In this document: positions 1 to 57,294 of the stretch, in pieces
How positions within the stretch are numbered: the first letter of the stretch is position 1
How the letters are laid out: the number at the start of each line of letters is the position of its first letter
From: a virus
Taxonomy: Duplodnaviria > Caudoviricetes
Direction: 5' to 3' (one strand)
DNA length: 57,294 nucleotides
IMG/VR virus record: IMGVR_UViG_3300017748_000009
Coordinates: 1 to 57,294 of that record
Made by a program: the position numbers and the translations under genes
The notes under the pieces: model-generated
Databases searched by the model: none
What the model was told of the DNA's origin: nothing
What the model saw: only the letters and a program-made list of their open reading frames with translations

Positions 1-123
1 ATCAAGCAAGGTGGTATACTTCCCATGCTCAAGTTTGTAATGCTCAAACTCATCCTTGTCGACTTCTATTTCTACCTCAGCAAATTTGTGGTAGACACTT
101 CGGTTTTGAATTTTTACTTTCAT
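1..123. repeat. Terminal direct repeat, copy 1 (probable circular assembly overlap)
   Basis: 1-123 is identical to 57172-57294 and falls inside a CDS. Confidence 0.95.
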
Positions 124-266
124 ATATATATATATTTAAATTGTTTTGATTTCCATTTCTTGTGCCAATATGTATACTTAGAGTCCTGAGGTCGCAAAAC
201 TATAATGCGACCCCCATTCTCTTTCTGCACACACAACACATTTGTATTCAGCTTTTTAACTATCAT
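120..266 (-). CDS. Small hypothetical early protein (48 aa)
   Basis: Manual translation MIVKKLNTNVLCVQKENGGRIIVLRPQDSKYTYWHKKWKSKQFKYIYI; its stop overlaps (ATGA) the start of the next gene at 123. Confidence 0.55.
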   Translation of the reverse strand: MIVKKLNTNVLCVQKENGGRIIVLRPQDSKYTYWHKKWKSKQFKYIYI

Positions 267-272
267 TAAATT

Positions 273-710
273 TTATTTAAAGATTTCCATTATTTGATTT
301 AACTTATCTTCAATCTCGTTATGCTTTCGATACAAATCTTGGACATTGAAGGCACTCATACGAGCATGGTTTATAAATTCTAATAATATATATGGGTTAT
401 GTTTACCTGTACCCCCAATACTCCAAGTATCTAATTTGTGTTTGGTATATTGTAAGTCATAGGTTTTCCAATCATATATTTCAAACCTACCTTTGTTACC
501 TTCGGTATCAGTTATCTCAATGACCCAAGTCATTTGAACTTTGTCATCACCTGTCTGAATTTCAGAGGGACTGCCAAAAATAAATTTCAAATCACTATAA
601 TATATATTAGTTAAGGCATCTATTTTATGCCCACCTTGAAACGATGCATTAGCTTCGTCTTCTGTGAGAACTTTAATGGTGTTCCCTTCCCATTCTGTAA
701 TTTTTCTCAT
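273..710 (-). CDS. Hypothetical early phage protein
   Basis: 145-aa ORF in the operon, with a DKV..W..IYDWK..WSIGG pattern seen in phage early proteins. Confidence 0.8.
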   Translation of the reverse strand: MRKITEWEGNTIKVLTEDEANASFQGGHKIDALTNIYYSDLKFIFGSPSEIQTGDDKVQMTWVIEITDTEGNKGRFEIYDWKTYDLQYTKHKLDTWSIGGTGKHNPYILLEFINHARMSAFNVQDLYRKHNEIEDKLNQIMEIFK

Positions 711-1072
711 AACTCTGCTTCAAAATTTAATTGGGTTTCCGTTGGGTTATTATCAAACCATTCTTTGATTTGTTTACCCATACGATAATCAGCAAATTCC
801 ATCAAGTCTTCCTGACTAACACCATATTTTTTACAGATGTCATCATTATACCCAACTTCATTGTCGAACATCTTTGTTACTCTTTTTATACATCCTGTTT
901 GCTCGATGTCATTTAACTCCTTACATATATCTTCATAGCTGTCTTCTTTGTGGACAACGTAATCAATATAGTTAGACTCTTGGCTTACGGCTCCAAACCT
1001 TTCACCTGCATCGCTGTTTTGAACGGCAAACATAAATTTTCCATCTATGTCACCTGTGTAATACCTACCCAT
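707..1072 (-). CDS. Hypothetical early protein (start revised to MGRYYTGDIDGKF)
   Basis: The longer ORF start would overlap the upstream gene and a ribozyme; ATG at 1072 follows an A-rich leader. Confidence 0.8.
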   Translation of the reverse strand: MGRYYTGDIDGKFMFAVQNSDAGERFGAVSQESNYIDYVVHKEDSYEDICKELNDIEQTGCIKRVTKMFDNEVGYNDDICKKYGVSQEDLMEFADYRMGKQIKEWFDNNPTETQLNFEAEL

Positions 1073-1094
1073 TTTTTGTAGTGTTTTTAAGTTT

Positions 1095-1157
1095 ATACTG
1101 ACTATGTAGAAGTTGTCTACATAGTTTCGCCATAATCTCAATGGCTCATCAGAGTAT
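1095..1157 (-). ncRNA. Hammerhead ribozyme, type I (HH4)
   Basis: Minus strand reads AUACU-CUGAUGA-GCCAU(ugagauu)AUGGC-GAAA-CUAUGUAGA(caacu)UCUACAUAG-UC^AGUAU. All three stems pair; predicted cut between 1100 and 1099. Confidence 0.93.
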
Positions 1158-1508
1158 TTATTTATCTCTTGACAATTCGTAATCTGTGTCGCTATTGTCA
1201 TTGCATTCAGGACAAGGAGAGGTGTTGGCAAACTCACTTTCGTAAGATGATTGCCAAACGACCCCTTCTCCATCACACACATCACACAAATCTCTTTCCT
1301 GTTCCCACTCTTCAATCAATTCATCATCAAAGAAATAGTTAGTATAGTTGGACTCGCCATCCATTACAATATCTTTAGCGTACTCTTCCATATCGTATTT
1401 ATCCATAAATAAGTTTTCAGGGTCAATATGTTCTTCGGTGTCAAGATGTAGCCACCCTAATTCGTGACCATTTGTAATCATTATTTTATCAAAAATGTAG
1501 TGTTTCAT
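1158..1508 (-). CDS. Acidic early protein with a CxxCxGxG...CxxC zinc finger
   Basis: CDVCDGEG...CPEC motif; very D/E-rich; first gene after the promoter at 1533-1564. Confidence 0.8.
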   Translation of the reverse strand: MKHYIFDKIMITNGHELGWLHLDTEEHIDPENLFMDKYDMEEYAKDIVMDGESNYTNYFFDDELIEEWEQERDLCDVCDGEGVVWQSSYESEFANTSPCPECNDNSDTDYELSRDK

Positions 1509-1532
1509 GTCTGTAGTGTTTTAAATGTTCGA

Positions 1533-1564
1533 CAAATGTACGACAAAATTTCGACATTTCCAAA
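1533..1564 (-). promoter_or_regulatory. Bacteroidota sigma70-type early promoter
   Basis: TTTG(-33)-N20-TACATTTG(-7) on the minus strand; overlaid by CGACA at 1530, 1541 and 1552. Confidence 0.85.
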
Positions 1565-1592
1565 CATTGTAGTGTTTTTTCTTATATATATA

Positions 1593-2744
1593 TTATACTT
1601 TTTCTTTTTGATTATTAAATCTATCTGCCCAACCTTCCCAATTTTCATAGCTTAACTTCTGTTGGTCGGTAACCTTCTCAAGACTAAATAAACTATCTCC
1701 AAAGTCATATACATTAAATTCAAGGCTACTTCCTGATTTGAATATTAAATCTATCTTTCTGAAGGTGTGGTTATATCTTCCATAACCTTTCTTAACAGTT
1801 GCTTTTGGATACTTCTCTTGCAACAACTCCTTAGCCTTATTAAATGCTTGTCTTTGTTTAACATAAGAGTCAAAACTCCATTGACTTTCTTTGTTGGTTT
1901 CAGCAACCTTTTTAAGCAGTCCTTTAGCTGAGTATTGTCTTTCAGTACCTACGATTGCATAGCTACAGTATTTGCCGTTTTTATAGCTTCTCCAACCATT
2001 ACTGTATGCATCTTTTGGCTCTGTCCATTCCCATTTTAAATATGGTGTTTCAACATTATAACTATTCACATATTTAAGGTATTTAACTTTAACATAAAGG
2101 TCTATGCTATGAACAGTAATAATATATTTACTATCACCTATTATAAAACTATACTCTGTTTCTCTGTCCTCTTTATCAACCTTTAGATTATCACCTTCAA
2201 CCCAACCTGCATCAATAAATGCTTGATGTTTAATTTTCTGTTCTTGGTTAATCTTTTCACCTGACTCAGCTATTTCTTTTATAGTTTTAAGATGGTTATT
2301 GGTATCCAATGGCTCTATATCCACCCAATGCTCTTTGAACTCATCAGTAACCTCTTTTTGGTCATATGGATTATTGAAGTCTATTTTGACAGTCTTCAAT
2401 GAGTCCTCAATACGTTTGATTAAATCATCTATTTGGCTCTTAGATTTCCAACCCAAAACACCTGAGCCGTTGTCATCAAAATCGCCATAGTAAAACTTGT
2501 CTGTAAACTCTTGGCTTTTTCCGTCATCAGTATCTTTAAATACTGCCACTTCAAATGAGATGTAGTACTCAGCCATATTGGGTTTGTAGTAGGACTCTTT
2601 ACCTGCCGTTGAGTACATACCCTCACCTGCTACAACCGATAGTTCATATTGACCTATTGTCAATGTACCTTGAACACCCTTCTCACCAAGAGCAGAATGG
2701 TTTTTCCAATTTATATCTTGGAAGTGGAAATTTGCTTTTTTCAT
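1593..2744 (-). CDS. Hypothetical multi-domain early protein (start revised to MKKANF)
   Basis: Long ORF; the upstream in-frame start at 2771 lies inside ribozyme HH3. Confidence 0.8.
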   Translation of the reverse strand: MKKANFHFQDINWKNHSALGEKGVQGTLTIGQYELSVVAGEGMYSTAGKESYYKPNMAEYYISFEVAVFKDTDDGKSQEFTDKFYYGDFDDNGSGVLGWKSKSQIDDLIKRIEDSLKTVKIDFNNPYDQKEVTDEFKEHWVDIEPLDTNNHLKTIKEIAESGEKINQEQKIKHQAFIDAGWVEGDNLKVDKEDRETEYSFIIGDSKYIITVHSIDLYVKVKYLKYVNSYNVETPYLKWEWTEPKDAYSNGWRSYKNGKYCSYAIVGTERQYSAKGLLKKVAETNKESQWSFDSYVKQRQAFNKAKELLQEKYPKATVKKGYGRYNHTFRKIDLIFKSGSSLEFNVYDFGDSLFSLEKVTDQQKLSYENWEGWADRFNNQKEKV

Positions 2745-2758
2745 TTTATTTGATTTTA

Positions 2759-2814
2759 AGATTAAGACCACCTATGAAGGTGGTTTCGACCTATAAGGTC
2801 TCATCAGTTAATCT
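2759..2814 (-). ncRNA. Hammerhead ribozyme, type I (HH3)
   Basis: AGAUUAA-CUGAUGA-GACC(uuaua)GGUC-GAAA-CCACC(uucaua)GGUGG-UC^UUAAUCU; predicted cut between 2766 and 2765; stem I includes the upstream stop codon. Confidence 0.94.
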
Positions 2815-3044
2815 CTCGTTGGGTAAATATCTTCCCACCCATCTACTGAGTTGGGGTAAGCATATGTTCTTGGCTCTTTGTACGGCTCTTGTTCGTAAGG
2901 CTCTACCCAAAAATCTTGTTCTCCCCATCTTTCAATACATTCTGTTGCCTCTTGTTCTGCCTCTGCTGATGTTTTAAAGCCATCTTCCTGTATTACACTC
3001 AGACCAAATTCGTCTATTGTTACTACTTTGTACATTATTTTCAT
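2808..3044 (-). CDS. Small acidic early protein
   Basis: 78-aa ORF with an AT-rich leader like that of its neighbours. Confidence 0.75.
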   Translation of the reverse strand: MKIMYKVVTIDEFGLSVIQEDGFKTSAEAEQEATECIERWGEQDFWVEPYEQEPYKEPRTYAYPNSVDGWEDIYPTRD

Positions 3045-3061
3045 GATATATATATATTAAA

Positions 3062-3415
3062 TTATAATTCTAATCTTCTCTCTTTGATGGCATCACAGAG
3101 TATCTCTCTATAGTCTTGGCTACCCCTTCTTATGGCTCCTACTACATCACCATCTAAGACGGCAGACATGAAGCCACCTTCACTTTTTTTCATGTGAAAT
3201 TTCATGTCCAACTCTTCGTTGTCCATCAGGTAATATGCACAACGACTGCCAATGTGAGAGTCTGTGCCTTGGTATAAAGCTACAAGCATTTGATACCCCT
3301 TAAATGAGGTAAGATATTCGTATTGGTGGTCTTTGTCCTTACGGCTCAAATAATGTGGAGTATAGCAATCGTTTAACTCTATTTTCATTTCGTCTTTAAA
3401 TGTTACTTTTTGCAT
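3062..3415 (-). CDS. Hypothetical early protein
   Basis: 117-aa ORF directly downstream of HH2. Confidence 0.75.
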   Translation of the reverse strand: MQKVTFKDEMKIELNDCYTPHYLSRKDKDHQYEYLTSFKGYQMLVALYQGTDSHIGSRCAYYLMDNEELDMKFHMKKSEGGFMSAVLDGDVVGAIRRGSQDYREILCDAIKERRLEL

Positions 3416-3439
3416 GATATATATATTAAATTAATATTA

Positions 3440-3488
3440 CTGTTTCGACCTTTTGGTCTCATCAGGACAGATACACATCTGCCGACAG
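3440..3488 (-). ncRNA. Hammerhead ribozyme, type III (HH2)
   Basis: CUG-UC^GGCAGA(ugugua)UCUGUC-CUGAUGA-GACC(aaaa)GGUC-GAAA-CAG; predicted cut between 3484 and 3483; preceded by hairpin GGGGUC-GAAA-GACCCC (3490-3505). Confidence 0.92.
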
Positions 3489-3514
3489 AGGGGTCTTTCG
3501 ACCCCCATTTGGAC

Positions 3515-4462
3515 TTACTCTCCAAGGATATAATCTACTGCCTTAGCTGACTTTGTCAGGGCTGATACTACTGCTTTCGCATCCTCTTTTTCAACTGCTT
3601 TCACCCATCCGTTGATATAGGCTTGACTGTTGCTTTCGTCATCTCCACAGTCTGTGCAGATACCTGCTACACCTGATAACACCATCGCACCACTCTCAGC
3701 AATTAACTCCTCAAATGCGTAATCTGCTCTGCTCTTGGTTAACATCTTTGCTGTTGTTACACCATCTCTGTTGAGCCTACTTTCGTGACCTGTGCTGTGT
3801 ACCATCTCATGAAATAATGTTTTATAGAAGTTATCAGAGTTGACAAATTGGCTCATTAACGGCATTACTATTATGTCTTTTAATGGTGAGTAACAGGCTC
3901 TGTCTCCTTCGACTTCTCTAATATCTAACTTAGGGTTGTCCTTCTTATAAACAGATACTATATTTTCTGCTGACTCGATAGGTTGAACATCTTTGTTTGT
4001 CTCTTCGTGTGGTCTCTTAGGAGTTAAACCTGTGCATTGTGCTATGTTCCATACTCTGTAGAAACGAAGATTAAAGTTAGTAAAGATGTCACTTTCGCTA
4101 CAATTTTCTGCTTTCATACATTCTCTTTTAGTCTTGTACCATTTCCCTGAGCCACCCATCGCTGTATAACTGATTAGCCAAAAATATACATCTGTTCCAC
4201 TTTCGCCCTTCTTAACTTTGCCACCTGAGGCTCCAACACTCTTGAAGGTTGACCACTCGTTGTACTCATATCCTTTGTCTGTCATCTCAGCATTTAAGAT
4301 AAAATTGTTAAACCCTTTGTAGGCTCTTCCTGAGGCATTGTTGATAGGAAAATTTAACCCTGCTTTCCATGGTTTAAACCATTGTAAGCCGTCTTTCTTT
4401 AGTCCATCGAGAAGAGTCTGCTTTACTTTCTCGGTTACATCCATTTTGATTTTCTGTGTCAT
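3515..4462 (-). CDS. ardC: ArdC-like antirestriction protein (ssDNA-binding N-domain plus zincin-like MPTase domain)
   Basis: W.KPW, N.SGRAY.G.N, W.TFK, VKKGE, LFHEMVHSTGH, YAFEELIAE and SQAYI.GW motifs. Confidence 0.92.
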   Translation of the reverse strand: MTQKIKMDVTEKVKQTLLDGLKKDGLQWFKPWKAGLNFPINNASGRAYKGFNNFILNAEMTDKGYEYNEWSTFKSVGASGGKVKKGESGTDVYFWLISYTAMGGSGKWYKTKRECMKAENCSESDIFTNFNLRFYRVWNIAQCTGLTPKRPHEETNKDVQPIESAENIVSVYKKDNPKLDIREVEGDRACYSPLKDIIVMPLMSQFVNSDNFYKTLFHEMVHSTGHESRLNRDGVTTAKMLTKSRADYAFEELIAESGAMVLSGVAGICTDCGDDESNSQAYINGWVKAVEKEDAKAVVSALTKSAKAVDYILGE

Positions 4463-4492
4463 TGTGTGTGTTTTAAATTAATATTTATTATT

Positions 4493-4544
4493 CCTGTTTC
4501 GCCTTCTTTGGCTCATCAGCACAGGGTTATCACCTGTGGACAGG
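4493..4544 (-). ncRNA. Hammerhead ribozyme, type III (HH1)
   Basis: CCUG-UC^CACAGG(ugauaac)CCUGUG-CUGAUGA-GCC(aaagaa)GGC-GAAA-CAGG; predicted cut between 4539 and 4538; preceded by hairpin GGGGCA-GAAA-UGUCCC (4545-4560). Confidence 0.93.
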
Positions 4545-4566
4545 GGGACATTTCTGCCCCTATCTG

Positions 4567-4743
4567 CTACCCCTCGAAGCCGTATAAATCGCCAAGGGTT
4601 TGGAAGATTTCATCTCTTCCGTTGTCGTATTCGATAGCTGATATAAAGCCTGATGCATAATCTCTCTCGAGTCTGTCCTCAAGAAAAAATACCTGTTGTG
4701 CCATCTCTGTTGTGTTACCTGTTGTACTGATTGAATGTGTCAT
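4567..4743 (-). CDS. First early gene, small acidic protein (58 aa)
   Basis: Manual translation MTHSISTTGNTTEMAQQVFFLEDRLERDYASGFISAIEYDNGRDEIFQTLGDLYGFEG; lies between the promoter and HH1. Confidence 0.7.
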   Translation of the reverse strand: MTHSISTTGNTTEMAQQVFFLEDRLERDYASGFISAIEYDNGRDEIFQTLGDLYGFEG

Positions 4744-4772
4744 GTTTGTTGATTTAATTATTAATATTTGTT

Positions 4773-4804
4773 CAAATGTAGTTTAAATATATATACACTC
4801 CAAA
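4773..4804 (-). promoter_or_regulatory. Main early promoter (Bacteroidota sigma70-type)
   Basis: TTTG-N20-TACATTTG on the minus strand. Confidence 0.85.
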
Positions 4805-5206
4805 CTTTTTTGCAACTAATTAATTATATTGTCTGTAACTTATTGTATGTCAGCTACTTACAGATGTTAAAAATACTGTCTTTTGTTTACTTAAATTTAG
4901 GTCTACTCTGATGGTATCGAGGGAAGGCTGTTCTCTATTCCCTTTGTTGGTATCACGTCCCACCAAGGAAGGGACACCCTGAAGAGGGGCAACACCTTAA
5001 AAAAGTTTACATGATATATATATCTAAGGGGTCAAGGCTTACAGGTTGACAAGGTCATTAGTCAATAGATAAAACGCCAAAAAATTAGGAATGCAAATTT
5101 TAAAAACAGACCCCCCCCTACGAAAAAAAAGTTGATTTCCCTGACACAGATTTTGCGTGTAGCCATAATATAACCCAATTGCTCTAAGTGTCTAAATAAA
5201 AAATCT

Positions 5207-5214
5207 TATCTTTG
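5207..5214 (+). promoter_or_regulatory. -7 promoter element TATCTTTG
   Basis: Matches TAnnTTTG, 21 nt upstream of ATG 5236. Confidence 0.65.
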
Positions 5215-5235
5215 TAAAAGACAAAAAAAATTATT

Positions 5236-5436
5236 ATGCATTTTAAAATAAAACCCTCAATGATGGGATACGATGTAAAGGATGGTAGGTTAATAAATAA
5301 CGCACCGCCTTTAACTACAGGTATTGACAGAGCAGTAATGTTAAAGAACTCTTTAAAGAGAGCAAAGAAAGTTCAGATGATAGCTGAAGGAAATGAATTA
5401 GCAAATGCTAACATAAACTTATTTAAGAAACTATAA
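5236..5436 (+). CDS. Hypothetical protein
   Basis: 66-aa ORF with its own promoter and terminator. Confidence 0.7.
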   Translation: MHFKIKPSMMGYDVKDGRLINNAPPLTTGIDRAVMLKNSLKRAKKVQMIAEGNELANANINLFKKL

Positions 5437-5499
5437 TTATAGTAGTTTGTTTGTAATGGAGTAAGTTGTTTTTAGTAGTGTTTTAACAACTTAATAATT

Positions 5500-5533
5500 A
5501 AGGGACCCTCCTCATAAGGTCCCTTTTCCTTTT
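5500..5533 (+). terminator. Intrinsic terminator
   Basis: AAGGGACC-N10-GGTCCCTT followed by a T-rich tract. Confidence 0.65.
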
Positions 5534-5560
5534 ATATAATGTTAAGTTTTATATAGTCTG

Positions 5561-5592
5561 TGTTGACTTTATGTTGACTTTGTGTTAACTTT
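5561..5592. repeat. Three tandem TGTTRACTTT repeats, 11-bp period (iteron/operator-like)
   Basis: Copies at 5561, 5572 and 5583; related copies near 5540 and 5636. Confidence 0.75.
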
Positions 5593-5750
5593 AAAATACC
5601 TAACTAACTGATAATCAATTTAATAACTATAATTATGTTGAGTTGACGACTTAAGAGGGGTCATAGACGGAAAAAAAATAATTACGATAAAGAAAAGAGA
5701 GAGAGAGTATAGCGAAAGAAATTTAACACTTGACACTTAATATAATTTAG

Positions 5751-5758
5751 TATATTTG
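5751..5758 (+). promoter_or_regulatory. -7 promoter element TATATTTG for groEL
   Basis: Matches TAnnTTTG upstream of ATG 5781. Confidence 0.65.
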
Positions 5759-5780
5759 CTTTAAATTAAATCTAATACAT

Positions 5781-7400
5781 ATGAATCCAAAAGAACTGCA
5801 CTTTGATAGTGTCGGGCGAAAGAAGCTACTTAGTGGAATAACCCAAATAGCTAAAGCTGTTAAATCTACATTAGGACCCCAAGGGAACACAGTCTTAATA
5901 GAATCACAAGAACACATAGGAGGAATTACTGTGACGAAAGATGGAGTTACAGTAGCTAAATCAATTAATCTATTAGACCCTGTAGAAAACCTAGCGGTTA
6001 GAATAATGAAGGAAGCAGCAGATAAGACTGCAACCTCAGCCGGTGATGGAACAACTACAGCCATTGTATTAACTGAAAGTTTAGTATCTAAAGGTTTAGA
6101 GCTTATAGATGAAAAAGTTAATAGAACAGAAGTATTAAAGTTATTACAAGCTGAGTCTAATACTATTGTTGGTAAATTAAAAAAGAAATCAAAAAAAATA
6201 TCCGGTAAAAAACTAAAAGACGTTGCTGTTATTTCAGCAAACAATGATGAGTTTATTGGAGACTTAATATCTAAAGTATATAATAGCGTTGGTAAAGATG
6301 GTATTGTTACAGTTGAAAAGTCAAATAATCATGAGACATATTTTGAAACGACTAAAGGTATTAAAATTGACAGGGGATATAGTTCTCCACTATTTATTAA
6401 TGACCATAAACACGATGAGTGTATATATGAAAATATAAAAGTTTTAGTAGCTGATGCCGAGATAAGTAATATACTTCAAATAGAAAATGTATTAAAACAA
6501 GTAATTAATAATAAAGACAAGTTACTTATTATTGCTCCTTGCTCTGCAGGATTTACAAACACCATGGCAGCAAATGTAATGAAGAACGGATTAAAGTTAG
6601 TTAGTATACAACCACCCGACTTTGGATACAGACAACACGAGCTTATGAATGACATAGCTCTTGCTGTTGGCGCAACATACTTTAGCGAAAAGACAGGTGA
6701 CGATTTAAGTCTCATCGGTTATGACGATTTGGGTCATTGTTCCAAGGTGATAGTTGGGCGTGATTCAACAGTCGTCATAAAAGATGAGCAAGAAAACAGC
6801 GACTTAATAAAAGAAAGAGTTAAGGAATTATGGGGTGCCCATGATATAAGTAAAAGAAAACAAGACAAATCTTTTATTGAGAAACGTATTGCATCACTTA
6901 CAGGTGGTATTGGTGTTATGTATGTTGGTGGAAACACAGACTTAGAGCAAAAAGAATTATACGATAGGGTTGATGATGCTGTATGTGCAGTAAAGTCTGC
7001 GCTAGAAGAAGGAATACTACCCGGTGGTGGAGTGAGCTTATATAGAGAAGGACTATATTATGAAAACATAAATCCCTTTATTGGTGTTGATGAGCCTAAA
7101 GAATCACACGATTATCACACAAAAAAAATTGCTTACGCAATTTTAAGCTATGCCCTTAAGTCTCCGCTACTACAAATACTTTCTAATGCAGGTATGGATA
7201 ATGATATGTATTCAATTACAGACAATCCTGACGATGGGTATGATGTAAAGAATGAGAAGTGGGGTAATATGATGTCAATGGGAATTATAGACCCAATGAA
7301 AGTTACAAGGTCTGCTTTACAAAATGCAATAAGTGTAGCGATTACATTACTATCTACAAATGCAATAGTAACCATGATAAGAAAAAAGAATGAATCATGA
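5781..7400 (+). CDS. groEL: Phage-encoded chaperonin GroEL
   Basis: TLGP.G, TKDGVTVAK, AGDGTTTA, EEGILPGGG and GIIDP.KV motifs; no GGM tail. Confidence 0.97.
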   Translation: MNPKELHFDSVGRKKLLSGITQIAKAVKSTLGPQGNTVLIESQEHIGGITVTKDGVTVAKSINLLDPVENLAVRIMKEAADKTATSAGDGTTTAIVLTESLVSKGLELIDEKVNRTEVLKLLQAESNTIVGKLKKKSKKISGKKLKDVAVISANNDEFIGDLISKVYNSVGKDGIVTVEKSNNHETYFETTKGIKIDRGYSSPLFINDHKHDECIYENIKVLVADAEISNILQIENVLKQVINNKDKLLIIAPCSAGFTNTMAANVMKNGLKLVSIQPPDFGYRQHELMNDIALAVGATYFSEKTGDDLSLIGYDDLGHCSKVIVGRDSTVVIKDEQENSDLIKERVKELWGAHDISKRKQDKSFIEKRIASLTGGIGVMYVGGNTDLEQKELYDRVDDAVCAVKSALEEGILPGGGVSLYREGLYYENINPFIGVDEPKESHDYHTKKIAYAILSYALKSPLLQILSNAGMDNDMYSITDNPDDGYDVKNEKWGNMMSMGIIDPMKVTRSALQNAISVAITLLSTNAIVTMIRKKNES

Positions 7401-7558
7401 GAAAATTAGCTTTAATAGGAGGACTTAGTTTAATGACTGCCGGAAGTAGTTACATGATTTGGCATCCTCATGCACCTCAATTTGATTTAAACCCAAATAC
7501 TTTAGCGATAGCCACAGGAGGATTTTTTGTAGCAGTAGGAATTACTTATAAATTTTAA
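7397..7558 (+). CDS. 53-aa hydrophobic mini-protein ending VGITYKF
   Basis: Manual translation MRKLALIGGLSLMTAGSSYMIWHPHAPQFDLNPNTLAIATGGFFVAVGITYKF; ATGA-coupled to the groEL stop. Confidence 0.7.
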   Translation: MRKLALIGGLSLMTAGSSYMIWHPHAPQFDLNPNTLAIATGGFFVAVGITYKF

Positions 7559-7612
7559 ATGATAAAAAAAGAATGGCAATGGATGTCAGACTTTATAATT
7601 AAAAAAAAAATA

Positions 7613-7870
7613 ATGAAGCCAATAGCTAGATATATTTTAATTGAGCCAATAGAAGAAGAGATAAAAACTGAATCAGGTATTTTATTAAGTGGTGATGAAG
7701 CTCATAAAAGAAGATACCAAAAAGGTAAGGTACACTCTATAGGTCATCATGTTGAATCAATTAATGCTGATGATATAATTTATTATGACCACCGAAGTGC
7801 TCACACCTTACTGATGGAAGGAAGTAAAATTACAGTCATTCAAGAGAAGGACGTAGTAATTGTTTTATAA
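7613..7870 (+). CDS. groES: Co-chaperonin GroES (start may instead be 7559)
   Basis: MKPI..YILIEP..EEIKTESGILL...GKV.SIG...I.EKDV motifs. Confidence 0.9.
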   Translation: MKPIARYILIEPIEEEIKTESGILLSGDEAHKRRYQKGKVHSIGHHVESINADDIIYYDHRSAHTLLMEGSKITVIQEKDVVIVL

Positions 7871-8228
7871 AGTTCCTGTATAATTTATCTGTATATTTTT
7901 TATCTGAAAAAATAGTAGTGGGAATATCTTCTCCATTTAGTTTTTTATAAACAGAACTAATAACCCTTTTAGATTTAAATGAGAGTTGGTATATAGCCCT
8001 GTGCTTTCCTACTCTTTTTCTATAGACCTCTATCCAACCATTTCTTTTTAGATTTTCAAATCTGTCTTTATCCCAACTTAAGAGTTCATTAAATTCTTTA
8101 AAGTTTTCTTTAGAAAACCTACCTTCAGATTTTAAAAATAAAATCATTTCTAAATCTGAGGTTGTAAGATTATATTTTGTTTTTATAAAGTAACGAACTA
8201 CTCTCCAATATTTTAGATAGTCTTCCAT
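7836..8228 (-). CDS. Putative winged-helix (MarR-like) transcriptional regulator
   Basis: YNLTTSDLEMILFL...LKRNGWIEV...YQLS.K pattern; only minus-strand gene in the plus arm. Confidence 0.6.
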   Translation of the reverse strand: MEDYLKYWRVVRYFIKTKYNLTTSDLEMILFLKSEGRFSKENFKEFNELLSWDKDRFENLKRNGWIEVYRKRVGKHRAIYQLSFKSKRVISSVYKKLNGEDIPTTIFSDKKYTDKLYRNFIKQLLRPSLE

Positions 8229-8248
8229 ATGCTTAAAATAAATTTTAT

Positions 8249-8266
8249 TAAATTTGTACAAAGATA
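8249..8266. promoter_or_regulatory. Opposed -7 elements around palindrome TTTGTACAAA
   Basis: Plus TAAATTTG at 8249-8256; minus TATCTTTG at 8259-8266. Confidence 0.65.
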
Positions 8267-8273
8267 AGTTATT

Positions 8274-8510
8274 ATGCCTGACGACAAAAAGACTGAAGAA
8301 AGTAAACCAACTAATTTACAAAAACAATTAAATACGATTGATGAGCTAAAAGATTTGGCGATTAAAAACCTGACCGCAAAAACTTTATTATCAGGCGACT
8401 CAAATAATTCTTATAAAAGACCACCTAGCAAATTAAGAAAGGTAATAGGTCTTAAAGGTCTTAAAGGTTTTAAAGGATTTAAAAGTTCTAAAAAAAGACA
8501 AGAAGCGTAA
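8274..8510 (+). CDS. Small Lys-rich protein with KGL/KGF repeats
   Basis: GLKGLKGFKGFK, encoded by 9-bp tandem repeats. Confidence 0.7.
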   Translation: MPDDKKTEESKPTNLQKQLNTIDELKDLAIKNLTAKTLLSGDSNNSYKRPPSKLRKVIGLKGLKGFKGFKSSKKRQEA

Positions 8511-8671
8511 TGGCAAAAGGAAGAGCAAAAAAAAAAGGTAATAAAATTTGTCCGGCAGGAATATCTTGGGCTAAAAGAACATTTGACAGATACCCATCTG
8601 CTTATGCTAATATGGCAGCAAGTAAATATTGTAAAGACCCTAATTACGCTAAAGGTTCTAAAAAGAAATAA
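8510..8671 (+). CDS. Small basic protein with PSAYAN motif (53 aa)
   Basis: MAKGRAKKKGNKICPAGISWAKRTFDRYPSAYANMAASKYCKDPNYAKGSKKK; TAATG coupling. Confidence 0.8.
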   Translation: MAKGRAKKKGNKICPAGISWAKRTFDRYPSAYANMAASKYCKDPNYAKGSKKK

Positions 8672-8677
8672 ATAACT

Positions 8678-8797
8678 ATGGATGCAAAAAAATTAAAAGT
8701 AATAGCTAGTGAACTCAGGAAAGCATCTGCTATGCACAAAGGTCAAGCTGCTAAGATTGATAGAATGATAAAGTCTATGAGTAAGAAAAAGAAATGA
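8678..8797 (+). CDS. Small basic protein (39 aa)
   Basis: MDAKKLKVIASELRKASAMHKGQAAKIDRMIKSMSKKKK. Confidence 0.7.
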   Translation: MDAKKLKVIASELRKASAMHKGQAAKIDRMIKSMSKKKK

Positions 8798-8931
8798 TAG
8801 GAGTTCAAGGTGGAGATTATTATTCTCCAATGAAATATGAAGATAGAAGAATTTTAGAATTAAAACTTAAAAGTGTTTTATCGCCTATTGAAAAATTAGA
8901 ATTGCAAAAATTACAACAGAGTTATGAGTAA
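8794..8931 (+). CDS. Small hypothetical protein (45 aa)
   Basis: MIGVQGGDYYSPMKYEDRRILELKLKSVLSPIEKLELQKLQQSYE; ATGA-coupled. Confidence 0.55.
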   Translation: MIGVQGGDYYSPMKYEDRRILELKLKSVLSPIEKLELQKLQQSYE

Positions 8932-9330
8932 ATTAAGTGCGGGAAGTAAGCATAGAAAATCAAAACCAAAAGCTGTAGCTACTAATGTTAATATATCTAA
9001 TGTTGCTAAGCTCGAGCTTAGTAATAAAAATGAAAAGAGTAAAAGTAAGTTCAAACAAACAACTTATGTCACTTCTGATAATTCAGCAGCAAAGCTAAAG
9101 TTGAAGAACAAAAGTGGAGTTGGTCTTACAGGTAAAAGAGAAGTAAGTAAAAATGTTTACAAGGGTGCCATTAAAGATGATGATGGCTCTTACAAGTTGC
9201 TTAAAAACAGAAGCGTCAAAGGTAGAAATAAAAGCAAAAATAAAAATATCTCCAAGAAGCGTTACGAAAGAATCAAAAAGAGAATAAATAGAAAAGTGAA
9301 TAAGTAAAATTACAACAGAGTTATGAGTAA
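8907..9330 (+). repeat. 25-bp direct repeat AAAATTACAACAGAGTTATGAGTAA (8907-8931 and 9306-9330)
   Basis: Exact duplicate spanning the starts of two adjacent genes. Confidence 0.9.
8924..9307 (+). CDS. Highly basic Lys-rich protein
   Basis: 127-aa ORF, strongly K/R-rich. Confidence 0.75.
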   Translation: MSKLSAGSKHRKSKPKAVATNVNISNVAKLELSNKNEKSKSKFKQTTYVTSDNSAAKLKLKNKSGVGLTGKREVSKNVYKGAIKDDDGSYKLLKNRSVKGRNKSKNKNISKKRYERIKKRINRKVNK

Positions 9331-9454
9331 GCTAAAAAAAGGTAGTAAGCACAGAATGAAAAAAAAATTAACCAAAGGACAAAAGTATATTGCAAACCAA
9401 GCTGCTCCCTTTGATGAGATAGATAAAAATGATTTTAAAAAGTTAAACCAATAA
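9323..9454 (+). CDS. Small basic protein (43 aa)
   Basis: MSKLKKGSKHRMKKNLTKGQKYIANQAAPFDEIDKNDFKKLNQ. Confidence 0.7.
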   Translation: MSKLKKGSKHRMKKKLTKGQKYIANQAAPFDEIDKNDFKKLNQ

Positions 9455-9465
9455 ATTATAAAATT

Positions 9466-9627
9466 ATGCCAACAGTTAAATATAAGTGCGAAGATTCAGG
9501 AACAATGAAAACTAGAGTATTTCCTTATAATGCGGTGGGGAAAGCTCAAGCTACTGAATTTGCTAAAGTAATGGATGGCTCTATTAAGTACAACCCTAAT
9601 ATGTATTCTCCTAAAAAGGGATACTAA
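9466..9627 (+). CDS. Small protein with FPY..G..A motif (53 aa)
   Basis: MPTVKYKCEDSGTMKTRVFPYNAVGKAQATEFAKVMDGSIKYNPNMYSPKKGY; TAATG coupling. Confidence 0.7.
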   Translation: MPTVKYKCEDSGTMKTRVFPYNAVGKAQATEFAKVMDGSIKYNPNMYSPKKGY

Positions 9628-9866
9628 TGGGTGAGTTAAAAAAATGGAGAGACCAAAAATGGGTTCGTATTGGAACTGATGGTTCTATTCTTGGTGCCTG
9701 TGGCACAAGTAAGGATAAAAAGAACCCTGATAGATGTTTGCCTATTTCCAAAGCTAAATCAATGTCTAAGGCAGAAAGAGCAGCAACAGCTAAAAAGAAA
9801 AAAAAGTACGGAAGAAAAAAACAATTTGTTAGCAATACCAAGGCTGCTAGGGTTACAAATACTTAA
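9627..9866 (+). CDS. Small basic Cys-containing phage protein
   Basis: LKKW..KWV...CG...CLP..KA..MS..ER pattern common in marine phage hypotheticals. Confidence 0.8.
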   Translation: MGELKKWRDQKWVRIGTDGSILGACGTSKDKKNPDRCLPISKAKSMSKAERAATAKKKKKYGRKKQFVSNTKAARVTNT

Positions 9867-10147
9867 TGGAGGATGGATTTTTAATAGCATTATTATCGGC
9901 TTTTGGTATAAAAGAAATATGGTCAATCATTAAAAAAAAAATGGACCAAAGTGAAAGAGAGTCTGATAAACTAGATAATCTTTCATTAAAAATAATTGAA
10001 GAGCTAAAAGATAAAATAGATAGCTTAGAAATAAAAATAGAAGAGTTGATTAAAGAGAACACCGACTTAAAAATTAAAGTAGCTAAGATGGAGGAAAGAT
10101 TAATCAAAAGTGCAGCTCATAGTAAGAAAAGAAAATTTGACAGATAA
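9866..10147 (+). CDS. Membrane-anchored coiled-coil protein
   Basis: N-terminal hydrophobic segment followed by heptad repeats. Confidence 0.75.
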   Translation: MEDGFLIALLSAFGIKEIWSIIKKKMDQSERESDKLDNLSLKIIEELKDKIDSLEIKIEELIKENTDLKIKVAKMEERLIKSAAHSKKRKFDR

Positions 10148-10277
10148 AAAACATATAGAAGATTGGAAAGTAGACCAATACAATAGAAACAGGAATCACA
10201 AAGATTGGGTAACTGACTATAATGAGTTTTTATATGTTATGGATATTATAAGTAAAAGATATGGCAGAGAAATCTAA
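10137..10277 (+). CDS. Possible small hypothetical protein (46 aa, TTG start)
   Basis: Fills the gap, overlapping both neighbours: MTDKKHIEDWKVDQYNRNRNHKDWVTDYNEFLYVMDIISKRYGREI. Confidence 0.45.
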   Translation: MTDKKHIEDWKVDQYNRNRNHKDWVTDYNEFLYVMDIISKRYGREI

Positions 10278-10551
10278 AATGAAATGCAATGTTGTGGTTA
10301 AAAGCGATAGAGCAGGGAAAAAAAAGATGGTTAAAGCTTGTGAGGGTGGGAAAGAAAAACTCATCCATTTTGGAGCTACAGGATATGGACATAATTATTC
10401 AAGAGCTGCTAGGTCTTCATTTAGAGCAAGACACAAATGTAACACAGCAAAATCAAAGTTAACTGCAAGGTATTGGTCATGTAAAAAGTTATGGGCAGGT
10501 AAAGGTGGAAGTACAAAATCATCGCCAAAAAATAGACAAGGAAAATATTAG
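10261..10551 (+). CDS. Basic phage protein with HFG..GY...F.ARH.C...RYWSC..LW motif
   Basis: 96-aa K-rich ORF with a recognisable phage hypothetical motif. Confidence 0.8.
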   Translation: MAEKSKMKCNVVVKSDRAGKKKMVKACEGGKEKLIHFGATGYGHNYSRAARSSFRARHKCNTAKSKLTARYWSCKKLWAGKGGSTKSSPKNRQGKY

Positions 10552-10559
10552 TATATTTG
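10552..10559 (+). promoter_or_regulatory. -7 element TATATTTG
   Basis: Intergenic TAnnTTTG. Confidence 0.6.
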
Positions 10560-10587
10560 TAAAATAAAGTAATTTAAAATTTTAGTT

Positions 10588-10797
10588 ATGAAACAAGGAT
10601 ATAACGCAAGACTTGATGAATCTTTAGGTTCTAAGAACGGAAAAAAGTCACAGTCTTTAAAAGCCCGAAGAGATGAATCTAAGGCAATGTCAAAAAAAGA
10701 TTATGGACACGCTTATGGTGGTGACCATTCTATGGGTTATGAAGTACATTACCCAAAAGGTGTTAAAGCTCATTTGACAAGTATTATAAAAAAATAA
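10588..10797 (+). CDS. Small basic protein
   Basis: KQGYNARLDESLG...RRDESKAM. Confidence 0.75.
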   Translation: MKQGYNARLDESLGSKNGKKSQSLKARRDESKAMSKKDYGHAYGGDHSMGYEVHYPKGVKAHLTSIIKK

Positions 10798-10799
10798 CA

Positions 10800-10994
10800 A
10801 TGGCTGATAAAAAGGCACTTGGTGAAATGATTAGTAAAGGTAATCAAGGTAAGTTTACAGCTTGGGCTAAAAAAAATATGCCCGGGAAATCTGTATGCTC
10901 TGCTGCATCTACCGTTATGAAAAATAAAAGCAAGTACAAAACACCTATTGTTAAGATGGCTAACTTTGCCAAAAACTTTGGTTGTAGTAAATAA
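10800..10994 (+). CDS. Small basic protein
   Basis: GKFTAWAK...KMANFAKN. Confidence 0.75.
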   Translation: MADKKALGEMISKGNQGKFTAWAKKNMPGKSVCSAASTVMKNKSKYKTPIVKMANFAKNFGCSK

Positions 10995-10999
10995 AGGTT

Positions 11000-11140
11000 A
11001 TGGGAAAATTATTAATATGGTTAGGAACTAAAATTTCACTTTTGTGGAATAAAATATTATGTACTTGGAACTCAATATTAGTTAAGGCTACAGTTAAAGT
11101 AAATGATTGCCCTAACAAACTTTGTCAATGCAAAGATTAA
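11000..11140 (+). CDS. Small amphipathic Cys-tailed protein (46 aa)
   Basis: MGKLLIWLGTKISLLWNKILCTWNSILVKATVKVNDCPNKLCQCKD. Confidence 0.65.
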   Translation: MGKLLIWLGTKISLLWNKILCTWNSILVKATVKVNDCPNKLCQCKD

Positions 11141-11143
11141 TTT

Positions 11144-11338
11144 ATGCTTTTAAACGCTAAATATAGAAAACCATCTTCATCTCCTTCAATTGGACTTGGG
11201 GATTCTGTAGAAAAATTTACAAAGGCTACAGGAATAAAAAAAATAGTAAATAAAATAAGTGAATCTACAGGAAAACCATGTGGATGTGGAGAAAGAAAGG
11301 ATACATTAAACAGGATTTTTCCTTACAAAAAAAAATAA
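11144..11338 (+). CDS. Small protein with GLGD...TGIKK...CGC..RK..LN motif
   Basis: 64-aa ORF in the operon. Confidence 0.75.
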   Translation: MLLNAKYRKPSSSPSIGLGDSVEKFTKATGIKKIVNKISESTGKPCGCGERKDTLNRIFPYKKK

Positions 11339-11344
11339 AAAATT

Positions 11345-11872
11345 ATGGGCTATCTTAAAAATACAATTAATGCTCAGAGAGCTAGTTTAATACCATTGAA
11401 TGGAGGAAAAGCAGGAGCTTCAATTCCTGATATATCCACAAAATTAAACTTTTTATTATCTGTGGCTAGTGTTTCCGGTAATGTTCTAACTATTAAGACA
11501 CCTATTACCGGTGATGGTGCCGAATATGCCACACTTTTTGAAGCAGGTTTACAGCTAGGTATGATAGTTGTTGATACTACAACTAATGAAAGTTCTATAG
11601 TAGTTGATATAACCGATTCTACTCTAACGCTAAAAAATGGTGGTGGTAATTTTACCGGAAGTGAAGTACAAGTTTATGGTGGGTTCCAAAATGGAGCTTT
11701 AGTATATATTGGAAATGCAGGTTCTGCAGCTTCTCCTAACATTAATGTTATTACTTCAGGTGGAGATGATGTTACCTTTAAAGGGGTAAGCGCAGGTGAT
11801 GTACTACCGGTTCAGGTTACTCAAGTAATCAATGTAAGCGAGGAAATGTCTGACCTTATAGCTCTTTGGTAA
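11345..11872 (+). CDS. Putative virion structural/decoration protein
   Basis: Beta-rich, G/T/V-rich; C-terminal LYIG..G...VTFKGV.AG..LPVQV...LIALW. Confidence 0.65.
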   Translation: MGYLKNTINAQRASLIPLNGGKAGASIPDISTKLNFLLSVASVSGNVLTIKTPITGDGAEYATLFEAGLQLGMIVVDTTTNESSIVVDITDSTLTLKNGGGNFTGSEVQVYGGFQNGALVYIGNAGSAASPNINVITSGGDDVTFKGVSAGDVLPVQVTQVINVSEEMSDLIALW

Positions 11873-11940
11873 ATGGAAAATTATACTACAGACAACACTT
11901 TGGGTCTAGAAGATTTAGAGGTAACATATGAAATAAGAGA

Positions 11941-12096
11941 ATGTCTTTCGAAGATTTAAAAATATACGGAATTAACACAAGCGTAATGGCTATTACGTTT
12001 ACCCAAATAGAAATGGCATTGAAAATCATTTTGTTAGTTGCCACTATAATATATACAGTCCAAAGAATATATAACGATTCCAAAAAAAATAAGTAG
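11941..12096 (+). CDS. Small membrane protein, holin-like (51 aa)
   Basis: MSFEDLKIYGINTSVMAITFTQIEMALKIILLVATIIYTVQRIYNDSKKNK; hydrophobic with a basic tail, near the amidase. Confidence 0.7.
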   Translation: MSFEDLKIYGINTSVMAITFTQIEMALKIILLVATIIYTVQRIYNDSKKNK

Positions 12097-12221
12097 TGGC
12101 GCAGACAATTGGTTCAGCATATCAAAAGTCACCCACAAAAAAAAGACCCGGAGTGCATTCTAAAAATGCAAGTAAAGGGCAGACCGGCTATAAATCTAAA
12201 TATAGGGGTCAAGGAAGATGA
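12096..12221 (+). CDS. Basic peptide ending KYRGQGR (41 aa, GTG start)
   Basis: MAQTIGSAYQKSPTKKRPGVHSKNASKGQTGYKSKYRGQGR; stop overlaps the SET gene ATG. Confidence 0.7.
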   Translation: MAQTIGSAYQKSPTKKRPGVHSKNASKGQTGYKSKYRGQGR

Positions 12222-12610
12222 ATCAAAAGCATACAGGATACACAAATATGTTATCTGACCTGAATTGTAGTGAAGAGAAAATGCAAGAGGTCACAAATAT
12301 GTTAGAGGTAGTAAGCCTCTACAATCCTTATGTAGAAAGAAAAAACTCTAACATTCATGGTTATGGAATGTTTGCCAATAAATTAATTAAAAAAAATACT
12401 ATAATAGGATTAGGAACAATTAATGGTATATTTAAAACATATATTGGTAGATACACCAATCACTCTTCTAATCCAAATATAGAGTTTAAGTTTTTAAATA
12501 ATGAAGACGCAATAGCGTTAGCATTAAAAGATATACAAAAAAATAAAGAAATTTTGGTTGATTATAAAAACCATATATTAAATCGTAGATACTATGAGAG
12601 AAATAAATAA
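12218..12610 (+). CDS. SET-domain protein-lysine methyltransferase
   Basis: S.IHGYGMFA (GxG), GRYTNHS..PN (RxxNHS) and KDI...EILVDY (ELxxDY) motifs. Confidence 0.88.
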   Translation: MNQKHTGYTNMLSDLNCSEEKMQEVTNMLEVVSLYNPYVERKNSNIHGYGMFANKLIKKNTIIGLGTINGIFKTYIGRYTNHSSNPNIEFKFLNNEDAIALALKDIQKNKEILVDYKNHILNRRYYERNK

Positions 12611-13007
12611 AATAATATTGCATTGCTCTGCAACAAGAGAGGGCGATGATTCAATAGATACAGAAGTTATTGATAAGTGGCACAAGGCTAGAGGATGGTC
12701 AGGATGTGGTTATCATTTTGTAGTTCTTATAGATGGAACTATAGAGTTTGGTAGAATGGTTGATAAAATTGGGGCTCACACTAAGAATTTCAATAAAAGT
12801 TCAATCGGGATTTGTTATGTGGGAGGAGTAGAAAAGGATGGTAAAACACCAAAGGACACAAGAACACCGGAACAAGTTGTCTCTCTTTTAGTTATTTTAA
12901 GGTTTTTGAAAAAATCTTTCCCTGATGCTTCTATACACGGTCATAATGAGTTTTCAAACAAAGCCTGTCCGAGTTTCGATGTAAATCTAGAATATGGAAA
13001 CTTATGA
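12594..13007 (+). CDS. Endolysin, N-acetylmuramoyl-L-alanine amidase (T7-lysozyme-like)
   Basis: IILHCSAT, GYHFV, GAH..N..SIGICY.GG and GH.E...KACPSF motifs. Confidence 0.95.
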   Translation: MREINKIILHCSATREGDDSIDTEVIDKWHKARGWSGCGYHFVVLIDGTIEFGRMVDKIGAHTKNFNKSSIGICYVGGVEKDGKTPKDTRTPEQVVSLLVILRFLKKSFPDASIHGHNEFSNKACPSFDVNLEYGNL

Positions 13008-13405
13008 AAGAATTTTTAGCTAAAATATTTGGCGGTGCTGCAACCAATGTGGCTGAAGGACTATCAGGAATAGTAGATAAATTTGTGCAAACAAAAGAAG
13101 AGAAGGATGCTTTTGAAAAAGAGATGACTCAACTCTTTATGAAGCATGAAGCTGATATGGAAAAAAACATTACTGACCGTTGGGTTTCAGATAACTCAGC
13201 ATCTCAATTAACTAAAAATATTCGTCCTTTAGTTTTATTGTTTCTTGTAGTCTCTACTGTGGTTATGATATTCATTGACGCAGGTACGATTACATTTGAA
13301 GTAGAAGATAAATGGACAGACCTTTTGCAGCTTACTTTAATAACCGTGATTTCTGCATATTTTGGAGGTAGGTCATTTGAAAAGATTAATAAAAATAAAA
13401 AATAG
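13004..13405 (+). CDS. Holin (GTA 3TM-holin-like)
   Basis: RW.SD...KNIRP, two TM segments, AYFGGRS.EK; follows the endolysin. Confidence 0.8.
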   Translation: MKEFLAKIFGGAATNVAEGLSGIVDKFVQTKEEKDAFEKEMTQLFMKHEADMEKNITDRWVSDNSASQLTKNIRPLVLLFLVVSTVVMIFIDAGTITFEVEDKWTDLLQLTLITVISAYFGGRSFEKINKNKK

Positions 13406-13413
13406 TATCTTTG
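13406..13413 (+). promoter_or_regulatory. -7 element TATCTTTG
   Basis: Intergenic TAnnTTTG. Confidence 0.6.
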
Positions 13414-13435
13414 TATATAATTTAAATTTAATAAA

Positions 13436-13669
13436 ATGAGTGAGCAAGTAAAATTAAACGAAGAAGAATTAAAAAACCTAAGAGAAGCAACTGATTCTCT
13501 AAATAGATTAAAACTAGAATTAGGAAATCTAGAGGTTCAAAAGTTAGAGTATTATGGTAAAATAAACCATCTAACACAAACATTTAATAAGCTCGAAGAA
13601 GAGCTTATAGAAAAATACGGCAAAGAGTCTGTTATAAACATACAGACAGGCGAAGTAAAAAAGAAATAA
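13436..13669 (+). CDS. Small coiled-coil protein
   Basis: Ends LIEKYG...INIQTGEV. Confidence 0.75.
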   Translation: MSEQVKLNEEELKNLREATDSLNRLKLELGNLEVQKLEYYGKINHLTQTFNKLEEELIEKYGKESVINIQTGEVKKK

Positions 13670-13670
13670 T

Positions 13671-15983
13671 ATGGCAAAAATATCAACCTATGCAATTGAC
13701 TCTACCCCCTCTTTATCAGATAAAGTTATTGGGACAGACGTTGGAGATTCTAATATCACAAAGAATTATACGCTAGGTGATATTCATGGATTAATAACAA
13801 GTAATCTAACTAATTTATCAATCCCTATTTGGGATGATGCCAACACAGAGTTTGTTGACTCTGCTTTTGCGCAAGATAAATTCAGTTCACCAAAATATAT
13901 AACTTTTTCAACACTCCTATATCAACAAAACTTAGGTGGTTCTACTTACCTAGGAGATAACGCAGGAGCTGAAGATAATTTTGATGGAGAAGGTTCGGGT
14001 AACTTTAATGTAGGAATTGGATTCGAAACATTAGGTAAATTTACAACCGGTGCAAATCCTGTAAGTGGCGCAGCCTCAGCAGGGGAAAACGTAGCTTTAG
14101 GATACAGAGCATTAAAAAGCACAACTAAAGGGACAAACAATATTGCTATAGGGGCAGATTCATTAAATGCTAATACATTAGGATATAACAATGTTGCTAT
14201 CTCTAAAAACGCATTAGGCTCAGTAGTTAATTCTCAGCAGTCTTTAGCTACAAACGAATTTTCTATAGGTATAGGGTTTGCAGCAGGAAACCCATCTTCA
14301 AATCAAGTAAATACTTTAAGTGGTCATAGTGGGTCTACAATGGTTGGTCATCAAGCTATGGCTGATATTGTTTACGATACTGACGCCCCAAAACCTTCTA
14401 ACAATGTAGCTATAGGGTTAAGAACCTTTAGACAAACAGGAACAGCAACCCTTCCAAGTTATCTCTTTGATAATACAGCAATAGGTGCTTTTGCAGGATT
14501 TAGAGCTAGATTAGATACTAATGGTGGAGCAGCAACTCCTGAAAATTTTATTCTTAATGAAAATATTTTTATTGGAAAAAACGCAGGTTATGATATAAAG
14601 GCTGCTGCATTAGGTACGGCACCATCAGGTATGACTTTAGGAAAAATTTCTAATAACACTTTTATTGGAGGTACTTCAATTCCAAAGTATGTGGCTAGTG
14701 GTAATGTTATAATTGAAACAGGAGGAATAGGAAATACTCTAGGTGCTCAATCAGACATCACAGAGAATAACGCTGCAGCAACAAACCTTTTAATTACAGG
14801 AAATACTCAAGTAATTGGTAGTAGTAATATTATATTAAACCCTATTGTTGCAGAAGGGTCCGAATCCGGTATAAAAAATACTATTGGACAACAAGGAACA
14901 GGTAATGAGAACAATTTTTCTGCTCACAATATAATTTTATCTAACAGGTATCCCGGAGAATATGGAGGTGCTGATAGTAACAAACTTGGTCAAAATAACA
15001 AGATTACCATTACTAACGGTGGAGTTTTAGATAAGGCTAAACTAAGAAACAATCTTCTTATTGGTACTACAGGGGCTACTTTAAACGCAGATACAACTAA
15101 TAATTCTGACGGTGTACGAGATAATACTATTATTAATGGAGAAGATATAGATATACTTACTACTGATTCCGGATTGGGTCATGCTAATACAATTGTTAAT
15201 AGTAAGTTCTTGCAATTGTCAGGTTCTCGTAGCAATTTCATAGTTAACACTAGGGGTGCAAGTGCAACAGCTAAATTTAATCTTCTTACAGAAACTTCTA
15301 TAGGACAAAACTCAAGTGGTAATGTTTTATTTAATGCCTCAAATTATTTAGGTACCGTCAGGTCTGACGTTAGAGGTTCCTCGAACTTTGTAATGAATTC
15401 CGATACTGCTATAATGGTTGGTAATTTTAATACGGTATTAGGTGCAAAAGGAACAATTGCCGGAAACAATAATTTAATGCACGGTTCAAGTGGACAAAAA
15501 ATAACCGGGAATAACCATTTTATATTTGGTCAAAACAATGAAATTCTTGATACTGATGCAGGTACTTCAACTAGAGTAGGTGTAATTGGTTTTGACAACG
15601 TAGTAACAACAGGTACTAACGGAGTTAATAGTAATAACGCTTTTGTTGGTGGAGCAGGTAATGCTGTTTCCGCAGGTATAAATAGTTTTGTATTTGGTCA
15701 GGGTCTTGTAAGCACTAAAAGGAATTCAACTATTGTAGGTAAGTTCAACAAAGATGATGGTGAGACAGGTACGACATCATTATTTGAAGTAGGGTGTGGT
15801 GTTAACACCACCAACCGAAACAATGCATTAGCAGTAAAAGGCTCCTCAGCCGATACGGTTATATATATGGACCAATTGGTGGCTCAAAATTATATAAATG
15901 ATACAGCAGCAGGAGCAGCAGGTATTTTGTTAGGAGGATTATATCACACGGACGGAGTAGTAAAAATAAACACTACAGCGTAA
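13671..15983 (+). CDS. Tail fibre/receptor-binding protein (YadA-head-like beta-roll repeats)
   Basis: Repeated NVAIG/NIAIG/NTAIG units; G/N-rich. Confidence 0.8.
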   Translation: MAKISTYAIDSTPSLSDKVIGTDVGDSNITKNYTLGDIHGLITSNLTNLSIPIWDDANTEFVDSAFAQDKFSSPKYITFSTLLYQQNLGGSTYLGDNAGAEDNFDGEGSGNFNVGIGFETLGKFTTGANPVSGAASAGENVALGYRALKSTTKGTNNIAIGADSLNANTLGYNNVAISKNALGSVVNSQQSLATNEFSIGIGFAAGNPSSNQVNTLSGHSGSTMVGHQAMADIVYDTDAPKPSNNVAIGLRTFRQTGTATLPSYLFDNTAIGAFAGFRARLDTNGGAATPENFILNENIFIGKNAGYDIKAAALGTAPSGMTLGKISNNTFIGGTSIPKYVASGNVIIETGGIGNTLGAQSDITENNAAATNLLITGNTQVIGSSNIILNPIVAEGSESGIKNTIGQQGTGNENNFSAHNIILSNRYPGEYGGADSNKLGQNNKITITNGGVLDKAKLRNNLLIGTTGATLNADTTNNSDGVRDNTIINGEDIDILTTDSGLGHANTIVNSKFLQLSGSRSNFIVNTRGASATAKFNLLTETSIGQNSSGNVLFNASNYLGTVRSDVRGSSNFVMNSDTAIMVGNFNTVLGAKGTIAGNNNLMHGSSGQKITGNNHFIFGQNNEILDTDAGTSTRVGVIGFDNVVTTGTNGVNSNNAFVGGAGNAVSAGINSFVFGQGLVSTKRNSTIVGKFNKDDGETGTTSLFEVGCGVNTTNRNNALAVKGSSADTVIYMDQLVAQNYINDTAAGAAGILLGGLYHTDGVVKINTTA

Positions 15984-15998
15984 TTTAATTTAAATTAA

Positions 15999-16229
15999 AT
16001 GGACATACGAAAAATTTCAGTAGGTCCTGATTATAAGTCAGGGGGAATGCACTACCTAGTAGGGCAGGGAGTCCTAAATGGAGGCTATATAATTCATTTA
16101 ATTAAATACAGCTCCGAACAAGAAGCATATCAAATTTTTATATTAGACCAAAGTGAAGGTGAAGTTTTATTGTGGAAACAATTTAATTCTACCATGCCCA
16201 TTACGTTAGAGTTTAATATAAATTTTTAA
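15999..16229 (+). CDS. Hypothetical protein
   Basis: IRKISVG.DYK...MHYLVGQ. Confidence 0.75.
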   Translation: MDIRKISVGPDYKSGGMHYLVGQGVLNGGYIIHLIKYSSEQEAYQIFILDQSEGEVLLWKQFNSTMPITLEFNINF

Positions 16230-16231
16230 TA

Positions 16232-16414
16232 ATGTCAGAGGAAGAAAAAAAAGAGCTCATTAACAAAGCGCAAGTTTTGAAAATGAAAAAGGAAAAGATA
16301 GACGATTGGATGGAACAAATGTCTATTGCTGACGAGATTCACAATATTGAAATGAAATTAAATGGAGTCAAGCCGACTGATTCATATATTGATTGTATTG
16401 GTTGTGGCTCATAA
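16232..16414 (+). CDS. Small protein ending CIGCGS
   Basis: 60-aa ORF with a terminal CxxC. Confidence 0.7.
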   Translation: MSEEEKKELINKAQVLKMKKEKIDDWMEQMSIADEIHNIEMKLNGVKPTDSYIDCIGCGS

Positions 16415-16422
16415 ATTAAATT

Positions 16423-17004
16423 ATGAAATCACCAACTCAGTTTATAGTTAAACCCTTTGAGGGTAGGCGTTATAGTAACGTAAAAAAATTATCTGATTTA
16501 AATATAATACTAGATACTTCCGAAGAGTCCGCAGCTTTCTCTAATAGACAAGCTTTGGTTTTAGAAACACCCATAATGTATAATGGTCCTATTGAAAAGG
16601 GAGACCTTCTTTTAGTTCACCACAACGTATTTAAATTTTATAATGATATGTATGGTAGAAGGCAGAGTGGTAAAAGTTTTTTTAAGGACAACAAATTTTT
16701 TATTGACCAAGACCAATACTATATGTATAAAAAAAACAATTCTTGGAATACTGTAGAACCATACTGCTTTGTATCACCTATGCCTTCTACGGAAACATAT
16801 ATATATAAACCCTTTTCTTTTGAACCATTGATGGGTATTATGGAGTACCCTTCAGACTCTAATAAAAAAAATGGAATAAAAAAAGGAGATATTGTTACCT
16901 TTATGCCTGACTCAGAGTATGAGTTTAGATTTGAAAAAAAAGTTTTATATAGAATTAAATCAAAAAATATAGTAGCATATGAACCTCAAGGAAACAAAGC
17001 TTAA
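16423..17004 (+). CDS. Putative tandem GroES-like co-chaperonin
   Basis: Two repeats of the GroES pattern (FIVKP...A.V..P...I.KGD.LLV; CFVSP...G....GIKKGDIVTF...YRIKSKNIVA). Confidence 0.6.
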   Translation: MKSPTQFIVKPFEGRRYSNVKKLSDLNIILDTSEESAAFSNRQALVLETPIMYNGPIEKGDLLLVHHNVFKFYNDMYGRRQSGKSFFKDNKFFIDQDQYYMYKKNNSWNTVEPYCFVSPMPSTETYIYKPFSFEPLMGIMEYPSDSNKKNGIKKGDIVTFMPDSEYEFRFEKKVLYRIKSKNIVAYEPQGNKA

Positions 17005-17251
17005 GATAATCCAAGCCGGTTACAGGGCTGTCGAGCAACTAATAAAAGTAGCAAAAGAAGATATAATAAAATACAACGAAGAGGATGATTTAGCTGCAGA
17101 TAGATTAAAGAATGCAGCAGCTACCAAAAAACTTTGTATAATGGATGCTTTTGAAATACTTAACAAAATAGAGTCAGAAAAAGAAGCTATAGAAATGATA
17201 GGGCTAAAGCCAAGCACAAAACAAGGGTTTGCAGAAAGAAATTCAAAATGA
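16979..17251 (+). CDS. Putative terminase small subunit
   Basis: Small helical protein ATGA-coupled to the large terminase; call is positional. Confidence 0.5.
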   Translation: MNLKETKLKIIQAGYRAVEQLIKVAKEDIIKYNEEDDLAADRLKNAAATKKLCIMDAFEILNKIESEKEAIEMIGLKPSTKQGFAERNSK

Positions 17252-19470
17252 TAAAAGAAATTAAAGATTATATATCACCATCTGTTATTGCAAACAAAAA
17301 TAGAGCAAGGACTTGGTTATATGGATATAATCGAAAATATGATTTAGTTATAATTTCAAAGTCAGGACAAATTGGAAGTATAATAGAAATATCAAATATA
17401 AAAATAGCCCTTCCTAAAGCCTCTAAGGAAATTATAAAAAGACACGATAAAAAGCTAGAGCAATATTGGGAAAGAAAACAAACCCCCAAACAACTTCAAA
17501 ACATACGGTCTATATTTCAATGGAATGAAATGCCAAGAGAGTTTAAGTCTAGGTGGGTAGACTATATAGAAAAAGAATTTGAATATAGGGATGAAGGACA
17601 TTGGTTTTTTAATAATGGAAATCCAACATATATTACAGGTGCTCATTATATGTATTTACAATGGACTAAAATAGATGTAGGTTATCCTGATTACAGAGAA
17701 GCCAATAGAGCTTTTTTTATTTTTTGGGAGGCTTGTAAGGCAGACACAAGGTCTTATGGGATGTGTTATTTAAAAATAAGAAGGTCCGGATTTTCTTTTA
17801 TGGGCTCCTCAGAATGCGTTAACACAGGAACAATATCTAAAGATTCAAGAGTAGGTATATTGTCTAAGACAGGGGGTGATGCCAAAAAAATGTTTACTGA
17901 TAAAGTAGTTCCTATATCTAATAACTATCCGTTCTTTTTTAAACCTGTTCAAGACGGTATGGATAAACCTAAAACAGAACTAGCCTATAGAGTACCTGCA
18001 TCAAAAATCACAAAAAAAAATATGCATGAAATATTTGGTGATGACATGGAGGGATTAGACACCACTATTGATTGGAAGAATACGGATGATAACTCTTATG
18101 ATGGAGAAAAACTAATGTTATTAGTACACGATGAAAGTGGAAAATGGATTAAACCCAACAATATTTTAAACAATTGGGGAGTAACTAAAACCTGCCTACG
18201 ATTAGGTAGTAAGATTATAGGTAAATGTATGATGGGTTCTACATCTAACTCACTTGAAAAAGGGGGTAATAACTTTAAAAAACTTTACGAAAGTTCCGAT
18301 GTTACTAATAGAAACTCAAATGGTCAAACTAAAAGTGGGTTATATTCTCTTTTCATACCTATGGAGTGGAACATGGAGGGTTTTATTGACATATATGGAA
18401 TGCCTGTTTTGCATACACCAAAAGTAGAGTTAATGGGTGTAGATAGGGAATCTATTTATCAAAGCTCAATTGATTATTGGAATGGAGAAGTTGAATCACT
18501 TACTGATGATGCTGATACTTTAAATGAGTTCTATAGGCAATTCCCAAGGACAGAGGCTCATGCTTTCAGAGATGAAAGCAAATCATCAATATTTAACTTG
18601 AGTAAGATTTATCAACAAATTGATTTTAATGACGCAGTAATAAAAGAACATAATATAACTCAAGGAAAATTTATTTGGGAAAACGGAGTTAAGGATAGTA
18701 AGGTTATTTGGGTTCCTAGTAAAAAGGGAAGGTTTCATATATCTTGGCTACCTGCGTCACATATTCAAAACAATGTACATAAAAAAAATAACATAACTTA
18801 TCCGGGAAATGAACACTTAGGGGTATTCGGATGTGACTCTTATGATATTAGTGGTGTAGTTGGAGGTGGAGGTTCTAATGGTGCATTACATGGATTAACA
18901 AAGTTTTCAATGGACGATGCTCCGTCTAATGAGTTTTTTTTAGAATATATAGCACGACCACAAACTGCAGAAATATTTTTTGAAGATGTGTTAATGGCTT
19001 GTGTGTTTTATGGTATGCCCATACTAGTGGAGAATAATAAACCTCGTTTATTATATCACTTTAAAAATAGGGGTTATAGAAAGTTTTGTTTAAACCGTCC
19101 TGACAAGCACAGTTCAAAATTATCCAAGACGGAAAAAGAATTAGGTGGTATACCCAATTCAAGTGAGCAAGTTAAACAAGCTCATGCTGCAGCCATAGAA
19201 TCTTATATTGAAAAAAACATTGGATTTGATTTAGAAGAAGTATTTAGACCAAACGATGTTATAGGAACCATGCCGTTCAACAGAACACTATTGGATTGGG
19301 CTAAATTTGATATTAACAACAGAACCCGACATGATGCCTCTATTAGCTCAGGTTTAGCTATAATGGCTAATCAAAGGCACTTATACATACCTGAAAGAAA
19401 AGAGTCAAAAATAAATATTAACTTTGCAAGGTATAGTAACACGGGAACTAAAAGCGAAATAATTAGATGA
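17248..19470 (+). CDS. terL: Terminase large subunit
   Basis: KIRRSGFS (Walker A-like), LLVHDESGK (Walker B), GST coupling motif, GCDSYD and HDASIS nuclease residues. Confidence 0.9.
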   Translation: MIKEIKDYISPSVIANKNRARTWLYGYNRKYDLVIISKSGQIGSIIEISNIKIALPKASKEIIKRHDKKLEQYWERKQTPKQLQNIRSIFQWNEMPREFKSRWVDYIEKEFEYRDEGHWFFNNGNPTYITGAHYMYLQWTKIDVGYPDYREANRAFFIFWEACKADTRSYGMCYLKIRRSGFSFMGSSECVNTGTISKDSRVGILSKTGGDAKKMFTDKVVPISNNYPFFFKPVQDGMDKPKTELAYRVPASKITKKNMHEIFGDDMEGLDTTIDWKNTDDNSYDGEKLMLLVHDESGKWIKPNNILNNWGVTKTCLRLGSKIIGKCMMGSTSNSLEKGGNNFKKLYESSDVTNRNSNGQTKSGLYSLFIPMEWNMEGFIDIYGMPVLHTPKVELMGVDRESIYQSSIDYWNGEVESLTDDADTLNEFYRQFPRTEAHAFRDESKSSIFNLSKIYQQIDFNDAVIKEHNITQGKFIWENGVKDSKVIWVPSKKGRFHISWLPASHIQNNVHKKNNITYPGNEHLGVFGCDSYDISGVVGGGGSNGALHGLTKFSMDDAPSNEFFLEYIARPQTAEIFFEDVLMACVFYGMPILVENNKPRLLYHFKNRGYRKFCLNRPDKHSSKLSKTEKELGGIPNSSEQVKQAHAAAIESYIEKNIGFDLEEVFRPNDVIGTMPFNRTLLDWAKFDINNRTRHDASISSGLAIMANQRHLYIPERKESKININFARYSNTGTKSEIIR
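19419..19426 (+). promoter_or_regulatory. Possible -7 element TAACTTTG for portal
   Basis: TAnnTTTG 40 nt upstream of the portal ATG, inside terL. Confidence 0.45.
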
Positions 19471-21902
19471 AAAATGTAACAGTAGACATTAAATCTGCAT
19501 CTTTCCCCGACCAATTTGTATCTGATGCGGAAAAGGCAACTACAGAGTATGGATTAAAAGTTGGACAAGCAATACAATATGAATGGTTTAGAAGAGATGG
19601 AATGAGTTGTAGATTCTACAATCAGTTTCGTAATTTTCATAAACTTAAATTGTATGCAAGGGGTGAGCAGTCAATTAAGAAATACAAAAACGAGTTAGCT
19701 GTAGATGGTGACTTGTCATACCTAAACCTTGATTGGACTCCGGTTCCTATAATACCTAAGTTTGTGGATATTGTAGTGAACGGAATGTCTGATAGACTTT
19801 TTAAGGTGAATGCATATGCTCAAGATGCAATGTCTCAAGCTAAAAGAAGTAAATATCAGGATATGATAGAAGCCCAAATGGTTTCTAAAGAATTTCTAGG
19901 AAAAATAAAAGAACAAACTAGTGTAGACCCTTTTACTGTTTCTCCCGAAGAGCTTCCAAATACCGATGAGGAGCTATCTTTATATATGCAATTAAACTAT
20001 AAGCCATCTATTGAGATAGCAGAAGAAGAAGCTATTAACACAATGTTTGAAGAAAATCATTACATTGATTTAAGAAAAAGATTTGATTACGATTTAACAG
20101 TATTAGGGATAGGAGTAGCAAAGCACGAGTTCCTGCCCGGGTCAGGAGTTCAGGTAAGTTATGTTGACCCTGCTAATATAGTTTATAGCTATACGGAAGA
20201 CCCTCACTTTAAAGATTGTTTCTATTGGGGTGAAGTAAAAACTCTTCCAATGACTGAGTTAATAAAGATTGACCCTACATTAACTAAAGAGGATTTAGAA
20301 AAAATTAGTAAATACAGTCAAAATTGGTATGACTATTATAATGTAGCTCAGTTTTATGAGAATGATATGTTCTATAGAGATACTTGTACATTACTATACT
20401 TTAATTATAAGTCTACAAACAAAATAGTTTACAAGAAAAAAATAATGGAAACCGGTGGAAGTAAGGTTGTTGAAAAAGATGACCAATTTAACCCACCGCA
20501 GGAAGCTATGGATGAAGGACGTTTTGAGAAAATAGAGAAAACTATTGACGTTTGGTATGATGGAGTAATGGTTATGGGTACCAATATAATATTAAAGTGG
20601 GAAATGGCACAAAATATGGTACGACCTAAATCTGCTAGTCAACACGCACTACCCAACTATGTAGCTGTAGCCCCAAGAATGTATAAGGGAGTTATTGAGT
20701 CTTTAGTTAGGCGAATGATACCTTTTGCTGATTTGATTCAAATAACCCACCTGAAACTTCAACAAGTTATTTCTAGAGTTGTTCCTGATGGGGTGTTTAT
20801 AGATGCCGATGGATTAAACGAAGTGGATTTAGGAACAGGTAATGCGTATAATCCTGAAGATGCTTTGAGATTATACTTTCAGACCGGTTCTGTTATTGGT
20901 AGAAGCTATACTCAAGACGGTGACTTTAATCAAGCAAGAGTACCTATTAAAGAAATATCTACAGGTTCAGGGGCAAGTAAAACACAAATGTTAATTTCTA
21001 ATTATAATTATTATTTAAATATGATTAGAACTGTAACCGGATTAAATGAAGCTCGTGACGGAAGTTTACCTGACCCTAATTCTTTAGTTGGTCTTCAAAA
21101 ACTTGCATCCTTAAACTCAAATGTAGCTACACGACATATATTGGATGGTAGTTTATTTATATATAGAAGTCTTGCAGAAGCGTTAACTTATAGAGTTGCG
21201 GATGTATTGGAGTATGCTGACTTTAAAGATGATTTTGTAAATAAAATAGGAAAATATAATGTAAGTATACTAAATGATATATCAGATTTATATATATATG
21301 ACTTCGGTATATTTATTGAAGTTGCTCCTGATGAAGAACAAAAAGCACAACTTGAACAAAACATTCAAATGGCTTTATCAAAAGGAGATATTAACTTAGA
21401 AGATGCAATAGACATAAGGGAAATCAAAAACCTAAAACTTGCTAATCAGCTTTTAAAATTAAAGAGAAAACAAAAGCAAGAAAGAGAAGATACTATGGCT
21501 ATGCAAAAACAAGCTATGACTGCACAGCAGCAATTAAAGTCTCAAGAAATGGCTTCTCAAATGGCTATGCAAAAAATGCAATTAGAAGGGCAGCAAAAAA
21601 TGCAAATTAAACAAGCGGAGATAGCTTTTGAAATAGAGAAAATGAATAATGAAGCTCTATTGAAATCTAGATTAATGGCAGAAGAGTTTAATTACAATCA
21701 ACAACTGCGAGGTGTTTCAGAACAAGCTTTAGCGTTTAGAGAGGGAGAAAGAGATACGGCTAAAAAAGATAGAATATCTCAGCAAAACACTCAGCAGTCA
21801 AAATTAATAAACCAAAGAAAGAATAATCTTCCCCCTCAAAATTTTGAGTCTAATGAAGATAGTCTAGATGGTTTTGACTTAGCAGAATTTGACCCAAGAT
21901 AG
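19467..21902 (+). CDS. Portal protein
   Basis: 811 aa after terL; IIPKFVDIVV, TGLNEARDG and Q-rich C-terminal barrel. Confidence 0.85.
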   Translation: MKNVTVDIKSASFPDQFVSDAEKATTEYGLKVGQAIQYEWFRRDGMSCRFYNQFRNFHKLKLYARGEQSIKKYKNELAVDGDLSYLNLDWTPVPIIPKFVDIVVNGMSDRLFKVNAYAQDAMSQAKRSKYQDMIEAQMVSKEFLGKIKEQTSVDPFTVSPEELPNTDEELSLYMQLNYKPSIEIAEEEAINTMFEENHYIDLRKRFDYDLTVLGIGVAKHEFLPGSGVQVSYVDPANIVYSYTEDPHFKDCFYWGEVKTLPMTELIKIDPTLTKEDLEKISKYSQNWYDYYNVAQFYENDMFYRDTCTLLYFNYKSTNKIVYKKKIMETGGSKVVEKDDQFNPPQEAMDEGRFEKIEKTIDVWYDGVMVMGTNIILKWEMAQNMVRPKSASQHALPNYVAVAPRMYKGVIESLVRRMIPFADLIQITHLKLQQVISRVVPDGVFIDADGLNEVDLGTGNAYNPEDALRLYFQTGSVIGRSYTQDGDFNQARVPIKEISTGSGASKTQMLISNYNYYLNMIRTVTGLNEARDGSLPDPNSLVGLQKLASLNSNVATRHILDGSLFIYRSLAEALTYRVADVLEYADFKDDFVNKIGKYNVSILNDISDLYIYDFGIFIEVAPDEEQKAQLEQNIQMALSKGDINLEDAIDIREIKNLKLANQLLKLKRKQKQEREDTMAMQKQAMTAQQQLKSQEMASQMAMQKMQLEGQQKMQIKQAEIAFEIEKMNNEALLKSRLMAEEFNYNQQLRGVSEQALAFREGERDTAKKDRISQQNTQQSKLINQRKNNLPPQNFESNEDSLDGFDLAEFDPR

Positions 21903-21928
21903 TTGAAAAAACGCATAGAATAATTTAT

Positions 21929-21936
21929 TAACTTTG
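21929..21936 (+). promoter_or_regulatory. -7 element TAACTTTG
   Basis: Intergenic TAnnTTTG. Confidence 0.6.
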
Positions 21937-21952
21937 TATAAAATTAAATTAA

Positions 21953-23101
21953 ATGGATATAATAGTAAAAGACCTTGGGTCTGTTGAAGAAAAATCAGCA
22001 GCTCAAAAAGAAGAAGAGGTTCTAAATAAAGTTTCTGAAGTTAATGAAGCAGATGAAACGAAAGAACCCACCGTGGATAGTGTAGTTGATTCTACTCCAA
22101 CGGAACAAAGTAGTGAAGAGGCTCCGGTTGATACACTAAAAGAAAATATTAAAACTCCTGTTCCTGAGTTAAACGAGGAACAAGTTCTTGATTTTATCAA
22201 GAATAGATATGACAAAGATGTGTCATCGGTTGAAGACTTATTAGCAAAGAAAGAAGCTAATATGGAAATGCCGGAAGATGTAAGTGCATATCTAGAGTAT
22301 AGAAAAAAGACAGGTCGAGGATTTGAGGATTATGTTAAATTAAACAGAAACTTCAAAGAAATGGACGAAACGCAGCTTCTGCGAGAATATTATTCAGCAA
22401 CTGAAGAAGATTTAGATGCAGAAGATATTCAATACATGATGGAGGATTTTTCGTATGATAACGAACTAGACGAAGAGAATGTAGTAAAGAAAAAGAAGTT
22501 AGCGTTTAAAAAAGAGATTGGTAAAGCTCGAAAGTTTTTTGAGCAACAAAAAGAGATGTATAAGGAACCCCTTGAGTCAAGCACGGTTTCTGTCTCTAAT
22601 GAGCAAAAAGAACAGCTCGAAGCTTATGACCAATATGTTAAGGATGCTCAAACCTATGAAGAAGAAGCTAAAAGAAAACGAGAGTGGTTCTTGAAAAAGA
22701 CTGACGAGGTTTTCAACACAGAGTTCAAAGGTTTTGACTTTAAAGTTGGTGAAGACAAAGTATTAACTTTTCTACCTTCTAAGGATGTGGCAGAAATTAA
22801 GAATGGTAATTTAGACGTAAACTTTTTATATAAAGATTTTATGGATGAAAAAACAGGATTAATAAAAAACACATCAGGATACCATAGGGCAATATCCGTA
22901 GCACGAAATCCGGAAAGGTTTGCTAAGTTCTTTTATGAGCAAGGTAAATCGGATGCAACAGAAGACGTGGCAAAAAAAATAAAAAATGTCAATATGTCAT
23001 CGAGGAATACTCCTCAAGTTGTACAGAAAGATGGAATGCAAATTAAGGCTCTCAACCCAAGTGAAGGAAGAGGACTTAAAATTAGAAGTAATAAAAAGTA
23101 A
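21953..23101 (+). CDS. Putative capsid scaffolding protein
   Basis: Acidic helical protein between portal and capsid. Confidence 0.7.
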   Translation: MDIIVKDLGSVEEKSAAQKEEEVLNKVSEVNEADETKEPTVDSVVDSTPTEQSSEEAPVDTLKENIKTPVPELNEEQVLDFIKNRYDKDVSSVEDLLAKKEANMEMPEDVSAYLEYRKKTGRGFEDYVKLNRNFKEMDETQLLREYYSATEEDLDAEDIQYMMEDFSYDNELDEENVVKKKKLAFKKEIGKARKFFEQQKEMYKEPLESSTVSVSNEQKEQLEAYDQYVKDAQTYEEEAKRKREWFLKKTDEVFNTEFKGFDFKVGEDKVLTFLPSKDVAEIKNGNLDVNFLYKDFMDEKTGLIKNTSGYHRAISVARNPERFAKFFYEQGKSDATEDVAKKIKNVNMSSRNTPQVVQKDGMQIKALNPSEGRGLKIRSNKK

Positions 23102-23131
23102 AAAACAATTAAAAATTAAAAATTAGAAATT

Positions 23132-24616
23132 ATGGCAGGAAGTTTAGCAGCAACTCCCGGTTTCTCGTTGCAGCCAAGTGCACAACAAGTACCGTTGGAG
23201 TCAAACTATATTACCAACTTTGACTTTTTGAATCAGTATCTACCCGATACATATGAGAAAGAATTTGAAAGATATGGTAATAGAACTCTTTCATCATTTA
23301 TAAAAATGGTGGGGGCAGAAATGCCTTCTAACTCTGACCTTATCAAATGGGCAGAACAAGGAAGGTTACATATCAAATATACAAGCGTAACATCAGCAGG
23401 AGCAGCAGGTGCAACAACAGCTACGTTAACCGTTACTGATTCCCCAATTGGGACTAACCCGGCAGGTACAGTTACTACAGGTGCAAATCCTTACTCTGTT
23501 GATGCAGCAATTGCAATCAGAGTAGGACAAACAGTTGTAATATCTGACAATGCAGGTGGTGGCGAAAACAAAGCAGTTGTTACAAGCGTATCTACAGCAG
23601 CAGGTGGTAACGGTGTAGATTTTGATGTAGCATACTACGAATCAGCAGGACAAGTAACAGCAGGTCCATTCACCGTATTTATTTACGGTTCTGAATTCCA
23701 AAAAGGAACAGCAGGAATGCAAGGTTCTTTGGAATCTGATGACTATATCTTTGAAAACAACCCAATCATCCTAAAGGACACTTACTTGGTAAATGGTTCT
23801 GACATGGCTCAAATTGGTTGGATTGAAATTTCAACAGAAGATGGTGGTTCAGGTTACCTATGGTATTTAAAATCAGAGCATGAAACAAGGTTAAGATTTG
23901 ATGATTACCTAGAAACATCTATGATTGAAGCAGTACCGGCAGAAAACCCTGTAGGTGGTGTACAGTCAGGAGCTTCAGCAGCAGGACTAATTGGTTCTGA
24001 AGGTGTATTCCACGCAGTCGGAACACGAGGAAACTTGTGGGGCGGTGGAAACCCTGATGCATTAGAAGACTTTGATGCAGTTATTGATAGATTAGACAAG
24101 CAAGGTGCAATTGAAGAAAACGTAATATTTGTCAACAGACAATTCGGTTTCGATATTGACGATATGTTAGCAGCTCAGAACTCTTATGGAGCAGGTGGTA
24201 CATCTTACGGATTGTTTGACAATGACGAAGAGATGGCACTTAACTTAGGTTTCACAGGATTCCGTAGAGGTTATGACTTCTACAAGTCTGATTGGAAATA
24301 CCTAAATGACCCAACTATGAGAGGTGGTTTAACTACCAACCCTATTGTTGTAGGTTCAGGTGCTATTACAGGTTTATTAGTACCGGCAGGTTCTACTAGT
24401 GTTTATGACCAAGTTATGGGTAAAAATGCTAAGAGACCATTCTTGCACGTTAGATATAGAGCTTCAGAAACTGAAGACAGACGTTACAAGACTTGGATTA
24501 CAGGTTCTGCAGGTGGTGCAGCCACTACAGACATTGATGAGATGAGAGTTAATTTCTTATCTGAAAGATGTGTTTGTGTAATGGGTGCAAACAACTTTGT
24601 ACTATTCGAAGAGTAG
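23132..24616 (+). CDS. Major capsid protein
   Basis: 494 aa, position after scaffold, followed by a strong terminator. Confidence 0.8.
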   Translation: MAGSLAATPGFSLQPSAQQVPLESNYITNFDFLNQYLPDTYEKEFERYGNRTLSSFIKMVGAEMPSNSDLIKWAEQGRLHIKYTSVTSAGAAGATTATLTVTDSPIGTNPAGTVTTGANPYSVDAAIAIRVGQTVVISDNAGGGENKAVVTSVSTAAGGNGVDFDVAYYESAGQVTAGPFTVFIYGSEFQKGTAGMQGSLESDDYIFENNPIILKDTYLVNGSDMAQIGWIEISTEDGGSGYLWYLKSEHETRLRFDDYLETSMIEAVPAENPVGGVQSGASAAGLIGSEGVFHAVGTRGNLWGGGNPDALEDFDAVIDRLDKQGAIEENVIFVNRQFGFDIDDMLAAQNSYGAGGTSYGLFDNDEEMALNLGFTGFRRGYDFYKSDWKYLNDPTMRGGLTTNPIVVGSGAITGLLVPAGSTSVYDQVMGKNAKRPFLHVRYRASETEDRRYKTWITGSAGGAATTDIDEMRVNFLSERCVCVMGANNFVLFEE

Positions 24617-24634
24617 TATAAACAATAATGATAA

Positions 24635-24666
24635 GGGTACCTTCGGGTACCCCTATCTTTTTTTTA
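24635..24666 (+). terminator. Intrinsic terminator
   Basis: GGGTACC-TTCG-GGTACCC followed by a T run. Confidence 0.85.
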
Positions 24667-24689
24667 TAATATAATTAAATTTTAATCTA

Positions 24690-25436
24690 ATGAAAAACAA
24701 AAAAGAAATTAAAGACAGAGCCTATAGGCTCACACGAGGTAAAGCTCCACTAAGTTTTATGCTTCCCTCAAAAAGTACAAAACGTAAACCACTCCTTTGG
24801 TTTGACGAAGAAAACGGTTTAAACCGTGAATTAAGATACGCAACTAATCAACAAAGTCCTTTTAAAGAAGAGCAAGATGGCAATGCTATTGTTACTCCTA
24901 TTGTGTTTGAAATGGGCTTATTAAATGTTCCTAAAAGAAATCAGGCACTACAAAGTTTCTTGTCTTATCACCCATTAAATGGTAATAAGTTTGAAGAAGT
25001 AGATTTAGCTAAAGATGCTGCAAAAGTTGTAGAAGACTTAAATGTAGAAGTTGATGCTTTAATCGCAGCTAAAGAATTATCTATTGAGCAAATGGAAATG
25101 ATAGGTAAAGTAATACTACATGGTGATGTATCTAAAATGTCTACTGCAGAATTAAAAAGGGATATGTTAATGTTCGCTAAGAATTATCCACAAGATTTTT
25201 TGAATTCGATTAGCGACCCATCAATTCAACTACACTCAACTATTCAAACCTTTTTTGACGAAAAGTTTTTAATATTTAAAAATCAAAAAAAGGATGTATA
25301 CTTTAATCTACCTTCAAATAAGAAAAGATTGATAACCATTCCGTTTGGTGAAGACCCAATATATGTTTTGTCATCATACTTTAAAACTGATGAAGGTATT
25401 GACAGGTTAGAATACTTGGAAAAAAAGCTTGTCTAG
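24690..25436 (+). CDS. Hypothetical protein downstream of the capsid gene
   Basis: 248-aa ORF. Confidence 0.75.
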   Translation: MKNKKEIKDRAYRLTRGKAPLSFMLPSKSTKRKPLLWFDEENGLNRELRYATNQQSPFKEEQDGNAIVTPIVFEMGLLNVPKRNQALQSFLSYHPLNGNKFEEVDLAKDAAKVVEDLNVEVDALIAAKELSIEQMEMIGKVILHGDVSKMSTAELKRDMLMFAKNYPQDFLNSISDPSIQLHSTIQTFFDEKFLIFKNQKKDVYFNLPSNKKRLITIPFGEDPIYVLSSYFKTDEGIDRLEYLEKKLV

Positions 25437-25442
25437 ATTTAT

Positions 25443-25450
25443 TATCTTTG
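25443..25450 (+). promoter_or_regulatory. -7 element TATCTTTG
   Basis: Intergenic TAnnTTTG. Confidence 0.6.
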
Positions 25451-25479
25451 TACTTATTAACTCATAAATTTTTTTTATT

Positions 25480-25755
25480 ATGAACAAGTATGCAAAAATA
25501 ATCAAAGAAGAAGGTTCGGACTTTATATCTCTAAATAATGTTGCCTCTTGCTATATTAATGATGTTGACGAAATAATCGTTGCTTATGAAAATGGTTCGA
25601 CAATCAACATTGCATCAGCGTCTTTTTTAATACAACAGGACTTATCAACTGTATTTGACGTAATTAAAAGTGCTCAAGAAGATAAATGGAGTAAAGTACT
25701 ATATGAAGTACCTCCATTAACTCAGCCTGTAGACGCAGTAACATTTACCTTTTAA
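25480..25755 (+). CDS. Small putative virion protein
   Basis: 91-aa ORF. Confidence 0.7.
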   Translation: MNKYAKIIKEEGSDFISLNNVASCYINDVDEIIVAYENGSTINIASASFLIQQDLSTVFDVIKSAQEDKWSKVLYEVPPLTQPVDAVTFTF

Positions 25756-25767
25756 AACTTAGAAACT

Positions 25768-26013
25768 ATGATGAATAAATTTTTAGAAATTGGAGATTAC
25801 GTTTTTGGTGGAAGTATAATGTATGTTGGTCTAAGTGCAGGAGTTTTAACCCTAAACTATGCGGACAAGAAATTTTCCCTTTCCGGGGGCGGTCAATTTG
25901 TAGCTACCGATAAAGATGCTATTGAAAAAGCTCTTGTAACCGTTTGGGAACAATCGTACACTCGGTCAACCACTAAAGTAAACTTAAGTCAAGCAATAAC
26001 ACTAGTTGAATAA
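25768..26013 (+). CDS. Small putative virion protein, possible paralog of the previous gene
   Basis: 81-aa ORF with a similar MNK start and layout. Confidence 0.7.
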   Translation: MMNKFLEIGDYVFGGSIMYVGLSAGVLTLNYADKKFSLSGGGQFVATDKDAIEKALVTVWEQSYTRSTTKVNLSQAITLVE

Positions 26014-26036
26014 CAATCGTTTTGCTAAAAAACTAT

Positions 26037-26070
26037 AAGAGGGCTAAAAAATTAGTCCTCTTTTTTTTTT
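26037..26070 (+). terminator. Intrinsic terminator
   Basis: AAGAGGGCTAA-AAAA-TTAGTCCTCTT followed by a T run. Confidence 0.85.
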
Positions 26071-26073
26071 GTT

Positions 26074-26081
26074 TATCTTTG
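26074..26081 (+). promoter_or_regulatory. -7 element TATCTTTG
   Basis: Directly after the terminator, before the tail genes. Confidence 0.6.
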
Positions 26082-26097
26082 TATAAAAGATTTATAG

Positions 26098-26835
26098 ATG
26101 ATAAATTCAGTTAGGAATACAGTCTTGTCTATTCTGAATAAAAATAATTATGGTTATGTTTCCCCAACAGATTTTAACTTGTTTGCTAAACAGGCACAAT
26201 TAGATATATTTGAGGATTACTTTTACCAATATAATTATCAGATAAACAAAGAAAACTCAAGACAATCAGGTACAGGTTATGCCGATATTAAAAAAGGTTA
26301 TGAAGAAGTAATAGATACATTTTCTATAACTTCAGATTTAATTCAAGTGACTCCCGGAACACCGGGGGGAAATGCTTTTTTTATGCCTACTGTAGCTACT
26401 ACAGGTTTTGATTATTACCTTATTAACAAAGTATTATGTGGAACTAATTTTAGAGAGGCTGAAAGAGTTCATCAAAACAAAATAACATTATTGTCTCAGT
26501 CATTATTGACTGCGCCTAGTACAATGTACCCGGCTTATTCTCAGCAAGGCGGTGTGATTACTATCTTACCCACAACTTATCAAAATGTAGGAGATATATC
26601 TTGTCAATACATTAGGTATCCTAAAGACCCTGTTTGGACTTATATTACCTTATCGGCAGGAGAGCCTGTGTTTAACCAAACTGCTGCAGACTACCAAGAT
26701 TTTGAGCTACCTCTTGATGATGAGCCTTCTTTAATTATGAAAATATTACAGTATGCAGGGATGTCAATCAGGGAAATAGAAGCTGTTCAATTTGCAACAG
26801 GTCAAGAAAATATGGAAACCCAAAAAGAAAAGTAA
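26098..26835 (+). CDS. Putative head-tail adaptor/tail ring protein
   Basis: NKNNYGY.SP..FN..A.QAQ, YIRYP..P.W and DFELP; position. Confidence 0.65.
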   Translation: MINSVRNTVLSILNKNNYGYVSPTDFNLFAKQAQLDIFEDYFYQYNYQINKENSRQSGTGYADIKKGYEEVIDTFSITSDLIQVTPGTPGGNAFFMPTVATTGFDYYLINKVLCGTNFREAERVHQNKITLLSQSLLTAPSTMYPAYSQQGGVITILPTTYQNVGDISCQYIRYPKDPVWTYITLSAGEPVFNQTAADYQDFELPLDDEPSLIMKILQYAGMSIREIEAVQFATGQENMETQKEK

Positions 26836-26838
26836 AAC

Positions 26839-27762
26839 ATGGCTTATATAACACAATATAAATATTACGAAAATGAAGGCAACTTTCCTGAAGATGCTAA
26901 TTGGGGTTCATACCAATATGTAAGCTTACAGGATGTTGTAACTAATTTTGAGTTAATGTATTCCGGAAATCATTCTCTTGTAAACAACGAAGAAAGATAT
27001 AAAATATTGTTTCACGCAAAAAGAGCAATACAAGAATTAAACTATGATGCTTTTAAAGAAATTAAAGTTTTAGAGTTAGATGTTTGTAAAACATTAAGAT
27101 TTGTATTACCATCCGACTATGTAAATTGGGTCAGAATATCCGTATTTAAAAATGGAATATTATATCCTTTAACAGAAAACATACAAATAAACTATGCTAA
27201 AGCATATTTACAAGATGATAAGTGCAGGATATTATTTGACCAAGATGGAAATATATTAAAACCTGAAAACTCAAATTTAGATTTAGCAAGAATAACAGGA
27301 GGTTTAAAAAGCTTATACCTAAACGATAATAGTATATTCGATGGTGAGCTAGGGTATAACTGCGATGGGTGTTGGTATTTTGATTATGAAATTGGTGCAA
27401 GATTTGGATTAAATACAGAAACTGCAAATGCAAATCCTACTTTTAGAATAGATAAGCAATCCGGGGTAATTAATTTTAGCTCAGGAATGTCCGGACAAAC
27501 CTGTGTTTTAGAGTATGTTTCGGATGGTATGGAAGAAGGAGACAATACTAAAATAACCGTTAACAAATTATTTGAAGAATACATTTATTCATACATTGAA
27601 TTTGCTATATTAAATTCTAAAGTAGGTGTACAAGAATATATTATTAATAGAGCACGAAAAAGAAAAAGTGCCCTGCTAAGAAATTCCAAAATAAGAATAA
27701 GCAATATACATCCGGGTAGACTACTTATGAGTCTTAGAGGAAGAGATAAATGGATAAAATAA
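26839..27762 (+). CDS. Putative tail ring/tubular protein
   Basis: LP.DYVNWVRIS and LEYVSDG; position. Confidence 0.65.
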   Translation: MAYITQYKYYENEGNFPEDANWGSYQYVSLQDVVTNFELMYSGNHSLVNNEERYKILFHAKRAIQELNYDAFKEIKVLELDVCKTLRFVLPSDYVNWVRISVFKNGILYPLTENIQINYAKAYLQDDKCRILFDQDGNILKPENSNLDLARITGGLKSLYLNDNSIFDGELGYNCDGCWYFDYEIGARFGLNTETANANPTFRIDKQSGVINFSSGMSGQTCVLEYVSDGMEEGDNTKITVNKLFEEYIYSYIEFAILNSKVGVQEYIINRARKRKSALLRNSKIRISNIHPGRLLMSLRGRDKWIK

Positions 27763-27763
27763 T

Positions 27764-30700
27764 ATGGCGAATTTAAAAAGAAATTTTGTTGCCGGTAAAA
27801 TGAATAAGAGTCTCGATGAAAGACTTTTACCTAATGGTCAGTACATAGATGCCGTTAATGTGCGTTTGGGGTCTACTGAAGCTTCAGAAATAGGAGCTGT
27901 GGAGTTGTCTAAAGGAAATACTAGACTAACTACTCTTTCTTTTAACAACACAAATATATCTTCTTCAGCTAAGTGTATAGGAGCTTTCGAAAACGGAGAA
28001 AAAGAAACACTATATTGGTTTGTACACGACCCTGCTTTTCCTGTCGGAGCTACAGGTAAATGTGATATGATTGTTTCTTTAGAAACAAGTTCAGACGTAT
28101 TAACTTATCATGTTGTTAGTATTGATGATGGTGGTGGAGTAAATACAACATTAAACTTTGATGATAAACAATTAATAGTAGGAATTAATATTGTTGAGAA
28201 TCTTTTATTTTTTACAGATAATTTTAATCCTCCAAGATTTATAAATGTTTCTCCCGTAGATAGTAATCCATATCCTAACCCTGTATTAAATATAGACCAA
28301 TTTTCAGAAAAAGTTTTTTTAGTAATTAAAGAGCCACCTGCAAATGCTCCAAATATTTCTCCCCTTACATCTAGCAATGCTAATAATTATTTAGAGGACA
28401 GGTTTGTTTGTTTTGCTTATAGATATAGATATGCTGATAATGCATTTTCAGCAACATCTCCATTCTCAAATGCAGCTTTTATTCCGGGACCTTTTGATTT
28501 TAGGTTTGATACATTTTTAAACGGAGGAATGTTAAACACGGCTAATATAGTTCGAATTAATTATAACACCGGAGGTCCTTTAGTTTTAGGTATTGATTTA
28601 CTATTTAAAGATAATAGCACTAATGTTATAAAATTAATAGAGTCTTTTAATAAAGCTGATTTAGGGTTACCTAACAATAGCACACAAACTTACACTTTTA
28701 GTAATAGCAAAGTTTTTCAAGTATTGCCGGACACAGAAATATTTAGAACATTCGACAATGTTCCGTTACAAGCTAAAGCTCAAACTTTAATGGGCAATAG
28801 ATTAATGTACGGTAATTACTTTGATGGAAATGATTTAATTGATAAAAATGGGAGTCCTTTAAAATTAGAATATTTTACAAACAGTATTTCTACACCTGTT
28901 GATAGTGGTGAATTACCTATCACATTAGAAACCGGAACATATAATATAGACCCATCGTTTCAAAACACTCAAATTCCAAACTCTAGAATGAGTTTAGATT
29001 TTACAAATTTAGACTTGGTTCAAGGAGCTTCTTTTACGATAGATGCTGACTTAAACCATTCGACTTTTACAAGTGGTACTTTGTCTGATACTAATGTTAA
29101 TATTTCCATTGATTTTTCCTTTTTGCTCCCGGCAAGTTATCCCGATGCATATACTATGGCGAACTCACAAGAGTTTATAGATGCTATATCAGCAGTAGAA
29201 GCAAACTTTGCTGACTCTTGTAACGGAACTTCAATGACTGACCAATTTAATTGTGATGCACTTCAAACTTTAGATGGCACATACAATAAAACATCAAGCG
29301 GTACGGTAGCCTTGAATCAAGGGTTTTTAATTATAACATCTCAAGCCACTCCTAATATTGTAAAAATACAAATTAATGCTCTACAGTATACTGAAACAGG
29401 ACCACCGGTAGATGAGGTATATGAATACCAAACTATTTCCATAGTTACAGGAGATTATACTAAAATAGCAAATGCAACTAGTTTACATAGTAATAGAGGT
29501 TACGAGGTGGGTATGATATATTTAGATGAGTTTTCTAGAGCATCAACTGCTTTAGTAAGTGAAAACAACACCGAACACTTTTCTTGTGGTAGTGCAACAA
29601 ATCAAAATAAAATACAAGTACAAATACCTCCATCACAAACCCCACCTGCTTGGGCAAGATATTATAAGTTTTGCATAAAACCTGATAAAGAAAACTATGA
29701 TATTATTTATACTAATTTATTTTTTGAAGATACAACTTTAGGGTCAACTTGGTTTTTATTAGAAGGAGAAAACAGTAGAAAAATAGAAGAAGGAGATGAG
29801 CTTATAGTAAAGGCTGACACAAATGGACCAATGAATTCCTGTACTAGAGTAACGGTTTTAGCAAAAGAAGCTAAAGGCAGAAACTTTATTCAACCTCCCC
29901 CGGTAGACGAAGCAGGGGAGCCTATAGGGGGTACTGATAGTGATGGAAATGAATTACCGGGAGTACCTGCAGGAACATATATGAGGTTAAGGACTAATCA
30001 GTTTACAACCGCTGCAGGAGATAACCCAATTAGTCAAGCCGAAGGTGCAGGGGATGCAAAGGGGAGAGGAGCAAATGATTGTAGAGCAATAAGGATGGAG
30101 GTCGGAAGTGTATCGAATCCTGCTACTCCTACAACACCATACGACCCCTTAGACCCTGCAACGTATGATAAAGTAGATTTAGATATACCGGCAGGTTCAA
30201 CATTAAGTGTAAAAATTAATAACTTAAGAAGAGGGGGAAGCGGTAATTCTTGTGAATTAAGGGAATTAATAACAGAAGCGAGTGTAACAGCATCGGAAGA
30301 TTACGCCAATATTTATGATTTCTTTATTGCACAAAACATATATGGTGCATTGGTTTCTGCCACAATAAATAGAACTGATAGTGGAGATTCACCTCCGGAG
30401 TTAGATTTTCCTAACCAATCTTTACAAACGAGTAACGCAAGTATTCCTTGTAATGGTAATGTATCTATTGCATGGGAAAGAGAAGGACAGACTACAGGTA
30501 AAAAGGGGCAACTTGTATTTTTTGCGAAATCAAGTTATTCCTGTGGAAGTAATAATAATAGAAAAACTAGAATTGTTGCATCAATTACATTAATTCGTAG
30601 AAATACTTTAATAGTATTTGAATCGGTCCCCCAAGATGCTTCACCGGACTTATGGTATCAAAGCGCAGAAACCTTTAATATTATTACAAATGATAACACC

Positions 30701-33370
30701 TGTAATTTTACAGTAAGTGTAGCTTCTGCTGAACCAAGTTCTATTGACTTTGATTACCTTGACCAAAACAATCAAAGTGCAACCATTACGGTGTCACCGG
30801 GTCAAACACAAACAAATGTTGTAGGTGTATGTGGAAGTATGGTAACAAGCTCCCAAACTCCTCCGGTTTCCTCCTCAAACATAACTATAAGCAGCCTAAC
30901 TTTAACAGCAGGAACTCATAGTGGTAATGTTCAAAATCAAACCGCAACTGAAGATGCAATTATTAATACTGATTTTTTTAATTGCTATACGTTTGGAAAC
31001 GGAGTTGAAAGTAGCAAGATAAGAGACTCAATAGTTGGAAAACCTTTAGAGCTAGGAAATAGAACAACTAGTACAAGTGAAAAAGAATTTGAAAAAGCAC
31101 ACAGGTTTTCTGATATAACATATAGTGGGGTATACAATGGGGAAAATAATGTTAATAAACTAAATGAATTTAATTTAGGTCTACTTAATTTTAAAACTCT
31201 TGAAGATGAATATGGTCCAATAACCTTAATGGATGGAAGGGCTACAGATATTCTTGTTTTACAAGAAGATAAAATTTCATATGTCCTTACAGGTAAAAAT
31301 TTATTAAGCGATTCTACAGGAGGTGGTGCAGTAACTTCTGTCCCACAGGTACTTGGTACTCAAATAGCAAGAATTGAAAATTATGGAAATAGTAATAATC
31401 CTGAAAGCTTTGCTAAATGGGGACCTGACAAATTTTTTACAGATGCTAAAAGAGGGGCTGTACTTCAATTAAAAGGAAGTTCCGCACAGAACGAATCTCT
31501 TCAGGTAATATCAAATTCAGGTATGCGTTCTTATTTTAGAGATTTATTTATTAGTGGATTTAATACTTTTAAGTTTGGGGGATATGACCCCTACATGGAT
31601 GAGTATGTATTATCTAATACACCTATTGAAGTACCGGTTCCTGAGACACAAATACCCTGTGGTCTTACAAGAAGTTTTAATTTTTGCAAAGGGACAGATG
31701 AAGATTTTTTGTATGATTTAGGTGCAGACGTAGGGAATGTGGAGGTAAACTTTACAGTAGAGGGGATGGTTCCACTACAAACATTTGAAATTACTGCTAC
31801 ATACCCTGACCCTAATGGAGCTGTAGTATTCTATCAAGTTATTTCAGCAAATGGCTCTTATGCAATTACTTTTGATAAAAATCTTGTAAATGAAAGCTTA
31901 GTAAGGGTTCTTTTTCAAAATCTCACTTCCGATGGAAATACTCTTTGTATAAACATTAACCTTACAGTTTTTTGCCCTAATGCGGTTCAAATGAATATTA
32001 TACAAGTGGCATTAACCTCTAACAATGAATCAGGGAAGTTTATACATGATGAATACAGATGGAATGATACCACGTTTTTAAGTTCCTTACAATCAGAGCA
32101 AATAGAATTTCAATCCGGACAAGGGCTCATTGTGTCTCAATTTACTCAAATAAGTGGAGCACAGGGTGGAAATATAGCACCTGCTGATGGAGCAATTGTA
32201 AGTATTATTTCTAATAAAATTACATCATCCGGTGATGATTTTGATTTTAGTATAAATAACAATGAGTTTAGATTTTTAAGAACTAGCACTACATATCTTA
32301 ATACTCCAACAAGCATTGCAAGTTTATTATCAGCTTCAACTCAAACCGCCAATGTAACAGGACAAGGGAATCAGTTTTCGGGAACATTTACTATGCCGAC
32401 TAGTTCTGACTCTAATTTGTATTTAATATATGATTATAGAAAATCAACACAAGCAGAGCTGTGTTTTTCTAGTACCGATGAAATCGACGCCTGTTGTGGA
32501 TGTTCTTCAGGAACTACACCTTCAAATAGAAATGCAACTTTATGTAGGTCATATGAATCAGGTGTTATAACAAATACTTCAGGTAGTCCGGACAATGTAG
32601 TTATAGCTGTTGCTGCAGGAGTTACAAACGGAACATTCGTTACATTAAATGGAGTTGACTCTGATTGTGAATACTTAGTGGGTGGAGAAACTTCTGCGTC
32701 CCCTACTCATACAGTAAATAATATTATTGTAAGTCAAACATCATGTAGTGAAAGCTCAGGTTCATATTTAATAACGGCAGGACAAGTTGGCGGTAGTATT
32801 ACTTTTACCACAGCTCTTGGAGTAACTCAAACCCAATTTCTTGAATCAAATTTTCCACCTTTTACATTATGTGTTACCGATATAGTAACAGATGGAAATC
32901 CAAATTCAACTATTTCTATAGAATTTACCGATTGCGGTTGTGCGAGTAATAATCTTGAACTAAAAAGGTGTGATTTATTAGAGTCTGCAGGAGACCCCCC
33001 ACAAATTGAAGTAATGGCAAATGACGGAACTATAATACCCGGAGAATTTGTAGACGGAACAGGTACTGAATCAGGGTGCTTGTATAGAGTTATTGCATTC
33101 ACCACAAATGCTATAACAATGACAGGGACTAAAAGCACACAAAGTTCTTGCACAAATCAATGTAATACATATATTCTAATTAATAGTGGCGGTAATAAAG
33201 CTGTAAATCAATCATATATAGATTGTAATGGTAATTCAGATTTTGTAAGTTTAGCCCCCGGTGCAAGTGCTACTAGGTGTATAAAAAATGTAGGTTTTAA
33301 TTTAGCAAGTGGAATCTCTTTAAACTTTTTAAACTGTGGATGTGCAGCACCACAAATTATAATTAAATAA
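27764..33370 (+). CDS. Tail nozzle/stabilisation-like protein with Cys-rich C-terminal extension
   Basis: F..GKMN..LDERL.P.G.Y.DA.N, LFFTD..NPPR, QEDKIS and FFTDAKRG.V beta-propeller motifs. Confidence 0.75.
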   Translation: MANLKRNFVAGKMNKSLDERLLPNGQYIDAVNVRLGSTEASEIGAVELSKGNTRLTTLSFNNTNISSSAKCIGAFENGEKETLYWFVHDPAFPVGATGKCDMIVSLETSSDVLTYHVVSIDDGGGVNTTLNFDDKQLIVGINIVENLLFFTDNFNPPRFINVSPVDSNPYPNPVLNIDQFSEKVFLVIKEPPANAPNISPLTSSNANNYLEDRFVCFAYRYRYADNAFSATSPFSNAAFIPGPFDFRFDTFLNGGMLNTANIVRINYNTGGPLVLGIDLLFKDNSTNVIKLIESFNKADLGLPNNSTQTYTFSNSKVFQVLPDTEIFRTFDNVPLQAKAQTLMGNRLMYGNYFDGNDLIDKNGSPLKLEYFTNSISTPVDSGELPITLETGTYNIDPSFQNTQIPNSRMSLDFTNLDLVQGASFTIDADLNHSTFTSGTLSDTNVNISIDFSFLLPASYPDAYTMANSQEFIDAISAVEANFADSCNGTSMTDQFNCDALQTLDGTYNKTSSGTVALNQGFLIITSQATPNIVKIQINALQYTETGPPVDEVYEYQTISIVTGDYTKIANATSLHSNRGYEVGMIYLDEFSRASTALVSENNTEHFSCGSATNQNKIQVQIPPSQTPPAWARYYKFCIKPDKENYDIIYTNLFFEDTTLGSTWFLLEGENSRKIEEGDELIVKADTNGPMNSCTRVTVLAKEAKGRNFIQPPPVDEAGEPIGGTDSDGNELPGVPAGTYMRLRTNQFTTAAGDNPISQAEGAGDAKGRGANDCRAIRMEVGSVSNPATPTTPYDPLDPATYDKVDLDIPAGSTLSVKINNLRRGGSGNSCELRELITEASVTASEDYANIYDFFIAQNIYGALVSATINRTDSGDSPPELDFPNQSLQTSNASIPCNGNVSIAWEREGQTTGKKGQLVFFAKSSYSCGSNNNRKTRIVASITLIRRNTLIVFESVPQDASPDLWYQSAETFNIITNDNTCNFTVSVASAEPSSIDFDYLDQNNQSATITVSPGQTQTNVVGVCGSMVTSSQTPPVSSSNITISSLTLTAGTHSGNVQNQTATEDAIINTDFFNCYTFGNGVESSKIRDSIVGKPLELGNRTTSTSEKEFEKAHRFSDITYSGVYNGENNVNKLNEFNLGLLNFKTLEDEYGPITLMDGRATDILVLQEDKISYVLTGKNLLSDSTGGGAVTSVPQVLGTQIARIENYGNSNNPESFAKWGPDKFFTDAKRGAVLQLKGSSAQNESLQVISNSGMRSYFRDLFISGFNTFKFGGYDPYMDEYVLSNTPIEVPVPETQIPCGLTRSFNFCKGTDEDFLYDLGADVGNVEVNFTVEGMVPLQTFEITATYPDPNGAVVFYQVISANGSYAITFDKNLVNESLVRVLFQNLTSDGNTLCININLTVFCPNAVQMNIIQVALTSNNESGKFIHDEYRWNDTTFLSSLQSEQIEFQSGQGLIVSQFTQISGAQGGNIAPADGAIVSIISNKITSSGDDFDFSINNNEFRFLRTSTTYLNTPTSIASLLSASTQTANVTGQGNQFSGTFTMPTSSDSNLYLIYDYRKSTQAELCFSSTDEIDACCGCSSGTTPSNRNATLCRSYESGVITNTSGSPDNVVIAVAAGVTNGTFVTLNGVDSDCEYLVGGETSASPTHTVNNIIVSQTSCSESSGSYLITAGQVGGSITFTTALGVTQTQFLESNFPPFTLCVTDIVTDGNPNSTISIEFTDCGCASNNLELKRCDLLESAGDPPQIEVMANDGTIIPGEFVDGTGTESGCLYRVIAFTTNAITMTGTKSTQSSCTNQCNTYILINSGGNKAVNQSYIDCNGNSDFVSLAPGASATRCIKNVGFNLASGISLNFLNCGCAAPQIIIK

Positions 33371-33375
33371 AAATT

Positions 33376-34311
33376 ATGGCACAATTAAATCAATATTATT
33401 TAGACGGAACAACATTGCTTACTAGCACATCAGTTTTTGATGACGCTGCTTTGACTGTTGTGGCTACAGATGGGTGGTATTCAGACTCTACCAATTTTAG
33501 ACAACTTATAAATGGTATTCTTGGTCCTGTAGTAGATTGTCCGTCCTGTCAAACCAACTGTGGAACTGTGCTTTCCTTAAGTGGGAGCAATGGTTTGTAT
33601 CAATTAGACTATAATCTAGGAACAGATTTAGGTGCTATAATTGTGTATTTTAATCCACAAAGTGTAGTTGATGGAATACAAGCTAAGTTAGGCAGTAAAA
33701 TAGTCAACAAAGCCACAAGCCCACAATTTGGTTTTGTTGGTAGCGGTAGTAGGTATAATTTCCTTGGAGACCAAAGTTCTACAGGAGCAGCAGATATAGG
33801 TCCAACATTAGATTTAGGGGGGTACTCTAATCAAGATTTTTACTTAGCAAATTCTTCAGGTAATTTTCCTGCCACCCCCACAAACCAAAACGGAACTGTT
33901 AATGGTACAAGTGCCGATGTAAATACAACTGCAGGACCACCTAACTATTGTACTTTAGTAATTCCTCGTACCGATTATACTGACTCAAGTATAACTTTAT
34001 TAATATTTGGTCCTCCCGGAACAACTACAGGTTGGAATTTAGAGGTGGAATGCCCTGTTCTTTTAACATCAACTCCTTCCGGTAATAAGGATGTAAACTG
34101 CGAACAAACCACTACATTTCCTAATTTAATATATGTTGCGCCTAACTATAATGGAACGGCAGGGGAACCTGCTTTACATGAGTTTGCTTTTAGAGATGCG
34201 AGTGGTGTTACCCAACAAGGAGCAGGTAATTATGTAATAAATCCACCATCGGGGAAGAAACAGATAGCAGTATCTGTTAACGGAGTAATAACTAGTGTAA
34301 CACCTTGCTAA
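33376..34311 (+). CDS. Putative virion structural protein
   Basis: T/G/N-rich with DGWYSD and CPSC motifs. Confidence 0.7.
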   Translation: MAQLNQYYLDGTTLLTSTSVFDDAALTVVATDGWYSDSTNFRQLINGILGPVVDCPSCQTNCGTVLSLSGSNGLYQLDYNLGTDLGAIIVYFNPQSVVDGIQAKLGSKIVNKATSPQFGFVGSGSRYNFLGDQSSTGAADIGPTLDLGGYSNQDFYLANSSGNFPATPTNQNGTVNGTSADVNTTAGPPNYCTLVIPRTDYTDSSITLLIFGPPGTTTGWNLEVECPVLLTSTPSGNKDVNCEQTTTFPNLIYVAPNYNGTAGEPALHEFAFRDASGVTQQGAGNYVINPPSGKKQIAVSVNGVITSVTPC

Positions 34312-34312
34312 T

Positions 34313-35179
34313 ATGATACCAATAACTGAACAATATAAAAGAACTTTAACTTATAGCGAATCATCTAAAGGATTCCCTTCTTTTTATTCTTTTAATCCTG
34401 AATGGATAATAGGAATGAATCAGTTTTTATATACGTTTCAAGGCGGTAATGTCTTTAGACATAATACAAATGACACGAGAAACAACTACTATGGTCAACA
34501 ATTCCCTGCAAGAATTACTAGTGTGTTTAATGAACAACCTTTAGAGAATAAGATATTTAAAACTTTAAACTTAGAGAGTGATGAAGCTTGGTCTGCTACT
34601 TTTACTTCAGATATTCAATTGTTTGGTGAAATAGCCTCTACTTATTTTGAACAGAAAGAAGGAGCATGGTTTGCATTCTTAAGAAGTAATAGTCCTACAG
34701 GTGGTGTTGGAAATACCGTGGCAGAAATACCAAGTGGGGCTAACTTAAACATGAGAAGTGTTAATGGTATAGGCACTTGTACTTCGTTTAACTTTTCTAC
34801 ACCTACTGCAGTTTTAATAGGTTTTGATATAAATGTACATATAGGTAGCTTATATAATTTAGGAGATTTTGTTTATTATGTAAACCCACAGACAGGAAGT
34901 GAGCCTCAATTTGTAGGAACTCTTGTTGATAAGAATATAGATTTTACAGCTCAAACAAATACAATAACAATAAATTCTACAAATACAGGTACATATCCTG
35001 CGCCTCAACCAACTTTTATTAATATACCGGTAGAAGGTTATTTCTTTACTTTAAAAAACCCTATAGCTGAATCTCATGGGATATTAGGTCACTATGGAAT
35101 ATTCGAGCTTACTTTAGAATCTACTCAGGCTTCTGAATTATTTGTGGTAGAAAGTGAAACAATGAAATCTTTTCCGTAA
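34313..35179 (+). CDS. Separated C-terminal part of the nozzle/stabilisation protein
   Basis: TLTYSE...GFPSFYSF.PE, KIFKTLNLES and KEG.WFA motifs. Confidence 0.6.
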   Translation: MIPITEQYKRTLTYSESSKGFPSFYSFNPEWIIGMNQFLYTFQGGNVFRHNTNDTRNNYYGQQFPARITSVFNEQPLENKIFKTLNLESDEAWSATFTSDIQLFGEIASTYFEQKEGAWFAFLRSNSPTGGVGNTVAEIPSGANLNMRSVNGIGTCTSFNFSTPTAVLIGFDINVHIGSLYNLGDFVYYVNPQTGSEPQFVGTLVDKNIDFTAQTNTITINSTNTGTYPAPQPTFINIPVEGYFFTLKNPIAESHGILGHYGIFELTLESTQASELFVVESETMKSFP

Positions 35180-35185
35180 TTTTAG

Positions 35186-35193
35186 TATCTTTG
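35186..35193 (+). promoter_or_regulatory. -7 element TATCTTTG
   Basis: Intergenic TAnnTTTG. Confidence 0.55.
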
Positions 35194-35201
35194 TAAATAA
35201 T

Positions 35202-35744
35202 ATGGGTATATTTTCGCTATTAAAGCCAAGAAAAAAGTATAGACCTGAAGAAGTTCTTAATGCGGTACATTATAATCGTGGATTATTGTGGGAAAAAATA
35301 GAACAGTTTAAACTTCAGCTAAGTGCATTAGAAGGAGCTGCTACTCATGAACGTGGTAAGCCACAGGAAAAGGATATGCGAGAAAACTATCCGTTAAAAC
35401 ATCATTTTGAAGGCGGTTTATATACAAGAGAAGTATTTATGCCTAAAGGGCACGTAATAGTTTCTTTTATACATAAAAAACAACATCCTTCTTTTTTATT
35501 AAAAGGTAAAGTTTCGTACTTAAATGATGATGGTGTTGTCGAAACTATAAAAGCTCCTCATACGGTTTTTACACAAATTGGCACCCAAAGAATATTTTAT
35601 ATTCATGAAGATTCTATTTGGACTTGCGTACACAAAACAAACGCAACGACAGTAGAAAAAGCAGAAAAAGAATTATTAGCAGAATCTTATAAAGAGCTGC
35701 CAAAAAAAATTATAAATAAAAACTTAGAATTATGTCAGCAATAG
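35202..35744 (+). CDS. Cupin-fold protein
   Basis: HHF..GLY.RE..MPKG.....IH...H...LLKG...IKAP...G..R...HEDS.W..VH. Confidence 0.65.
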   Translation: MGIFSLLKPRKKYRPEEVLNAVHYNRGLLWEKIEQFKLQLSALEGAATHERGKPQEKDMRENYPLKHHFEGGLYTREVFMPKGHVIVSFIHKKQHPSFLLKGKVSYLNDDGVVETIKAPHTVFTQIGTQRIFYIHEDSIWTCVHKTNATTVEKAEKELLAESYKELPKKIINKNLELCQQ

Positions 35745-36712
35745 CATTAGGTATAGCAGGATTAGTAATTGGAGCAACAGGTACAGCTATGTCATTTGGA
35801 CAAATGGGAAAGGCAAAGAGATTACAAAGAGATGCAGAATCCAAAGCTGACCAAGCTATGGCAGAAGCTAGGAAAAGATTAGAGGTTAATTATCTAGATG
35901 AATTGGCTATACAAAAAGAACCTTATGAATTAGCAAGAGAAGCATCTTTACAACAAGGTGCGACTGCACTTGCTGCAGCACAGCAAGGAGACCAAAGAGG
36001 TATTGCAGCTACAGCCGGAAGGTTAGAAGTAGCGCAAGACGCAGCTCAAGGTCAAGTTAGAAGTCAAATGGGTGCAGAACTGAATAAATTAGATAAGTTA
36101 GTTGCAGAAGAAGATAGTAGGCTAAGAGATTTAAATGTTCAACTAGACTTAGGAGAAGTATCCGGTTTTCAAGCTCAGGCTGCTAATCAAGAGCAATTAA
36201 AAAACCAAGCTATGGCTCAAGGTATTCAAGGTGCAGTTGGAACCTTACAAAGCGGTTTGAGTTTAGTTCCATTGTACCAACAAAACCAAGGTGCTCAACA
36301 ACAAGCTATTGGAGATACACAATACACACAGAATCAAGTTGATAATTTTGATAATGTAAGTTTTAGTAAAAGAGAAGGTGGTTTTTTGGGTATAGGAGGA
36401 GATAAAGTACAATATGATTTAGGTATTGGTGATACTCAGGCAATACGTGATTTAAATCCCGGAGCATATAGAAAATTTAAAAGACAATTAGAGCCTGACC
36501 AATCAAATGTTGTTTTCGGTTCTCAATTCCAAGACATATATAACACACAACAAAATTTAGGAGTAGCCGACCCTAATAATCCTGCAGCCTCTACAGATGA
36601 TATAAGAGTAAAACAAGCTAAAGCATCCGGTAGGTTTATGAAAGATGATGGTACAGGTAAAATGATTCCGATGACTGACGATGAGATAAAAATAAAGTTG
36701 GGTATTAAATAA
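35732..36712 (+). CDS. Internal virion/DNA ejection protein
   Basis: A/G-rich hydrophobic N-terminus followed by Q/A-rich helices. Confidence 0.65.
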   Translation: MSAIALGIAGLVIGATGTAMSFGQMGKAKRLQRDAESKADQAMAEARKRLEVNYLDELAIQKEPYELAREASLQQGATALAAAQQGDQRGIAATAGRLEVAQDAAQGQVRSQMGAELNKLDKLVAEEDSRLRDLNVQLDLGEVSGFQAQAANQEQLKNQAMAQGIQGAVGTLQSGLSLVPLYQQNQGAQQQAIGDTQYTQNQVDNFDNVSFSKREGGFLGIGGDKVQYDLGIGDTQAIRDLNPGAYRKFKRQLEPDQSNVVFGSQFQDIYNTQQNLGVADPNNPAASTDDIRVKQAKASGRFMKDDGTGKMIPMTDDEIKIKLGIK

Positions 36713-36724
36713 AAAAGAAAATAA

Positions 36725-38722
36725 ATGGCAGCCAATACAGGATATGGATATGTTGAAAGACGAGCTGAAGACCAAATAAATTGGTCTGCGGTAGCAACAC
36801 AATTTAATGAAACATTAAAGGGAGAATTTGCAGCAAGAGAAGCAAAGAAAGCAGCTCTAGATGAGTCAGCACGTCAGATGCAACTAAACCTGCAAAACGC
36901 ACCTTCAGGTGATTACATAGAAGCTAATGAGTTTGCAACACAATTTGCTGCTGATGGTTCAGCTACTATGTTAGCTGCTAACCGTGCATTAAAAGCAGGT
37001 ATCCTACAGCCAAGACAATATTCTTTAATCAACGCAAATCTACAAGACTCTACAAATAAAGTGTTTGGAATGGCTAAACAATATCAAGCAGCCTACACCG
37101 AAAAAAAAGAAAGATTAGGAGCTATGGACCCATCAAAAAGGTCTCAAGCATTGGAAGCTTGGAAGATGGAACAAGCCGAAGGTTTATTTAATATAAAAAA
37201 CACTAAAGCTCTCGTCAACCAAAACAATGGTATGGTAAGTCTAGGTCATTGGGAGAATGGAAAAATGGATGGAGACCCTAGTTCGTTTATGACAGTTAAC
37301 CAACTTACAGGAGCACTTAATGAAAAATTTGATTACTTCGATATTGATGCCCAAGTAAAAAGTGATGTAGATGGATTAGGAATGATAGACGACTTAGCAT
37401 TTAATTATTCAGGGCAAGGCGGTCTAGAAACTATTATAAAAACTAGTTCTCAAGGTGGTAAGTTTGCAGGAGATAAAGAACTCCTAAAAGATTATCAAGA
37501 ATGGTTAGATTTAACCTCAGACGAAATGATGGTTAATCCTCTCCATGTATCTTCTATACTTACAGAACAATCTGTTAAAGCTCCAAACGGAAAAGACTAT
37601 ACCTTTACATACGATGAAACTGAGTTTAAGGCACAAAAAGCTGATGGTAATTTAATTTATGTTGATAGAACTAATAGCCAAAACGGAGAACTTGTATTTA
37701 AAGATGAGCAAGAAGGAGTAGTTAAGGGAGTTATAAAGGAAAAATTAAATTCTGCTATTGACAAAAAAATAAATGTTCAAGCTAGTAGAAAAGGGTTTAA
37801 ACCCAAATCTGTGGTAGATGGCGAAAAAGAAACGAAAAAAGACGAAAGCACTTTAAATATGTTATCTTCTATTTATTATGGAAACTCAACAGATATTGAT
37901 GCAGCCGAAACTTACTTTAGAGATAATATTCAAAATGCATCTAAGGTTAATAAAATAGGAGACCAAATAGTAGTAACATTTACAAATGGGGATACCAAGA
38001 CGGTTGACTTAGTAGATGCTCAAGGAAATCCATTAGGTTTTGAGCAATTTGCTAAATCAGCAACACTATTAACAGGCGTATCAAATATAGATGATTCAGT
38101 AGATATAGGTGGAGGAAAAAAATCAGGTGTTGTCGATTCTGTTGCTTCAGGTGAGGAAGGGACAGTAGTTGTAACTTTCGCTGACGGAAGAAAAGAAACA
38201 AGAAAAGGAAAGATAACAGATGAGTTCTATGTAAACTTAGATAATGAATTAAATAAAACTAATCCTGATAAATCTAAACTTACTTTAGAGTATACTTCAA
38301 TTTCTCAAGGAACAGGTAAAGGAGCTGAAACATTTACAAGTGAAACTTCTAGTGAACAAGTAAATAGATATTATGACGAAAAAATAACTTCTGATTTATT
38401 TGACGAAAAAACGGATGATGCAACGGCAAATAAACTAAAAACTTTATTAGGTCCTTTAGGATTTAAAGTAACAATACCTTACAATACTGCAAATAAAATA
38501 TATCTTAATAAAGAAGGTATGGAACAAGTAACATTGTATACTAACAATACAGAAAGTGCAGAAATTAAATCTAATTTAGAAGCACTTCTTAATGCAGTAA
38601 AAGGAAATACATCTGAAGCTGAAGCTAAGGCACAGGAGAGCTTCTTAACTGACCAAGTGGGAACAATTACAGGTGAAAGTAAAGCAGGTGCAACAACAAG
38701 TGGAGATAATATATTTAAATAA
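36725..38722 (+). CDS. Internal virion/ejection protein
   Basis: 665 aa, positioned between the small and giant internal proteins. Confidence 0.6.
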   Translation: MAANTGYGYVERRAEDQINWSAVATQFNETLKGEFAAREAKKAALDESARQMQLNLQNAPSGDYIEANEFATQFAADGSATMLAANRALKAGILQPRQYSLINANLQDSTNKVFGMAKQYQAAYTEKKERLGAMDPSKRSQALEAWKMEQAEGLFNIKNTKALVNQNNGMVSLGHWENGKMDGDPSSFMTVNQLTGALNEKFDYFDIDAQVKSDVDGLGMIDDLAFNYSGQGGLETIIKTSSQGGKFAGDKELLKDYQEWLDLTSDEMMVNPLHVSSILTEQSVKAPNGKDYTFTYDETEFKAQKADGNLIYVDRTNSQNGELVFKDEQEGVVKGVIKEKLNSAIDKKINVQASRKGFKPKSVVDGEKETKKDESTLNMLSSIYYGNSTDIDAAETYFRDNIQNASKVNKIGDQIVVTFTNGDTKTVDLVDAQGNPLGFEQFAKSATLLTGVSNIDDSVDIGGGKKSGVVDSVASGEEGTVVVTFADGRKETRKGKITDEFYVNLDNELNKTNPDKSKLTLEYTSISQGTGKGAETFTSETSSEQVNRYYDEKITSDLFDEKTDDATANKLKTLLGPLGFKVTIPYNTANKIYLNKEGMEQVTLYTNNTESAEIKSNLEALLNAVKGNTSEAEAKAQESFLTDQVGTITGESKAGATTSGDNIFK

Positions 38723-38728
38723 TAAGCG

Positions 38729-41700
38729 ATGAACGATAAGTTACAGCAGTTATACGATTTATATTTAAACGAAGGTCTTCTTACTGAAGCTACTCCCTTT
38801 GAGGTTTTCTCTCAGGCAGATGAGAATCAAATTAATTCACTATACGAACTCGGAAAAAATCAAGGTTTATTTGAAACAACTACAGTAGATGTTTTTTCAG
38901 CAGCTTGGGGACCTGTTGCAGAAACTGTAACAGTCGAAGAGGGTGAAAAAAAAAATCTAAACTTCAGCAATCCCGACAACCAACTACCCGAAGGTACACC
39001 CTCTTCAACTTCAATTTCAGAGGAGTTCAATATCAATTCTCCTTCGTATTTACAAAAACCTGAAACAAGTACAAATCCATTTACAGGGACTATTCTTTCA
39101 GACCAAGAGGTTGATGAGTTTCAAGTAAGTAAAAATAATATTACTTCAGATTTAACTTCTGACAGACAAGAAGAAGATGTAGTGGCTGAAATGAACTATA
39201 AGTTTGGAGACTATGGTTTTCAGTTTGAACAGACAAACATTGGTGATGCCATGAATGTCAAGGCTGCTAATGGAGAAGAAATTAAAATCGTACTAGATGC
39301 CTTTGGTATTCCATTTGTTAATGAAGACATTGGTTTATTTGCTAATAAAAGAGCCAAAAAATTAAGAGATTTTTTAGAGAAAAACAGGGTTGAGTCTGAA
39401 AGAATATTTTCAGAAAGAACTAAATCTCAAGAAAGAAAACTTAAGAAAATTCAAAACATGGATGAACTTAAGTCTTTAAATACTTTATTTAATTCACAGG
39501 TAGATAATTTTTCTACAGATGTAAGAAACTTTAGCAAGGAACAACTTCGTTTAGATAAAATTTATCAAGATAATTTTGTGGGTTTAACTCCAACTGAGTT
39601 AGCTAACAGCCAAGATTATGCTAAGTATACCCAATTAAAAAATAATTTAAATACAGAAAAACAAAGACTTGCTAACCAACAAAAAAGTTTTCAAGTTAGA
39701 GGCAGGGAGCTTAATGGGATAGCTGCTGATTATTATTTAATGTTAAAAAAATCTAAAGGAGATTACTTTGATGTGGCAGAAGGTATTGAAAGGTTAGGCT
39801 CAACTTTAGCAGAGGGGATAGGAGGAATAGTTTCAGGTACTGCAGGGGACTTAGCTGCTTTTACTGTAGATAAAATAGAAAGAATAAGAGGGACATTTGA
39901 TGCAGGTAAAAGTAGAAGGGCTGCAGATGAACACATAGATTATGCAACGGAAATATTAATAGATAATACCGATGGGTACGCATTAAATTCAAATTTAATA
40001 TCAAGTCTAATGGGGGATGGAGATACGTCTGCTGATAAAGAGGCTATTTCTAACATAGATAAATATTTAAAAAAAGGTAAGTTAAATGTTATAGACCAAG
40101 ATAAATTAAAGTCAGAGCTTGATAAACTTTCTCCTGAAATGTTACAAGTGGTCTTAGAAAATACCGTAAGTAAAGATGGGGATGACCTTCACTCAGCAAC
40201 TGAATCTATTTTTAGAAACACTTCAATGAAGGCTGTACAAGAATATGAAGGTACAGAAATAACTAGGGAGATGCCGGGGAGACCTAATATTTTACAGACA
40301 GAAACTATAACTAGTTATGACAAAGCTAAAAGCGCAGCTTTGGGTGATGCTAATAATTTTAATCGGTACACGGGTATGTTAAATAATATGGATTTAGAGT
40401 CCGGATTAAGAGACAATATTCGTACAGCATTAACTGTTATTTCGGGTGAGACAGATGAACAAGCAATGACTCGTAAAATAGTAAAAAATGAAGGGTCGTT
40501 TATGCAAAAAGCCTTACACGGTGTTGCGTATTCTATCCCTGCATTCATTGGTATTTACAAAACAGTAGCACAAAAAGCTATAGCTAAAGGTGGACCCTTG
40601 GTGGTTAGGGAATTAAAAAAATATGCTTCAGATAAAAACAATGTATCCCGAACTGTAAGATTACTAGGTCAATCCATGGATGCCCAAATGGGTAAGATGG
40701 CAAACAACCCAAATTTTGATAACATTTCATTAGACGAACAACGAACTGTCGCTGTACCTGTAGGTATTGCAACAGCCGTACTAGAAAACATAGGATTTAG
40801 AAATATAACTAGTAGTAGTCCGTTTGTTCAGAATATGTTGGTAAGAGGTTTGAATAAATTAGGTGTAGTCAAAAAGGGAACTGAAGGAAAGCTGTTAGCA
40901 AAACTTATTCGTGAGGACGTAAACAATTTAGTTGGAAGAGGCTTACTTGTAATTGGGGCAGGTGGTGCAGCAGAATTTGAAACAGGTGCTTTACAGTTTG
41001 TTGCTGAAGATTTATCAGAAAGAATATACAATTTCAATAAAGAAAAACAATATTTTCAAACTCCTGATTCATTTACAGGATATATGGGAGAGCTTTTATA
41101 TCAAGGAGCTCTTGAAGCTGTAGGAGGAAAAATAATGGCTGTACCAACGGCTATATCTGCTATGGCAACAAACCCTAAAAATTTAGACTTAGTGACTGAT
41201 GAAGCCTTTGAGATGTTCAAAGGAATGTTAGGAGATACGCAATATAAAAAGTTTTTTACTACGGACTTAAAGCAAAGGGTAGCCGACCCTAATGATGAGT
41301 TGACTCAAAAAGATGCTGACACAATGCTAGAAACCTTTAATATAATTGAAGGATTAATGCCACAGGTGCCGGGGGATTTGAATTTACAGCAACAACGATT
41401 AGCATTAAGCTTGGTAATGGAAAGACAAGCATTAAAAACTGAGATAGAACCTTTAGCTCCGGAGTTAGCACTAAAGCAAAACGCTAGAATCGAAGAAATT
41501 ACTGAACAACTTAAAGACATTACACTCCTTGCTAATGCGGAACAAGATGCAGCTCAAAAAGCTGAGTCAGCAATCCCTGAATTTGGAGAAACAAAAAGTG
41601 AAACTCAAGAGCTTCAAGAAGGAGATGAAGTAACAACTCAAGAAGCAGAGGATTTTGCATCAGCTATTGGAGATGAAACTGAAAGTAGTTCGACTACTAA

Positions 41701-44700
41701 TAATTTATTTTTTAATAGAAAAGGGAAACCTAAGCGTAAATTAAATTCTATAAAGCAAGGTGTTAGAAATCAAGTTCTTAATGCAGCAACAAAAATTAGT
41801 AAGTCTATAACAAAAGTTTTACCTGACACTAAAATAATATTACACGAATCAAGCAAAGAGTTTAATAAAGCTACCGGAACTGACGGAAGAGGTTTCTTTT
41901 CGTTTGATGATAATATTATTCATATAGATATGAATAAAGCAAATACCTCTACAGTATTTCATGAGGTCGGTCACGCATTTATATTTAATACTCTTGGAGA
42001 AACCAACACCGCTAATGCATTAAAAACATTATTAACTTCGGCTGAAAAAGGTCTTGATAGTAATAGTTTATTGGCTAGGCAAATAAAAAGATTTGGACAG
42101 GCTTATGAATCACAAGGACCTACAGTTCAAAACGAAGAAAGATTAGCCGAACTTTTTGGGCAACTAGCTGCAAACTACGACACATTAAATACTCCTACCA
42201 AAAATGCTGTAGTTAATTTTATTAAAAAAATTGGTAACTCTATAGGATTTAATTTTGATATTATAACAGAGCAAGACTCTAAGATAATTGAAATGTTAAA
42301 CTCATTATCAGGTAAGGTAAGAGAAGGTAGAGAAGTTTTGGCAGAAGATTTATCTGTCCTAAAAGATTTAAGAGAAACAGGTACAGAAAATATAGGAACC
42401 CCTACAGAAATTACTAAACCAAAAGGGGGGAGAGAACAGAGGAATATAAACTTTAAAGACTCCTATCCCAATTCATTAATATCTTCAAAGAATAAAATTG
42501 ACATCAATAAACTTATAGATGATATTGTAGATAAAAAACAAAAAGTTTGGTTTTGGAAAGCTGACCAATTAGGTATAAATCCAAACACCGGTATAGATGG
42601 TGGACCAAGTTTTGCTCTGCAAACACCCGGAGATATTTGGGCAAGTAGTGTAAACCCTACAACAATTCAGAAGAATATAAATAATTCTGACTATATTTTT
42701 ATTATTAGTGGGTCTCCAAATGTCATGCATCTCTTTAATAAAGTTGTATTTGATAATATTACAGATGGATTACCTTCATTTGAAACTTTTAAAACTGAAG
42801 CACTAGAAACTAATCCTGTTAAAGCTATAAGAGAAACATTAGAAAAATACAACAGTTTTGAGGAAATAAGAGATAATACAGACGGTACGGTTAGGAAGAG
42901 ATTCTTAATAGGACACCAAGAGCAATCAAAGAAAAACACTAAATATGCTCAATATGTTAGGGATAACGGTGGGTTTATAGAAACAGAAAGCTTTATTGAT
43001 GGATTCTTTAGAGAGAATGAGTTTCAAATAAATGATATTATGTTGGTATTAAAACCAACAGGTGTCAGAACAGATTCTAATCACTCTACATATTCTAATA
43101 CAATTGAGGGGGATGTTATTGGTGTACCAAACAAAGTAGTTGATGCCTTTACTATAATGCCAATTCCTATACAACAACGTGCTAAAGATTTAGGAAGGGT
43201 ACAGCAGGGGGAGGTTATATCTCCATTGGGTTCCGGAGTTAAAAGTATATCAAAGCCTATAAGAACTAGAGGTAGAGAACAAAAGTCTATAGAACAAATA
43301 GGAAGATTTTTTAATATGAATGATTCCGGCTTTATGCCATCTGTTATTAATACTTCTCAAATTAAAAGAATGTTACCGCCATCTGTAAGTTTAAAACGTG
43401 CTAGAAGTGGGTCTTATTACTTATCAGGTCCAAGAGGTAAAATAAATCCTTTTTCTCCTAGAGGTAGACAACAAAAAGAAATAGTAGACATAATTACTGA
43501 AGGAAGGGATGGAAACTTTAGAGATGAAGTGATTAAAGACTTTTTAATTAGAGTTAAAAAATTCCCGGCAAAAGTGGTTAATGATTTAATGGAAGTATCA
43601 GTAGATATTTTTGGTACCCTTCCTAATAGTTTCAGGAATTTACAAGACGGATTTAAGTCAGGTGTAAAACTATATCAAAGAGCAAAAGCTTACGAGCAAA
43701 AATTAATTAAAGCAAACTCAAAGAAAAAAGTAAAACTTACTGAGCAACAAATTGCAGACCAAACAATAGAATTTTTAGAGAAGCAACCTGAGTTTAAAAA
43801 AGAGGGTGATGGCAGTAAGTCATTGACCACTAGACAAGCAGCTATGCTTTATGAGTTTCAAAAAAGTGTCGGAACAAGACCAAGTGAAAATGTACAAGAG
43901 AAACTTACAGAAGCAAGGAAACTTTTATTTGCTAGAAAAAGAGGTGCAAGAGATTTACAAAAAATAAAATCTGCACTAAGAAACTTTATAAGAAAGTCAT
44001 TACCAAAAGATATATATACTAGGTCTGAAGTTATGAAGCTTGTTAGAGCAGTTACAAATGCACAAGAAAATAATATTGAAAATATATTTGATGAGGTAAT
44101 TGAGTTTGTAACAAAGAAAAATAACACTCGTTTAGAAAAGACTATAGATAATATTCTTAATGGTAAATATATAACTCGTATTGGTGGTAGAATAAAAGCT
44201 GCGAAGGTTAGTTTAAATATTAAGGAGAGAATAGAAAAAATTAAAAAAGACAGACTTAATAAATCTGCTACTGCTGAAGATATAGATAAAGAAAACGAGG
44301 CATTAACTAAAGAGTTTAATTCTATTAACCAAAAGTCTGTAAAAACAGAAGGAGATTATTCTAGAATGGAGGATATAACTCTTCTTTTAAATATAAATAA
44401 CTCTTTACAGATGGAGGACACCGATGTAAATAAAACAGGTGCTTTAGATATGTCAGCAAAAATTCTTGAAGACATGATTGTTTTAGGTAGGTCGGAGTTA
44501 AAACAAGAGTTAGAAGAGTCGAATAAAAAATATAATGAACAATCTTCTACAGCAATAGAAGAAATAACAGGGCAAAAGGTTGATATGGGAGACCCTGATG
44601 CTAAGTCACAGCTTGATTTAGATAATGTTAAAAGACTAAACGCAAGACAAAATAAAACTAAAAATGTAATTAAAAAGTTTATAAACCAATTCACTAGCAA

Positions 44701-46882
44701 ACTCACGCAATTCTTTAATGAAGCTGAAGCTTTAGATGGTTTAATGGATTTAGTTTCTAAATTACCGGGAGAAATGTTTGGAGGTAAACTTCAAGAATTA
44801 GTATCCAATCGTGTTGATACATCAAGTAGAAAATATAAGCAAAGGATGATGCAGCAAGAGGAAATACTAGACCAAAAACTTAAGGAAATATATGGTAAGA
44901 AATGGAGAAATGAAGTTAGGTCACATAATAAATTAACTAATGACCCTACTTATATATTAGACCCTGCTGCTTTAGAAAAAGCTCAAAAAGATTTTGATGA
45001 TAAAAAAATATCTGCCTATGAATTAAGGCAGGTTATGAAAGAGAATGAAGTTTATTTAAGTCAAAATGAAATGGCATACTACTATAATCTTTACAAAGAC
45101 CCTGCAAATAGAGCATCATTTGAAGCTACATTTGGTAAGGATTATTCTAGAATTATGGAGGAGATGGAATCTAAAATGAAAGACGGTGTAAAAGAGTTTG
45201 CTGATTGGCAGGTAAATGAATATTATCCTTCATTGTACCCTTACTATAATGAGGTATATAAAAGCTTGTATAGAACTAATATGCCATGGAATCAATATTA
45301 TTCCGGTATGATATACAGACAAGGAGTTGAGCAGGAGTCTATAGATTTATTGTCTGATAAATCAGTTTATAACACATCAGTAGGAGCTTCATCAACAAAG
45401 TTTAGGGTAAATAATAATTTACCTATTAGAAAAATGAATTCCATGAATGTAATGTTTACTTACTTAAGGGACATGGAATACTTCGCTGCATACGGTGAGA
45501 CTATGAGAGATATAAATAAAATATTCTCTAACAAACTAGTAAAAGAAGCAATTAGTTCTATTCACGGTAATTATGTAAATCGTTTGATAGACAATATGAT
45601 TACTAAAATAGCAAACAAAGGTGTGAGAAATAGCCCTGCTGATAGGGTTGTAAACGCACTTAACAATATGTTTATCATTTCTAGGATTGGATTGAACCCA
45701 ACTGTTATGATAAAGCAGTTAACATCTATGATTACATACGCTAATGATATTGGCTACGCTAATTGGTTGAAGTATTCATTAAAGAATCTACCTCAAATAA
45801 AGAAAACTTTTAAAGAAATTTCTAAAAATTCTGTTTATATGCAGGATAGAAACAGACAATCCATAACAAGAGTTATTGAGTCTTACTCCGAAGCTAATAT
45901 GGCTGAGTTTGTCCCTAATCAGTATTGGGATTACTATGTTAACTTCGTAATGTTCACTACTAAGTTTGGTGACAAGGCTGCAATTTATTTGGGAGGTATG
46001 CCTAACTATTTATATTATAAAGACCAAGGTTTAAAACGTGGATTAAGTGAAGAACAAGCACAGAAAGAAGCCGTGCTTAAGTTTGAAAAAGACACAAAGA
46101 GAACACAGCAGTCTATGGACTTACAAGATAGGGACTACTATCAAACTGCCGGTGCATTACAGAGAGGTTTAAATATGTTTATGACTACTCCTAAACAATA
46201 CCTTAGAAAAGAAATACAAGCCACGAGAAATTTATATCGAAAGGTAAAGGCATGGGATTCTAAAGCAGGTAAGGGAACATTAGGTGAGAACCTTAGAACA
46301 TTTGCTACTTATCATGTTTTTGCTCCGGTATTATTTCAGTATGTTACATTAGGATTACCCGGAATATTAAGAGGAGTAAGAGATGAAGATGAGGAAGATT
46401 TATTAAGGGCTGCAGTCGTTGGAAACTTAAACGCATTATTTATTGTAGGAGACATCGTTAAAATGTTGGCTGATGAAATACAAAATAAAGGTTTCCCTGT
46501 ACAAGCTAAAAGTATTGCCCCTTTGATGGTAATGCAAAGGTTAATTACACTTTATCAAAGATTCGATAAAACTAAAGACCCTGTTAAAAAACAACAACAC
46601 TTTGAAAAGTTTGTTGCAGAGCTAACGAGTGTTCCCGGAATTCCTGCTACACAAATCAAAAAGTTTATTGACAACATGGATGATATGGGTAAAAATGGGG
46701 ACATTGGTACAGACATATTGAGATTACTTAACTATTCTAAATATCAGATTGAGGGTCCTGCTAATAAAAAATCTACAACACCCAAGACAACAATCGAAAA
46801 AAATATTGAGTATCAAAAAGAGCAGAAAAGAAAAAACAAACAAACTAAAAAGCTTGGTGGCTATCAGGCACCAAAAAGATAA
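38729..46882 (+). CDS. Giant internal virion protein (polyvalent-protein-like) with a zincin HExxH domain
   Basis: 2717 aa; TVFHEVGH...EERLAE; repeated GR(E/Q)Q(K/R) linkers; helical C-terminal region. Confidence 0.75.
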   Translation: MNDKLQQLYDLYLNEGLLTEATPFEVFSQADENQINSLYELGKNQGLFETTTVDVFSAAWGPVAETVTVEEGEKKNLNFSNPDNQLPEGTPSSTSISEEFNINSPSYLQKPETSTNPFTGTILSDQEVDEFQVSKNNITSDLTSDRQEEDVVAEMNYKFGDYGFQFEQTNIGDAMNVKAANGEEIKIVLDAFGIPFVNEDIGLFANKRAKKLRDFLEKNRVESERIFSERTKSQERKLKKIQNMDELKSLNTLFNSQVDNFSTDVRNFSKEQLRLDKIYQDNFVGLTPTELANSQDYAKYTQLKNNLNTEKQRLANQQKSFQVRGRELNGIAADYYLMLKKSKGDYFDVAEGIERLGSTLAEGIGGIVSGTAGDLAAFTVDKIERIRGTFDAGKSRRAADEHIDYATEILIDNTDGYALNSNLISSLMGDGDTSADKEAISNIDKYLKKGKLNVIDQDKLKSELDKLSPEMLQVVLENTVSKDGDDLHSATESIFRNTSMKAVQEYEGTEITREMPGRPNILQTETITSYDKAKSAALGDANNFNRYTGMLNNMDLESGLRDNIRTALTVISGETDEQAMTRKIVKNEGSFMQKALHGVAYSIPAFIGIYKTVAQKAIAKGGPLVVRELKKYASDKNNVSRTVRLLGQSMDAQMGKMANNPNFDNISLDEQRTVAVPVGIATAVLENIGFRNITSSSPFVQNMLVRGLNKLGVVKKGTEGKLLAKLIREDVNNLVGRGLLVIGAGGAAEFETGALQFVAEDLSERIYNFNKEKQYFQTPDSFTGYMGELLYQGALEAVGGKIMAVPTAISAMATNPKNLDLVTDEAFEMFKGMLGDTQYKKFFTTDLKQRVADPNDELTQKDADTMLETFNIIEGLMPQVPGDLNLQQQRLALSLVMERQALKTEIEPLAPELALKQNARIEEITEQLKDITLLANAEQDAAQKAESAIPEFGETKSETQELQEGDEVTTQEAEDFASAIGDETESSSTTNNLFFNRKGKPKRKLNSIKQGVRNQVLNAATKISKSITKVLPDTKIILHESSKEFNKATGTDGRGFFSFDDNIIHIDMNKANTSTVFHEVGHAFIFNTLGETNTANALKTLLTSAEKGLDSNSLLARQIKRFGQAYESQGPTVQNEERLAELFGQLAANYDTLNTPTKNAVVNFIKKIGNSIGFNFDIITEQDSKIIEMLNSLSGKVREGREVLAEDLSVLKDLRETGTENIGTPTEITKPKGGREQRNINFKDSYPNSLISSKNKIDINKLIDDIVDKKQKVWFWKADQLGINPNTGIDGGPSFALQTPGDIWASSVNPTTIQKNINNSDYIFIISGSPNVMHLFNKVVFDNITDGLPSFETFKTEALETNPVKAIRETLEKYNSFEEIRDNTDGTVRKRFLIGHQEQSKKNTKYAQYVRDNGGFIETESFIDGFFRENEFQINDIMLVLKPTGVRTDSNHSTYSNTIEGDVIGVPNKVVDAFTIMPIPIQQRAKDLGRVQQGEVISPLGSGVKSISKPIRTRGREQKSIEQIGRFFNMNDSGFMPSVINTSQIKRMLPPSVSLKRARSGSYYLSGPRGKINPFSPRGRQQKEIVDIITEGRDGNFRDEVIKDFLIRVKKFPAKVVNDLMEVSVDIFGTLPNSFRNLQDGFKSGVKLYQRAKAYEQKLIKANSKKKVKLTEQQIADQTIEFLEKQPEFKKEGDGSKSLTTRQAAMLYEFQKSVGTRPSENVQEKLTEARKLLFARKRGARDLQKIKSALRNFIRKSLPKDIYTRSEVMKLVRAVTNAQENNIENIFDEVIEFVTKKNNTRLEKTIDNILNGKYITRIGGRIKAAKVSLNIKERIEKIKKDRLNKSATAEDIDKENEALTKEFNSINQKSVKTEGDYSRMEDITLLLNINNSLQMEDTDVNKTGALDMSAKILEDMIVLGRSELKQELEESNKKYNEQSSTAIEEITGQKVDMGDPDAKSQLDLDNVKRLNARQNKTKNVIKKFINQFTSKLTQFFNEAEALDGLMDLVSKLPGEMFGGKLQELVSNRVDTSSRKYKQRMMQQEEILDQKLKEIYGKKWRNEVRSHNKLTNDPTYILDPAALEKAQKDFDDKKISAYELRQVMKENEVYLSQNEMAYYYNLYKDPANRASFEATFGKDYSRIMEEMESKMKDGVKEFADWQVNEYYPSLYPYYNEVYKSLYRTNMPWNQYYSGMIYRQGVEQESIDLLSDKSVYNTSVGASSTKFRVNNNLPIRKMNSMNVMFTYLRDMEYFAAYGETMRDINKIFSNKLVKEAISSIHGNYVNRLIDNMITKIANKGVRNSPADRVVNALNNMFIISRIGLNPTVMIKQLTSMITYANDIGYANWLKYSLKNLPQIKKTFKEISKNSVYMQDRNRQSITRVIESYSEANMAEFVPNQYWDYYVNFVMFTTKFGDKAAIYLGGMPNYLYYKDQGLKRGLSEEQAQKEAVLKFEKDTKRTQQSMDLQDRDYYQTAGALQRGLNMFMTTPKQYLRKEIQATRNLYRKVKAWDSKAGKGTLGENLRTFATYHVFAPVLFQYVTLGLPGILRGVRDEDEEDLLRAAVVGNLNALFIVGDIVKMLADEIQNKGFPVQAKSIAPLMVMQRLITLYQRFDKTKDPVKKQQHFEKFVAELTSVPGIPATQIKKFIDNMDDMGKNGDIGTDILRLLNYSKYQIEGPANKKSTTPKTTIEKNIEYQKEQKRKNKQTKKLGGYQAPKR

Positions 46883-47037
46883 TGCCATTTAAAAAAATAG
46901 GAAAGAATAAAAACGAGAGTCCGAGTGGTAAGATATTTTCCGATGCACAAGTCAGGTTGTATTATGCTACAGATGGATTTAAAAAATCTCCTAAGAAACC
47001 TAAGGGATTAAGACCATCTAAGAGATACGGAGGTTAG
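46882..47037 (+). CDS. Small basic protein (51 aa)
   Basis: MPFKKIGKNKNESPSGKIFSDAQVRLYYATDGFKKSPKKPKGLRPSKRYGG; TAATG coupling. Confidence 0.7.
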   Translation: MPFKKIGKNKNESPSGKIFSDAQVRLYYATDGFKKSPKKPKGLRPSKRYGG

Positions 47038-47447
47038 TAAAATTTGAAGTAACGAAAAGTCTTTTGCTTTGGATAATAAATCATCAGCTCTTGGTCGTTG
47101 ACCGCACCCTCACGAGGCTTCCTTCCTCCCCACCTTACTTCACCTTTAATATCAGTTGGTTTTCCATATATAATACCATCATCACACGCCCATATAATAA
47201 CAGGATTTAATCTTTTATCACAAAGCTTTACTACTTTTCGTGCTGCCACAGGCAACGGATATGCCTCTTCTAAAGTCCTGTGTCTACCCTTTACCTCTGC
47301 ATAAGCAATTAATTTTCCGACTTTATTATAAACTCGGTAGTCCACATCGTTAGGGTCTAGCTTTTTATAAGAACCTTCAAACCTGTTTACAAAAAATTCA
47401 ATAGCTTTTTTTTCTCTAGATAAATCCTTATCGTTTTCAAACCTCAT
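47034..47447 (-). CDS. PD-(D/E)xK-family nuclease
   Basis: VDY...YAEVKGR; start revised to MRFEND (ATGA coupling). Confidence 0.7.
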   Translation of the reverse strand: MRFENDKDLSREKKAIEFFVNRFEGSYKKLDPNDVDYRVYNKVGKLIAYAEVKGRHRTLEEAYPLPVAARKVVKLCDKRLNPVIIWACDDGIIYGKPTDIKGEVRWGGRKPREGAVNDQELMIYYPKQKTFRYFKFY

Positions 47448-47833
47448 TTTGAATGTATTTCTGCATGACACCTACTGCATAAGCACATACATTTATTTAT
47501 TTCTTTTAAAATATTTTCTTTAGAATACCCTTTTGAACTACCATCCGCTACACAAAAATCTTTATTGTCTTGAGTATGGTGAAATTGTAAAGCATTTATT
47601 GAAAAGTTAGGATGGGTAGCTTTTGAGTAACCACACATACTACATTTTAATTTATTTTTTATTTTACTTAACCAATCTCTTCGCCTTTTCCTTCTTTTAA
47701 TTTTATAAATTCTTTTGCAATTCTTACATAAGTTATCCATTATGTCTACACCTGCTTTAGTTTTACGCCCACCCTTATAAAAGTTGTCGATTGTTTTTAC
47801 TTCACTACAGCTCCTGCATTTCTTAGATTTCAT
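47444..47833 (-). CDS. HNH endonuclease with zinc fingers
   Basis: CRSC...CKNC, CSMCG...LQFHH...EINKC..LCSRCHAEIH. Confidence 0.85.
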   Translation of the reverse strand: MKSKKCRSCSEVKTIDNFYKGGRKTKAGVDIMDNLCKNCKRIYKIKRRKRRRDWLSKIKNKLKCSMCGYSKATHPNFSINALQFHHTQDNKDFCVADGSSKGYSKENILKEINKCMCLCSRCHAEIHSK

Positions 47834-48005
47834 CTTGCATAGAATCTGAAAGGGCTTTAAGTTTTTTTTGAAATATATTTATGGTATGCTTTGTAACTTT
47901 ATATTCTTTGTCGCAGAGACTTTCATATATCTCACAATTAAACCCATTTAATTCATCCATCAATAGATTAATGTGCTGAATTCTTTCTTGTTCTAGGGCT
48001 GTCAT
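47823..48005 (-). CDS. Hypothetical protein
   Basis: 60-aa ORF in the operon. Confidence 0.65.
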   Translation of the reverse strand: MTALEQERIQHINLLMDELNGFNCEIYESLCDKEYKVTKHTINIFQKKLKALSDSMQDEI

Positions 48006-48013
48006 TTATTTTT

Positions 48014-48262
48014 TTATTTATCCATAGCATCTAATAACCTTGACCCAAGTTCTGAATCAACAGTTTTAATAGCTTTATATATTTTTCTTGAGTTTTTTCT
48101 AACCTCTAATCTTTCAGATTTCAGAGAGTCACTTCCTAAGTTAGTGTACTGTGAGCAATCTATTCGTAAAAGTTCATCTGTAATTTTTCTTACTGACCAA
48201 CTTTTAAATTCAATTATTTTATCTATATCTGAAAAAGTATAGCTCATTTGATTAAGTTTCAT
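48014..48262 (-). CDS. Hypothetical protein
   Basis: 82-aa ORF in the operon. Confidence 0.7.
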   Translation of the reverse strand: MKLNQMSYTFSDIDKIIEFKSWSVRKITDELLRIDCSQYTNLGSDSLKSERLEVRKNSRKIYKAIKTVDSELGSRLLDAMDK

Positions 48263-48281
48263 ACAATTTATAATTTATTTT

Positions 48282-48677
48282 TTAGTCATGCAACTGCTTC
48301 GTGCTTTTTTTTAATTCATCATATGCAGACTCAAGCTCTAAATAAGCCATTCTTAAATCTGTAAGAGAGTAATCTAATACAGGGTGGTTTGTGGATTCAA
48401 ATAAGTTTTTACACCTTAAATAAGACAACTCTAAATCTTTTTCTTGAGCAAGAAGCCAAGGTGCTTTTTTTATAACATGAATTACAGTTGCGTGATTTTT
48501 ACCTAGGAACTCACCTATTTTACTGTAACTTCCACCATATTTTCGTGCTATAAAATAAAACACTAATCTAGCATTAGTATATATTATTTTTCTACTCGGA
48601 CTTGCTATATCAATTCCAAACTCTGTATCTACTATCTTTTTAAGATAATTCAGATGTGTTGTTGTACGTTTCTTCAT
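48282..48677 (-). CDS. DnaA C-terminal (domain IV)-like HTH protein
   Basis: SRK....AR...Y.AR...SYSKIG.FLGKNHATVIH. Confidence 0.8.
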   Translation of the reverse strand: MKKRTTTHLNYLKKIVDTEFGIDIASPSRKIIYTNARLVFYFIARKYGGSYSKIGEFLGKNHATVIHVIKKAPWLLAQEKDLELSYLRCKNLFESTNHPVLDYSLTDLRMAYLELESAYDELKKSTKQLHD

Positions 48678-48993
48678 TTAATTTAATTGTTTTTTTTTCA
48701 TTATAATAATCTAAATACTCATCAACATCTATAGGCTGTATGTCTAAAAATATAGGAGGCTCACCATGTTCCCTAATATATTCTACTTTAAAAAAATATG
48801 GAGATGAAAGTGCATTTGAAACACCTGCTATTTCTTGAGTCCAATGTTCTTGAGATGGTAACTGCTCGACAACTCTATCTACTTGGGTAGCAATTTGTAT
48901 TCCCAACTTTGGGTCCAACTCTCTAATTTTATCGACAAACCAATCATCAACTTCGTAATGTTTAATCTCCCCTATATACTTCTGTCTTTGCAT
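48640..48993 (-). CDS. Hypothetical protein
   Basis: 117-aa ORF in the operon. Confidence 0.65.
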   Translation of the reverse strand: MQRQKYIGEIKHYEVDDWFVDKIRELDPKLGIQIATQVDRVVEQLPSQEHWTQEIAGVSNALSSPYFFKVEYIREHGEPPIFLDIQPIDVDEYLDYYNEKKTIKLNEETYNNTSELS

Positions 48994-49201
48994 ATTCTTT
49001 CAGTTCTTCTAACCTAAACTTTTGCAATTCTGAAACTACTCCATTTGGTCTTTTACATTCTACAAACAATACTTCTGAGTCTTTTGGTATCGCTATTAAA
49101 TCAGGGATACCGTTCTTGTTAGTTACTGTAAGTTTTATTACATAGTAACCTTCTTTTTCTAGTTGTTTAATTCTTTTTCTCTGTATTACCTGCTCTGTCA
49201 T
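48962..49201 (-). CDS. VRR-NUC nuclease (resolvase-like)
   Basis: MTEQ.IQ...GIPDLIA...LFVECKRP.G.VSELQ. Confidence 0.85.
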   Translation of the reverse strand: MTEQVIQRKRIKQLEKEGYYVIKLTVTNKNGIPDLIAIPKDSEVLFVECKRPNGVVSELQKFRLEELKEYAKTEVYRGD

Positions 49202-49373
49202 TTTTATAATCTATTAAAAATCCTATAGCTACTATTAAGTTCATGCCTAAGGAACAGAATAACTCATAGAGGTCATTAAAACTATGTATAGAAAGATGTA
49301 TATGACCAACCACCCAAAAAGGTACAGCTAAATTTTGGCTTATCCACACAAGTAAAAACCTAATAAACCTCAT
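49167..49373 (-). CDS. Small membrane protein
   Basis: Two hydrophobic segments. Confidence 0.65.
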   Translation of the reverse strand: MRFIRFLLVWISQNLAVPFWVVGHIHLSIHSFNDLYELFCSLGMNLIVAIGFLIDYKNDRAGNTEKKN

Positions 49374-49374
49374 A

Positions 49375-50610
49375 TTACAAAGATAATAAATCCTTTTTGA
49401 AATGATTTACCGTGTAATCTTTCTTGTTAATTACAGTTTTATATATGTCATTTTCTATTCCATCTTTTGCAAAGACCCAATAAACTTTATTTCTTAATCT
49501 TTCTTTGGTAGTCATTCGGTCTTTAGATTGCCAATAGGAGGTAGCTGAAAAGTCTATATTGTAATACACTAAACACTCGGCTTTAGATAAACTTATACCT
49601 TCCCTCCCACTAACAATCTGCAAAGCAATGTTTTTATTAGTAGAATTAAACTCGTCAAGCTCTGTTGTAAGAAAACTACCATATACATCTTTCATAGCTT
49701 CAAGTTCTTCCTTAAACTTATAAAAAATTGCAATCTTTTGGTTAAAAAAATGTTCCTTAATAAAACTTGCTTTGCTCCAATCTACAACCATAGATTTGCC
49801 TGATTCAAACTTTACAGTTCCCGAATACAACTGATGTAGTTTACTCATAAGCTTAACAGGTGTGTCACCTAAAACTACGTCCTTACTTCCTGAAAGAACT
49901 TTTTGTTGTTTAAATCTTTTAATCATTGAGTAGGTTGATTCTAATAACTCCACTTGTAATACTTCTTCTGTAGTTTCAACTTTAAAACCTGCTTGTTTTT
50001 GTGTGTAACTTATAGTATAAGGTTGCATGGTTCTTAAAATACTTGGCTTACCATTACTATAGTCATTGATATATAAAGAATTAATTTTTTTACGAGTTAC
50101 CTTTACATAATCCTTAGAAAAAGCGTAAAAGTTTTTAAAGTGATTAAAAGGATTGGCAGGAATACCATAGACCTGATGGTAGATTTGACTGTATGATTCA
50201 GGAGAAGGAGTACCTGATAACAAACAAACAGCAGGGTCGTACTTATGTATAAAATCTTTAACAGCTTTGGCTCTTTTGCTAGGCTTTGGAAATGCCCCTA
50301 ACCCATGGGATTCATCTAATATTAAAAAGTCACATCGTTTTACCATAAGCTTGTGCATGGACTCATAATTAATTACATGAAAGTTAAAATTAGGATTTAA
50401 TAATTTATAGTCTTTTGTTATAGAAGAAATTGCTTTCTTTTTTGTAATAAAAACTATGTCTTTAAAACCGCAGGAACTAGCAATCCCTAAAGAGGTTAAA
50501 GTTTTACCTGTTCTAACCTCCATAGCTAAATATACAAACCTATATTTATTTACAAGTTCAAGCCCTTTGGTTATTATTTTTTTCTGATACGGTCTCCAAT
50601 TTATTTTCAT
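49375..50610 (-). CDS. SNF2-like superfamily 2 helicase
   Basis: RPYQ, RTGKT, ILDESH, LSGTP and EGISLS motifs. Confidence 0.88.
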   Translation of the reverse strand: MKINWRPYQKKIITKGLELVNKYRFVYLAMEVRTGKTLTSLGIASSCGFKDIVFITKKKAISSITKDYKLLNPNFNFHVINYESMHKLMVKRCDFLILDESHGLGAFPKPSKRAKAVKDFIHKYDPAVCLLSGTPSPESYSQIYHQVYGIPANPFNHFKNFYAFSKDYVKVTRKKINSLYINDYSNGKPSILRTMQPYTISYTQKQAGFKVETTEEVLQVELLESTYSMIKRFKQQKVLSGSKDVVLGDTPVKLMSKLHQLYSGTVKFESGKSMVVDWSKASFIKEHFFNQKIAIFYKFKEELEAMKDVYGSFLTTELDEFNSTNKNIALQIVSGREGISLSKAECLVYYNIDFSATSYWQSKDRMTTKERLRNKVYWVFAKDGIENDIYKTVINKKDYTVNHFKKDLLSL

Positions 50611-50818
50611 AGTGTTTTATAGTGTTTGTTATTCTTGTTCTTATTTCTTGGTCTTCAATTTCATTATAGACAAACTGCATCTTAACTGTAGCTTTTTTTC
50701 CTCGTCCTTGTCTTACTTCATGTTTTTTAAACATTACTTTTTGCAGCAGTCTTGCTTGTCGTAAAGATTCATGGTTATTATATCCTGTCGCTGCGTAATC
50801 AATTATGTCTTTCATCAA
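50558..50818 (-). CDS. Hypothetical protein
   Basis: 86-aa ORF in the operon. Confidence 0.6.
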   Translation of the reverse strand: MMKDIIDYAATGYNNHESLRQARLLQKVMFKKHEVRQGRGKKATVKMQFVYNEIEDQEIRTRITNTIKHYENKLETVSEKNNNQRA

Positions 50819-51038
50819 TGAATTTTTTTATTATCACACATTTTTCAAACTCTTCTTCCGCAGAAAAAAAATCTGTCATATCTAAAAGTAACTCAATAGA
50901 AATAGGCTTAGATGGGTGATGTAAAAAATAACTACGACCCTTTTCCATGATTGATTCATATTGAACATCATTAAATAAAACATCATAAGAATTTCTATAT
51001 GCTTCTTCAATATTTTTTAAGTCGGAAAAATCCATCAT
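50799..51038 (-). CDS. Hypothetical protein with UVR-like C-terminus
   Basis: EEEFEKC..IK. Confidence 0.65.
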   Translation of the reverse strand: MMDFSDLKNIEEAYRNSYDVLFNDVQYESIMEKGRSYFLHHPSKPISIELLLDMTDFFSAEEEFEKCVIIKKFIDERHN

Positions 51039-53452
51039 ATCAATTTGGTTTGAATGTTATTCTCTTCTTTTCTTTTTATTCTTATCCATCTACCTGTACC
51101 ATCTCTCCCCTCTTCAGGAGATAACCCTGTTTTGTAAACTGCAAAAGAGTATATCCATTTGTTAAATTTTATTCTTGATATAGTCAATTTAGCTTTGGGT
51201 CCATAGTCAGGGTATTGTTCTATAAAATCAAAGTAACAATCTTGTAATGAAATTCTTCTATCTATTTCAAGTTTTTCATTTTCTGTTGTTCCGTTTATTA
51301 TTCCACACCATTCAATAAAATCGTGTGATGTTTCAGCAGATAGTTGTCTAATTTTTAAATTTACAAATTTACTTTTAACCAATCCTTTTGATAAATATAA
51401 TTGTAGACAGCTAATCATATAGTTATCAAACATACACCATTCACTATCATCCCAATCTCCAAACATTAATTTTCCAAAATCATCTAAAGGTGAAAAGTTT
51501 TTGTTGTAGAATTGGTGCAATTCCAATTCCCACTTTCTTCTTACGAAAGAATTACCTGCCCCTTTTATAGCGTAGTTTGTCGTAATAGCTATCTTCGGAG
51601 ACTTACTAAATGGTATCTTAATAGCATCTTTGTTTTTCTTTTCTAGCGTTAAACCTTCTGTTACTACACTAAACAATCTTTCAAAATCAAATGCTTTCTT
51701 AACATCATCAAACACTAATATTTGTGTGTCGGCAGAAACTAATTGATAAGCAAAACTTCTTTCAAAATAAAATGATTTGCCATCTATAGTAACAACCTTT
51801 TTCATTTGTGACAAAGCGTTCATAAAAATACCCTTGCCTGTTCCACCTTCAGGGTTATCAGAAATAACCTCATCATTAAGTATAACGGCAGGACAATAAC
51901 TTAAATTCTTGTAACCATGCATAAGAAATCCTATCGTACTTTCCATTGATGCCATCCTATCTCCCTCGTTCTTACAAATGTTTGACACAAATTTTTTGTA
52001 ATCGCTTTGTAAAAATTCACACTCATTAAAGTTTCTATTAATAACATGGTCTTTCCATACATACCCACCTAAATCAATATAGTCTAAAACATCTAAAGAA
52101 TTTTTAGTTATTTTAATAGCACAATTTTTGTAATATAAATAAGATGTAGATTTTGTGTCTTCAATAAAATATATATCAATGGTCGACAATAAAGAAAGAA
52201 ACTCTTCACGAAAAAATCTTGTGTTGTCAGCAAAGTAATTATATATAGTTGGGTCATCTAATTCGATTAAGTGATTTAAAACAAAATCTTTTATTTGCTT
52301 TTCATCCGTATGGTCTATTAAATTATTTGTAACCTTAACAAATACATAGTTCTTACTTCCTTCAGGACAAAACTTATAAAAGCCATTGTCTTCTAAAAAC
52401 TGTTTGAATAAAATATGTACAACTTTAATTACACCTTTATCACTTTTAGTCCAAAACTTTTGTTCTTTGTTTTCCTCATCAACTCTTTGAAGGACAGCTT
52501 CGATAACTTGCCCATCTATACTTGTTTCAGATAACTGAGATTTTATTTCTTTTTTTGATACCCCACGCCTGAGTTTTACTTTAATGTTATTTATTCTTTC
52601 ATCATCTTCGTAATACTTGGTGCCAAAATTTTGTGTCTGTGCATAAGCACTATCTATAGTTCTATTAATTTCACTCAGTCCAAAATCTTTTGTTTGGTAG
52701 TTGCTTAATACATAATTGGCTAAAGATTTATTTATGCCATAATCATTAAATGCTGAAGCTAATACAAAGACATTATTATTTCTTTGCCCTTCCACCATCG
52801 GGTATTTTTTTAACCACCATTTGGTAAGTATCTCAACAATTTTATTTTCATCAGTTATAGGTATCGTTGGAAGGTCTCGTAATGTATGTCTTTCTTGGTA
52901 TTCCTTTTCTTCTATAGTATCCCAAACACTTGAGTTTTCATTTACATATATTAATGGGTCATAGCTTTCGTAACATACTCGTGATACATTTTTGCAAGTA
53001 ATGTCAAAGTGGGGATTATCAAAATGTTTTTGAAGTGAATTAAAATAATTAACATGATTGTCAGCATCATTAGGTATTTTAACCAACACCTTTAATCCTT
53101 GACCTGATGGACTTATGAAAGTAGAATAAACATAATTATTTTTCGTCAGGTTTTCTTTATCCTGTAATAATTCTTTGTTCTTTTCATAGCCATCAAAATC
53201 TAAACATATTATTCCTGTGTGTTCTTGAATAGAACTATCGTTTCTCTTATTAAAGATACCTGAAAAACATATTGCAGGTAACATCTTTTTTAATTCGTTT
53301 CGTTCTGTTTTTCTTTTTTCAGAACGGATTTGTTTTACTAATTCTTTTGTTGCACCGTTTTTAATTCTTTTAAGTATATGTCCAATAGGTCTATGAAAAG
53401 GCGTATCGGTTTCCTTAATATTTTTAAATATAGTTATGTGTTGTTCTTGCAT
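51035..53452 (-). CDS. Primase-helicase (BT4734/VirE-N-like primase domain, PriCT, P-loop helicase)
   Basis: ICLDFD, FISPSG.GLKV, R.CYESYDP, EGQRNN, GGTGKG and LVFDD motifs. Confidence 0.88.
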   Translation of the reverse strand: MQEQHITIFKNIKETDTPFHRPIGHILKRIKNGATKELVKQIRSEKRKTERNELKKMLPAICFSGIFNKRNDSSIQEHTGIICLDFDGYEKNKELLQDKENLTKNNYVYSTFISPSGQGLKVLVKIPNDADNHVNYFNSLQKHFDNPHFDITCKNVSRVCYESYDPLIYVNENSSVWDTIEEKEYQERHTLRDLPTIPITDENKIVEILTKWWLKKYPMVEGQRNNNVFVLASAFNDYGINKSLANYVLSNYQTKDFGLSEINRTIDSAYAQTQNFGTKYYEDDERINNIKVKLRRGVSKKEIKSQLSETSIDGQVIEAVLQRVDEENKEQKFWTKSDKGVIKVVHILFKQFLEDNGFYKFCPEGSKNYVFVKVTNNLIDHTDEKQIKDFVLNHLIELDDPTIYNYFADNTRFFREEFLSLLSTIDIYFIEDTKSTSYLYYKNCAIKITKNSLDVLDYIDLGGYVWKDHVINRNFNECEFLQSDYKKFVSNICKNEGDRMASMESTIGFLMHGYKNLSYCPAVILNDEVISDNPEGGTGKGIFMNALSQMKKVVTIDGKSFYFERSFAYQLVSADTQILVFDDVKKAFDFERLFSVVTEGLTLEKKNKDAIKIPFSKSPKIAITTNYAIKGAGNSFVRRKWELELHQFYNKNFSPLDDFGKLMFGDWDDSEWCMFDNYMISCLQLYLSKGLVKSKFVNLKIRQLSAETSHDFIEWCGIINGTTENEKLEIDRRISLQDCYFDFIEQYPDYGPKAKLTISRIKFNKWIYSFAVYKTGLSPEEGRDGTGRWIRIKRKEENNIQTKLI

Positions 53453-53468
53453 TTAATTATAGTGGTTT

Positions 53469-53495
53469 AAAAAAGGGGTAGCCGAAACTACCCCC
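53469..53495 (-). terminator. Intrinsic terminator after the SSB gene
   Basis: GGGGTAG-TTTCGG-CTACCCC followed by a T run on the minus strand. Confidence 0.8.
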
Positions 53496-53502
53496 TGATT
53501 AT

Positions 53503-53763
53503 TTAAAATGGTAAATCAGCCCCTTCTTTTTCAGGAGACTTTTCTGTAGCTGTTTTAGGCACAAATGTATCTAGTTCAATGTAAAAGCTTCCACTTTTAG
53601 CCTTGTTACAATTCAGGTTTACCCAACCCCCTTTATGATGTTTCTTCATAAACGCAATCGCATCGTCAACTTTAACACTTATCCTTCCAACAACAAAGTC
53701 AGGAGCATTATCTCTTCTTTTGAAAGAGAAACCATCTGCAAATATTTTTTCATCATTCGCCAT
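53503..53763 (-). CDS. Putative single-stranded DNA-binding protein
   Basis: Small beta protein with acidic DLPF tail in a recombination module. Confidence 0.7.
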   Translation of the reverse strand: MANDEKIFADGFSFKRRDNAPDFVVGRISVKVDDAIAFMKKHHKGGWVNLNCNKAKSGSFYIELDTFVPKTATEKSPEKEGADLPF

Positions 53764-53897
53764 AGTTTTTAATTTTAATTTTTTGTTCCATTAGTTTAAT
53801 AGTTGAGGCAACTAATTCATAGTAGCCATGGATATTGTCTTGCTCCAACGGAACTTCAATAACAAAACTCGTCCTTTTTCTTTTAACTTTTATCTTA

Positions 53898-54656
53898 CTA
53901 TATAACTTGTTTAAGATAGTGAAGGTCAACATCTTTAGTTTTATTTTCTCCAAAGAATTCTTTGTAAACCTTAAGAGCTTGTTCCACTTTGTAAGCACCC
54001 CTTTCGTAACTCTCGTCAGATAATTCATACATTCCCAACACTTGTGTAGACTTATCAATAACAAGAAACAAAATAGGCTTACCAAAAAGCTCACGATAAA
54101 TATAACCTTGTGAATCATAATTGTAATTATAAATACTGTTTTTAAATTTCATAATGTCACCACTTGTCTTTAAGTCAATAACATAATCTTTATGAACTAT
54201 ATCAGCCTTCCCTTTCCACAATGCACCACCATCGAACTCTCCTATGTTTTTGACACTTGGAACTTCAAATTGGTTTTCTGCATCCTGTATAAGTTCGTAG
54301 AAATCTAGATGACTGAGCATAGTATCGCACCATTTATCTACCTGTATCTTTTCAGACTCAAGCATTGCATAAGGCACTAAATTATCAGCACAAAATTCCT
54401 TATATGCTTTGGAATTTCTGCTATTAACATTCGCTATAAGAAAATCTTTTACTTTTTCAGGCTCAAGTATTTTACAATGAAAGTATCTTCCTAATATAAA
54501 TTCTTTTCTATCAGGCTGAGGAACACCAAACATTTTTGGGTTTTTCAGTAAGGTACTAATATCGGAATTACTTATAAATTGCTTACCAATTCCTGAGTAA
54601 TATTCTGTATCAGATTTAAGAAGATTAATTACTTTTTTAGTTACTTTTTTCTCCAT
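53898..54656 (-). CDS. RecE/ExoVIII-like PD-(D/E)xK exonuclease
   Basis: ISNS, G..FH..ILEP, KGKAD..IDLKT and Y..Q..IY motifs. Confidence 0.85.
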   Translation of the reverse strand: MEKKVTKKVINLLKSDTEYYSGIGKQFISNSDISTLLKNPKMFGVPQPDRKEFILGRYFHCKILEPEKVKDFLIANVNSRNSKAYKEFCADNLVPYAMLESEKIQVDKWCDTMLSHLDFYELIQDAENQFEVPSVKNIGEFDGGALWKGKADIVHKDYVIDLKTSGDIMKFKNSIYNYNYDSQGYIYRELFGKPILFLVIDKSTQVLGMYELSDESYERGAYKVEQALKVYKEFFGENKTKDVDLHYLKQVI

Positions 54657-55182
54657 CCTGTAGTGTTTTCTTTATTTGGTTTTTAACTTTTGTAGTTACG
54701 TTATATTTTTTAGATATATTGTTTATTATCCATTCAAGCCCCTGAGATTTATTAGATGCTACATATCTTAATACGTCTGTCATCTTTTCATCATTTAGTT
54801 CCATCAAAACCTGTTTAGAAGTAGTCGTGTCACTATGTGTTTGGTTTGCAATAGCATTTTTAACCTCATCTGCTGTTGCTACGGAACTTTCAATACCTAT
54901 TCCAAAATTACCCAATGCTCTACCCCAAGCTGATGTCTCGCAGTTCTCTACATAGGATGTTTTGTTTATGAAGGTACTACCTTTTTCTTCTTCGGCTAAT
55001 CCTGTTGCTAAGACAACTCCATCATTTATTATTTTTGCTTGAATCAAAATAGATGTATCTGTTTTTTCTATAACTTCAGATACTAATGAAAAATTTGGAT
55101 AATTTTTACGAAAATATATTAATCTTTCGTTTACTTCGACATACTGTCTGCCTTTAATGTTTACTGTTTTTAATTTAGTCAT
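54637..55182 (-). CDS. ssDNA annealing protein (Rad52/Sak-like)
   Basis: KGRQYVEV.ER and ENCETSAWGRAL..FGIG motifs. Confidence 0.75.
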   Translation of the reverse strand: MTKLKTVNIKGRQYVEVNERLIYFRKNYPNFSLVSEVIEKTDTSILIQAKIINDGVVLATGLAEEEKGSTFINKTSYVENCETSAWGRALGNFGIGIESSVATADEVKNAIANQTHSDTTTSKQVLMELNDEKMTDVLRYVASNKSQGLEWIINNISKKYNVTTKVKNQIKKTLQDGEKSN

Positions 55183-55579
55183 TTTTTATTTTATTTAATT
55201 TATTACTAATATAATTGTATTTACTTAACACTCTAATTCGTGCTGTTTTTAACGATTGAATTTGTTTGGGATTTCTTTTGGTGTTTACTTCGTTTCTCAT
55301 AGACACTTCTATTTTATTTAATCTGTGCTTACAATTTTCCAAAGCTATTTTATATACACCATATCTCCATCCACCTTCAAAAAAATAATTTAATTCGTTA
55401 GTTAATTCTTCATAATAATCACCACCTCGTGTAGTATTATATATGATAATATCATTTGATTTAGTGTCGTGGACTATTTTAATTCCAAACAATGTACGTG
55501 CAGAATAATTTTTCCCATCTAATGCACAGGCATAATTATCATTCTTAGCCTCAAACCAAATATGCTCTAACCCTATCAA
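55175..55579 (-). CDS. Hypothetical protein
   Basis: 134-aa ORF in the operon. Confidence 0.65.
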   Translation of the reverse strand: MIGLEHIWFEAKNDNYACALDGKNYSARTLFGIKIVHDTKSNDIIIYNTTRGGDYYEELTNELNYFFEGGWRYGVYKIALENCKHRLNKIEVSMRNEVNTKRNPKQIQSLKTARIRVLSKYNYISNKLNKIKND

Positions 55580-55878
55580 ACTACTTCATTAACATTTAAG
55601 TTTTGAAGAACCTGTTTATAATCTTGGTCGGTTTCTGATAACTCTTTAACCATTTGTATGCCATGGATAATACTTGAATGTCCTATCTCGTAACCTCTAC
55701 CATGCATAAAGTTTTGAATATACTTTAGCTTCATAGGTCTGTGATAGCACAGATAATATATTAAATGCCTTGCATCCACGACCTCTCTTTTCTTTGACTT
55801 CTCAAAGATTTCATGTTCGTGTAAATTAAACAGGACGGCTACCTGTTCAACATATGCATCAAAGATTTTTACTTTCAT
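55576..55878 (-). CDS. Second DnaA C-terminal-like HTH protein
   Basis: KSKKREVVDARH..YYLC...GHSSIIHG. Confidence 0.75.
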   Translation of the reverse strand: MKVKIFDAYVEQVAVLFNLHEHEIFEKSKKREVVDARHLIYYLCYHRPMKLKYIQNFMHGRGYEIGHSSIIHGIQMVKELSETDQDYKQVLQNLNVNEVV

Positions 55879-55973
55879 GATTTTATTTTATTTATAACAT
55901 TATTACTACCATGCCAAACAATATAGCCATACTAATGACGACTATAAATATAGCTTGTTCTAACTCTTGATTA

Positions 55974-56189
55974 TTATTCAATTTTATTTATTAATTTAGT
56001 TGGCTCACCAATAGGAGTAGTACCTAACTCTTCGCAATCACAATCATCTTCAATATTCTCTTCCCTCTCTAAATCATCAAGCCATGGGTCTACATTTTTT
56101 GCTATATAGTCAGGGATGTGGTCAACGTAGTTATCGGTACCATCGTTCCATTTAATTTGAATTGTCCAATGGGTTATTATTTTTTTCAT
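55974..56189 (-). CDS. Small acidic hypothetical protein
   Basis: 71-aa ORF. Confidence 0.65.
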   Translation of the reverse strand: MKKIITHWTIQIKWNDGTDNYVDHIPDYIAKNVDPWLDDLEREENIEDDCDCEELGTTPIGEPTKLINKIE

Positions 56190-56480
56190 CTAAATATATT
56201 TTACTATGTCAGAAACCTTAACATACCAATGCCCATCTTTTAGCAATCTCTTGCACTCATTCCAAAATGTAGGTTTCTTTCTTAGGAAACCTAATTCCAT
56301 TCCTATATTAAGTTTTAAATTGATGGCTTCAAAGAGTTCGTCTTTACTCTCAATTAGAGACTCGGTATCATCGTCATATAAAACATATAATTCAACGGCT
56401 CCTGAGTCGTATAAAGCCTCGGCTTTGTCGGTGACAATCCACCAACTAAAACCATCGGATAAGGTGTGTAATCTATTCAT
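56190..56480 (-). CDS. Hypothetical protein
   Basis: 96-aa ORF after a promoter. Confidence 0.7.
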   Translation of the reverse strand: MNRLHTLSDGFSWWIVTDKAEALYDSGAVELYVLYDDDTESLIESKDELFEAINLKLNIGMELGFLRKKPTFWNECKRLLKDGHWYVKVSDIVKYI

Positions 56481-56502
56481 AGTGTTTTAATATTAAGTTA
56501 GA

Positions 56503-56534
56503 CAAACTTACAAAATTATTTAGACAAATCCAAA
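56503..56534 (-). promoter_or_regulatory. Bacteroidota sigma70-type promoter
   Basis: TTTG-N20-TAAGTTTG on the minus strand; TAGACAAA repeated at 56499 and 56521. Confidence 0.75.
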
Positions 56535-56830
56535 TTGTTATATTGGTTTATAAATTCTACTACTGCATTGTATGTTGCATCTAATTTGCTATCTCCAATC
56601 ATCTCAATAATATCATCCATTGATTCTGCATCAAATATGTTAACAAAATGTTGTTCTATTCTGAAATTATATAGATGTCCTCTCATTAAATCTCCATCCT
56701 CTCCGCCTTCAAAACTCTCTATCTTCTCCACTACAGGCATTAGCCAATCCCAAGATTTGTGGTATTGCATTTGATTGATAGGCATTGTTTCTTCAAACAT
56801 AAAATTTGCTATAAGTTTATTTTCTTTCAT
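56516..56830 (-). CDS. Hypothetical phage protein
   Basis: NKLIA.FM...YH.SWDWLMPVVEKIE...YNAVVEFI. Confidence 0.75.
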   Translation of the reverse strand: MKENKLIANFMFEETMPINQMQYHKSWDWLMPVVEKIESFEGGEDGDLMRGHLYNFRIEQHFVNIFDAESMDDIIEMIGDSKLDATYNAVVEFINQYNNLDLSK

Positions 56831-56982
56831 AATCCTAAGTTTAATTTATAATCATTAGCTACTTTCTTGAGTAGTATTTCTGTGTAGTGCTTTTTATCTG
56901 TTGACATTTCTTCAACAAAACCTTGTACGTGCAGGTATTCTATGGCTTCCATACAATCCTCTTTTGTTACTTTATTTATCAT
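56827..56982 (-). CDS. Small hypothetical protein (51 aa)
   Basis: MINKVTKEDCMEAIEYLHVQGFVEEMSTDKKHYTEILLKKVANDYKLNLGL; ATGA-coupled. Confidence 0.65.
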   Translation of the reverse strand: MINKVTKEDCMEAIEYLHVQGFVEEMSTDKKHYTEILLKKVANDYKLNLGL

Positions 56983-57000
56983 AATATTTAATTTAAACTG

Positions 57001-57294
57001 TTATAAATGTCCCCCTGTTTTTAATTGTGGACAATCATATCTCCATTCGCTATCTGACTCTGCTTCATCCATTCCTTTAAAATCATACAGACCTGTGCCA
57101 TGCACATACTCTGCTTTACTCATAGCTTCATCAATCTTGGTATCATAAAGGAAACATCTATCTTGTAGAAAATCAAGCAAGGTGGTATACTTCCCATGCT
57201 CAAGTTTGTAATGCTCAAACTCATCCTTGTCGACTTCTATTTCTACCTCAGCAAATTTGTGGTAGACACTTCGGTTTTGAATTTTTACTTTCAT
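57001..57294 (-). CDS. Hypothetical early protein
   Basis: 97-aa ORF ending GGHL; its start is duplicated at 121-123. Confidence 0.75.
   Translation of the reverse strand: MKVKIQNRSVYHKFAEVEIEVDKDEFEHYKLEHGKYTTLLDFLQDRCFLYDTKIDEAMSKAEYVHGTGLYDFKGMDEAESDSEWRYDCPQLKTGGHL
57172..57294. repeat. Terminal direct repeat, copy 2
   Basis: Identical to 1-123. Confidence 0.95.

What the first reader, a model, noticed from the sequence alone, without database searches (positions are those of the whole stretch)
1095..4560. Four hammerhead ribozymes punctuate the phage early operon: a protein-free mRNA processing system
Seen: four intergenic elements on the coding (minus) strand, at 4493-4544, 3440-3488, 2759-2814 and 1095-1157. 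Each has the full core CUGAUGA / GAAA / GUC and three paired stems, although the stem sequences differ. Each starts within about 30 nt of an upstream stop codon, and I saw none in the late arm. Established: this is the hammerhead consensus, and cleavage leaves a 2',3'-cyclic phosphate and a 5'-OH. Hammerheads near phage genes have been noted in surveys, but their role there is poorly understood. Inference: the early transcript is cut into about 230, 1055 (ardC alone), 718 and 1666 nt pieces plus a distal part. This parallels RNase III processing of T7 early mRNA but needs no host enzyme. 5'-OH ends could resist 5'-monophosphate-dependent decay and set the level of each anti-defence gene.
Basis: partly seen in the sequence, partly recalled or inferred. 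Interest (0 to 1): 0.95.

Follow-up and report, generated by a model that had tools for sequence, protein, structure and literature searches.

The report
Hammerhead ribozymes between phage early genes
Four genuine self-cutting hammerhead RNAs sit in the gaps between the first early genes of this marine phage, including its anti-restriction gene ardC, and probably chop one long message into single-gene pieces, an arrangement already described for other phages in 2011.

Summary
Shuffled sequence gives 0.027 per genome. Two are type III (4544-4493, 3488-3440) and two are type I (2815-2758, 1157-1095). None reaches Rfam's gathering score, but all four appear as sub-threshold hammerhead hits.

Relatives keep them. 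6 of 15 ArdC loci have hammerheads next to ardC. Stem I pairs in 181 of 181 cells across 26 distinct sequences, with 2-5 pair types per position. Two other ArdC loci carry a pistol ribozyme upstream of ardC instead.

The processing reading is plausible but untested here, and it is not new. Perreault et al. 2011 (PMC3088659) described clustered hammerheads flanking single prophage genes, including the anti-restriction gene ardA, and proposed the same role. This scan has also noted the kind many times on other DNA.

One modest addition: type III copies are preceded by a stable, covarying hairpin (33 of 38), and type I copies never are (0 of 13). Every upstream product would therefore end in a helix.

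Verdict: a new member of a known kind.

The parts
4773..4804 (-). Candidate early promoter (TTTG-N20-TAcaTTTG), about 30 nt before the first ORF. A start near 4765 would make the first piece about 227 nt.
   Evidence: pattern match and sequence. The consensus is recalled from Bacteroidota promoter studies and is not enriched genome-wide (6 matches against 4.3 expected).
4567..4743 (-). First ORF, 58 aa, no family match.
4545..4560 (-). Accessory hairpin (6 bp, GAAA loop) that abuts stem III of HH-A. It would be the 3' end of the upstream product.
   Evidence: fold. Relatives carry a different hairpin with a UUCG loop at the same place.
4493..4544 (-). HH-A, type III hammerhead, predicted cut between 4539 and 4538.
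   Evidence: Rfam Hammerhead_3 scores 24.7 bits and 36.4 bits, below the cut-off of 48.5. Present in L002, L003 and L009.
3515..4462 (-). ardC anti-restriction gene, 315 aa.
   Evidence: Pfam ArdcN 2.1e-20 and MPTase-PolyVal 7.7e-27. PHROG 7245 anti-restriction protein 1.3e-58.
3489..3506 (-). Accessory hairpin (7 bp, GAAA loop) that abuts stem III of HH-B.
   Evidence: fold. Conserved with sequence changes in L001, L002 and L009.
3440..3488 (-). HH-B, type III hammerhead, predicted cut between 3484 and 3483.
   Evidence: Rfam Hammerhead_3 scores 39.5 bits, E 4.1e-5. Its core and stem II pattern occurs in 38 IMG/VR loci, and all 40 matches are complete hammerheads. Stem I covariation.
3062..3415 (-). 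ORF, 117 aa, no family match.
2808..3044 (-). ORF, 78 aa. Its TAA stop (2810-2808) forms the last three bases of the 5' strand of HH-C stem I.
2758..2815 (-). HH-C, type I hammerhead, predicted cut between 2766 and 2765.
   Evidence: Rfam Hammerhead_1 scores 22.4 bits against a cut-off of 34. The same slot in L001 holds an unrelated type I hammerhead.
1593..2744 (-). ORF, 383 aa, from the ATG at 2744. The longer GTG start at 2771 lies inside the ribozyme, upstream of the cut.
1533..1564 (-). Candidate internal promoter (TTTG-N20-TAcaTTTG) before the 116-aa ORF.
   Evidence: Inference only.
1158..1508 (-). ORF, 116 aa, with a weak CxxC zinc-finger-like match.
   Evidence: DnaJ_CXXCXGXG at 0.00069, below the cut-off.
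1095..1157 (-). HH-D, type I hammerhead that starts directly after the stop codon. Predicted cut between 1100 and 1099.
   Evidence: Rfam RAGATH-1-hammerhead scores 29.4 bits against a cut-off of 56.3. Near-identical copy in L001.
707..1072 (-). ORF, 121 aa, the first gene of the distal part.
   Evidence: PHROG 33624, 2.2e-15, full length.

Best explanation
The four elements are active-type hammerhead ribozymes encoded in the promoter-proximal part of the phage's early (replication and anti-defence) arm.

As RNA polymerase transcribes the arm, each ribozyme folds and cuts itself after C17. This would split the message into four parts: a leader piece carrying the 58-aa ORF, an ardC-only mRNA of 1055 nt, a two-gene piece of 718 nt, and a piece of 1666 nt plus the distal message. 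Each downstream piece starts with a 5'-OH. Each upstream piece ends in a 2',3'-cyclic phosphate just after a stable helix. For type I that helix is the ribozyme body itself. For type III it is a dedicated G/C-rich tetraloop hairpin that abuts stem III.

The likely effect is to uncouple the stability and translation of neighbouring genes, above all ardC, without any host nuclease.

Shown here: motif, rarity by chance, covariation, intergenic placement, hairpin rule.
Inferred: cleavage itself, co-transcription, and the effect on stability.
For: - Exactly 4 complete hammerheads, all on one strand, against 0.027 expected. All four show up as hammerhead-family hits in Rfam E-value mode.
- All core positions and core-adjacent pairs required by Perreault's acceptance criteria (passage) are met.
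- Among 15 ArdC loci from IMG/VR, 6 have hammerheads directly flanking ardC on the same strand: L001, L002, L003, L009, L012, L015.
- Another 2 loci (L007, L008) have a pistol ribozyme at 67.5 bits, 138 nt upstream of ardC. One (L005) has a sub-threshold twister-P1 match 660 nt upstream. Different cutter classes in the same neighbourhood point to cleavage as the selected function.
- The HH-C slot holds an unrelated type I hammerhead in L001, while the flanking coding sequence is conserved.
- The HH-B core pattern occurs in 38 IMG/VR loci. All 40 matches have a full stem I, U-H site and stem III, none of which were in the pattern. 19 of 38 loci carry further hammerheads, always on the same strand.
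- Stem I pairs in 181 of 181 cells, with 2-5 pair types per position. The slid control pairs in 42 of 181.
- Placement: for type III, the upstream stop lies 21-40 nt before the ribozyme in 31 of 38. For type I, the stop lies -9 to +2 nt from the ribozyme start in 13 of 13. The next ATG ORF starts within 50 nt in 31 of 37 (type III) and 9 of 11 (type I). Only 2 of 51 lie inside an ORF.
- Hairpin rule: the 24 nt upstream fold at -7.5 kcal/mol or better in 33 of 38 type III copies and 0 of 13 type I copies. Background is 2.0% and shuffles 5.7%. 16 of 20 sequence clusters have the hairpin.
- Genome layout: the minus arm holds primase/helicase, helicase and exonuclease genes. The plus arm holds terminase, portal and structural genes.
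- Precedent: clustered prophage hammerheads cleave in vitro and in E. coli (PMC3088659; passages read).
Against: - No cleavage was observed.
- None of the four reaches Rfam's gathering score.
- HH-B's 4-bp stem III is not in the MFE fold. HH-A has only a 3-bp stem II and HH-D only a 5-bp stem I. Loop-loop tertiary contacts needed for speed at cellular Mg were not assessed.
- One contig of an oligo-dT RNA library (X18, 3450-3644) runs across the HH-B cut site, and contigs of two possible RNA libraries cross the HH-C and HH-D sites. These may be DNA or uncut precursor.
- A promoter-like site at 1533-1564 may mean more than one transcript.
- 6 of 15 ArdC loci show no ribozyme. L014 was not in the E-value search.
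- The closest named relative by terminase (MW202828.1, 71.8%) has no hammerhead core match, so the elements are dispensable in the lineage.
- Perreault reports that 4 of 18 consensus hammerheads tested were inactive in vitro.
Confidence: 0.75

Rival explanations
1. Cleavage is conditional rather than constitutive. Translation of the upstream ORF gates folding, because a terminating ribosome covers stem I (type I) or the region next to the hairpin (type III). The cut would then report on, or be timed by, upstream translation or ionic conditions.
For: In 13 of 13 type I copies, the upstream stop codon lies within -9 to +2 nt of the first stem I base. In HH-C the TAA is part of stem I, and in HH-D the ribozyme starts right after the stop. 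Perreault et al. raise regulated cleavage as a possibility for phage hammerheads. An earlier scan note (e1-3481804) proposes stop-codon-linked gating on other DNA.
Against: Tight packing alone explains the overlap in a compact phage genome. Here the type III hairpins start 6 and 8 nt after the stop and do not cover the stop codon or the cut site. No alternative fold that sequesters the core was found.
Confidence: 0.12
2. The hammerheads are mainly passengers or junction elements of exchangeable gene cassettes. They persist because they travel with the cassettes or help recombination, and RNA cutting gives little benefit to this phage.
For: The occupant of the HH-C slot differs between the window and L001 despite 93% identical ArdC. 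A near-identical HH-B body occurs in a different context in a virome contig (X2 record 23) and in 38 varied IMG/VR loci. The flanked genes are not constant (Perreault). The closest named relative has none.
Against: Full catalytic cores and perfect stem covariation are maintained. Orientation always matches the genes. Placement relative to stop and start codons is precise. Unrelated ribozyme classes occupy equivalent positions. All of this argues for selection on cleavage in the transcript.
Confidence: 0.08
3. Paired cuts release RNAs whose 5'-OH and 2',3'-cyclic phosphate ends are joined, by the ribozyme's reverse reaction or by a host RtcB-type ligase. This would give a circular ardC mRNA or spliced products.
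For: ardC is flanked by two type III hammerheads, so the excised 1055-nt RNA has exactly the ends such ligation needs.
Against: Perreault et al. looked for spliced or circular products from clustered hammerheads and found none (data not shown in the paper). No back-spliced joint appeared in the laid contigs (table 5), although coverage was far too thin to count. The two ends of the ardC piece share no complementarity that I noticed.
Confidence: 0.03
4. The motifs are chance look-alikes or dead relics that do not cut.
For: All four are below Rfam gathering scores. Some stems are short. 4 of 18 consensus hammerheads were inactive in Perreault's assays.
Against: Four hits against 0.027 expected, plus covariation and conserved placement in relatives.
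Confidence: 0.02

Closest known systems
Clustered hammerhead ribozymes flanking genes in prophages and phages (Perreault et al. 2011, PLoS Comput Biol, PMC3088659; passages read, figures and supplements not seen)
   Same: Several consensus hammerheads lie on the coding strand and flank single genes or short gene blocks of a phage. An anti-restriction gene is among the flanked genes (ardA in Agrobacterium tumefaciens). The proposed role is the same: processing long phage transcripts into single-gene mRNAs. Types are mixed within one cluster.
   Different: Here the phage is an uncultured marine one whose terminase relatives infect Flavobacteriia. The flanked gene is ardC, not ardA. In the passages I read, the paper does not mention the hairpin that precedes type III copies. 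No activity data exist for these copies.
Rfam Hammerhead_3 (RF00008), Hammerhead_1 (RF00163) and RAGATH-1-hammerhead (RF03152)
   Same: Same catalytic core and three-helix junction. All four elements align end to end with these models.
   Different: Scores of 22-40 bits are below the gathering scores of 34-56. Standard annotation would miss them.
Pistol and twister self-cleaving ribozymes in phage-like gene neighbourhoods (Rfam RF02679, RF03160; that they share contexts with hammerheads is recalled from Weinberg et al. 2015, not read here)
   Same: They occupy the equivalent position upstream of ardC in other phage contigs (L007, L008 and perhaps L005). The chemistry of the ends is the same.
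   Different: Different fold and family. None is present in this window.
RNase III processing of phage T7 early mRNA (recalled textbook knowledge)
   Same: A polycistronic early transcript is cut between genes into stable individual mRNAs that end in hairpins.
   Different: T7 uses a host protein nuclease and leaves 5'-phosphate and 3'-OH ends. Here the RNA would cut itself and leave 5'-OH and cyclic phosphate ends. This is an analogy, not a relationship.
Synthetic ribozyme insulators such as RiboJ (a hammerhead plus a hairpin; recalled, not read here)
   Same: A hammerhead combined with an added hairpin standardises the ends of a message and removes upstream context.
   Different: RiboJ is engineered and its hairpin lies downstream of the ribozyme. 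Here the hairpin is natural, lies upstream, and would stay on the upstream product.

Membership tests
Hammerhead ribozyme | Core C3-U4-G5-A6-N7-G8-A9 between stems I and II. | tested here: met
   CUGAUGA is present in all four.
Hammerhead ribozyme | G12-A13-A14, the A15.1-U16.1 pair, and H17 (not G) at the cut site. | tested here: met
   GAAA followed by a stem III closed by A-U, and C17 in all four.
Hammerhead ribozyme | Three helices around the core, with no mispair next to the core (Perreault's acceptance criteria). | tested here: met
   The descriptor required perfect pairing. Stems I/II/III are 6/3/5, 7/4/4, 8/5/7 and 5/5/10 bp. The MFE fold agrees for 3 of 4; HH-B's stem III is replaced.
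Hammerhead ribozyme | Score at or above Rfam's gathering threshold. | tested here: not met
   0 matches at gathering. Best scores are 39.5/48.5, 36.4/48.5, 22.4/34 and 29.4/56.3 bits. This is a curation threshold, not a structural requirement.
Hammerhead ribozyme | Stems supported by compensatory changes in relatives. | tested here: met
   HH-B class: stem I pairs in 181 of 181 cells with 2-5 pair types per position, against 42 of 181 in the slid control. Stem II changes from GACC/GGUC to GUCC/GGAC. HH-A and HH-D relatives are too similar to add much. HH-C has no homologous copy in my set.
Hammerhead ribozyme | Tertiary contact between stems I and II (loop-loop or pseudoknot) for fast cleavage at cellular Mg. 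| not tested
   I only noted that the loop I sequences (UGUGUG-like) and loop II (AAAA) recur in the HH-B class list. I made no count and did not model the structure.
Hammerhead ribozyme | Site-specific self-cleavage that gives 2',3'-cyclic phosphate and 5'-OH ends. | not testable with these tools
   Only sparse contigs of RNA libraries were available.
Clustered phage hammerhead arrangement (Perreault 2011) | Two or more hammerheads close together on the coding strand, flanking single genes or short blocks in a phage or prophage. | tested here: met
   Four within 3.45 kb bracket 1, 2 and 2 ORFs. The same holds in relatives.
Clustered phage hammerhead arrangement (Perreault 2011) | All lie on one polycistronic transcript. 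| tested here: inconclusive
   Same-strand ORFs and no terminator-like site apart from the HH-C stem III itself. However, a promoter-like site at 1533-1564 lies within the block.

The most novel reading that the evidence does not exclude
A topology rule may govern phage hammerheads: every cut leaves a stable helix at the 3' end of the upstream mRNA. Type I copies start at the stop codon and stay on the upstream product. Type III copies stay on the downstream product and are therefore preceded by a dedicated covarying G/C tetraloop hairpin that abuts stem III. 'Hairpin plus type III hammerhead' would then be a composite, protein-free 3'-end-forming module. It would act as a substitute for a terminator, letting polymerase read on while still producing discrete, exonuclease-resistant mRNAs. 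Different cutter classes (hammerhead, pistol) would be recruited to the same slot before ardC. My two literature searches found no description of this hairpin. A sibling first-reader note on this genome (e1-6269128) proposes the same thing.
Probability: 0.35. Interest if true: 0.5.

Novelty: new member of a known kind. Interest (0 to 1): 0.3.

Why it matters
The biological role of the many hammerheads in phage genomes is still called unresolved in reviews (PMC6765202). This locus adds a clean example that standard annotation misses, because all four copies are below Rfam's thresholds.

It shows that the slot next to an anti-restriction gene is filled by different ribozyme classes in different phages.

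It also gives a simple, testable rule linking ribozyme topology to an accessory hairpin. The rule predicts which cleavage product is protected.

A cultured relative with one hammerhead makes wet-lab tests feasible: Flavobacterium phage vB_FspP_elemoF_6-3D, NC_055853.1, about 17866-17920, minus strand.

It does not reveal a new mechanism.

Tried and rejected
- **RNA evidence.** One look-up found 20 runs that hold the stretch. 17 are DNA or virome runs, and only X18 is on record as RNA (share 0.19). I laid X18, X19, X20 and the DNA run X2. All are Logan contigs of depth 2-5 that cover 11-17 of 30 bins. They show no ends and no strand. X18 record 4 (3450-3644) bridges the HH-B site, X19 record 13 (2574-2832) bridges HH-C, and X20 record 24 (1046-1275) bridges HH-D. 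X19 and X20 may be DNA. Nothing can be concluded for or against cleavage.
- **Rfam at gathering score** on the window: nothing.
- **blastn of window 1-8000 against named phages:** one record, matching groEL only.
- **Named relatives.** ArdC matches in named phages are all below 40% identity, and I did not examine their flanks. I scanned five named records chosen by terminase similarity for the hammerhead core. MW202828.1 and Cellulophaga phage phi38:1 had no match. phi46:3 and Tenacibaculum phage Gundel_1 had core-like strings that are not complete hammerheads. Only NC_055853.1 has a complete one.
- **RF00163 search** on five IMG/VR records: nothing over the cut-off.
- **Sigma-70-type promoter scan:** 33 sites against 22.6 expected, not informative for a Bacteroidota-type host. 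The one terminator-like site is HH-C's own stem III.
- **Bacteroidota-type promoter pattern:** 6 matches against 4.3 expected, so not enriched. The -7 box alone gave 93 against 90. The three minus-strand intergenic matches are leads only.
- **Leader ORFs.** The 58-aa ORF of the window and the 65-aa ORF before the pistol ribozyme in L007 show no similarity.
- **L006 hit.** In one search, under relaxed stem limits, L006 gave one hit on the opposite strand with a 2-bp stem II and a 36-nt loop. I treat it as chance and dropped it from the count of ArdC loci with hammerheads.
- **Redundant loci.** L002/L009, L007/L008 and L013/L014 are near-duplicates in this region. L049, L053 and L054 are the same contigs as L002, L001 and L009. 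Independent counts are therefore smaller than the raw ones.
- **Correction.** My notebook says 20 of 38 loci have further hammerheads. A recount gives 19.
- **Papers.** The supplements of Perreault 2011 (Figures S1-S3, Dataset S1) and Figure 3 were not visible. They may already contain marine or ArdC-linked examples, or the hairpin. Searches behind my statements that something is not in print:
  - 'hammerhead' + 'type III' + 'upstream hairpin': 0 papers.
  - 'ArdC' + 'ribozyme': 4 papers held the terms and 3 were listed. By title and abstract they concern human ribozymes, and I did not open them.
  - 'hammerhead' + 'self-cleaving' + 'phage' + 'anti-restriction': only Perreault 2011.
  - Searches listed nothing on phage operon processing by title or abstract.
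- **Not used:** structure prediction, complex prediction and protein database searches. They do not bear on the question.

Full report
**What is there**

The window is a complete 57,294-bp virus record with a 123-bp terminal repeat. I read the minus strand of 1000-4700 and ran a descriptor scan of my own. The descriptor required:
- CUGANGA, then a stem II hairpin, then GAAA;
- a stem III closed by A15.1-U16.1, with H17 at the cut site;
- a stem I, with perfect pairing throughout.

| Element | Type | Coordinates | Predicted cut |
|---|---|---|---|
| HH-A | III | 4544-4493 | 4539/4538 |
| HH-B | III | 3488-3440 | 3484/3483 |
| HH-C | I | 2815-2758 | 2766/2765 |
| HH-D | I | 1157-1095 | 1100/1099 |

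In 300 dinucleotide-preserving shuffles of the genome, the same scan found 0 hits in 293, 1 in 6 and 2 in 1, a mean of 0.027.

Rfam at gathering score reports nothing. In E-value mode, 6 of the 14 rows are hammerhead families. All six fall on these four elements, at 22.4-39.5 bits against cut-offs of 34-56.3. No hammerhead row lies elsewhere.

Thermodynamic folding gives the three-way junction for HH-A, HH-C and HH-D. For HH-B it gives stems I and II, but a competing pairing replaces the 4-bp stem III. Z-scores are -3.5 to -4.4.

**Context**

The ORFs on the minus strand, in order, are:
- a 58-aa ORF (4743-4567);
- ardC (4462-3515; Pfam ArdcN and MPTase-PolyVal, PHROG anti-restriction protein);
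- ORFs of 117 and 78 aa;
- a 383-aa ORF;
- a 116-aa ORF;
- a 121-aa ORF.

HH-A and HH-B bracket ardC alone.

The minus arm runs from about 4800 through position 1 and round to 47034. It holds primase/helicase, helicase and exonuclease VIII-like genes. The plus arm holds terminase, portal and structural genes. Calling the minus arm 'early' is therefore reasonable but inferred.

The cultured phages among the terminase matches (86 of 87 records) all infect Flavobacteriia: 68 Flavobacterium, 15 Cellulophaga, 2 Tenacibaculum and 1 Maribacter. All 86 are below 60% identity. The leaders before the start codons are A/T-rich and lack a Shine-Dalgarno sequence, which fits that host group (recalled knowledge).

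A TTTG-N20-TAcaTTTG site at 4773-4804 fits the Bacteroidota promoter consensus as I recall it. It would make the first piece about 227 nt. The pattern is not enriched genome-wide (6 matches against 4.3 expected), so these sites are leads only.

**Relatives**

Fifteen IMG/VR loci encode ArdC relatives at 35-93% identity.
- Six carry hammerheads directly beside ardC on the same strand: L001, L002, L003, L009, L012 and L015. L015 has four type I copies.
- L007 and L008 carry a pistol ribozyme well above Rfam's cut-off (67.5 against 34.5 bits). It follows a 65-aa ORF and lies 138 nt before ardC, with a possible short ORF in between.
- L005 has a sub-threshold twister-P1 match 660 nt upstream.
- Six loci show nothing.

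In L001 (ArdC 93% identical) the slot of HH-C is filled by a type I hammerhead of unrelated stems, while the coding flanks align.

A pattern made from HH-B's core and stem II matched 38 IMG/VR loci. All 40 matches turned out to have a full stem I, a U-H site and a stem III, none of which the pattern specified. 19 of the 38 loci have further hammerheads, always on the same strand.

In 26 distinct sequences of this class, stem I is paired in 181 of 181 cells, with 2 to 5 pair types per position. With the partner slid by one, 42 of 181 pair. The ascertainment fixed stem II and three pairs of stem III, so those say nothing.

**Placement**

I took 38 distinct type III and 13 distinct type I copies from loci L020-L057.
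- Type III: the upstream ORF's stop lies 21-40 nt before the ribozyme in 31 of 38.
- Type I: the stop lies -9 to +2 nt from the ribozyme's first base in 13 of 13.
- The next ATG ORF begins within 50 nt in 31 of 37 (type III) and 9 of 11 (type I).
- Only 2 of 51 lie inside an ORF.

The window's four copies obey the same pattern.

**The accessory hairpin**

Both type III copies in the window are preceded by a G/C-rich hairpin with a GAAA loop. The hairpins lie at 4560-4545 and 3506-3489 and abut stem III. Relatives have hairpins of different sequence there, with UUCG or GCAA loops.

In the wider set, the 24 nt upstream fold at -7.5 kcal/mol or better in:
- 33 of 38 type III copies;
- 0 of 13 type I copies;
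- 2.0% of 3000 background 24-mers;
- 5.7% of shuffles of the same 24-mers.

The upstream 24-mers fall into 20 sequence clusters, and 16 of these have the hairpin. In 21 of 33 cases it abuts stem III with no gap.

Two explanations fit, and they are not exclusive. The hairpin may stack on the short, open stem III and help it form. Or it may remain as a protective 3' helix on the upstream product, a role the ribozyme body itself plays for type I. I cannot separate these two. A sibling first-reader note on this genome (e1-6269128) and an earlier report on other DNA (e1-3481804) also mention hairpins before hammerheads. Unlike the latter, the hairpins here do not contain the stop codon or cover the cut site.

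**What it most likely does**

The most likely role is constitutive self-cleavage of the early transcript between genes. That would give an ardC-only mRNA and two two-gene pieces, each with a 5'-OH start and a helix-capped 3' end carrying a cyclic phosphate.

Shown here:
- the motif and its improbability by chance;
- covariation;
- precise intergenic placement;
- the recruitment of different ribozyme classes and different hammerheads to the same slots.

Inferred: the cleavage itself, co-transcription, and any effect on stability or translation. I put this reading at 0.75. The rivals are translation-gated or otherwise conditional cutting (0.12), passenger or cassette-junction elements (0.08), excision followed by ligation into circles (0.03) and inactive look-alikes (0.02).

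**Expression data**

The only RNA-labelled run that holds the stretch, and two possible ones, are stored as thin contigs. Some of those contigs cross the predicted cut sites, but they may be DNA or precursor. This settles nothing.

**Comparison with what is known**

Perreault et al. 2011 (PMC3088659; I read the passages returned, not the figures or supplements) state several things:
[quoted passage not shown] - three such arrangements cleave during in vitro transcription;
- the A. tumefaciens triple arrangement flanks the anti-restriction gene ardA and cleaves in E. coli;
- ardA follows a hammerhead in three Legionella strains.

A 2019 review repeats the idea and calls the function unresolved (PMC6765202, passage). 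The scan's own index holds 1557 notes containing the words hammerhead, ribozyme, phage and operon, and all eight listed involve a hammerhead ribozyme, most of them in phage early operons.

The finding is therefore a new member of a known kind. It features ardC rather than ardA, a marine phage of a Flavobacteriia-infecting lineage, and copies that Rfam's thresholds miss. The hairpin rule is the only part for which I found no description, based on 0 papers and nothing relevant. These searches cover open-access text only.

**Verdict**

- Observation: confirmed.
- Interpretation: plausible and partly supported, but neither demonstrated nor new.
- Interest: 0.3.

Among five named relatives scanned for the core, only Flavobacterium phage vB_FspP_elemoF_6-3D has a complete hammerhead. 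It offers a cultured system for the decisive end-mapping experiment.

Noticed in passing
L007:5803-5869 and L008:4632-4698 (+): A pistol ribozyme (67.5 bits, cut-off 34.5) follows a 65-aa ORF and lies 138 nt before an ArdC homologue. A possible CxxC mini-ORF of about 33 codons lies in between.
   Followed up: partly
L005:620-671 (+): Sub-threshold twister-P1 match (43.1 bits against a cut-off of 67.2, E 3.6e-6) about 660 nt upstream of an ArdC homologue.
   Followed up: no
window 4744-5780: About 1 kb between the divergent arms with few ORFs. It holds three close repeats of an AAAGTCAACA-like word near 5560-5595 and a G/C hairpin near 5495-5525 (minus-strand reading). This may be a regulatory or origin region.
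   Followed up: no
window 4773-4804, 1533-1564, 56503-56534 (-): Three intergenic promoter-like sites on the minus arm all begin TTTGGA and end TAnnTTTG. The class is not enriched genome-wide (6 matches against 4.3 expected).
   Followed up: partly
L001:1515-1571 versus window 2815-2758: The same intergenic slot holds two unrelated type I hammerheads in phages whose ArdC is 93% identical. The L001 version recurs in L009:8774-8830 with compensatory stem III changes and U17 instead of C17.
   Followed up: partly
NC_055853.1 about 17866-17920 (-) (L066:1550-1496): The cultured Flavobacterium phage vB_FspP_elemoF_6-3D has one complete type III hammerhead 14 nt before an ATG. My scan printed 30 nt upstream of it; I did not fold them.
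   Followed up: partly
window 3440-3481, run X2 record 23: A 958-nt virome contig matches only the 42-nt body of HH-B (2 differences) and has unrelated flanks. The same ribozyme body therefore sits in another genome of that sample.
   Followed up: no
window 25985-26074 (+): The weak L20_leader hit is really a G/C hairpin followed by a U-run. It is an intrinsic-terminator-like site at the end of the gene at 25768-26013 in the plus arm.
   Followed up: no
L002:5962-6000, L003 and L009 (same place): In these relatives, a further small GGC-GAAA-GCC hairpin lies between HH-A and the ardC start. The window lacks it.
   Followed up: no

What the first reader, a model, noticed from the sequence alone, without database searches (positions are those of the whole stretch)
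3484..4560. Type III hammerheads carry an extra 5' GAAA hairpin, so ardC is released as an RNA protected at both ends
Seen: both type III ribozymes are directly preceded by a GC-rich GAAA-tetraloop hairpin (GGGGCA-GAAA-UGUCCC at 4545-4560; GGGGUC-GAAA-GACCCC at 3490-3505). The stems differ but both pair, and neither has a U tract. Inference: after cleavage the upstream RNA ends in this hairpin and the downstream RNA starts with stem I. The 1055-nt ardC RNA would then be structured at both ends. With a 5'-OH and a cyclic phosphate it is also a possible RtcB substrate, giving a retrozyme-like circular mRNA. Alternatively the hairpin is a structural appendage of a hammerhead variant.
Basis: partly seen in the sequence, partly recalled or inferred. 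Interest (0 to 1): 0.8.

Follow-up and report, generated by a model that had tools for sequence, protein, structure and literature searches.

The report
Hairpin cap before type III hammerheads
Two self-cutting hammerhead RNAs that flank a marine phage's anti-restriction gene are each preceded by a tight hairpin, a widespread add-on that most likely shields the cut end of the upstream message from degradation.

Summary
Two canonical type III hammerheads (window 4544-4493 and 3488-3440, minus strand) flank ardC. Each is abutted, with no spacer, by a GC-rich GAAA-tetraloop hairpin that starts 6-8 nt after the upstream stop codon.

The hairpin is conserved in ArdC-syntenic relatives. Its stem sequence changes and its loop varies (GAAA, GCAA, UUCG), so it is not a GAAA-receptor appendage.

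In my surveys, an abutting hairpin precedes:
- 71 of 125 distinct type III hammerheads;
- 1 of 100 type I hammerheads;
- 9 of 147 type II hammerheads;
- 75 of 2000 random positions.

A replicate on prokaryote contigs gave 20 of 34. The hairpin tracks an upstream ORF end: 57 with and 17 without when an ORF ends nearby, against 9 with and 32 without otherwise.

Type-P1 twisters also cut at their 5' edge, and 59 of 86 carry such a hairpin. This is the known optional 'P0', which is also reported for 90% of hatchet ribozymes and is dispensable for hatchet cleavage.

Best reading (0.6): a P0-like 3' cap that leaves the upstream mRNA ending in hairpin, 5-6 nt and a cyclic phosphate.

The circular-mRNA idea has no support: end complementarity is not enriched, the phage has no RtcB, and the reads were uninformative.

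Hammerhead arrays around anti-restriction genes are already known. An earlier scan note (e1-3444182) saw a similar cassette in another phage.

The parts
4567..4743 (-). 58-aa ORF, first gene of the minus-strand operon. Its stop codon TAG (4569-4567) lies 6 nt before hairpin 1.
   Evidence: ORF list; sequence; no Pfam hit; distance.
4545..4560 (-). Hairpin 1 (P0-like): 6 bp including one G-U, GAAA tetraloop, abutting stem III with no spacer.
   Evidence: The syntenic homologues L006/L013/L007 have a 7-bp stem with a UUCG loop at the same place.
4493..4544 (-). Type III hammerhead 1: stem III 5 bp, stem I 6 bp, stem II 3 bp. Cleavage after C4539.
   Evidence: RF00008 36.4 bits; structural finder.
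3515..4462 (-). ardC (315 aa): ArdC N-terminal domain plus zincin-like metallopeptidase. The ATG lies 30 nt after hammerhead 1.
   Evidence: Pfam PF08401 2.1e-20 and PF18818 7.7e-27.
3489..3506 (-). Hairpin 2 (P0-like): 7 bp including a closing G-U, GAAA tetraloop. It starts 8 nt after the ardC stop codon and abuts stem III.
   Evidence: L005 has an 8-bp GAAA hairpin and L006/L013 a 7-bp GCAA hairpin at the same place.
3440..3488 (-). Type III hammerhead 2: stem III 4 bp, stem I 7 bp, stem II 4 bp. Cleavage after C3484.
   Evidence: RF00008 39.5 bits, E 4.1e-5 window-wide.
3062..3415 (-). 117-aa ORF downstream. Its ATG lies 24 nt after hammerhead 2.
2758..2815 (-). Type I hammerhead in the same operon (context and control). 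Its 5' end overlaps the upstream stop codon and it has no 5' GC hairpin. Cleavage after 2766.
   Evidence: Weak hits to RAGATH-1 (26.6 bits) and RF00163 (22.4 bits).
1095..1157 (-). Type I hammerhead in the same operon (context and control). It starts at the upstream stop codon and has no 5' GC hairpin. Cleavage after 1100.

Best explanation
The hairpin is a modular, sequence-free accessory of the processing site. It is the hammerhead counterpart of the 'P0' hairpin of hatchet and type-P1 twister ribozymes.

The phage transcribes the minus-strand operon as a long RNA, and the hammerheads cut it into gene-length messages. In the type III topology the cut lies at the 5' edge of the ribozyme. The upstream message therefore keeps only 5-6 nt of stem III.

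The GC-rich tetraloop hairpin sits between the stop codon and stem III. After the cut, the upstream message ends in a stable hairpin, a 5-6 nt tail and a 2',3'-cyclic phosphate. Such an end should be a poor substrate for 3' exonucleases and for tailing, and it keeps the stop codon from being eroded.

Types I and II need no such hairpin, because their own stem III hairpin stays on the upstream product.

Shown here: the anatomy, its conservation, and its specificity to topology and context. Inferred: cleavage in vivo and the stabilising effect.
For: 1. Anatomy in the window.

2. Conservation with changed stems and loops in ArdC-syntenic loci (93% and 59% protein identity). Pairs with the same ribozyme but different hairpins also exist: L146 against L242, and L006:3464 against L121.

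3. Topology specificity. An abutting hairpin is present at 71/125 type III, 1/100 type I and 75/2000 random positions (Fisher p 1.8e-22), and at 9/147 type II. Without the window's family the figures are 14/30 and 51/89. These are 63 distinct hairpin sequences from 60 loci.

4. Independent replicate on prokaryote contigs: 20/34.

5. Context. The hairpin is present in 57 and absent in 17 when an ORF ends within 60 nt upstream, against 9 present and 32 absent otherwise (p 1.2e-8). The replicate gave 15/2 against 4/11. The median distance from stop codon to hairpin is 7 nt. For ORF ends with no ribozyme, the base rate of a hairpin is 995/4090, against 50/62 before type III.

6. Types I and II abut the stop codon (median 0 and 2 nt) and have short open stems, yet they lack the hairpin. 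This argues against a general need for a folding aid or insulator.

7. Cross-class. Of 86 type-P1 twisters, which also cut at their 5' edge, 59 have an abutting hairpin.

8. Literature. Hatchet P0 is present in about 90% of hatchets, lies a few nt 5' of the cleavage site, is not conserved in sequence, and is not critical for cleavage (PMC4604424, passages). Twister P0 is described as optional (PMC5408937, passage).

9. The tail after the cut is 5-9 nt, with a mode of 6.
Against: There are no in vivo data. The one RNA run that holds this phage gave only four low-depth contigs, and one of them (3450-3644) spans the 3484/3483 cleavage site, so cleavage here is unproven.

The spacer is 0 nt in 51 of 63 distinct hairpins. 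Coaxial stacking on stem III would predict this as well as a short tail would.

Type III hammerheads with a hairpin have slightly shorter stem III (mean 5.4 against 6.2 bp).

Of type III hammerheads that follow an ORF, 17 of 74 have no perfect abutting hairpin, and 9 of 41 that do not follow an ORF have one.

The hammerhead calls come from my own structural finder. Rfam recovered 10 of the 16 I checked at E<=0.1, and only one of those reached the gathering score.

The exonuclease length thresholds I rely on are recalled, not checked.
Confidence: 0.6

Rival explanations
1. Folding aid. The hairpin stacks coaxially on the short open stem III, or insulates its 5' strand from the upstream ORF and from terminating ribosomes, so that the ribozyme folds and cuts faster. 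On this view the benefit goes to catalysis, not to the product.
For: The spacer is 0 nt in 51 of 63 distinct hairpins. Stem III is short (median 5 bp) when a hairpin is present and slightly longer when it is absent. The hairpin appears mainly when a translated ORF ends just upstream.
Against: Type I and type II hammerheads also have short open stems (type I stem I median 6 bp; type II stem II is 3-4 bp in the 12 examples printed). They abut stop codons even more closely, yet they carry the hairpin in only 1/100 and 9/147 cases.

Of 54 hairpin-less type III hammerheads, 22 have stem III of 5 bp or less.

The analogous hatchet P0 was reported as not critical for cleavage in vitro (PMC4604424, passage).
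Confidence: 0.2
2. The hairpin acts on the transcription or protein level. It could be an RNA polymerase pause or weak termination signal placed before the ribozyme, or a binding site for a phage or host protein.
For: It sits where intrinsic terminators sit, a few nt after a stop codon. Hairpins are fairly common after ORF ends in general: 995 of 4090.
Against: There is no U tract. Of the 995 background ORF-end hairpins, only 58 had one.

There is no conserved sequence or loop: 63 distinct hairpins with loops of 3-11 nt. This argues against a specific protein.

A pause or termination role would not explain the restriction to 5'-edge-cleaving topologies.
Confidence: 0.1
3. Circular mRNA. The ardC RNA has a 5'-OH and a 2',3'-cyclic phosphate. 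Its ends could rebuild a hybrid hammerhead, and it would then be joined into a circle by RtcB or by ribozyme reversal.
For: The 3' tail CUGUC of the ardC RNA can pair over 4 bp with the ACAG of the upstream hammerhead that is retained at its 5' end. RtcB is common in cellular genomes: 10 of 14 control genomes.
Against: Such cross-pairing of at least 4 bp occurs in 12 of 20 neighbouring type III pairs, against 43% of random pairs, so it is not enriched.

Hairpin 1 caps the first gene's RNA, whose 5' end presumably comes from a promoter and could not be joined in this way.

A circle would need no exonuclease cap.

The phage genome has no RtcB.

Perreault et al. 2011 could not detect circular or spliced products in prophage hammerhead arrays (PMC3088659, passage).
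Confidence: 0.05

Closest known systems
P0 hairpin of hatchet ribozymes and optional P0 of type-P1 twister ribozymes (Weinberg 2015; Li et al. 2015, PMC4604424; Gebetsberger and Micura 2016, PMC5408937)
   Same: A hairpin with no sequence conservation lies 0 to a few nt 5' of the cleavage site of a ribozyme that cuts at its 5' edge. My own sample found it at 59 of 86 type-P1 twisters. For hatchet it was reported dispensable for cleavage.
   Different: Here it sits on a hammerhead, for which I found no description of such a stem. The passages I read gave P0 no function.
Clustered hammerheads flanking single genes in prophages, including the anti-restriction gene ardA (Perreault et al. 2011, PMC3088659)
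   Same: There are several hammerheads in one operon, flanking an anti-restriction gene. Processing of a polycistronic RNA was proposed, and circles were considered.
   Different: The passages I read do not mention a 5' hairpin or any dependence on topology.
Phage T7 early-mRNA RNase III sites and bacterial intercistronic or REP stem-loops (recalled, not checked here)
   Same: This is what it works like. An endonucleolytic cut between cistrons leaves a stable 3' stem-loop on the upstream message, which slows 3' exonucleases.
   Different: Here the cut would be made by the RNA itself, would be independent of the host, and would leave a 2',3'-cyclic phosphate.
RAGATH-1 hammerhead (RF03152)
   Same: It is a hammerhead with an extra 5' hairpin. 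The window's two type I hammerheads give weak hits to it (29.4 and 26.6 bits; gathering score 56.3).
   Different: The Rfam consensus shown is type I, with a hairpin and a conserved linker ahead of stem I. The topology differs, and the window's type III units do not match it.
Retrozymes and viroid-like RNAs with type III hammerheads
   Same: Two type III hammerheads flank a unit whose ends carry a 5'-OH and a cyclic phosphate.
   Different: This is a DNA phage operon that encodes proteins. The two ribozymes differ from each other. No circle evidence was found, and end-pairing is not enriched.

Membership tests
Type III hammerhead ribozyme (Rfam RF00008) | Conserved core CUGAUGA ... GAAA, with the A15.1-U16.1 pair and a non-G residue at position 17 | tested here: met
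   Both units show the full core with C17.
Type III hammerhead ribozyme (Rfam RF00008) | Three helices, with stems I and II closed by loops and stem III open | tested here: met
   cmscan alignments; structural finder. RNAalifold on 16 sequences predicts stems I, II and III, with compensatory changes in 18 of 21 predicted pairs. Those 16 sequences were chosen because they carry hairpins.
Type III hammerhead ribozyme (Rfam RF00008) | Score at or above the Rfam gathering threshold (48.5 bits) | tested here: not met
   39.5 and 36.4 bits. Short stem III and non-viroid loops are typical of the phage examples. Of the 30 ribozyme-rich survey loci scanned at the gathering score, one type III unit passed. 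One more (L036) passed in the separate check of 7 loci.
Type III hammerhead ribozyme (Rfam RF00008) | Self-cleavage at the predicted site | not testable with these tools
   The only RNA run gave low-depth contigs and cannot show RNA ends.
P0-type accessory hairpin (hatchet, twister-P1) | A hairpin within a few nt 5' of the 5'-most helix and of the cleavage site | tested here: met
   The gap is 0 nt in both window units and in 51 of 63 distinct survey hairpins.
P0-type accessory hairpin (hatchet, twister-P1) | Pairing is kept while the sequence is not conserved | tested here: met
   63 distinct sequences with varied loops. Homologous loci differ in stem and loop.
P0-type accessory hairpin (hatchet, twister-P1) | Dispensable for catalysis | not testable with these tools
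   Indirect only: 54 of 125 type III hammerheads lack it.
Intrinsic (Rho-independent) terminator | GC-rich hairpin followed by a U tract | tested here: not met
   The hairpins are followed by CCUGUC and CUGUC. The scan of 1-6000 lists neither hairpin.
Retrozyme / viroid-like circular RNA | A head-to-tail junction, or ends that specifically rebuild a ribozyme | tested here: inconclusive
   No joints were seen, but coverage was too thin. A 4-bp cross-pairing is possible here, yet such pairing is not enriched among 20 neighbour pairs.
RAGATH-1 hammerhead (RF03152) | Type I topology with a 5' hairpin and a conserved linker | tested here: not met
   The type III units give no RF03152 hit. Only the type I units at 1095-1175 and 2761-2842 hit weakly.

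The most novel reading that the evidence does not exclude
One design rule may cover bacterial and phage self-cleaving ribozymes. They would be mRNA-processing signals built so that the upstream message always ends in a hairpin. Topologies that cut at their 5' edge (type III hammerhead, type-P1 twister, hatchet) recruit a separate, sequence-free hairpin, the P0. Topologies that cut further in (type I and II hammerheads) use their own stem III for this. That would give the unexplained P0 stems a function. It would also be the first comparative evidence that the upstream cleavage product is kept and used.
Probability: 0.5. Interest if true: 0.7.

Novelty: new variant of a known kind. Interest (0 to 1): 0.6.

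Why it matters
The biological role of the thousands of hammerhead and twister ribozymes in bacteria and phages is still called speculative in the reviews I read (PMC6765202 and PMC5408937, passages).

An accessory hairpin that appears only where the ribozyme's own topology would leave the upstream message bare, and mainly when a gene ends just upstream, points to a role. It suggests these ribozymes serve to make stable, gene-length messages. It would also give a function to the P0 stems of hatchet and twister.

The idea can be tested directly with simple reporter constructs. It also offers a compact, host-independent part for engineered operons: hairpin, then ribozyme, then leader.

Tried and rejected
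GAAA tetraloop-receptor docking: rejected. Homologues and survey hairpins carry UUCG, GCAA, UCAA and other loops.

Intrinsic terminator: rejected, because there is no U tract.

Alternative fold. RNAfold of 4490-4565 prefers an extended helix in which the upstream GAUAGGGG pairs with CCCCUGUC and hides the cleavage site. The upstream complement is not kept in L006/L007, so I dropped this.

Reads. One RNA run (X20, oligo-dT, contigs only) gave four low-depth pieces. There were no joints and no ends. One piece spans the 3484/3483 site. I take this as neither support nor refutation of cleavage or of circles.

BLAST of hairpin plus hammerhead against cultured phages: no match.

Rfam at gathering score on the window: no hit.

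Rfam at gathering score on 30 ribozyme-rich loci, looking for hatchet, twister or HDV-like ribozymes to widen the test: only hammerheads were found (18 type II, 1 type I, 1 type III).

Twister-P1 in 150 genomes of one class: 3 sub-threshold matches in 2 genomes. Two of the three had an abutting hairpin. I then moved to a pattern scan.

Covariance model of hairpin plus hammerhead: not built. MAFFT put the hairpins out of register, so I used a structural finder with controls instead.

RNAalifold on A1 predicts the hairpin. Those 16 rows were picked because they have hairpins, so I do not count that covariation as a test.

The 'inside a long open frame' filter for false hammerheads was uninformative.

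I did not classify the 30 twister matches without an open P1, so the within-twister control was not done.

Their alignments might already show a 5' hairpin on type III hammerheads.

Full report
WHAT IS THERE. The window is a complete 57,294-bp viral record with direct terminal repeats. Its GC content is 33%. It is held by marine and viral metagenome runs.

Bases 1-4750 form a minus-strand operon of small genes. One of them is ardC (3515-4462), with an ArdC N-terminal domain and a zincin-like peptidase domain.

Four hammerheads lie between the genes. Two are type I, at 2815-2758 and 1157-1095. Two are type III, at 4544-4493 and 3488-3440. The type III units have the complete canonical core and C17. 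They score 36.4 and 39.5 bits against RF00008, below the gathering score of 48.5, so by Rfam's own cut-off they are sub-threshold.

Hairpin 1 (4560-4545) has 6 bp and a GAAA loop. Hairpin 2 (3506-3489) has 7 bp with a closing G-U and a GAAA loop. They start 6 and 8 nt after the upstream stop codons and abut stem III with no spacer. Alone they fold at -9.3 and -13.3 kcal/mol. Neither has a U tract. The window's minus strand has only 13 distinct hairpins of at least 6 bp with at least 4 GC pairs, and four of them belong to hammerhead units.

HOMOLOGOUS LOCI. A search with ArdC gave 15 viral loci.
- The closest relative (L005, 93% identity) has an 8-bp GAAA hairpin before the downstream hammerhead.
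- Relatives at 57-59% identity (L006, L013, L007) keep the two hairpin-hammerhead units around ardC (L007, a cut locus, holds only the upstream one). Their hairpins are a 7-bp UUCG hairpin upstream and a 7-bp GCAA hairpin downstream.
- In ArdC relatives at 35-38% identity (L016, L019), type I hammerheads with no such hairpin flank ardC instead.

So the hairpin is conserved as a structure, while its stem and its loop class change. This excludes a GAAA-specific tertiary contact.

SURVEY. That gave 243 loci and 2.06 Mb, which I searched with my own structural finder.

An abutting hairpin was defined as gap of at most 2 nt, at least 5 perfect bp and at least 3 GC pairs. Among distinct units it precedes:
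- 71 of 125 type III hammerheads;
- 1 of 100 type I hammerheads;
- 75 of 2000 random positions (Fisher p 1.8e-22 for III against I).

The 26 nt upstream fold at a mean of -9.1 (type III), -2.3 (type I) and -2.6 kcal/mol (random). The 26 nt downstream fold at -1.3 for both types. Without the window's own family the figures are 14/30 and 51/89.

A third scan gave type II hammerheads. Of 147, 9 have such a hairpin.

The 71 hairpins are 63 distinct sequences from 60 loci. Stems are 5-13 bp, 38 of 63 loops are tetraloops, and stem GC is 0.73 against 0.43 for the loci.

As a replicate, a scan of prokaryote genome contigs gave 34 type III hammerheads, 20 with the hairpin. This includes an array of nine in one MAG contig (L454), eight of which carry different hairpins.

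As a check of my finder, Rfam at E<=0.1 recovered 10 of 16 of my calls in seven loci. At gathering score it named 20 more of the survey hammerheads.

CONTEXT. When an open frame of at least 60 codons ends within 60 nt upstream of a type III hammerhead, the hairpin is present in 57 cases and absent in 17. Otherwise it is present in 9 and absent in 32 (p 1.2e-8). The replicate gave 15/2 against 4/11. The median distance from stop codon to hairpin is 7 nt.

Type I and II hammerheads abut the stop codon directly (median 0 and 2 nt) and have no hairpin. With a looser criterion, a hairpin starts within 15 nt of the stop at 995 of 4090 ORF ends that have no ribozyme, against 50 of 62 ORF ends before a type III hammerhead.

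After the cut, the tail beyond the hairpin would be 5-9 nt, most often 6.

WHY I READ IT AS A CAP ON THE UPSTREAM PRODUCT. Type III is the only hammerhead topology in which the upstream product keeps no ribozyme helix. In types I and II it ends in the closed stem III, median 6-7 bp. The hairpin follows exactly this asymmetry.

The main rival is that the hairpin stacks on a short open helix, or insulates it. That rival predicts the same need in type I (open stem I, median 6 bp) and in type II (open stem II of 3-4 bp in the examples printed). Those types sit even closer to stop codons, yet they lack the hairpin.

Of 54 hairpin-less type III hammerheads, 22 have stem III of 5 bp or less. So the hairpin does not appear to be required for the fold.

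A test across ribozyme classes agrees. Type-P1 twisters also cut at their 5' edge. Of 86 distinct ones from a viral scan, 59 have an abutting GC hairpin, in 41 distinct sequences.

This turns out to be the known optional 'P0' of twister (PMC5408937, passage). Hatchet ribozymes cut at their very 5' end. They carry a P0 in about 90% of cases, a few nt from the cleavage site, without sequence conservation and not critical for cleavage in vitro (PMC4604424 and PMC10761166, passages). The passages I read give P0 no role.

The protective effect itself is inference. It rests on recalled knowledge that 3' exonucleases need a single-stranded toehold longer than a few nucleotides, and that tailing needs a 3'-OH.

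THE CIRCLE IDEA. The ardC RNA's 3' tail could pair over 4 bp with the stem III strand that is kept at its 5' end. Such cross-pairing is found in 12 of 20 neighbouring type III pairs against 43% of random pairs, so it is not enriched. The first hairpin caps an RNA that starts at a promoter region; promoter-like sites lie at 5194-4786. The phage has no RtcB. Perreault et al. 2011 did not detect circles in prophage arrays (PMC3088659, passage). The reads could not test it.

WHAT IS KNOWN AND WHAT IS NEW. Hammerhead arrays that flank single genes in prophages, including the anti-restriction gene ardA, and the idea of polycistronic processing are in print (PMC3088659; review PMC6765202, passages). 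P0 stems of twister and hatchet are in print.

In seven full-text searches, I found no description of a P0-like hairpin on type III hammerheads, of its dependence on topology and on an upstream ORF, or of a function for P0. Supplements are closed and Weinberg et al. 2015 is not held, so I cannot exclude that it has been shown there.

That agrees with what I find.

VERDICT. The 'protected ends' reading is supported by comparison but is untested in vivo. The GAAA-appendage reading is not supported. The circular-RNA reading is not supported either, though it is not excluded. I class the finding as a new variant of a known kind.

Noticed in passing
viral loci L483 onward and L480 (G075:C7): Type-P1 twister ribozymes in viral contigs carry an abutting GC hairpin (the literature's optional P0) in 59 of 86 distinct cases. 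It often lies just after a stop codon.
   Followed up: partly
L454 (MAG contig, genome contigs) 438-7390: An array of nine type III hammerheads in 7 kb. Eight are preceded by different 9-11 bp GC hairpins. Rfam recovered five of the nine at E<=0.1.
   Followed up: partly
window 3425-3505: Short contigs from several marine runs match only the hammerhead core (about 3440-3481) and diverge on both sides. One is from an RNA library and also covers the hairpin. Near-identical ribozyme cores therefore sit in other genomic contexts in these samples.
   Followed up: no
window 8006-8033 (-); L121 3733-3765: A sub-threshold DUF805b RNA match in the window (21.6 bits; gathering score 35.6). A relative's locus has a match above threshold (42.7 bits).
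   Followed up: no
window 4750-5250 (-): About 500 nt of non-coding leader lies upstream of the first small gene. It has a G8 run, GC-rich segments and promoter-like sites. I did not look for structure there.
   Followed up: no
window 3438-3416, 3061-3045, 140-120 (-): A repeated AT-rich leader of the form TTAATTTAATATATATATC directly precedes several start codons, with no Shine-Dalgarno-like purine run.
   Followed up: no
window 4540-4565 (-): The minimum-energy fold pairs GAUAGGGG upstream of hairpin 1 with CCCCUGUC, which would hide the cleavage site. The complement is not kept in L006/L007.
   Followed up: partly
L016, L019: ArdC relatives at 35-38% identity are also flanked by hammerheads, but of type I. 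Linkage of anti-restriction genes to ribozymes therefore recurs across ribozyme topologies.
   Followed up: partly
window 25985-26074 (+): A weak L20_leader hit (29.6 bits; gathering score 58.7). It is essentially a GC hairpin followed by a run of U. This shows that the phage's ordinary terminators do have U tracts.
   Followed up: no

Follow-up and report, generated by a model that had tools for sequence, protein, structure and literature searches.

The window analyzed here, a stretch of 57,294 bp, is a complete virus record with direct terminal repeats, in which we measured an exact repeat of 123 bp and a GC content of 33.3%. Between positions 5781 and 46882, all ORFs of at least 100 aa with recognizable functions are on the plus strand, and this block includes genes for a GroEL-like chaperonin, a tail-spike-like protein, the large terminase and the portal. 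The lysis genes begin with an ORF for a 51-aa single-pass membrane protein (11941..12096, plus strand, as are all the features described here). Its TAG stop codon is overlapped by the GTG start codon of a gene for a 41-aa polybasic peptide (12096..12221), and the TGA of the latter is overlapped by the ATG of a gene for a 130-aa mini-SET domain protein (12218..12610), forming an ATGA junction of 4 nt. The start of the following gene, an N-acetylmuramoyl-L-alanine amidase (endolysin; 12594..13007; PF01510, E 5.2e-13; phrog_822, E 1.3e-53), overlaps the 3′ end of the SET gene by 17 nt. A holin comes next (13004..13405), which matched phrog_3427 (E 2.2e-21) and, below the cut-off, PF11351 (E 5.9e-4), and it is followed by a 77-aa protein rich in K and E (13436..13669). 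Homologues of this last protein were encoded no more than 4 kb from SET at 21 of 80 SET loci (best-80 sample) and, in other lineages, within approximately 300 nt upstream of SET. In relatives that have neither the peptide nor SET, the 51-aa membrane protein is encoded directly upstream of the amidase.

Upstream of the lysis block, five small ORFs (96, 69, 64, 46, and 64 aa) with K+R fractions of 0.15-0.27 form an array of basic proteins at 10261..11338, which was recognized by composition and serves as context outside the peptide-SET pair. The product of its first ORF, p96, matched phrog_220, annotated as “minor head protein and DNA pilot” (E 1.8e-13). Thus, the original prediction located the genes correctly: SET and the basic peptide gene do lie inside a lysis cassette, with SET overlapping the amidase and a Lys-rich array upstream. 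A DNA similarity search of GenBank phages returned only one weak match, covering 8% of 4 kb, indicating that the virus has no annotated close relative there. A scan of positions 9000-16500 for promoters and terminators gave the same counts as shuffled sequence.

The 130-aa ORF had been described as a minimal SET domain with GxG, RxxNHS and ExxxDY motifs, and the domain, alignment, and fold analyses agreed with this description. The ORF matched Pfam PF00856 at residues 74-117 (E 1.1e-10; 42.3 bits, cut-off 22.4), as did 55 of 55 aligned relatives, and it matched PHROG 34170 (E 2.6e-14) as well as PHROG 28741, both of unassigned function. GxG is the N-terminal SAM-binding motif of SET enzymes; here it reads H47-G48-Y49-G50, with G50 invariant and G48 present in at least 90% of the 55 aligned sequences. 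The NHS motif of the SET pseudoknot (R78-Y-T-N81-H82-S83) has N81 and H82 invariant across the 55 relatives and lies in a segment that aligns with ARYINHSCAPN of KMT2C, while E111 and Y116 are invariant in the ExxxDY motif (E111-I-L-V-D115-Y116), which includes the catalytic tyrosine. The full set of invariant residues in the alignment comprises S44, G50, N81, H82, N87, E111, and Y116. The AF2 model (pLDDT 91.7, pTM 0.84) predicts an N-terminal two-helix extension (approximately residues 6-26), which is conserved throughout the mini-SET family, followed by a SET core (approximately residues 37-125). When the PDB was searched with this model using Foldseek, the top match was vSET (3kma_A, E 4.9e-7), followed by the SET domains of EZH2, MLL1, and ASH1L; 244 PDB chains matched at E ≤0.001, and those among the matches listed were SET enzymes throughout. 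The top match in BFVD was A0A6J5PTS6, a “SET domain containing protein” of an uncultured Caudovirales phage (TM 0.80, rmsd 1.5, 31% identity). The fold search was required, as the best match of the SET sequence to PDB sequences (E 0.028) was weak by itself, and a search of NCBIfam gave only a match to Legionella AnkI/LegAS4 far below threshold (24.8 bits, cut-off 550).

We considered whether the protein might have no lysine methyltransferase role in vivo, being instead a degenerate or structural fold or acting on a non-protein or non-lysine substrate. Three features are consistent with this: the PF00856 match spans just the C-terminal half of the model; the stretch between GxG and NHS is approximately 30 residues shorter than in KMT2C, to which query residues 38-68 and 77-118 align at chain residues 18-48 and 88-132; and the post-SET element is absent. 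However, the SAM-binding and catalytic motif residues are invariant or nearly so in 55 diverse relatives, the AF2 model is confident, and vSET, the best structural match, is of comparable size and enzymatically active according to the available portion of a published account (PMC10117894). We therefore regard the absence of such a role as very unlikely. The 130-aa ORF probably encodes a stand-alone, compact, SAM-dependent SET lysine methyltransferase, the activity of which is predicted from its motifs and modeled fold. The GC content of the SET gene is 26.2%, compared with 33.3% for the genome, and falls at the 0.7th percentile of the genome’s 393-nt windows; this low value fits an inserted accessory gene but may be due in part to the K/N/I-rich composition of the protein.

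The second member of the pair, which includes the sequence KSPTKKRPGVHSK...KYRGQGR, is a K-rich peptide with a net charge of +10 and a content of G, P, S, N, Q, and T of 51%. Its largest helical hydrophobic moment over 18 residues is 0.30, giving no signal of an amphipathic helix, and it is probably disordered. The original prediction that this is a real gene, with its stop codon overlapped by the SET start codon, was upheld by the coordinates and by conservation of the ORF. Three related contigs have a 41-aa ORF in the corresponding location, 24 positions of which are invariant, and across 35 peptides Y9, K16, P18, G19, H21, S22, K23, N24, A25, S26, K33, G38, Q39, and G40 are invariant. The entropies of the three codon positions in the peptide core were 0.41, 0.40, and 1.14, the third position being roughly three times more variable, and 24,755 synonymous codon differences were counted versus 9,645 non-synonymous ones among 69 distinct DNA sequences. 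These comparisons indicate that the peptide gene is under purifying selection at the protein level. As judged by sequence conservation in related contigs, both the peptide and SET ORFs are true genes rather than chance frames.

Relatives of the peptide were abundant in viral contigs, being encoded by 520 of 600 stretches among the matches listed, and 178 of 250 matched viral-contig stretches encoded a relative of a diverged sub-type. The protein database contained 564 clusters of 40-43 aa, all labeled “hypothetical” and none belonging to a Pfam family. Matches to PHROGs were weak and restricted to two families without function (17967 and 516), NCBIfam yielded no match, and a Protein Atlas search returned only unnamed clusters of 40-42 aa. 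In a tblastn search of GenBank phages, only matches of E 0.8 were obtained, a search in which the low-complexity filter may hide relatives; one of them, in Pelagivirus S35C6, corresponds to an unannotated 41-aa ORF with the peptide’s pattern. Longer or fused forms were sporadic (67 among 5,557 candidates, mostly in contigs shorter than 3 kb), and PF00856 was found in none of them, indicating that the peptide has no consistent fusion partner.

The genomic contexts of the peptide were diverse. We sampled 160 peptide loci, composed of the best 80 of the closest type and the best 80 of the diverged type, and found 24 kinds of downstream and 18 kinds of upstream neighbors. The most common upstream neighbor was a prohead-protease-like protein with matches to phrog_3017 (53 of 155 loci); two clusters whose representatives matched holin phrog_3427 accounted for 24 and 9 loci (33 of 155), and the 51-aa membrane-protein type was found upstream at 9 of 77 loci. 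The GC content at which the peptide occurs ranged from 0.27 to 0.40. The peptide is probably an independent phage protein with its own function, much more widespread than SET, and its unannotated family, with a near-invariant core, is among the more widespread small phage proteins sampled. Our guess is that it serves as a small counter-ion protein, either binding nucleic acid or associated with the head. The label “histone-tail-like” that it was originally given describes its composition; we found no relation to histones, and the near-invariant core is its own.

The overlapping arrangement at this locus had been interpreted as a writer and its dedicated substrate. According to this hypothesis, the peptide would be the physiological substrate wherever the SET start codon overlaps the peptide stop codon, and methylation of its lysines would modulate how it binds nucleic acid or the envelope. 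The K-rich and probably disordered nature of the peptide is compatible with such a role, and cpnSET and Go1-SET, which are discussed below, offer precedents as far as the available portion of the source goes (PMC10117894). However, the distribution of the two genes argues against it. Not one of the best 80 loci of the closest peptide type contained SET, as assessed by tblastn and SET HMMs, and only one of the 80 of the diverged type did, leaving 159 of 160 without it. Three syntenic contigs (L070, L071, and L080) have the order peptide, amidase, holin and no SET, and their flanking genes are shared with the window (the amidase approximately 70% and the holin approximately 64% identical). In these contigs, it is the ATG of the amidase that uses the same GGAAGATGA junction, with its ATGA overlap, that SET uses here, so the peptide is joined directly to the amidase. 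Among genomes close to complete, two had the peptide and no PF00856 match (G006, 90% complete, and G007, 100%), while two others had SET and no peptide (G001, 91%, and G003, 96%). One record encodes both genes approximately 8.4 kb apart on opposite strands. The peptide core, moreover, is alike in SET-linked and SET-less copies.

The converse survey, starting from SET, gave a similar picture. A profile built from eight phage homologues retrieved 2,418 representative clusters at E ≤0.001, of which 202 reached E ≤1e-10; the best matches were mostly of 115-155 aa, or of approximately 260-300 aa with a C-terminal SET domain. A scan of viral contigs for the SET pattern was confirmed in 346 of 409 matched stretches, and 8 of 9 pattern matches were confirmed in genome contigs, all of them in MAG contigs. 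SET loci were sampled as the best 80 of 123, the best 80 of 346, and all 71 of 71 of the long form; the first two lists had about 10 contigs in common, judging from contig names, and most of the contigs sampled are fragments. When flanks of 3-4 kb were searched with a broad peptide HMM in these three samples (80, 80, and 71 loci), the peptide was found in just 9 contigs, although the 71 long-form loci, with a median GC of 0.50, are probably outside the GC range of the peptide.

The location of SET itself also varied. At 70% identity or more, 80 SET loci formed 36 clusters, and in the best-80 sample we distinguished at least six different kinds of neighborhood. The genes upstream of SET encoded proteins of 143-145 aa, 73-89 aa, and 187 aa, an 803-aa primase/helicase-like protein, and 2OG-oxygenase-like proteins, among others. 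In one group of contigs (L109-L119), SET and the lysis genes are on opposite strands, and the nearest shared gene is 1.7-2.7 kb away from SET. At 42 of 80 loci SET was the only gene in common with the window’s neighborhood. Random placement of SET in relatives had been named as counting against the original prediction, and to a large extent such placement is what we observed. The mini-SET family is common in low-GC phages of environmental samples. Phage SET proteins are already auto-annotated in databases, but a literature search turned up no publication about them.

There are nevertheless lineages in which the two genes are found together, and these constitute evidence in favor of a pair. In the window lineage, the adjacency was present in 4 of 4 contigs. 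A more sensitive HMM revealed a second case, L140, where a diverged peptide gene lies immediately upstream of SET with a 17-nt overlap and the SET protein is 41% identical to that of the window. The order there is MazG, DUF1064, a 58-aa ORF, peptide, SET, a 71-aa ORF, and class II RNR, a nucleotide metabolism region without lysis genes. All 8 metagenome relatives of the L140 type (SET 69-100% identical) retain the pair, in the order of a 58-63-aa ORF, peptide, SET, 71-aa ORF, and RNR. In three further contigs (L088, L089, and L095), a homologous small ORF, the peptide, and the RNR beta subunit occur with no SET. In a third lineage (L134, L284, L304, and L305), the peptide gene is two genes upstream of SET, both within 1 kb, in the order holin, peptide, a 74-85-aa protein, a 187-188-aa protein, SET, a 90-93-aa protein, and TerL. 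Across the lineages sampled, the two genes are thus immediately adjacent in two contexts and two genes apart in one, and no such pairing is present at 159 of 160 peptide loci or in any but 9 of the SET contigs sampled.

The window and L140 adjacencies imply that, in each of two separate contexts, SET landed immediately behind the peptide gene or was retained there, with codon overlap in both and with both genes diverged. Since synteny within each lineage extends over the whole region, we counted one event per lineage. By a rough count of slots, assuming approximately 9 gene slots per flank, the probability of finding the peptide immediately upstream of SET in two of three lineages, given that it is in the flanks, is approximately 0.03; without the window, which is the ascertained case, the probability of one more adjacency among the two other lineages is approximately 0.2. 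The recurrence of the overlapping peptide-then-SET order in a second context is thus suggestive, short of significance. Repeated landings after the peptide are also less surprising given how often its downstream slot turns over, as reflected in the 24 kinds of downstream neighbor. A complex prediction for SET, peptide, and SAM (score 0.02, mark 0.32) weighs neither way on binding. Taken together, a dedicated pair is not supported as a general arrangement, and we consider it improbable that the peptide is the physiological substrate even where the genes overlap.

Alternatively, SET might modify small basic phage proteins other than the peptide that are produced concurrently, for instance those of the 10261-11338 array or others internal to the virion, so that structural or DNA-associated proteins would be methylated at a late stage. 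SET is indeed in the plus-strand block with the lysis, tail-spike, terminase, and portal genes. Homologues of array members were found no more than 4 kb from SET at 18 of 80 loci for p64d, 14 of 80 for p46, 12 of 80 for p96, and 11 of 80 for p69, and the PHROG matched by p96 is consistent with a protein of this class. However, array proteins are also present in the SET-less relatives L071 and L080, SET elsewhere follows replication-type genes or is on the opposite strand, and the 42 of 80 loci mentioned above have SET alone in common with this neighborhood. We consider this explanation rather unlikely, though less so than the dedicated pair.

As the peptide and SET are mostly found apart in related phages, SET looks like an add-on gene, and the high turnover of the slot downstream of the peptide suggests that their adjacency is mainly positional. 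We therefore favor, as reasonably probable, the explanation that SET is an accessory lysine methyltransferase located at a high-turnover junction. The locus as first described is confirmed and the interpretation then placed on it is partly supported, the fallback of a sporadic insertion being the best fit to the variable location of SET and to the genomes that have only one of the two genes. Building on the insertion junction, domain identity, motif conservation, fold, and gene distribution observed here, we propose that SET was inserted, or was retained in the window lineage alone, exactly at the 3′ junction of the peptide gene before the amidase. By analogy with other SET enzymes, SAM would be bound by the GxG and NHS motifs, and a channel closed by Tyr116 would admit the target lysine, carried on a flexible basic segment. 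SET would be read along with the other genes of the long plus-strand block, lysis and structural alike, and the strand and gene packing suggest late timing. The protein that it acts on would not be the peptide in particular.

SET enzymes are familiar chiefly as eukaryotic chromatin writers, and we know of few prokaryotic or viral examples with a known target. The general target of this family cannot be the peptide, given the near-complete SET-bearing genomes that lack it. The presence of SET in peptide-less genomes and in both early- and late-type neighborhoods makes a host protein the likeliest class of target, although we would put its chances at slightly below even. Other small basic phage proteins are the second likeliest class, with a distinctly smaller chance, while the peptide itself is an improbable target even in lineages where the two genes adjoin; something else accounts for the remainder. 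We think it equally improbable that the polybasic peptide of 41-46 aa is a “tail-only” substrate of the mini-SET wherever the genes overlap, the pairing having arisen or been kept in two contexts. If true, this would provide a phage writer with a dedicated basic peptide, in which lysine methylation tunes a counter-ion peptide that is packaged or bound to nucleic acid. The lack of support for a writer/substrate operon as a general rule tempers follow-up in that direction. A compact SET family is spread through environmental phages, and its target would reveal the role of lysine methylation in infection.

Several known systems resemble parts of this locus. The cationic peptide gp28 of phiKT, a “disruptin” encoded among lysis genes, is reported to disrupt the outer membrane and is predicted to form an amphipathic helix (10.1101/515445, available portion). 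The 41-aa peptide is likewise small, cationic (+10), and encoded among lysis genes here. However, its most common context is beside the prohead-protease-like gene (53 of 155 loci), away from lysis genes, and with a helical moment of 0.30 and 51% G/P/S/N/Q/T it has no amphipathic helix, leading us to reject a disruptin-type identity. The logic first proposed for this locus, a SET enzyme and a small basic nucleic-acid-binding protein of the same genome, is that of cpnSET of Chlamydia and Go1-SET of Methanosarcina, for which methylation of a basic DNA-binding protein of their own, Hc1 and MC1-alpha, respectively, has been reported (PMC10117894, available portion). Those are cellular enzymes, whereas the window SET is encoded by a phage, and no search that we ran related the peptide to Hc1 or MC1.

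With respect to the enzyme itself, the best solved structural match is vSET (3kma_A; TM 0.67 on the target, 106 columns), the H3K27 methyltransferase A612L of chlorovirus PBCV-1. Both are viral proteins with a core of approximately 120-130 aa that lack pre-SET and post-SET Zn modules, and they have the NHS and DY catalytic motifs in common. The sequence relation is not significant (phmmer E 0.94, residues 35-63 only), and the window SET has an additional N-terminal two-helix segment; vSET is a dimer. The window genome is that of a tailed phage, with genes for terminase, portal, amidase, and holin, so a nucleosomal histone would not be the expected target. The likeness is one of fold and size, and we do not assign the window SET to the vSET-like viral histone methyltransferases. 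Its own family is found instead among the SET proteins of tailed phages, including A0A6J5PTS6, the members of PHROG 34170 and 28741, and ANY29560.1 of Pseudoalteromonas phage PH1 (tblastn, 30% identity, E 1e-4). Many of these phage SET proteins differ from it in having 260-300 aa with an N-terminal extension and in belonging to phages of higher GC content.

The protein immediately upstream of the mini-SET methyltransferase gene differs among relatives, and two families recur in this position. The first is a 72-89-aa protein, which directly precedes SET in 11 of the sampled loci of related contigs and phages (L105, L106, L112, L118, L120, L123-L128) and which also lies immediately downstream of the polybasic peptide gene in L021, L026, L029, L134 and L284. 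No family match was found for this shared protein. As it adjoins SET in some loci and the peptide in others, it connects the two to a single hot spot of accessory genes, which is located between the lysis and terminase genes. The second recurrent neighbor is a protein of 156-194 aa; in four of the SET clusters (L132, L141, L142, L160, L161, L145, L147, L170, L171, L173), its gene directly precedes SET. It showed either weak similarity to 2OG-Fe(II) oxygenases, below the cut-off (E 0.0031), or a match to DUF6445 (E 1.4e-5), and its presence beside SET might hint at a modification activity paired with SET.

The polybasic peptide itself, encoded at 12096-12221 in the window, belongs to a large and unannotated family of phage proteins of 41-46 aa with a near-invariant core (window; L016-L095; L185-L264; L001). 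Among the loci sampled, its gene was most commonly found either with a prohead-protease-like gene before it and head-module-like genes after it, or adjoining a holin gene. An unannotated copy is present in Pelagivirus S35C6 (L001 4001-4123, corresponding to AP013542.1 26634-26756).

Within the window's lysis cassette, the peptide gene is preceded by one for a 51-aa single-pass membrane protein (11941-12096). In relatives lacking both peptide and SET (L007-L014), this gene lies directly upstream of the amidase gene and overlaps it. The 51-aa protein may be a second holin or an antiholin-type partner in the lysis cassette. Further upstream, five small basic proteins of 96, 69, 64, 46 and 64 aa are encoded in succession (10261-11338), with net charges ranging from +5 to +22 and Cys motifs in some of them. 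A match to phrog_220 ("minor head protein and DNA pilot") was obtained for the first of these, together with a weak one to DUF5754; homologs of the array proteins recur in related contigs both with and without SET.

Elsewhere, the window encodes a 539-aa GroEL-like chaperonin (5781-7400; phrog_5725, E 1.5e-130) and a structural block with two very long + strand ORFs (27764-33370, 1,868 aa; 38729-46882, 2,717 aa), and is bounded by an exact 123-bp direct terminal repeat (1-123 and 57172-57294).

A long phage SET form, extended at the N-terminus and 268-307 aa in length, was found in phage contigs of higher GC (median GC 0.50; L137-L139, L143-L176, L354-L423). In several of these contigs, a gene for a 111-aa protein precedes SET; the peptide was present in none of the 71 long-form loci sampled. 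The long form is also encoded by Pseudoalteromonas phage PH1 (ANY29560.1; L002 3554-4384).
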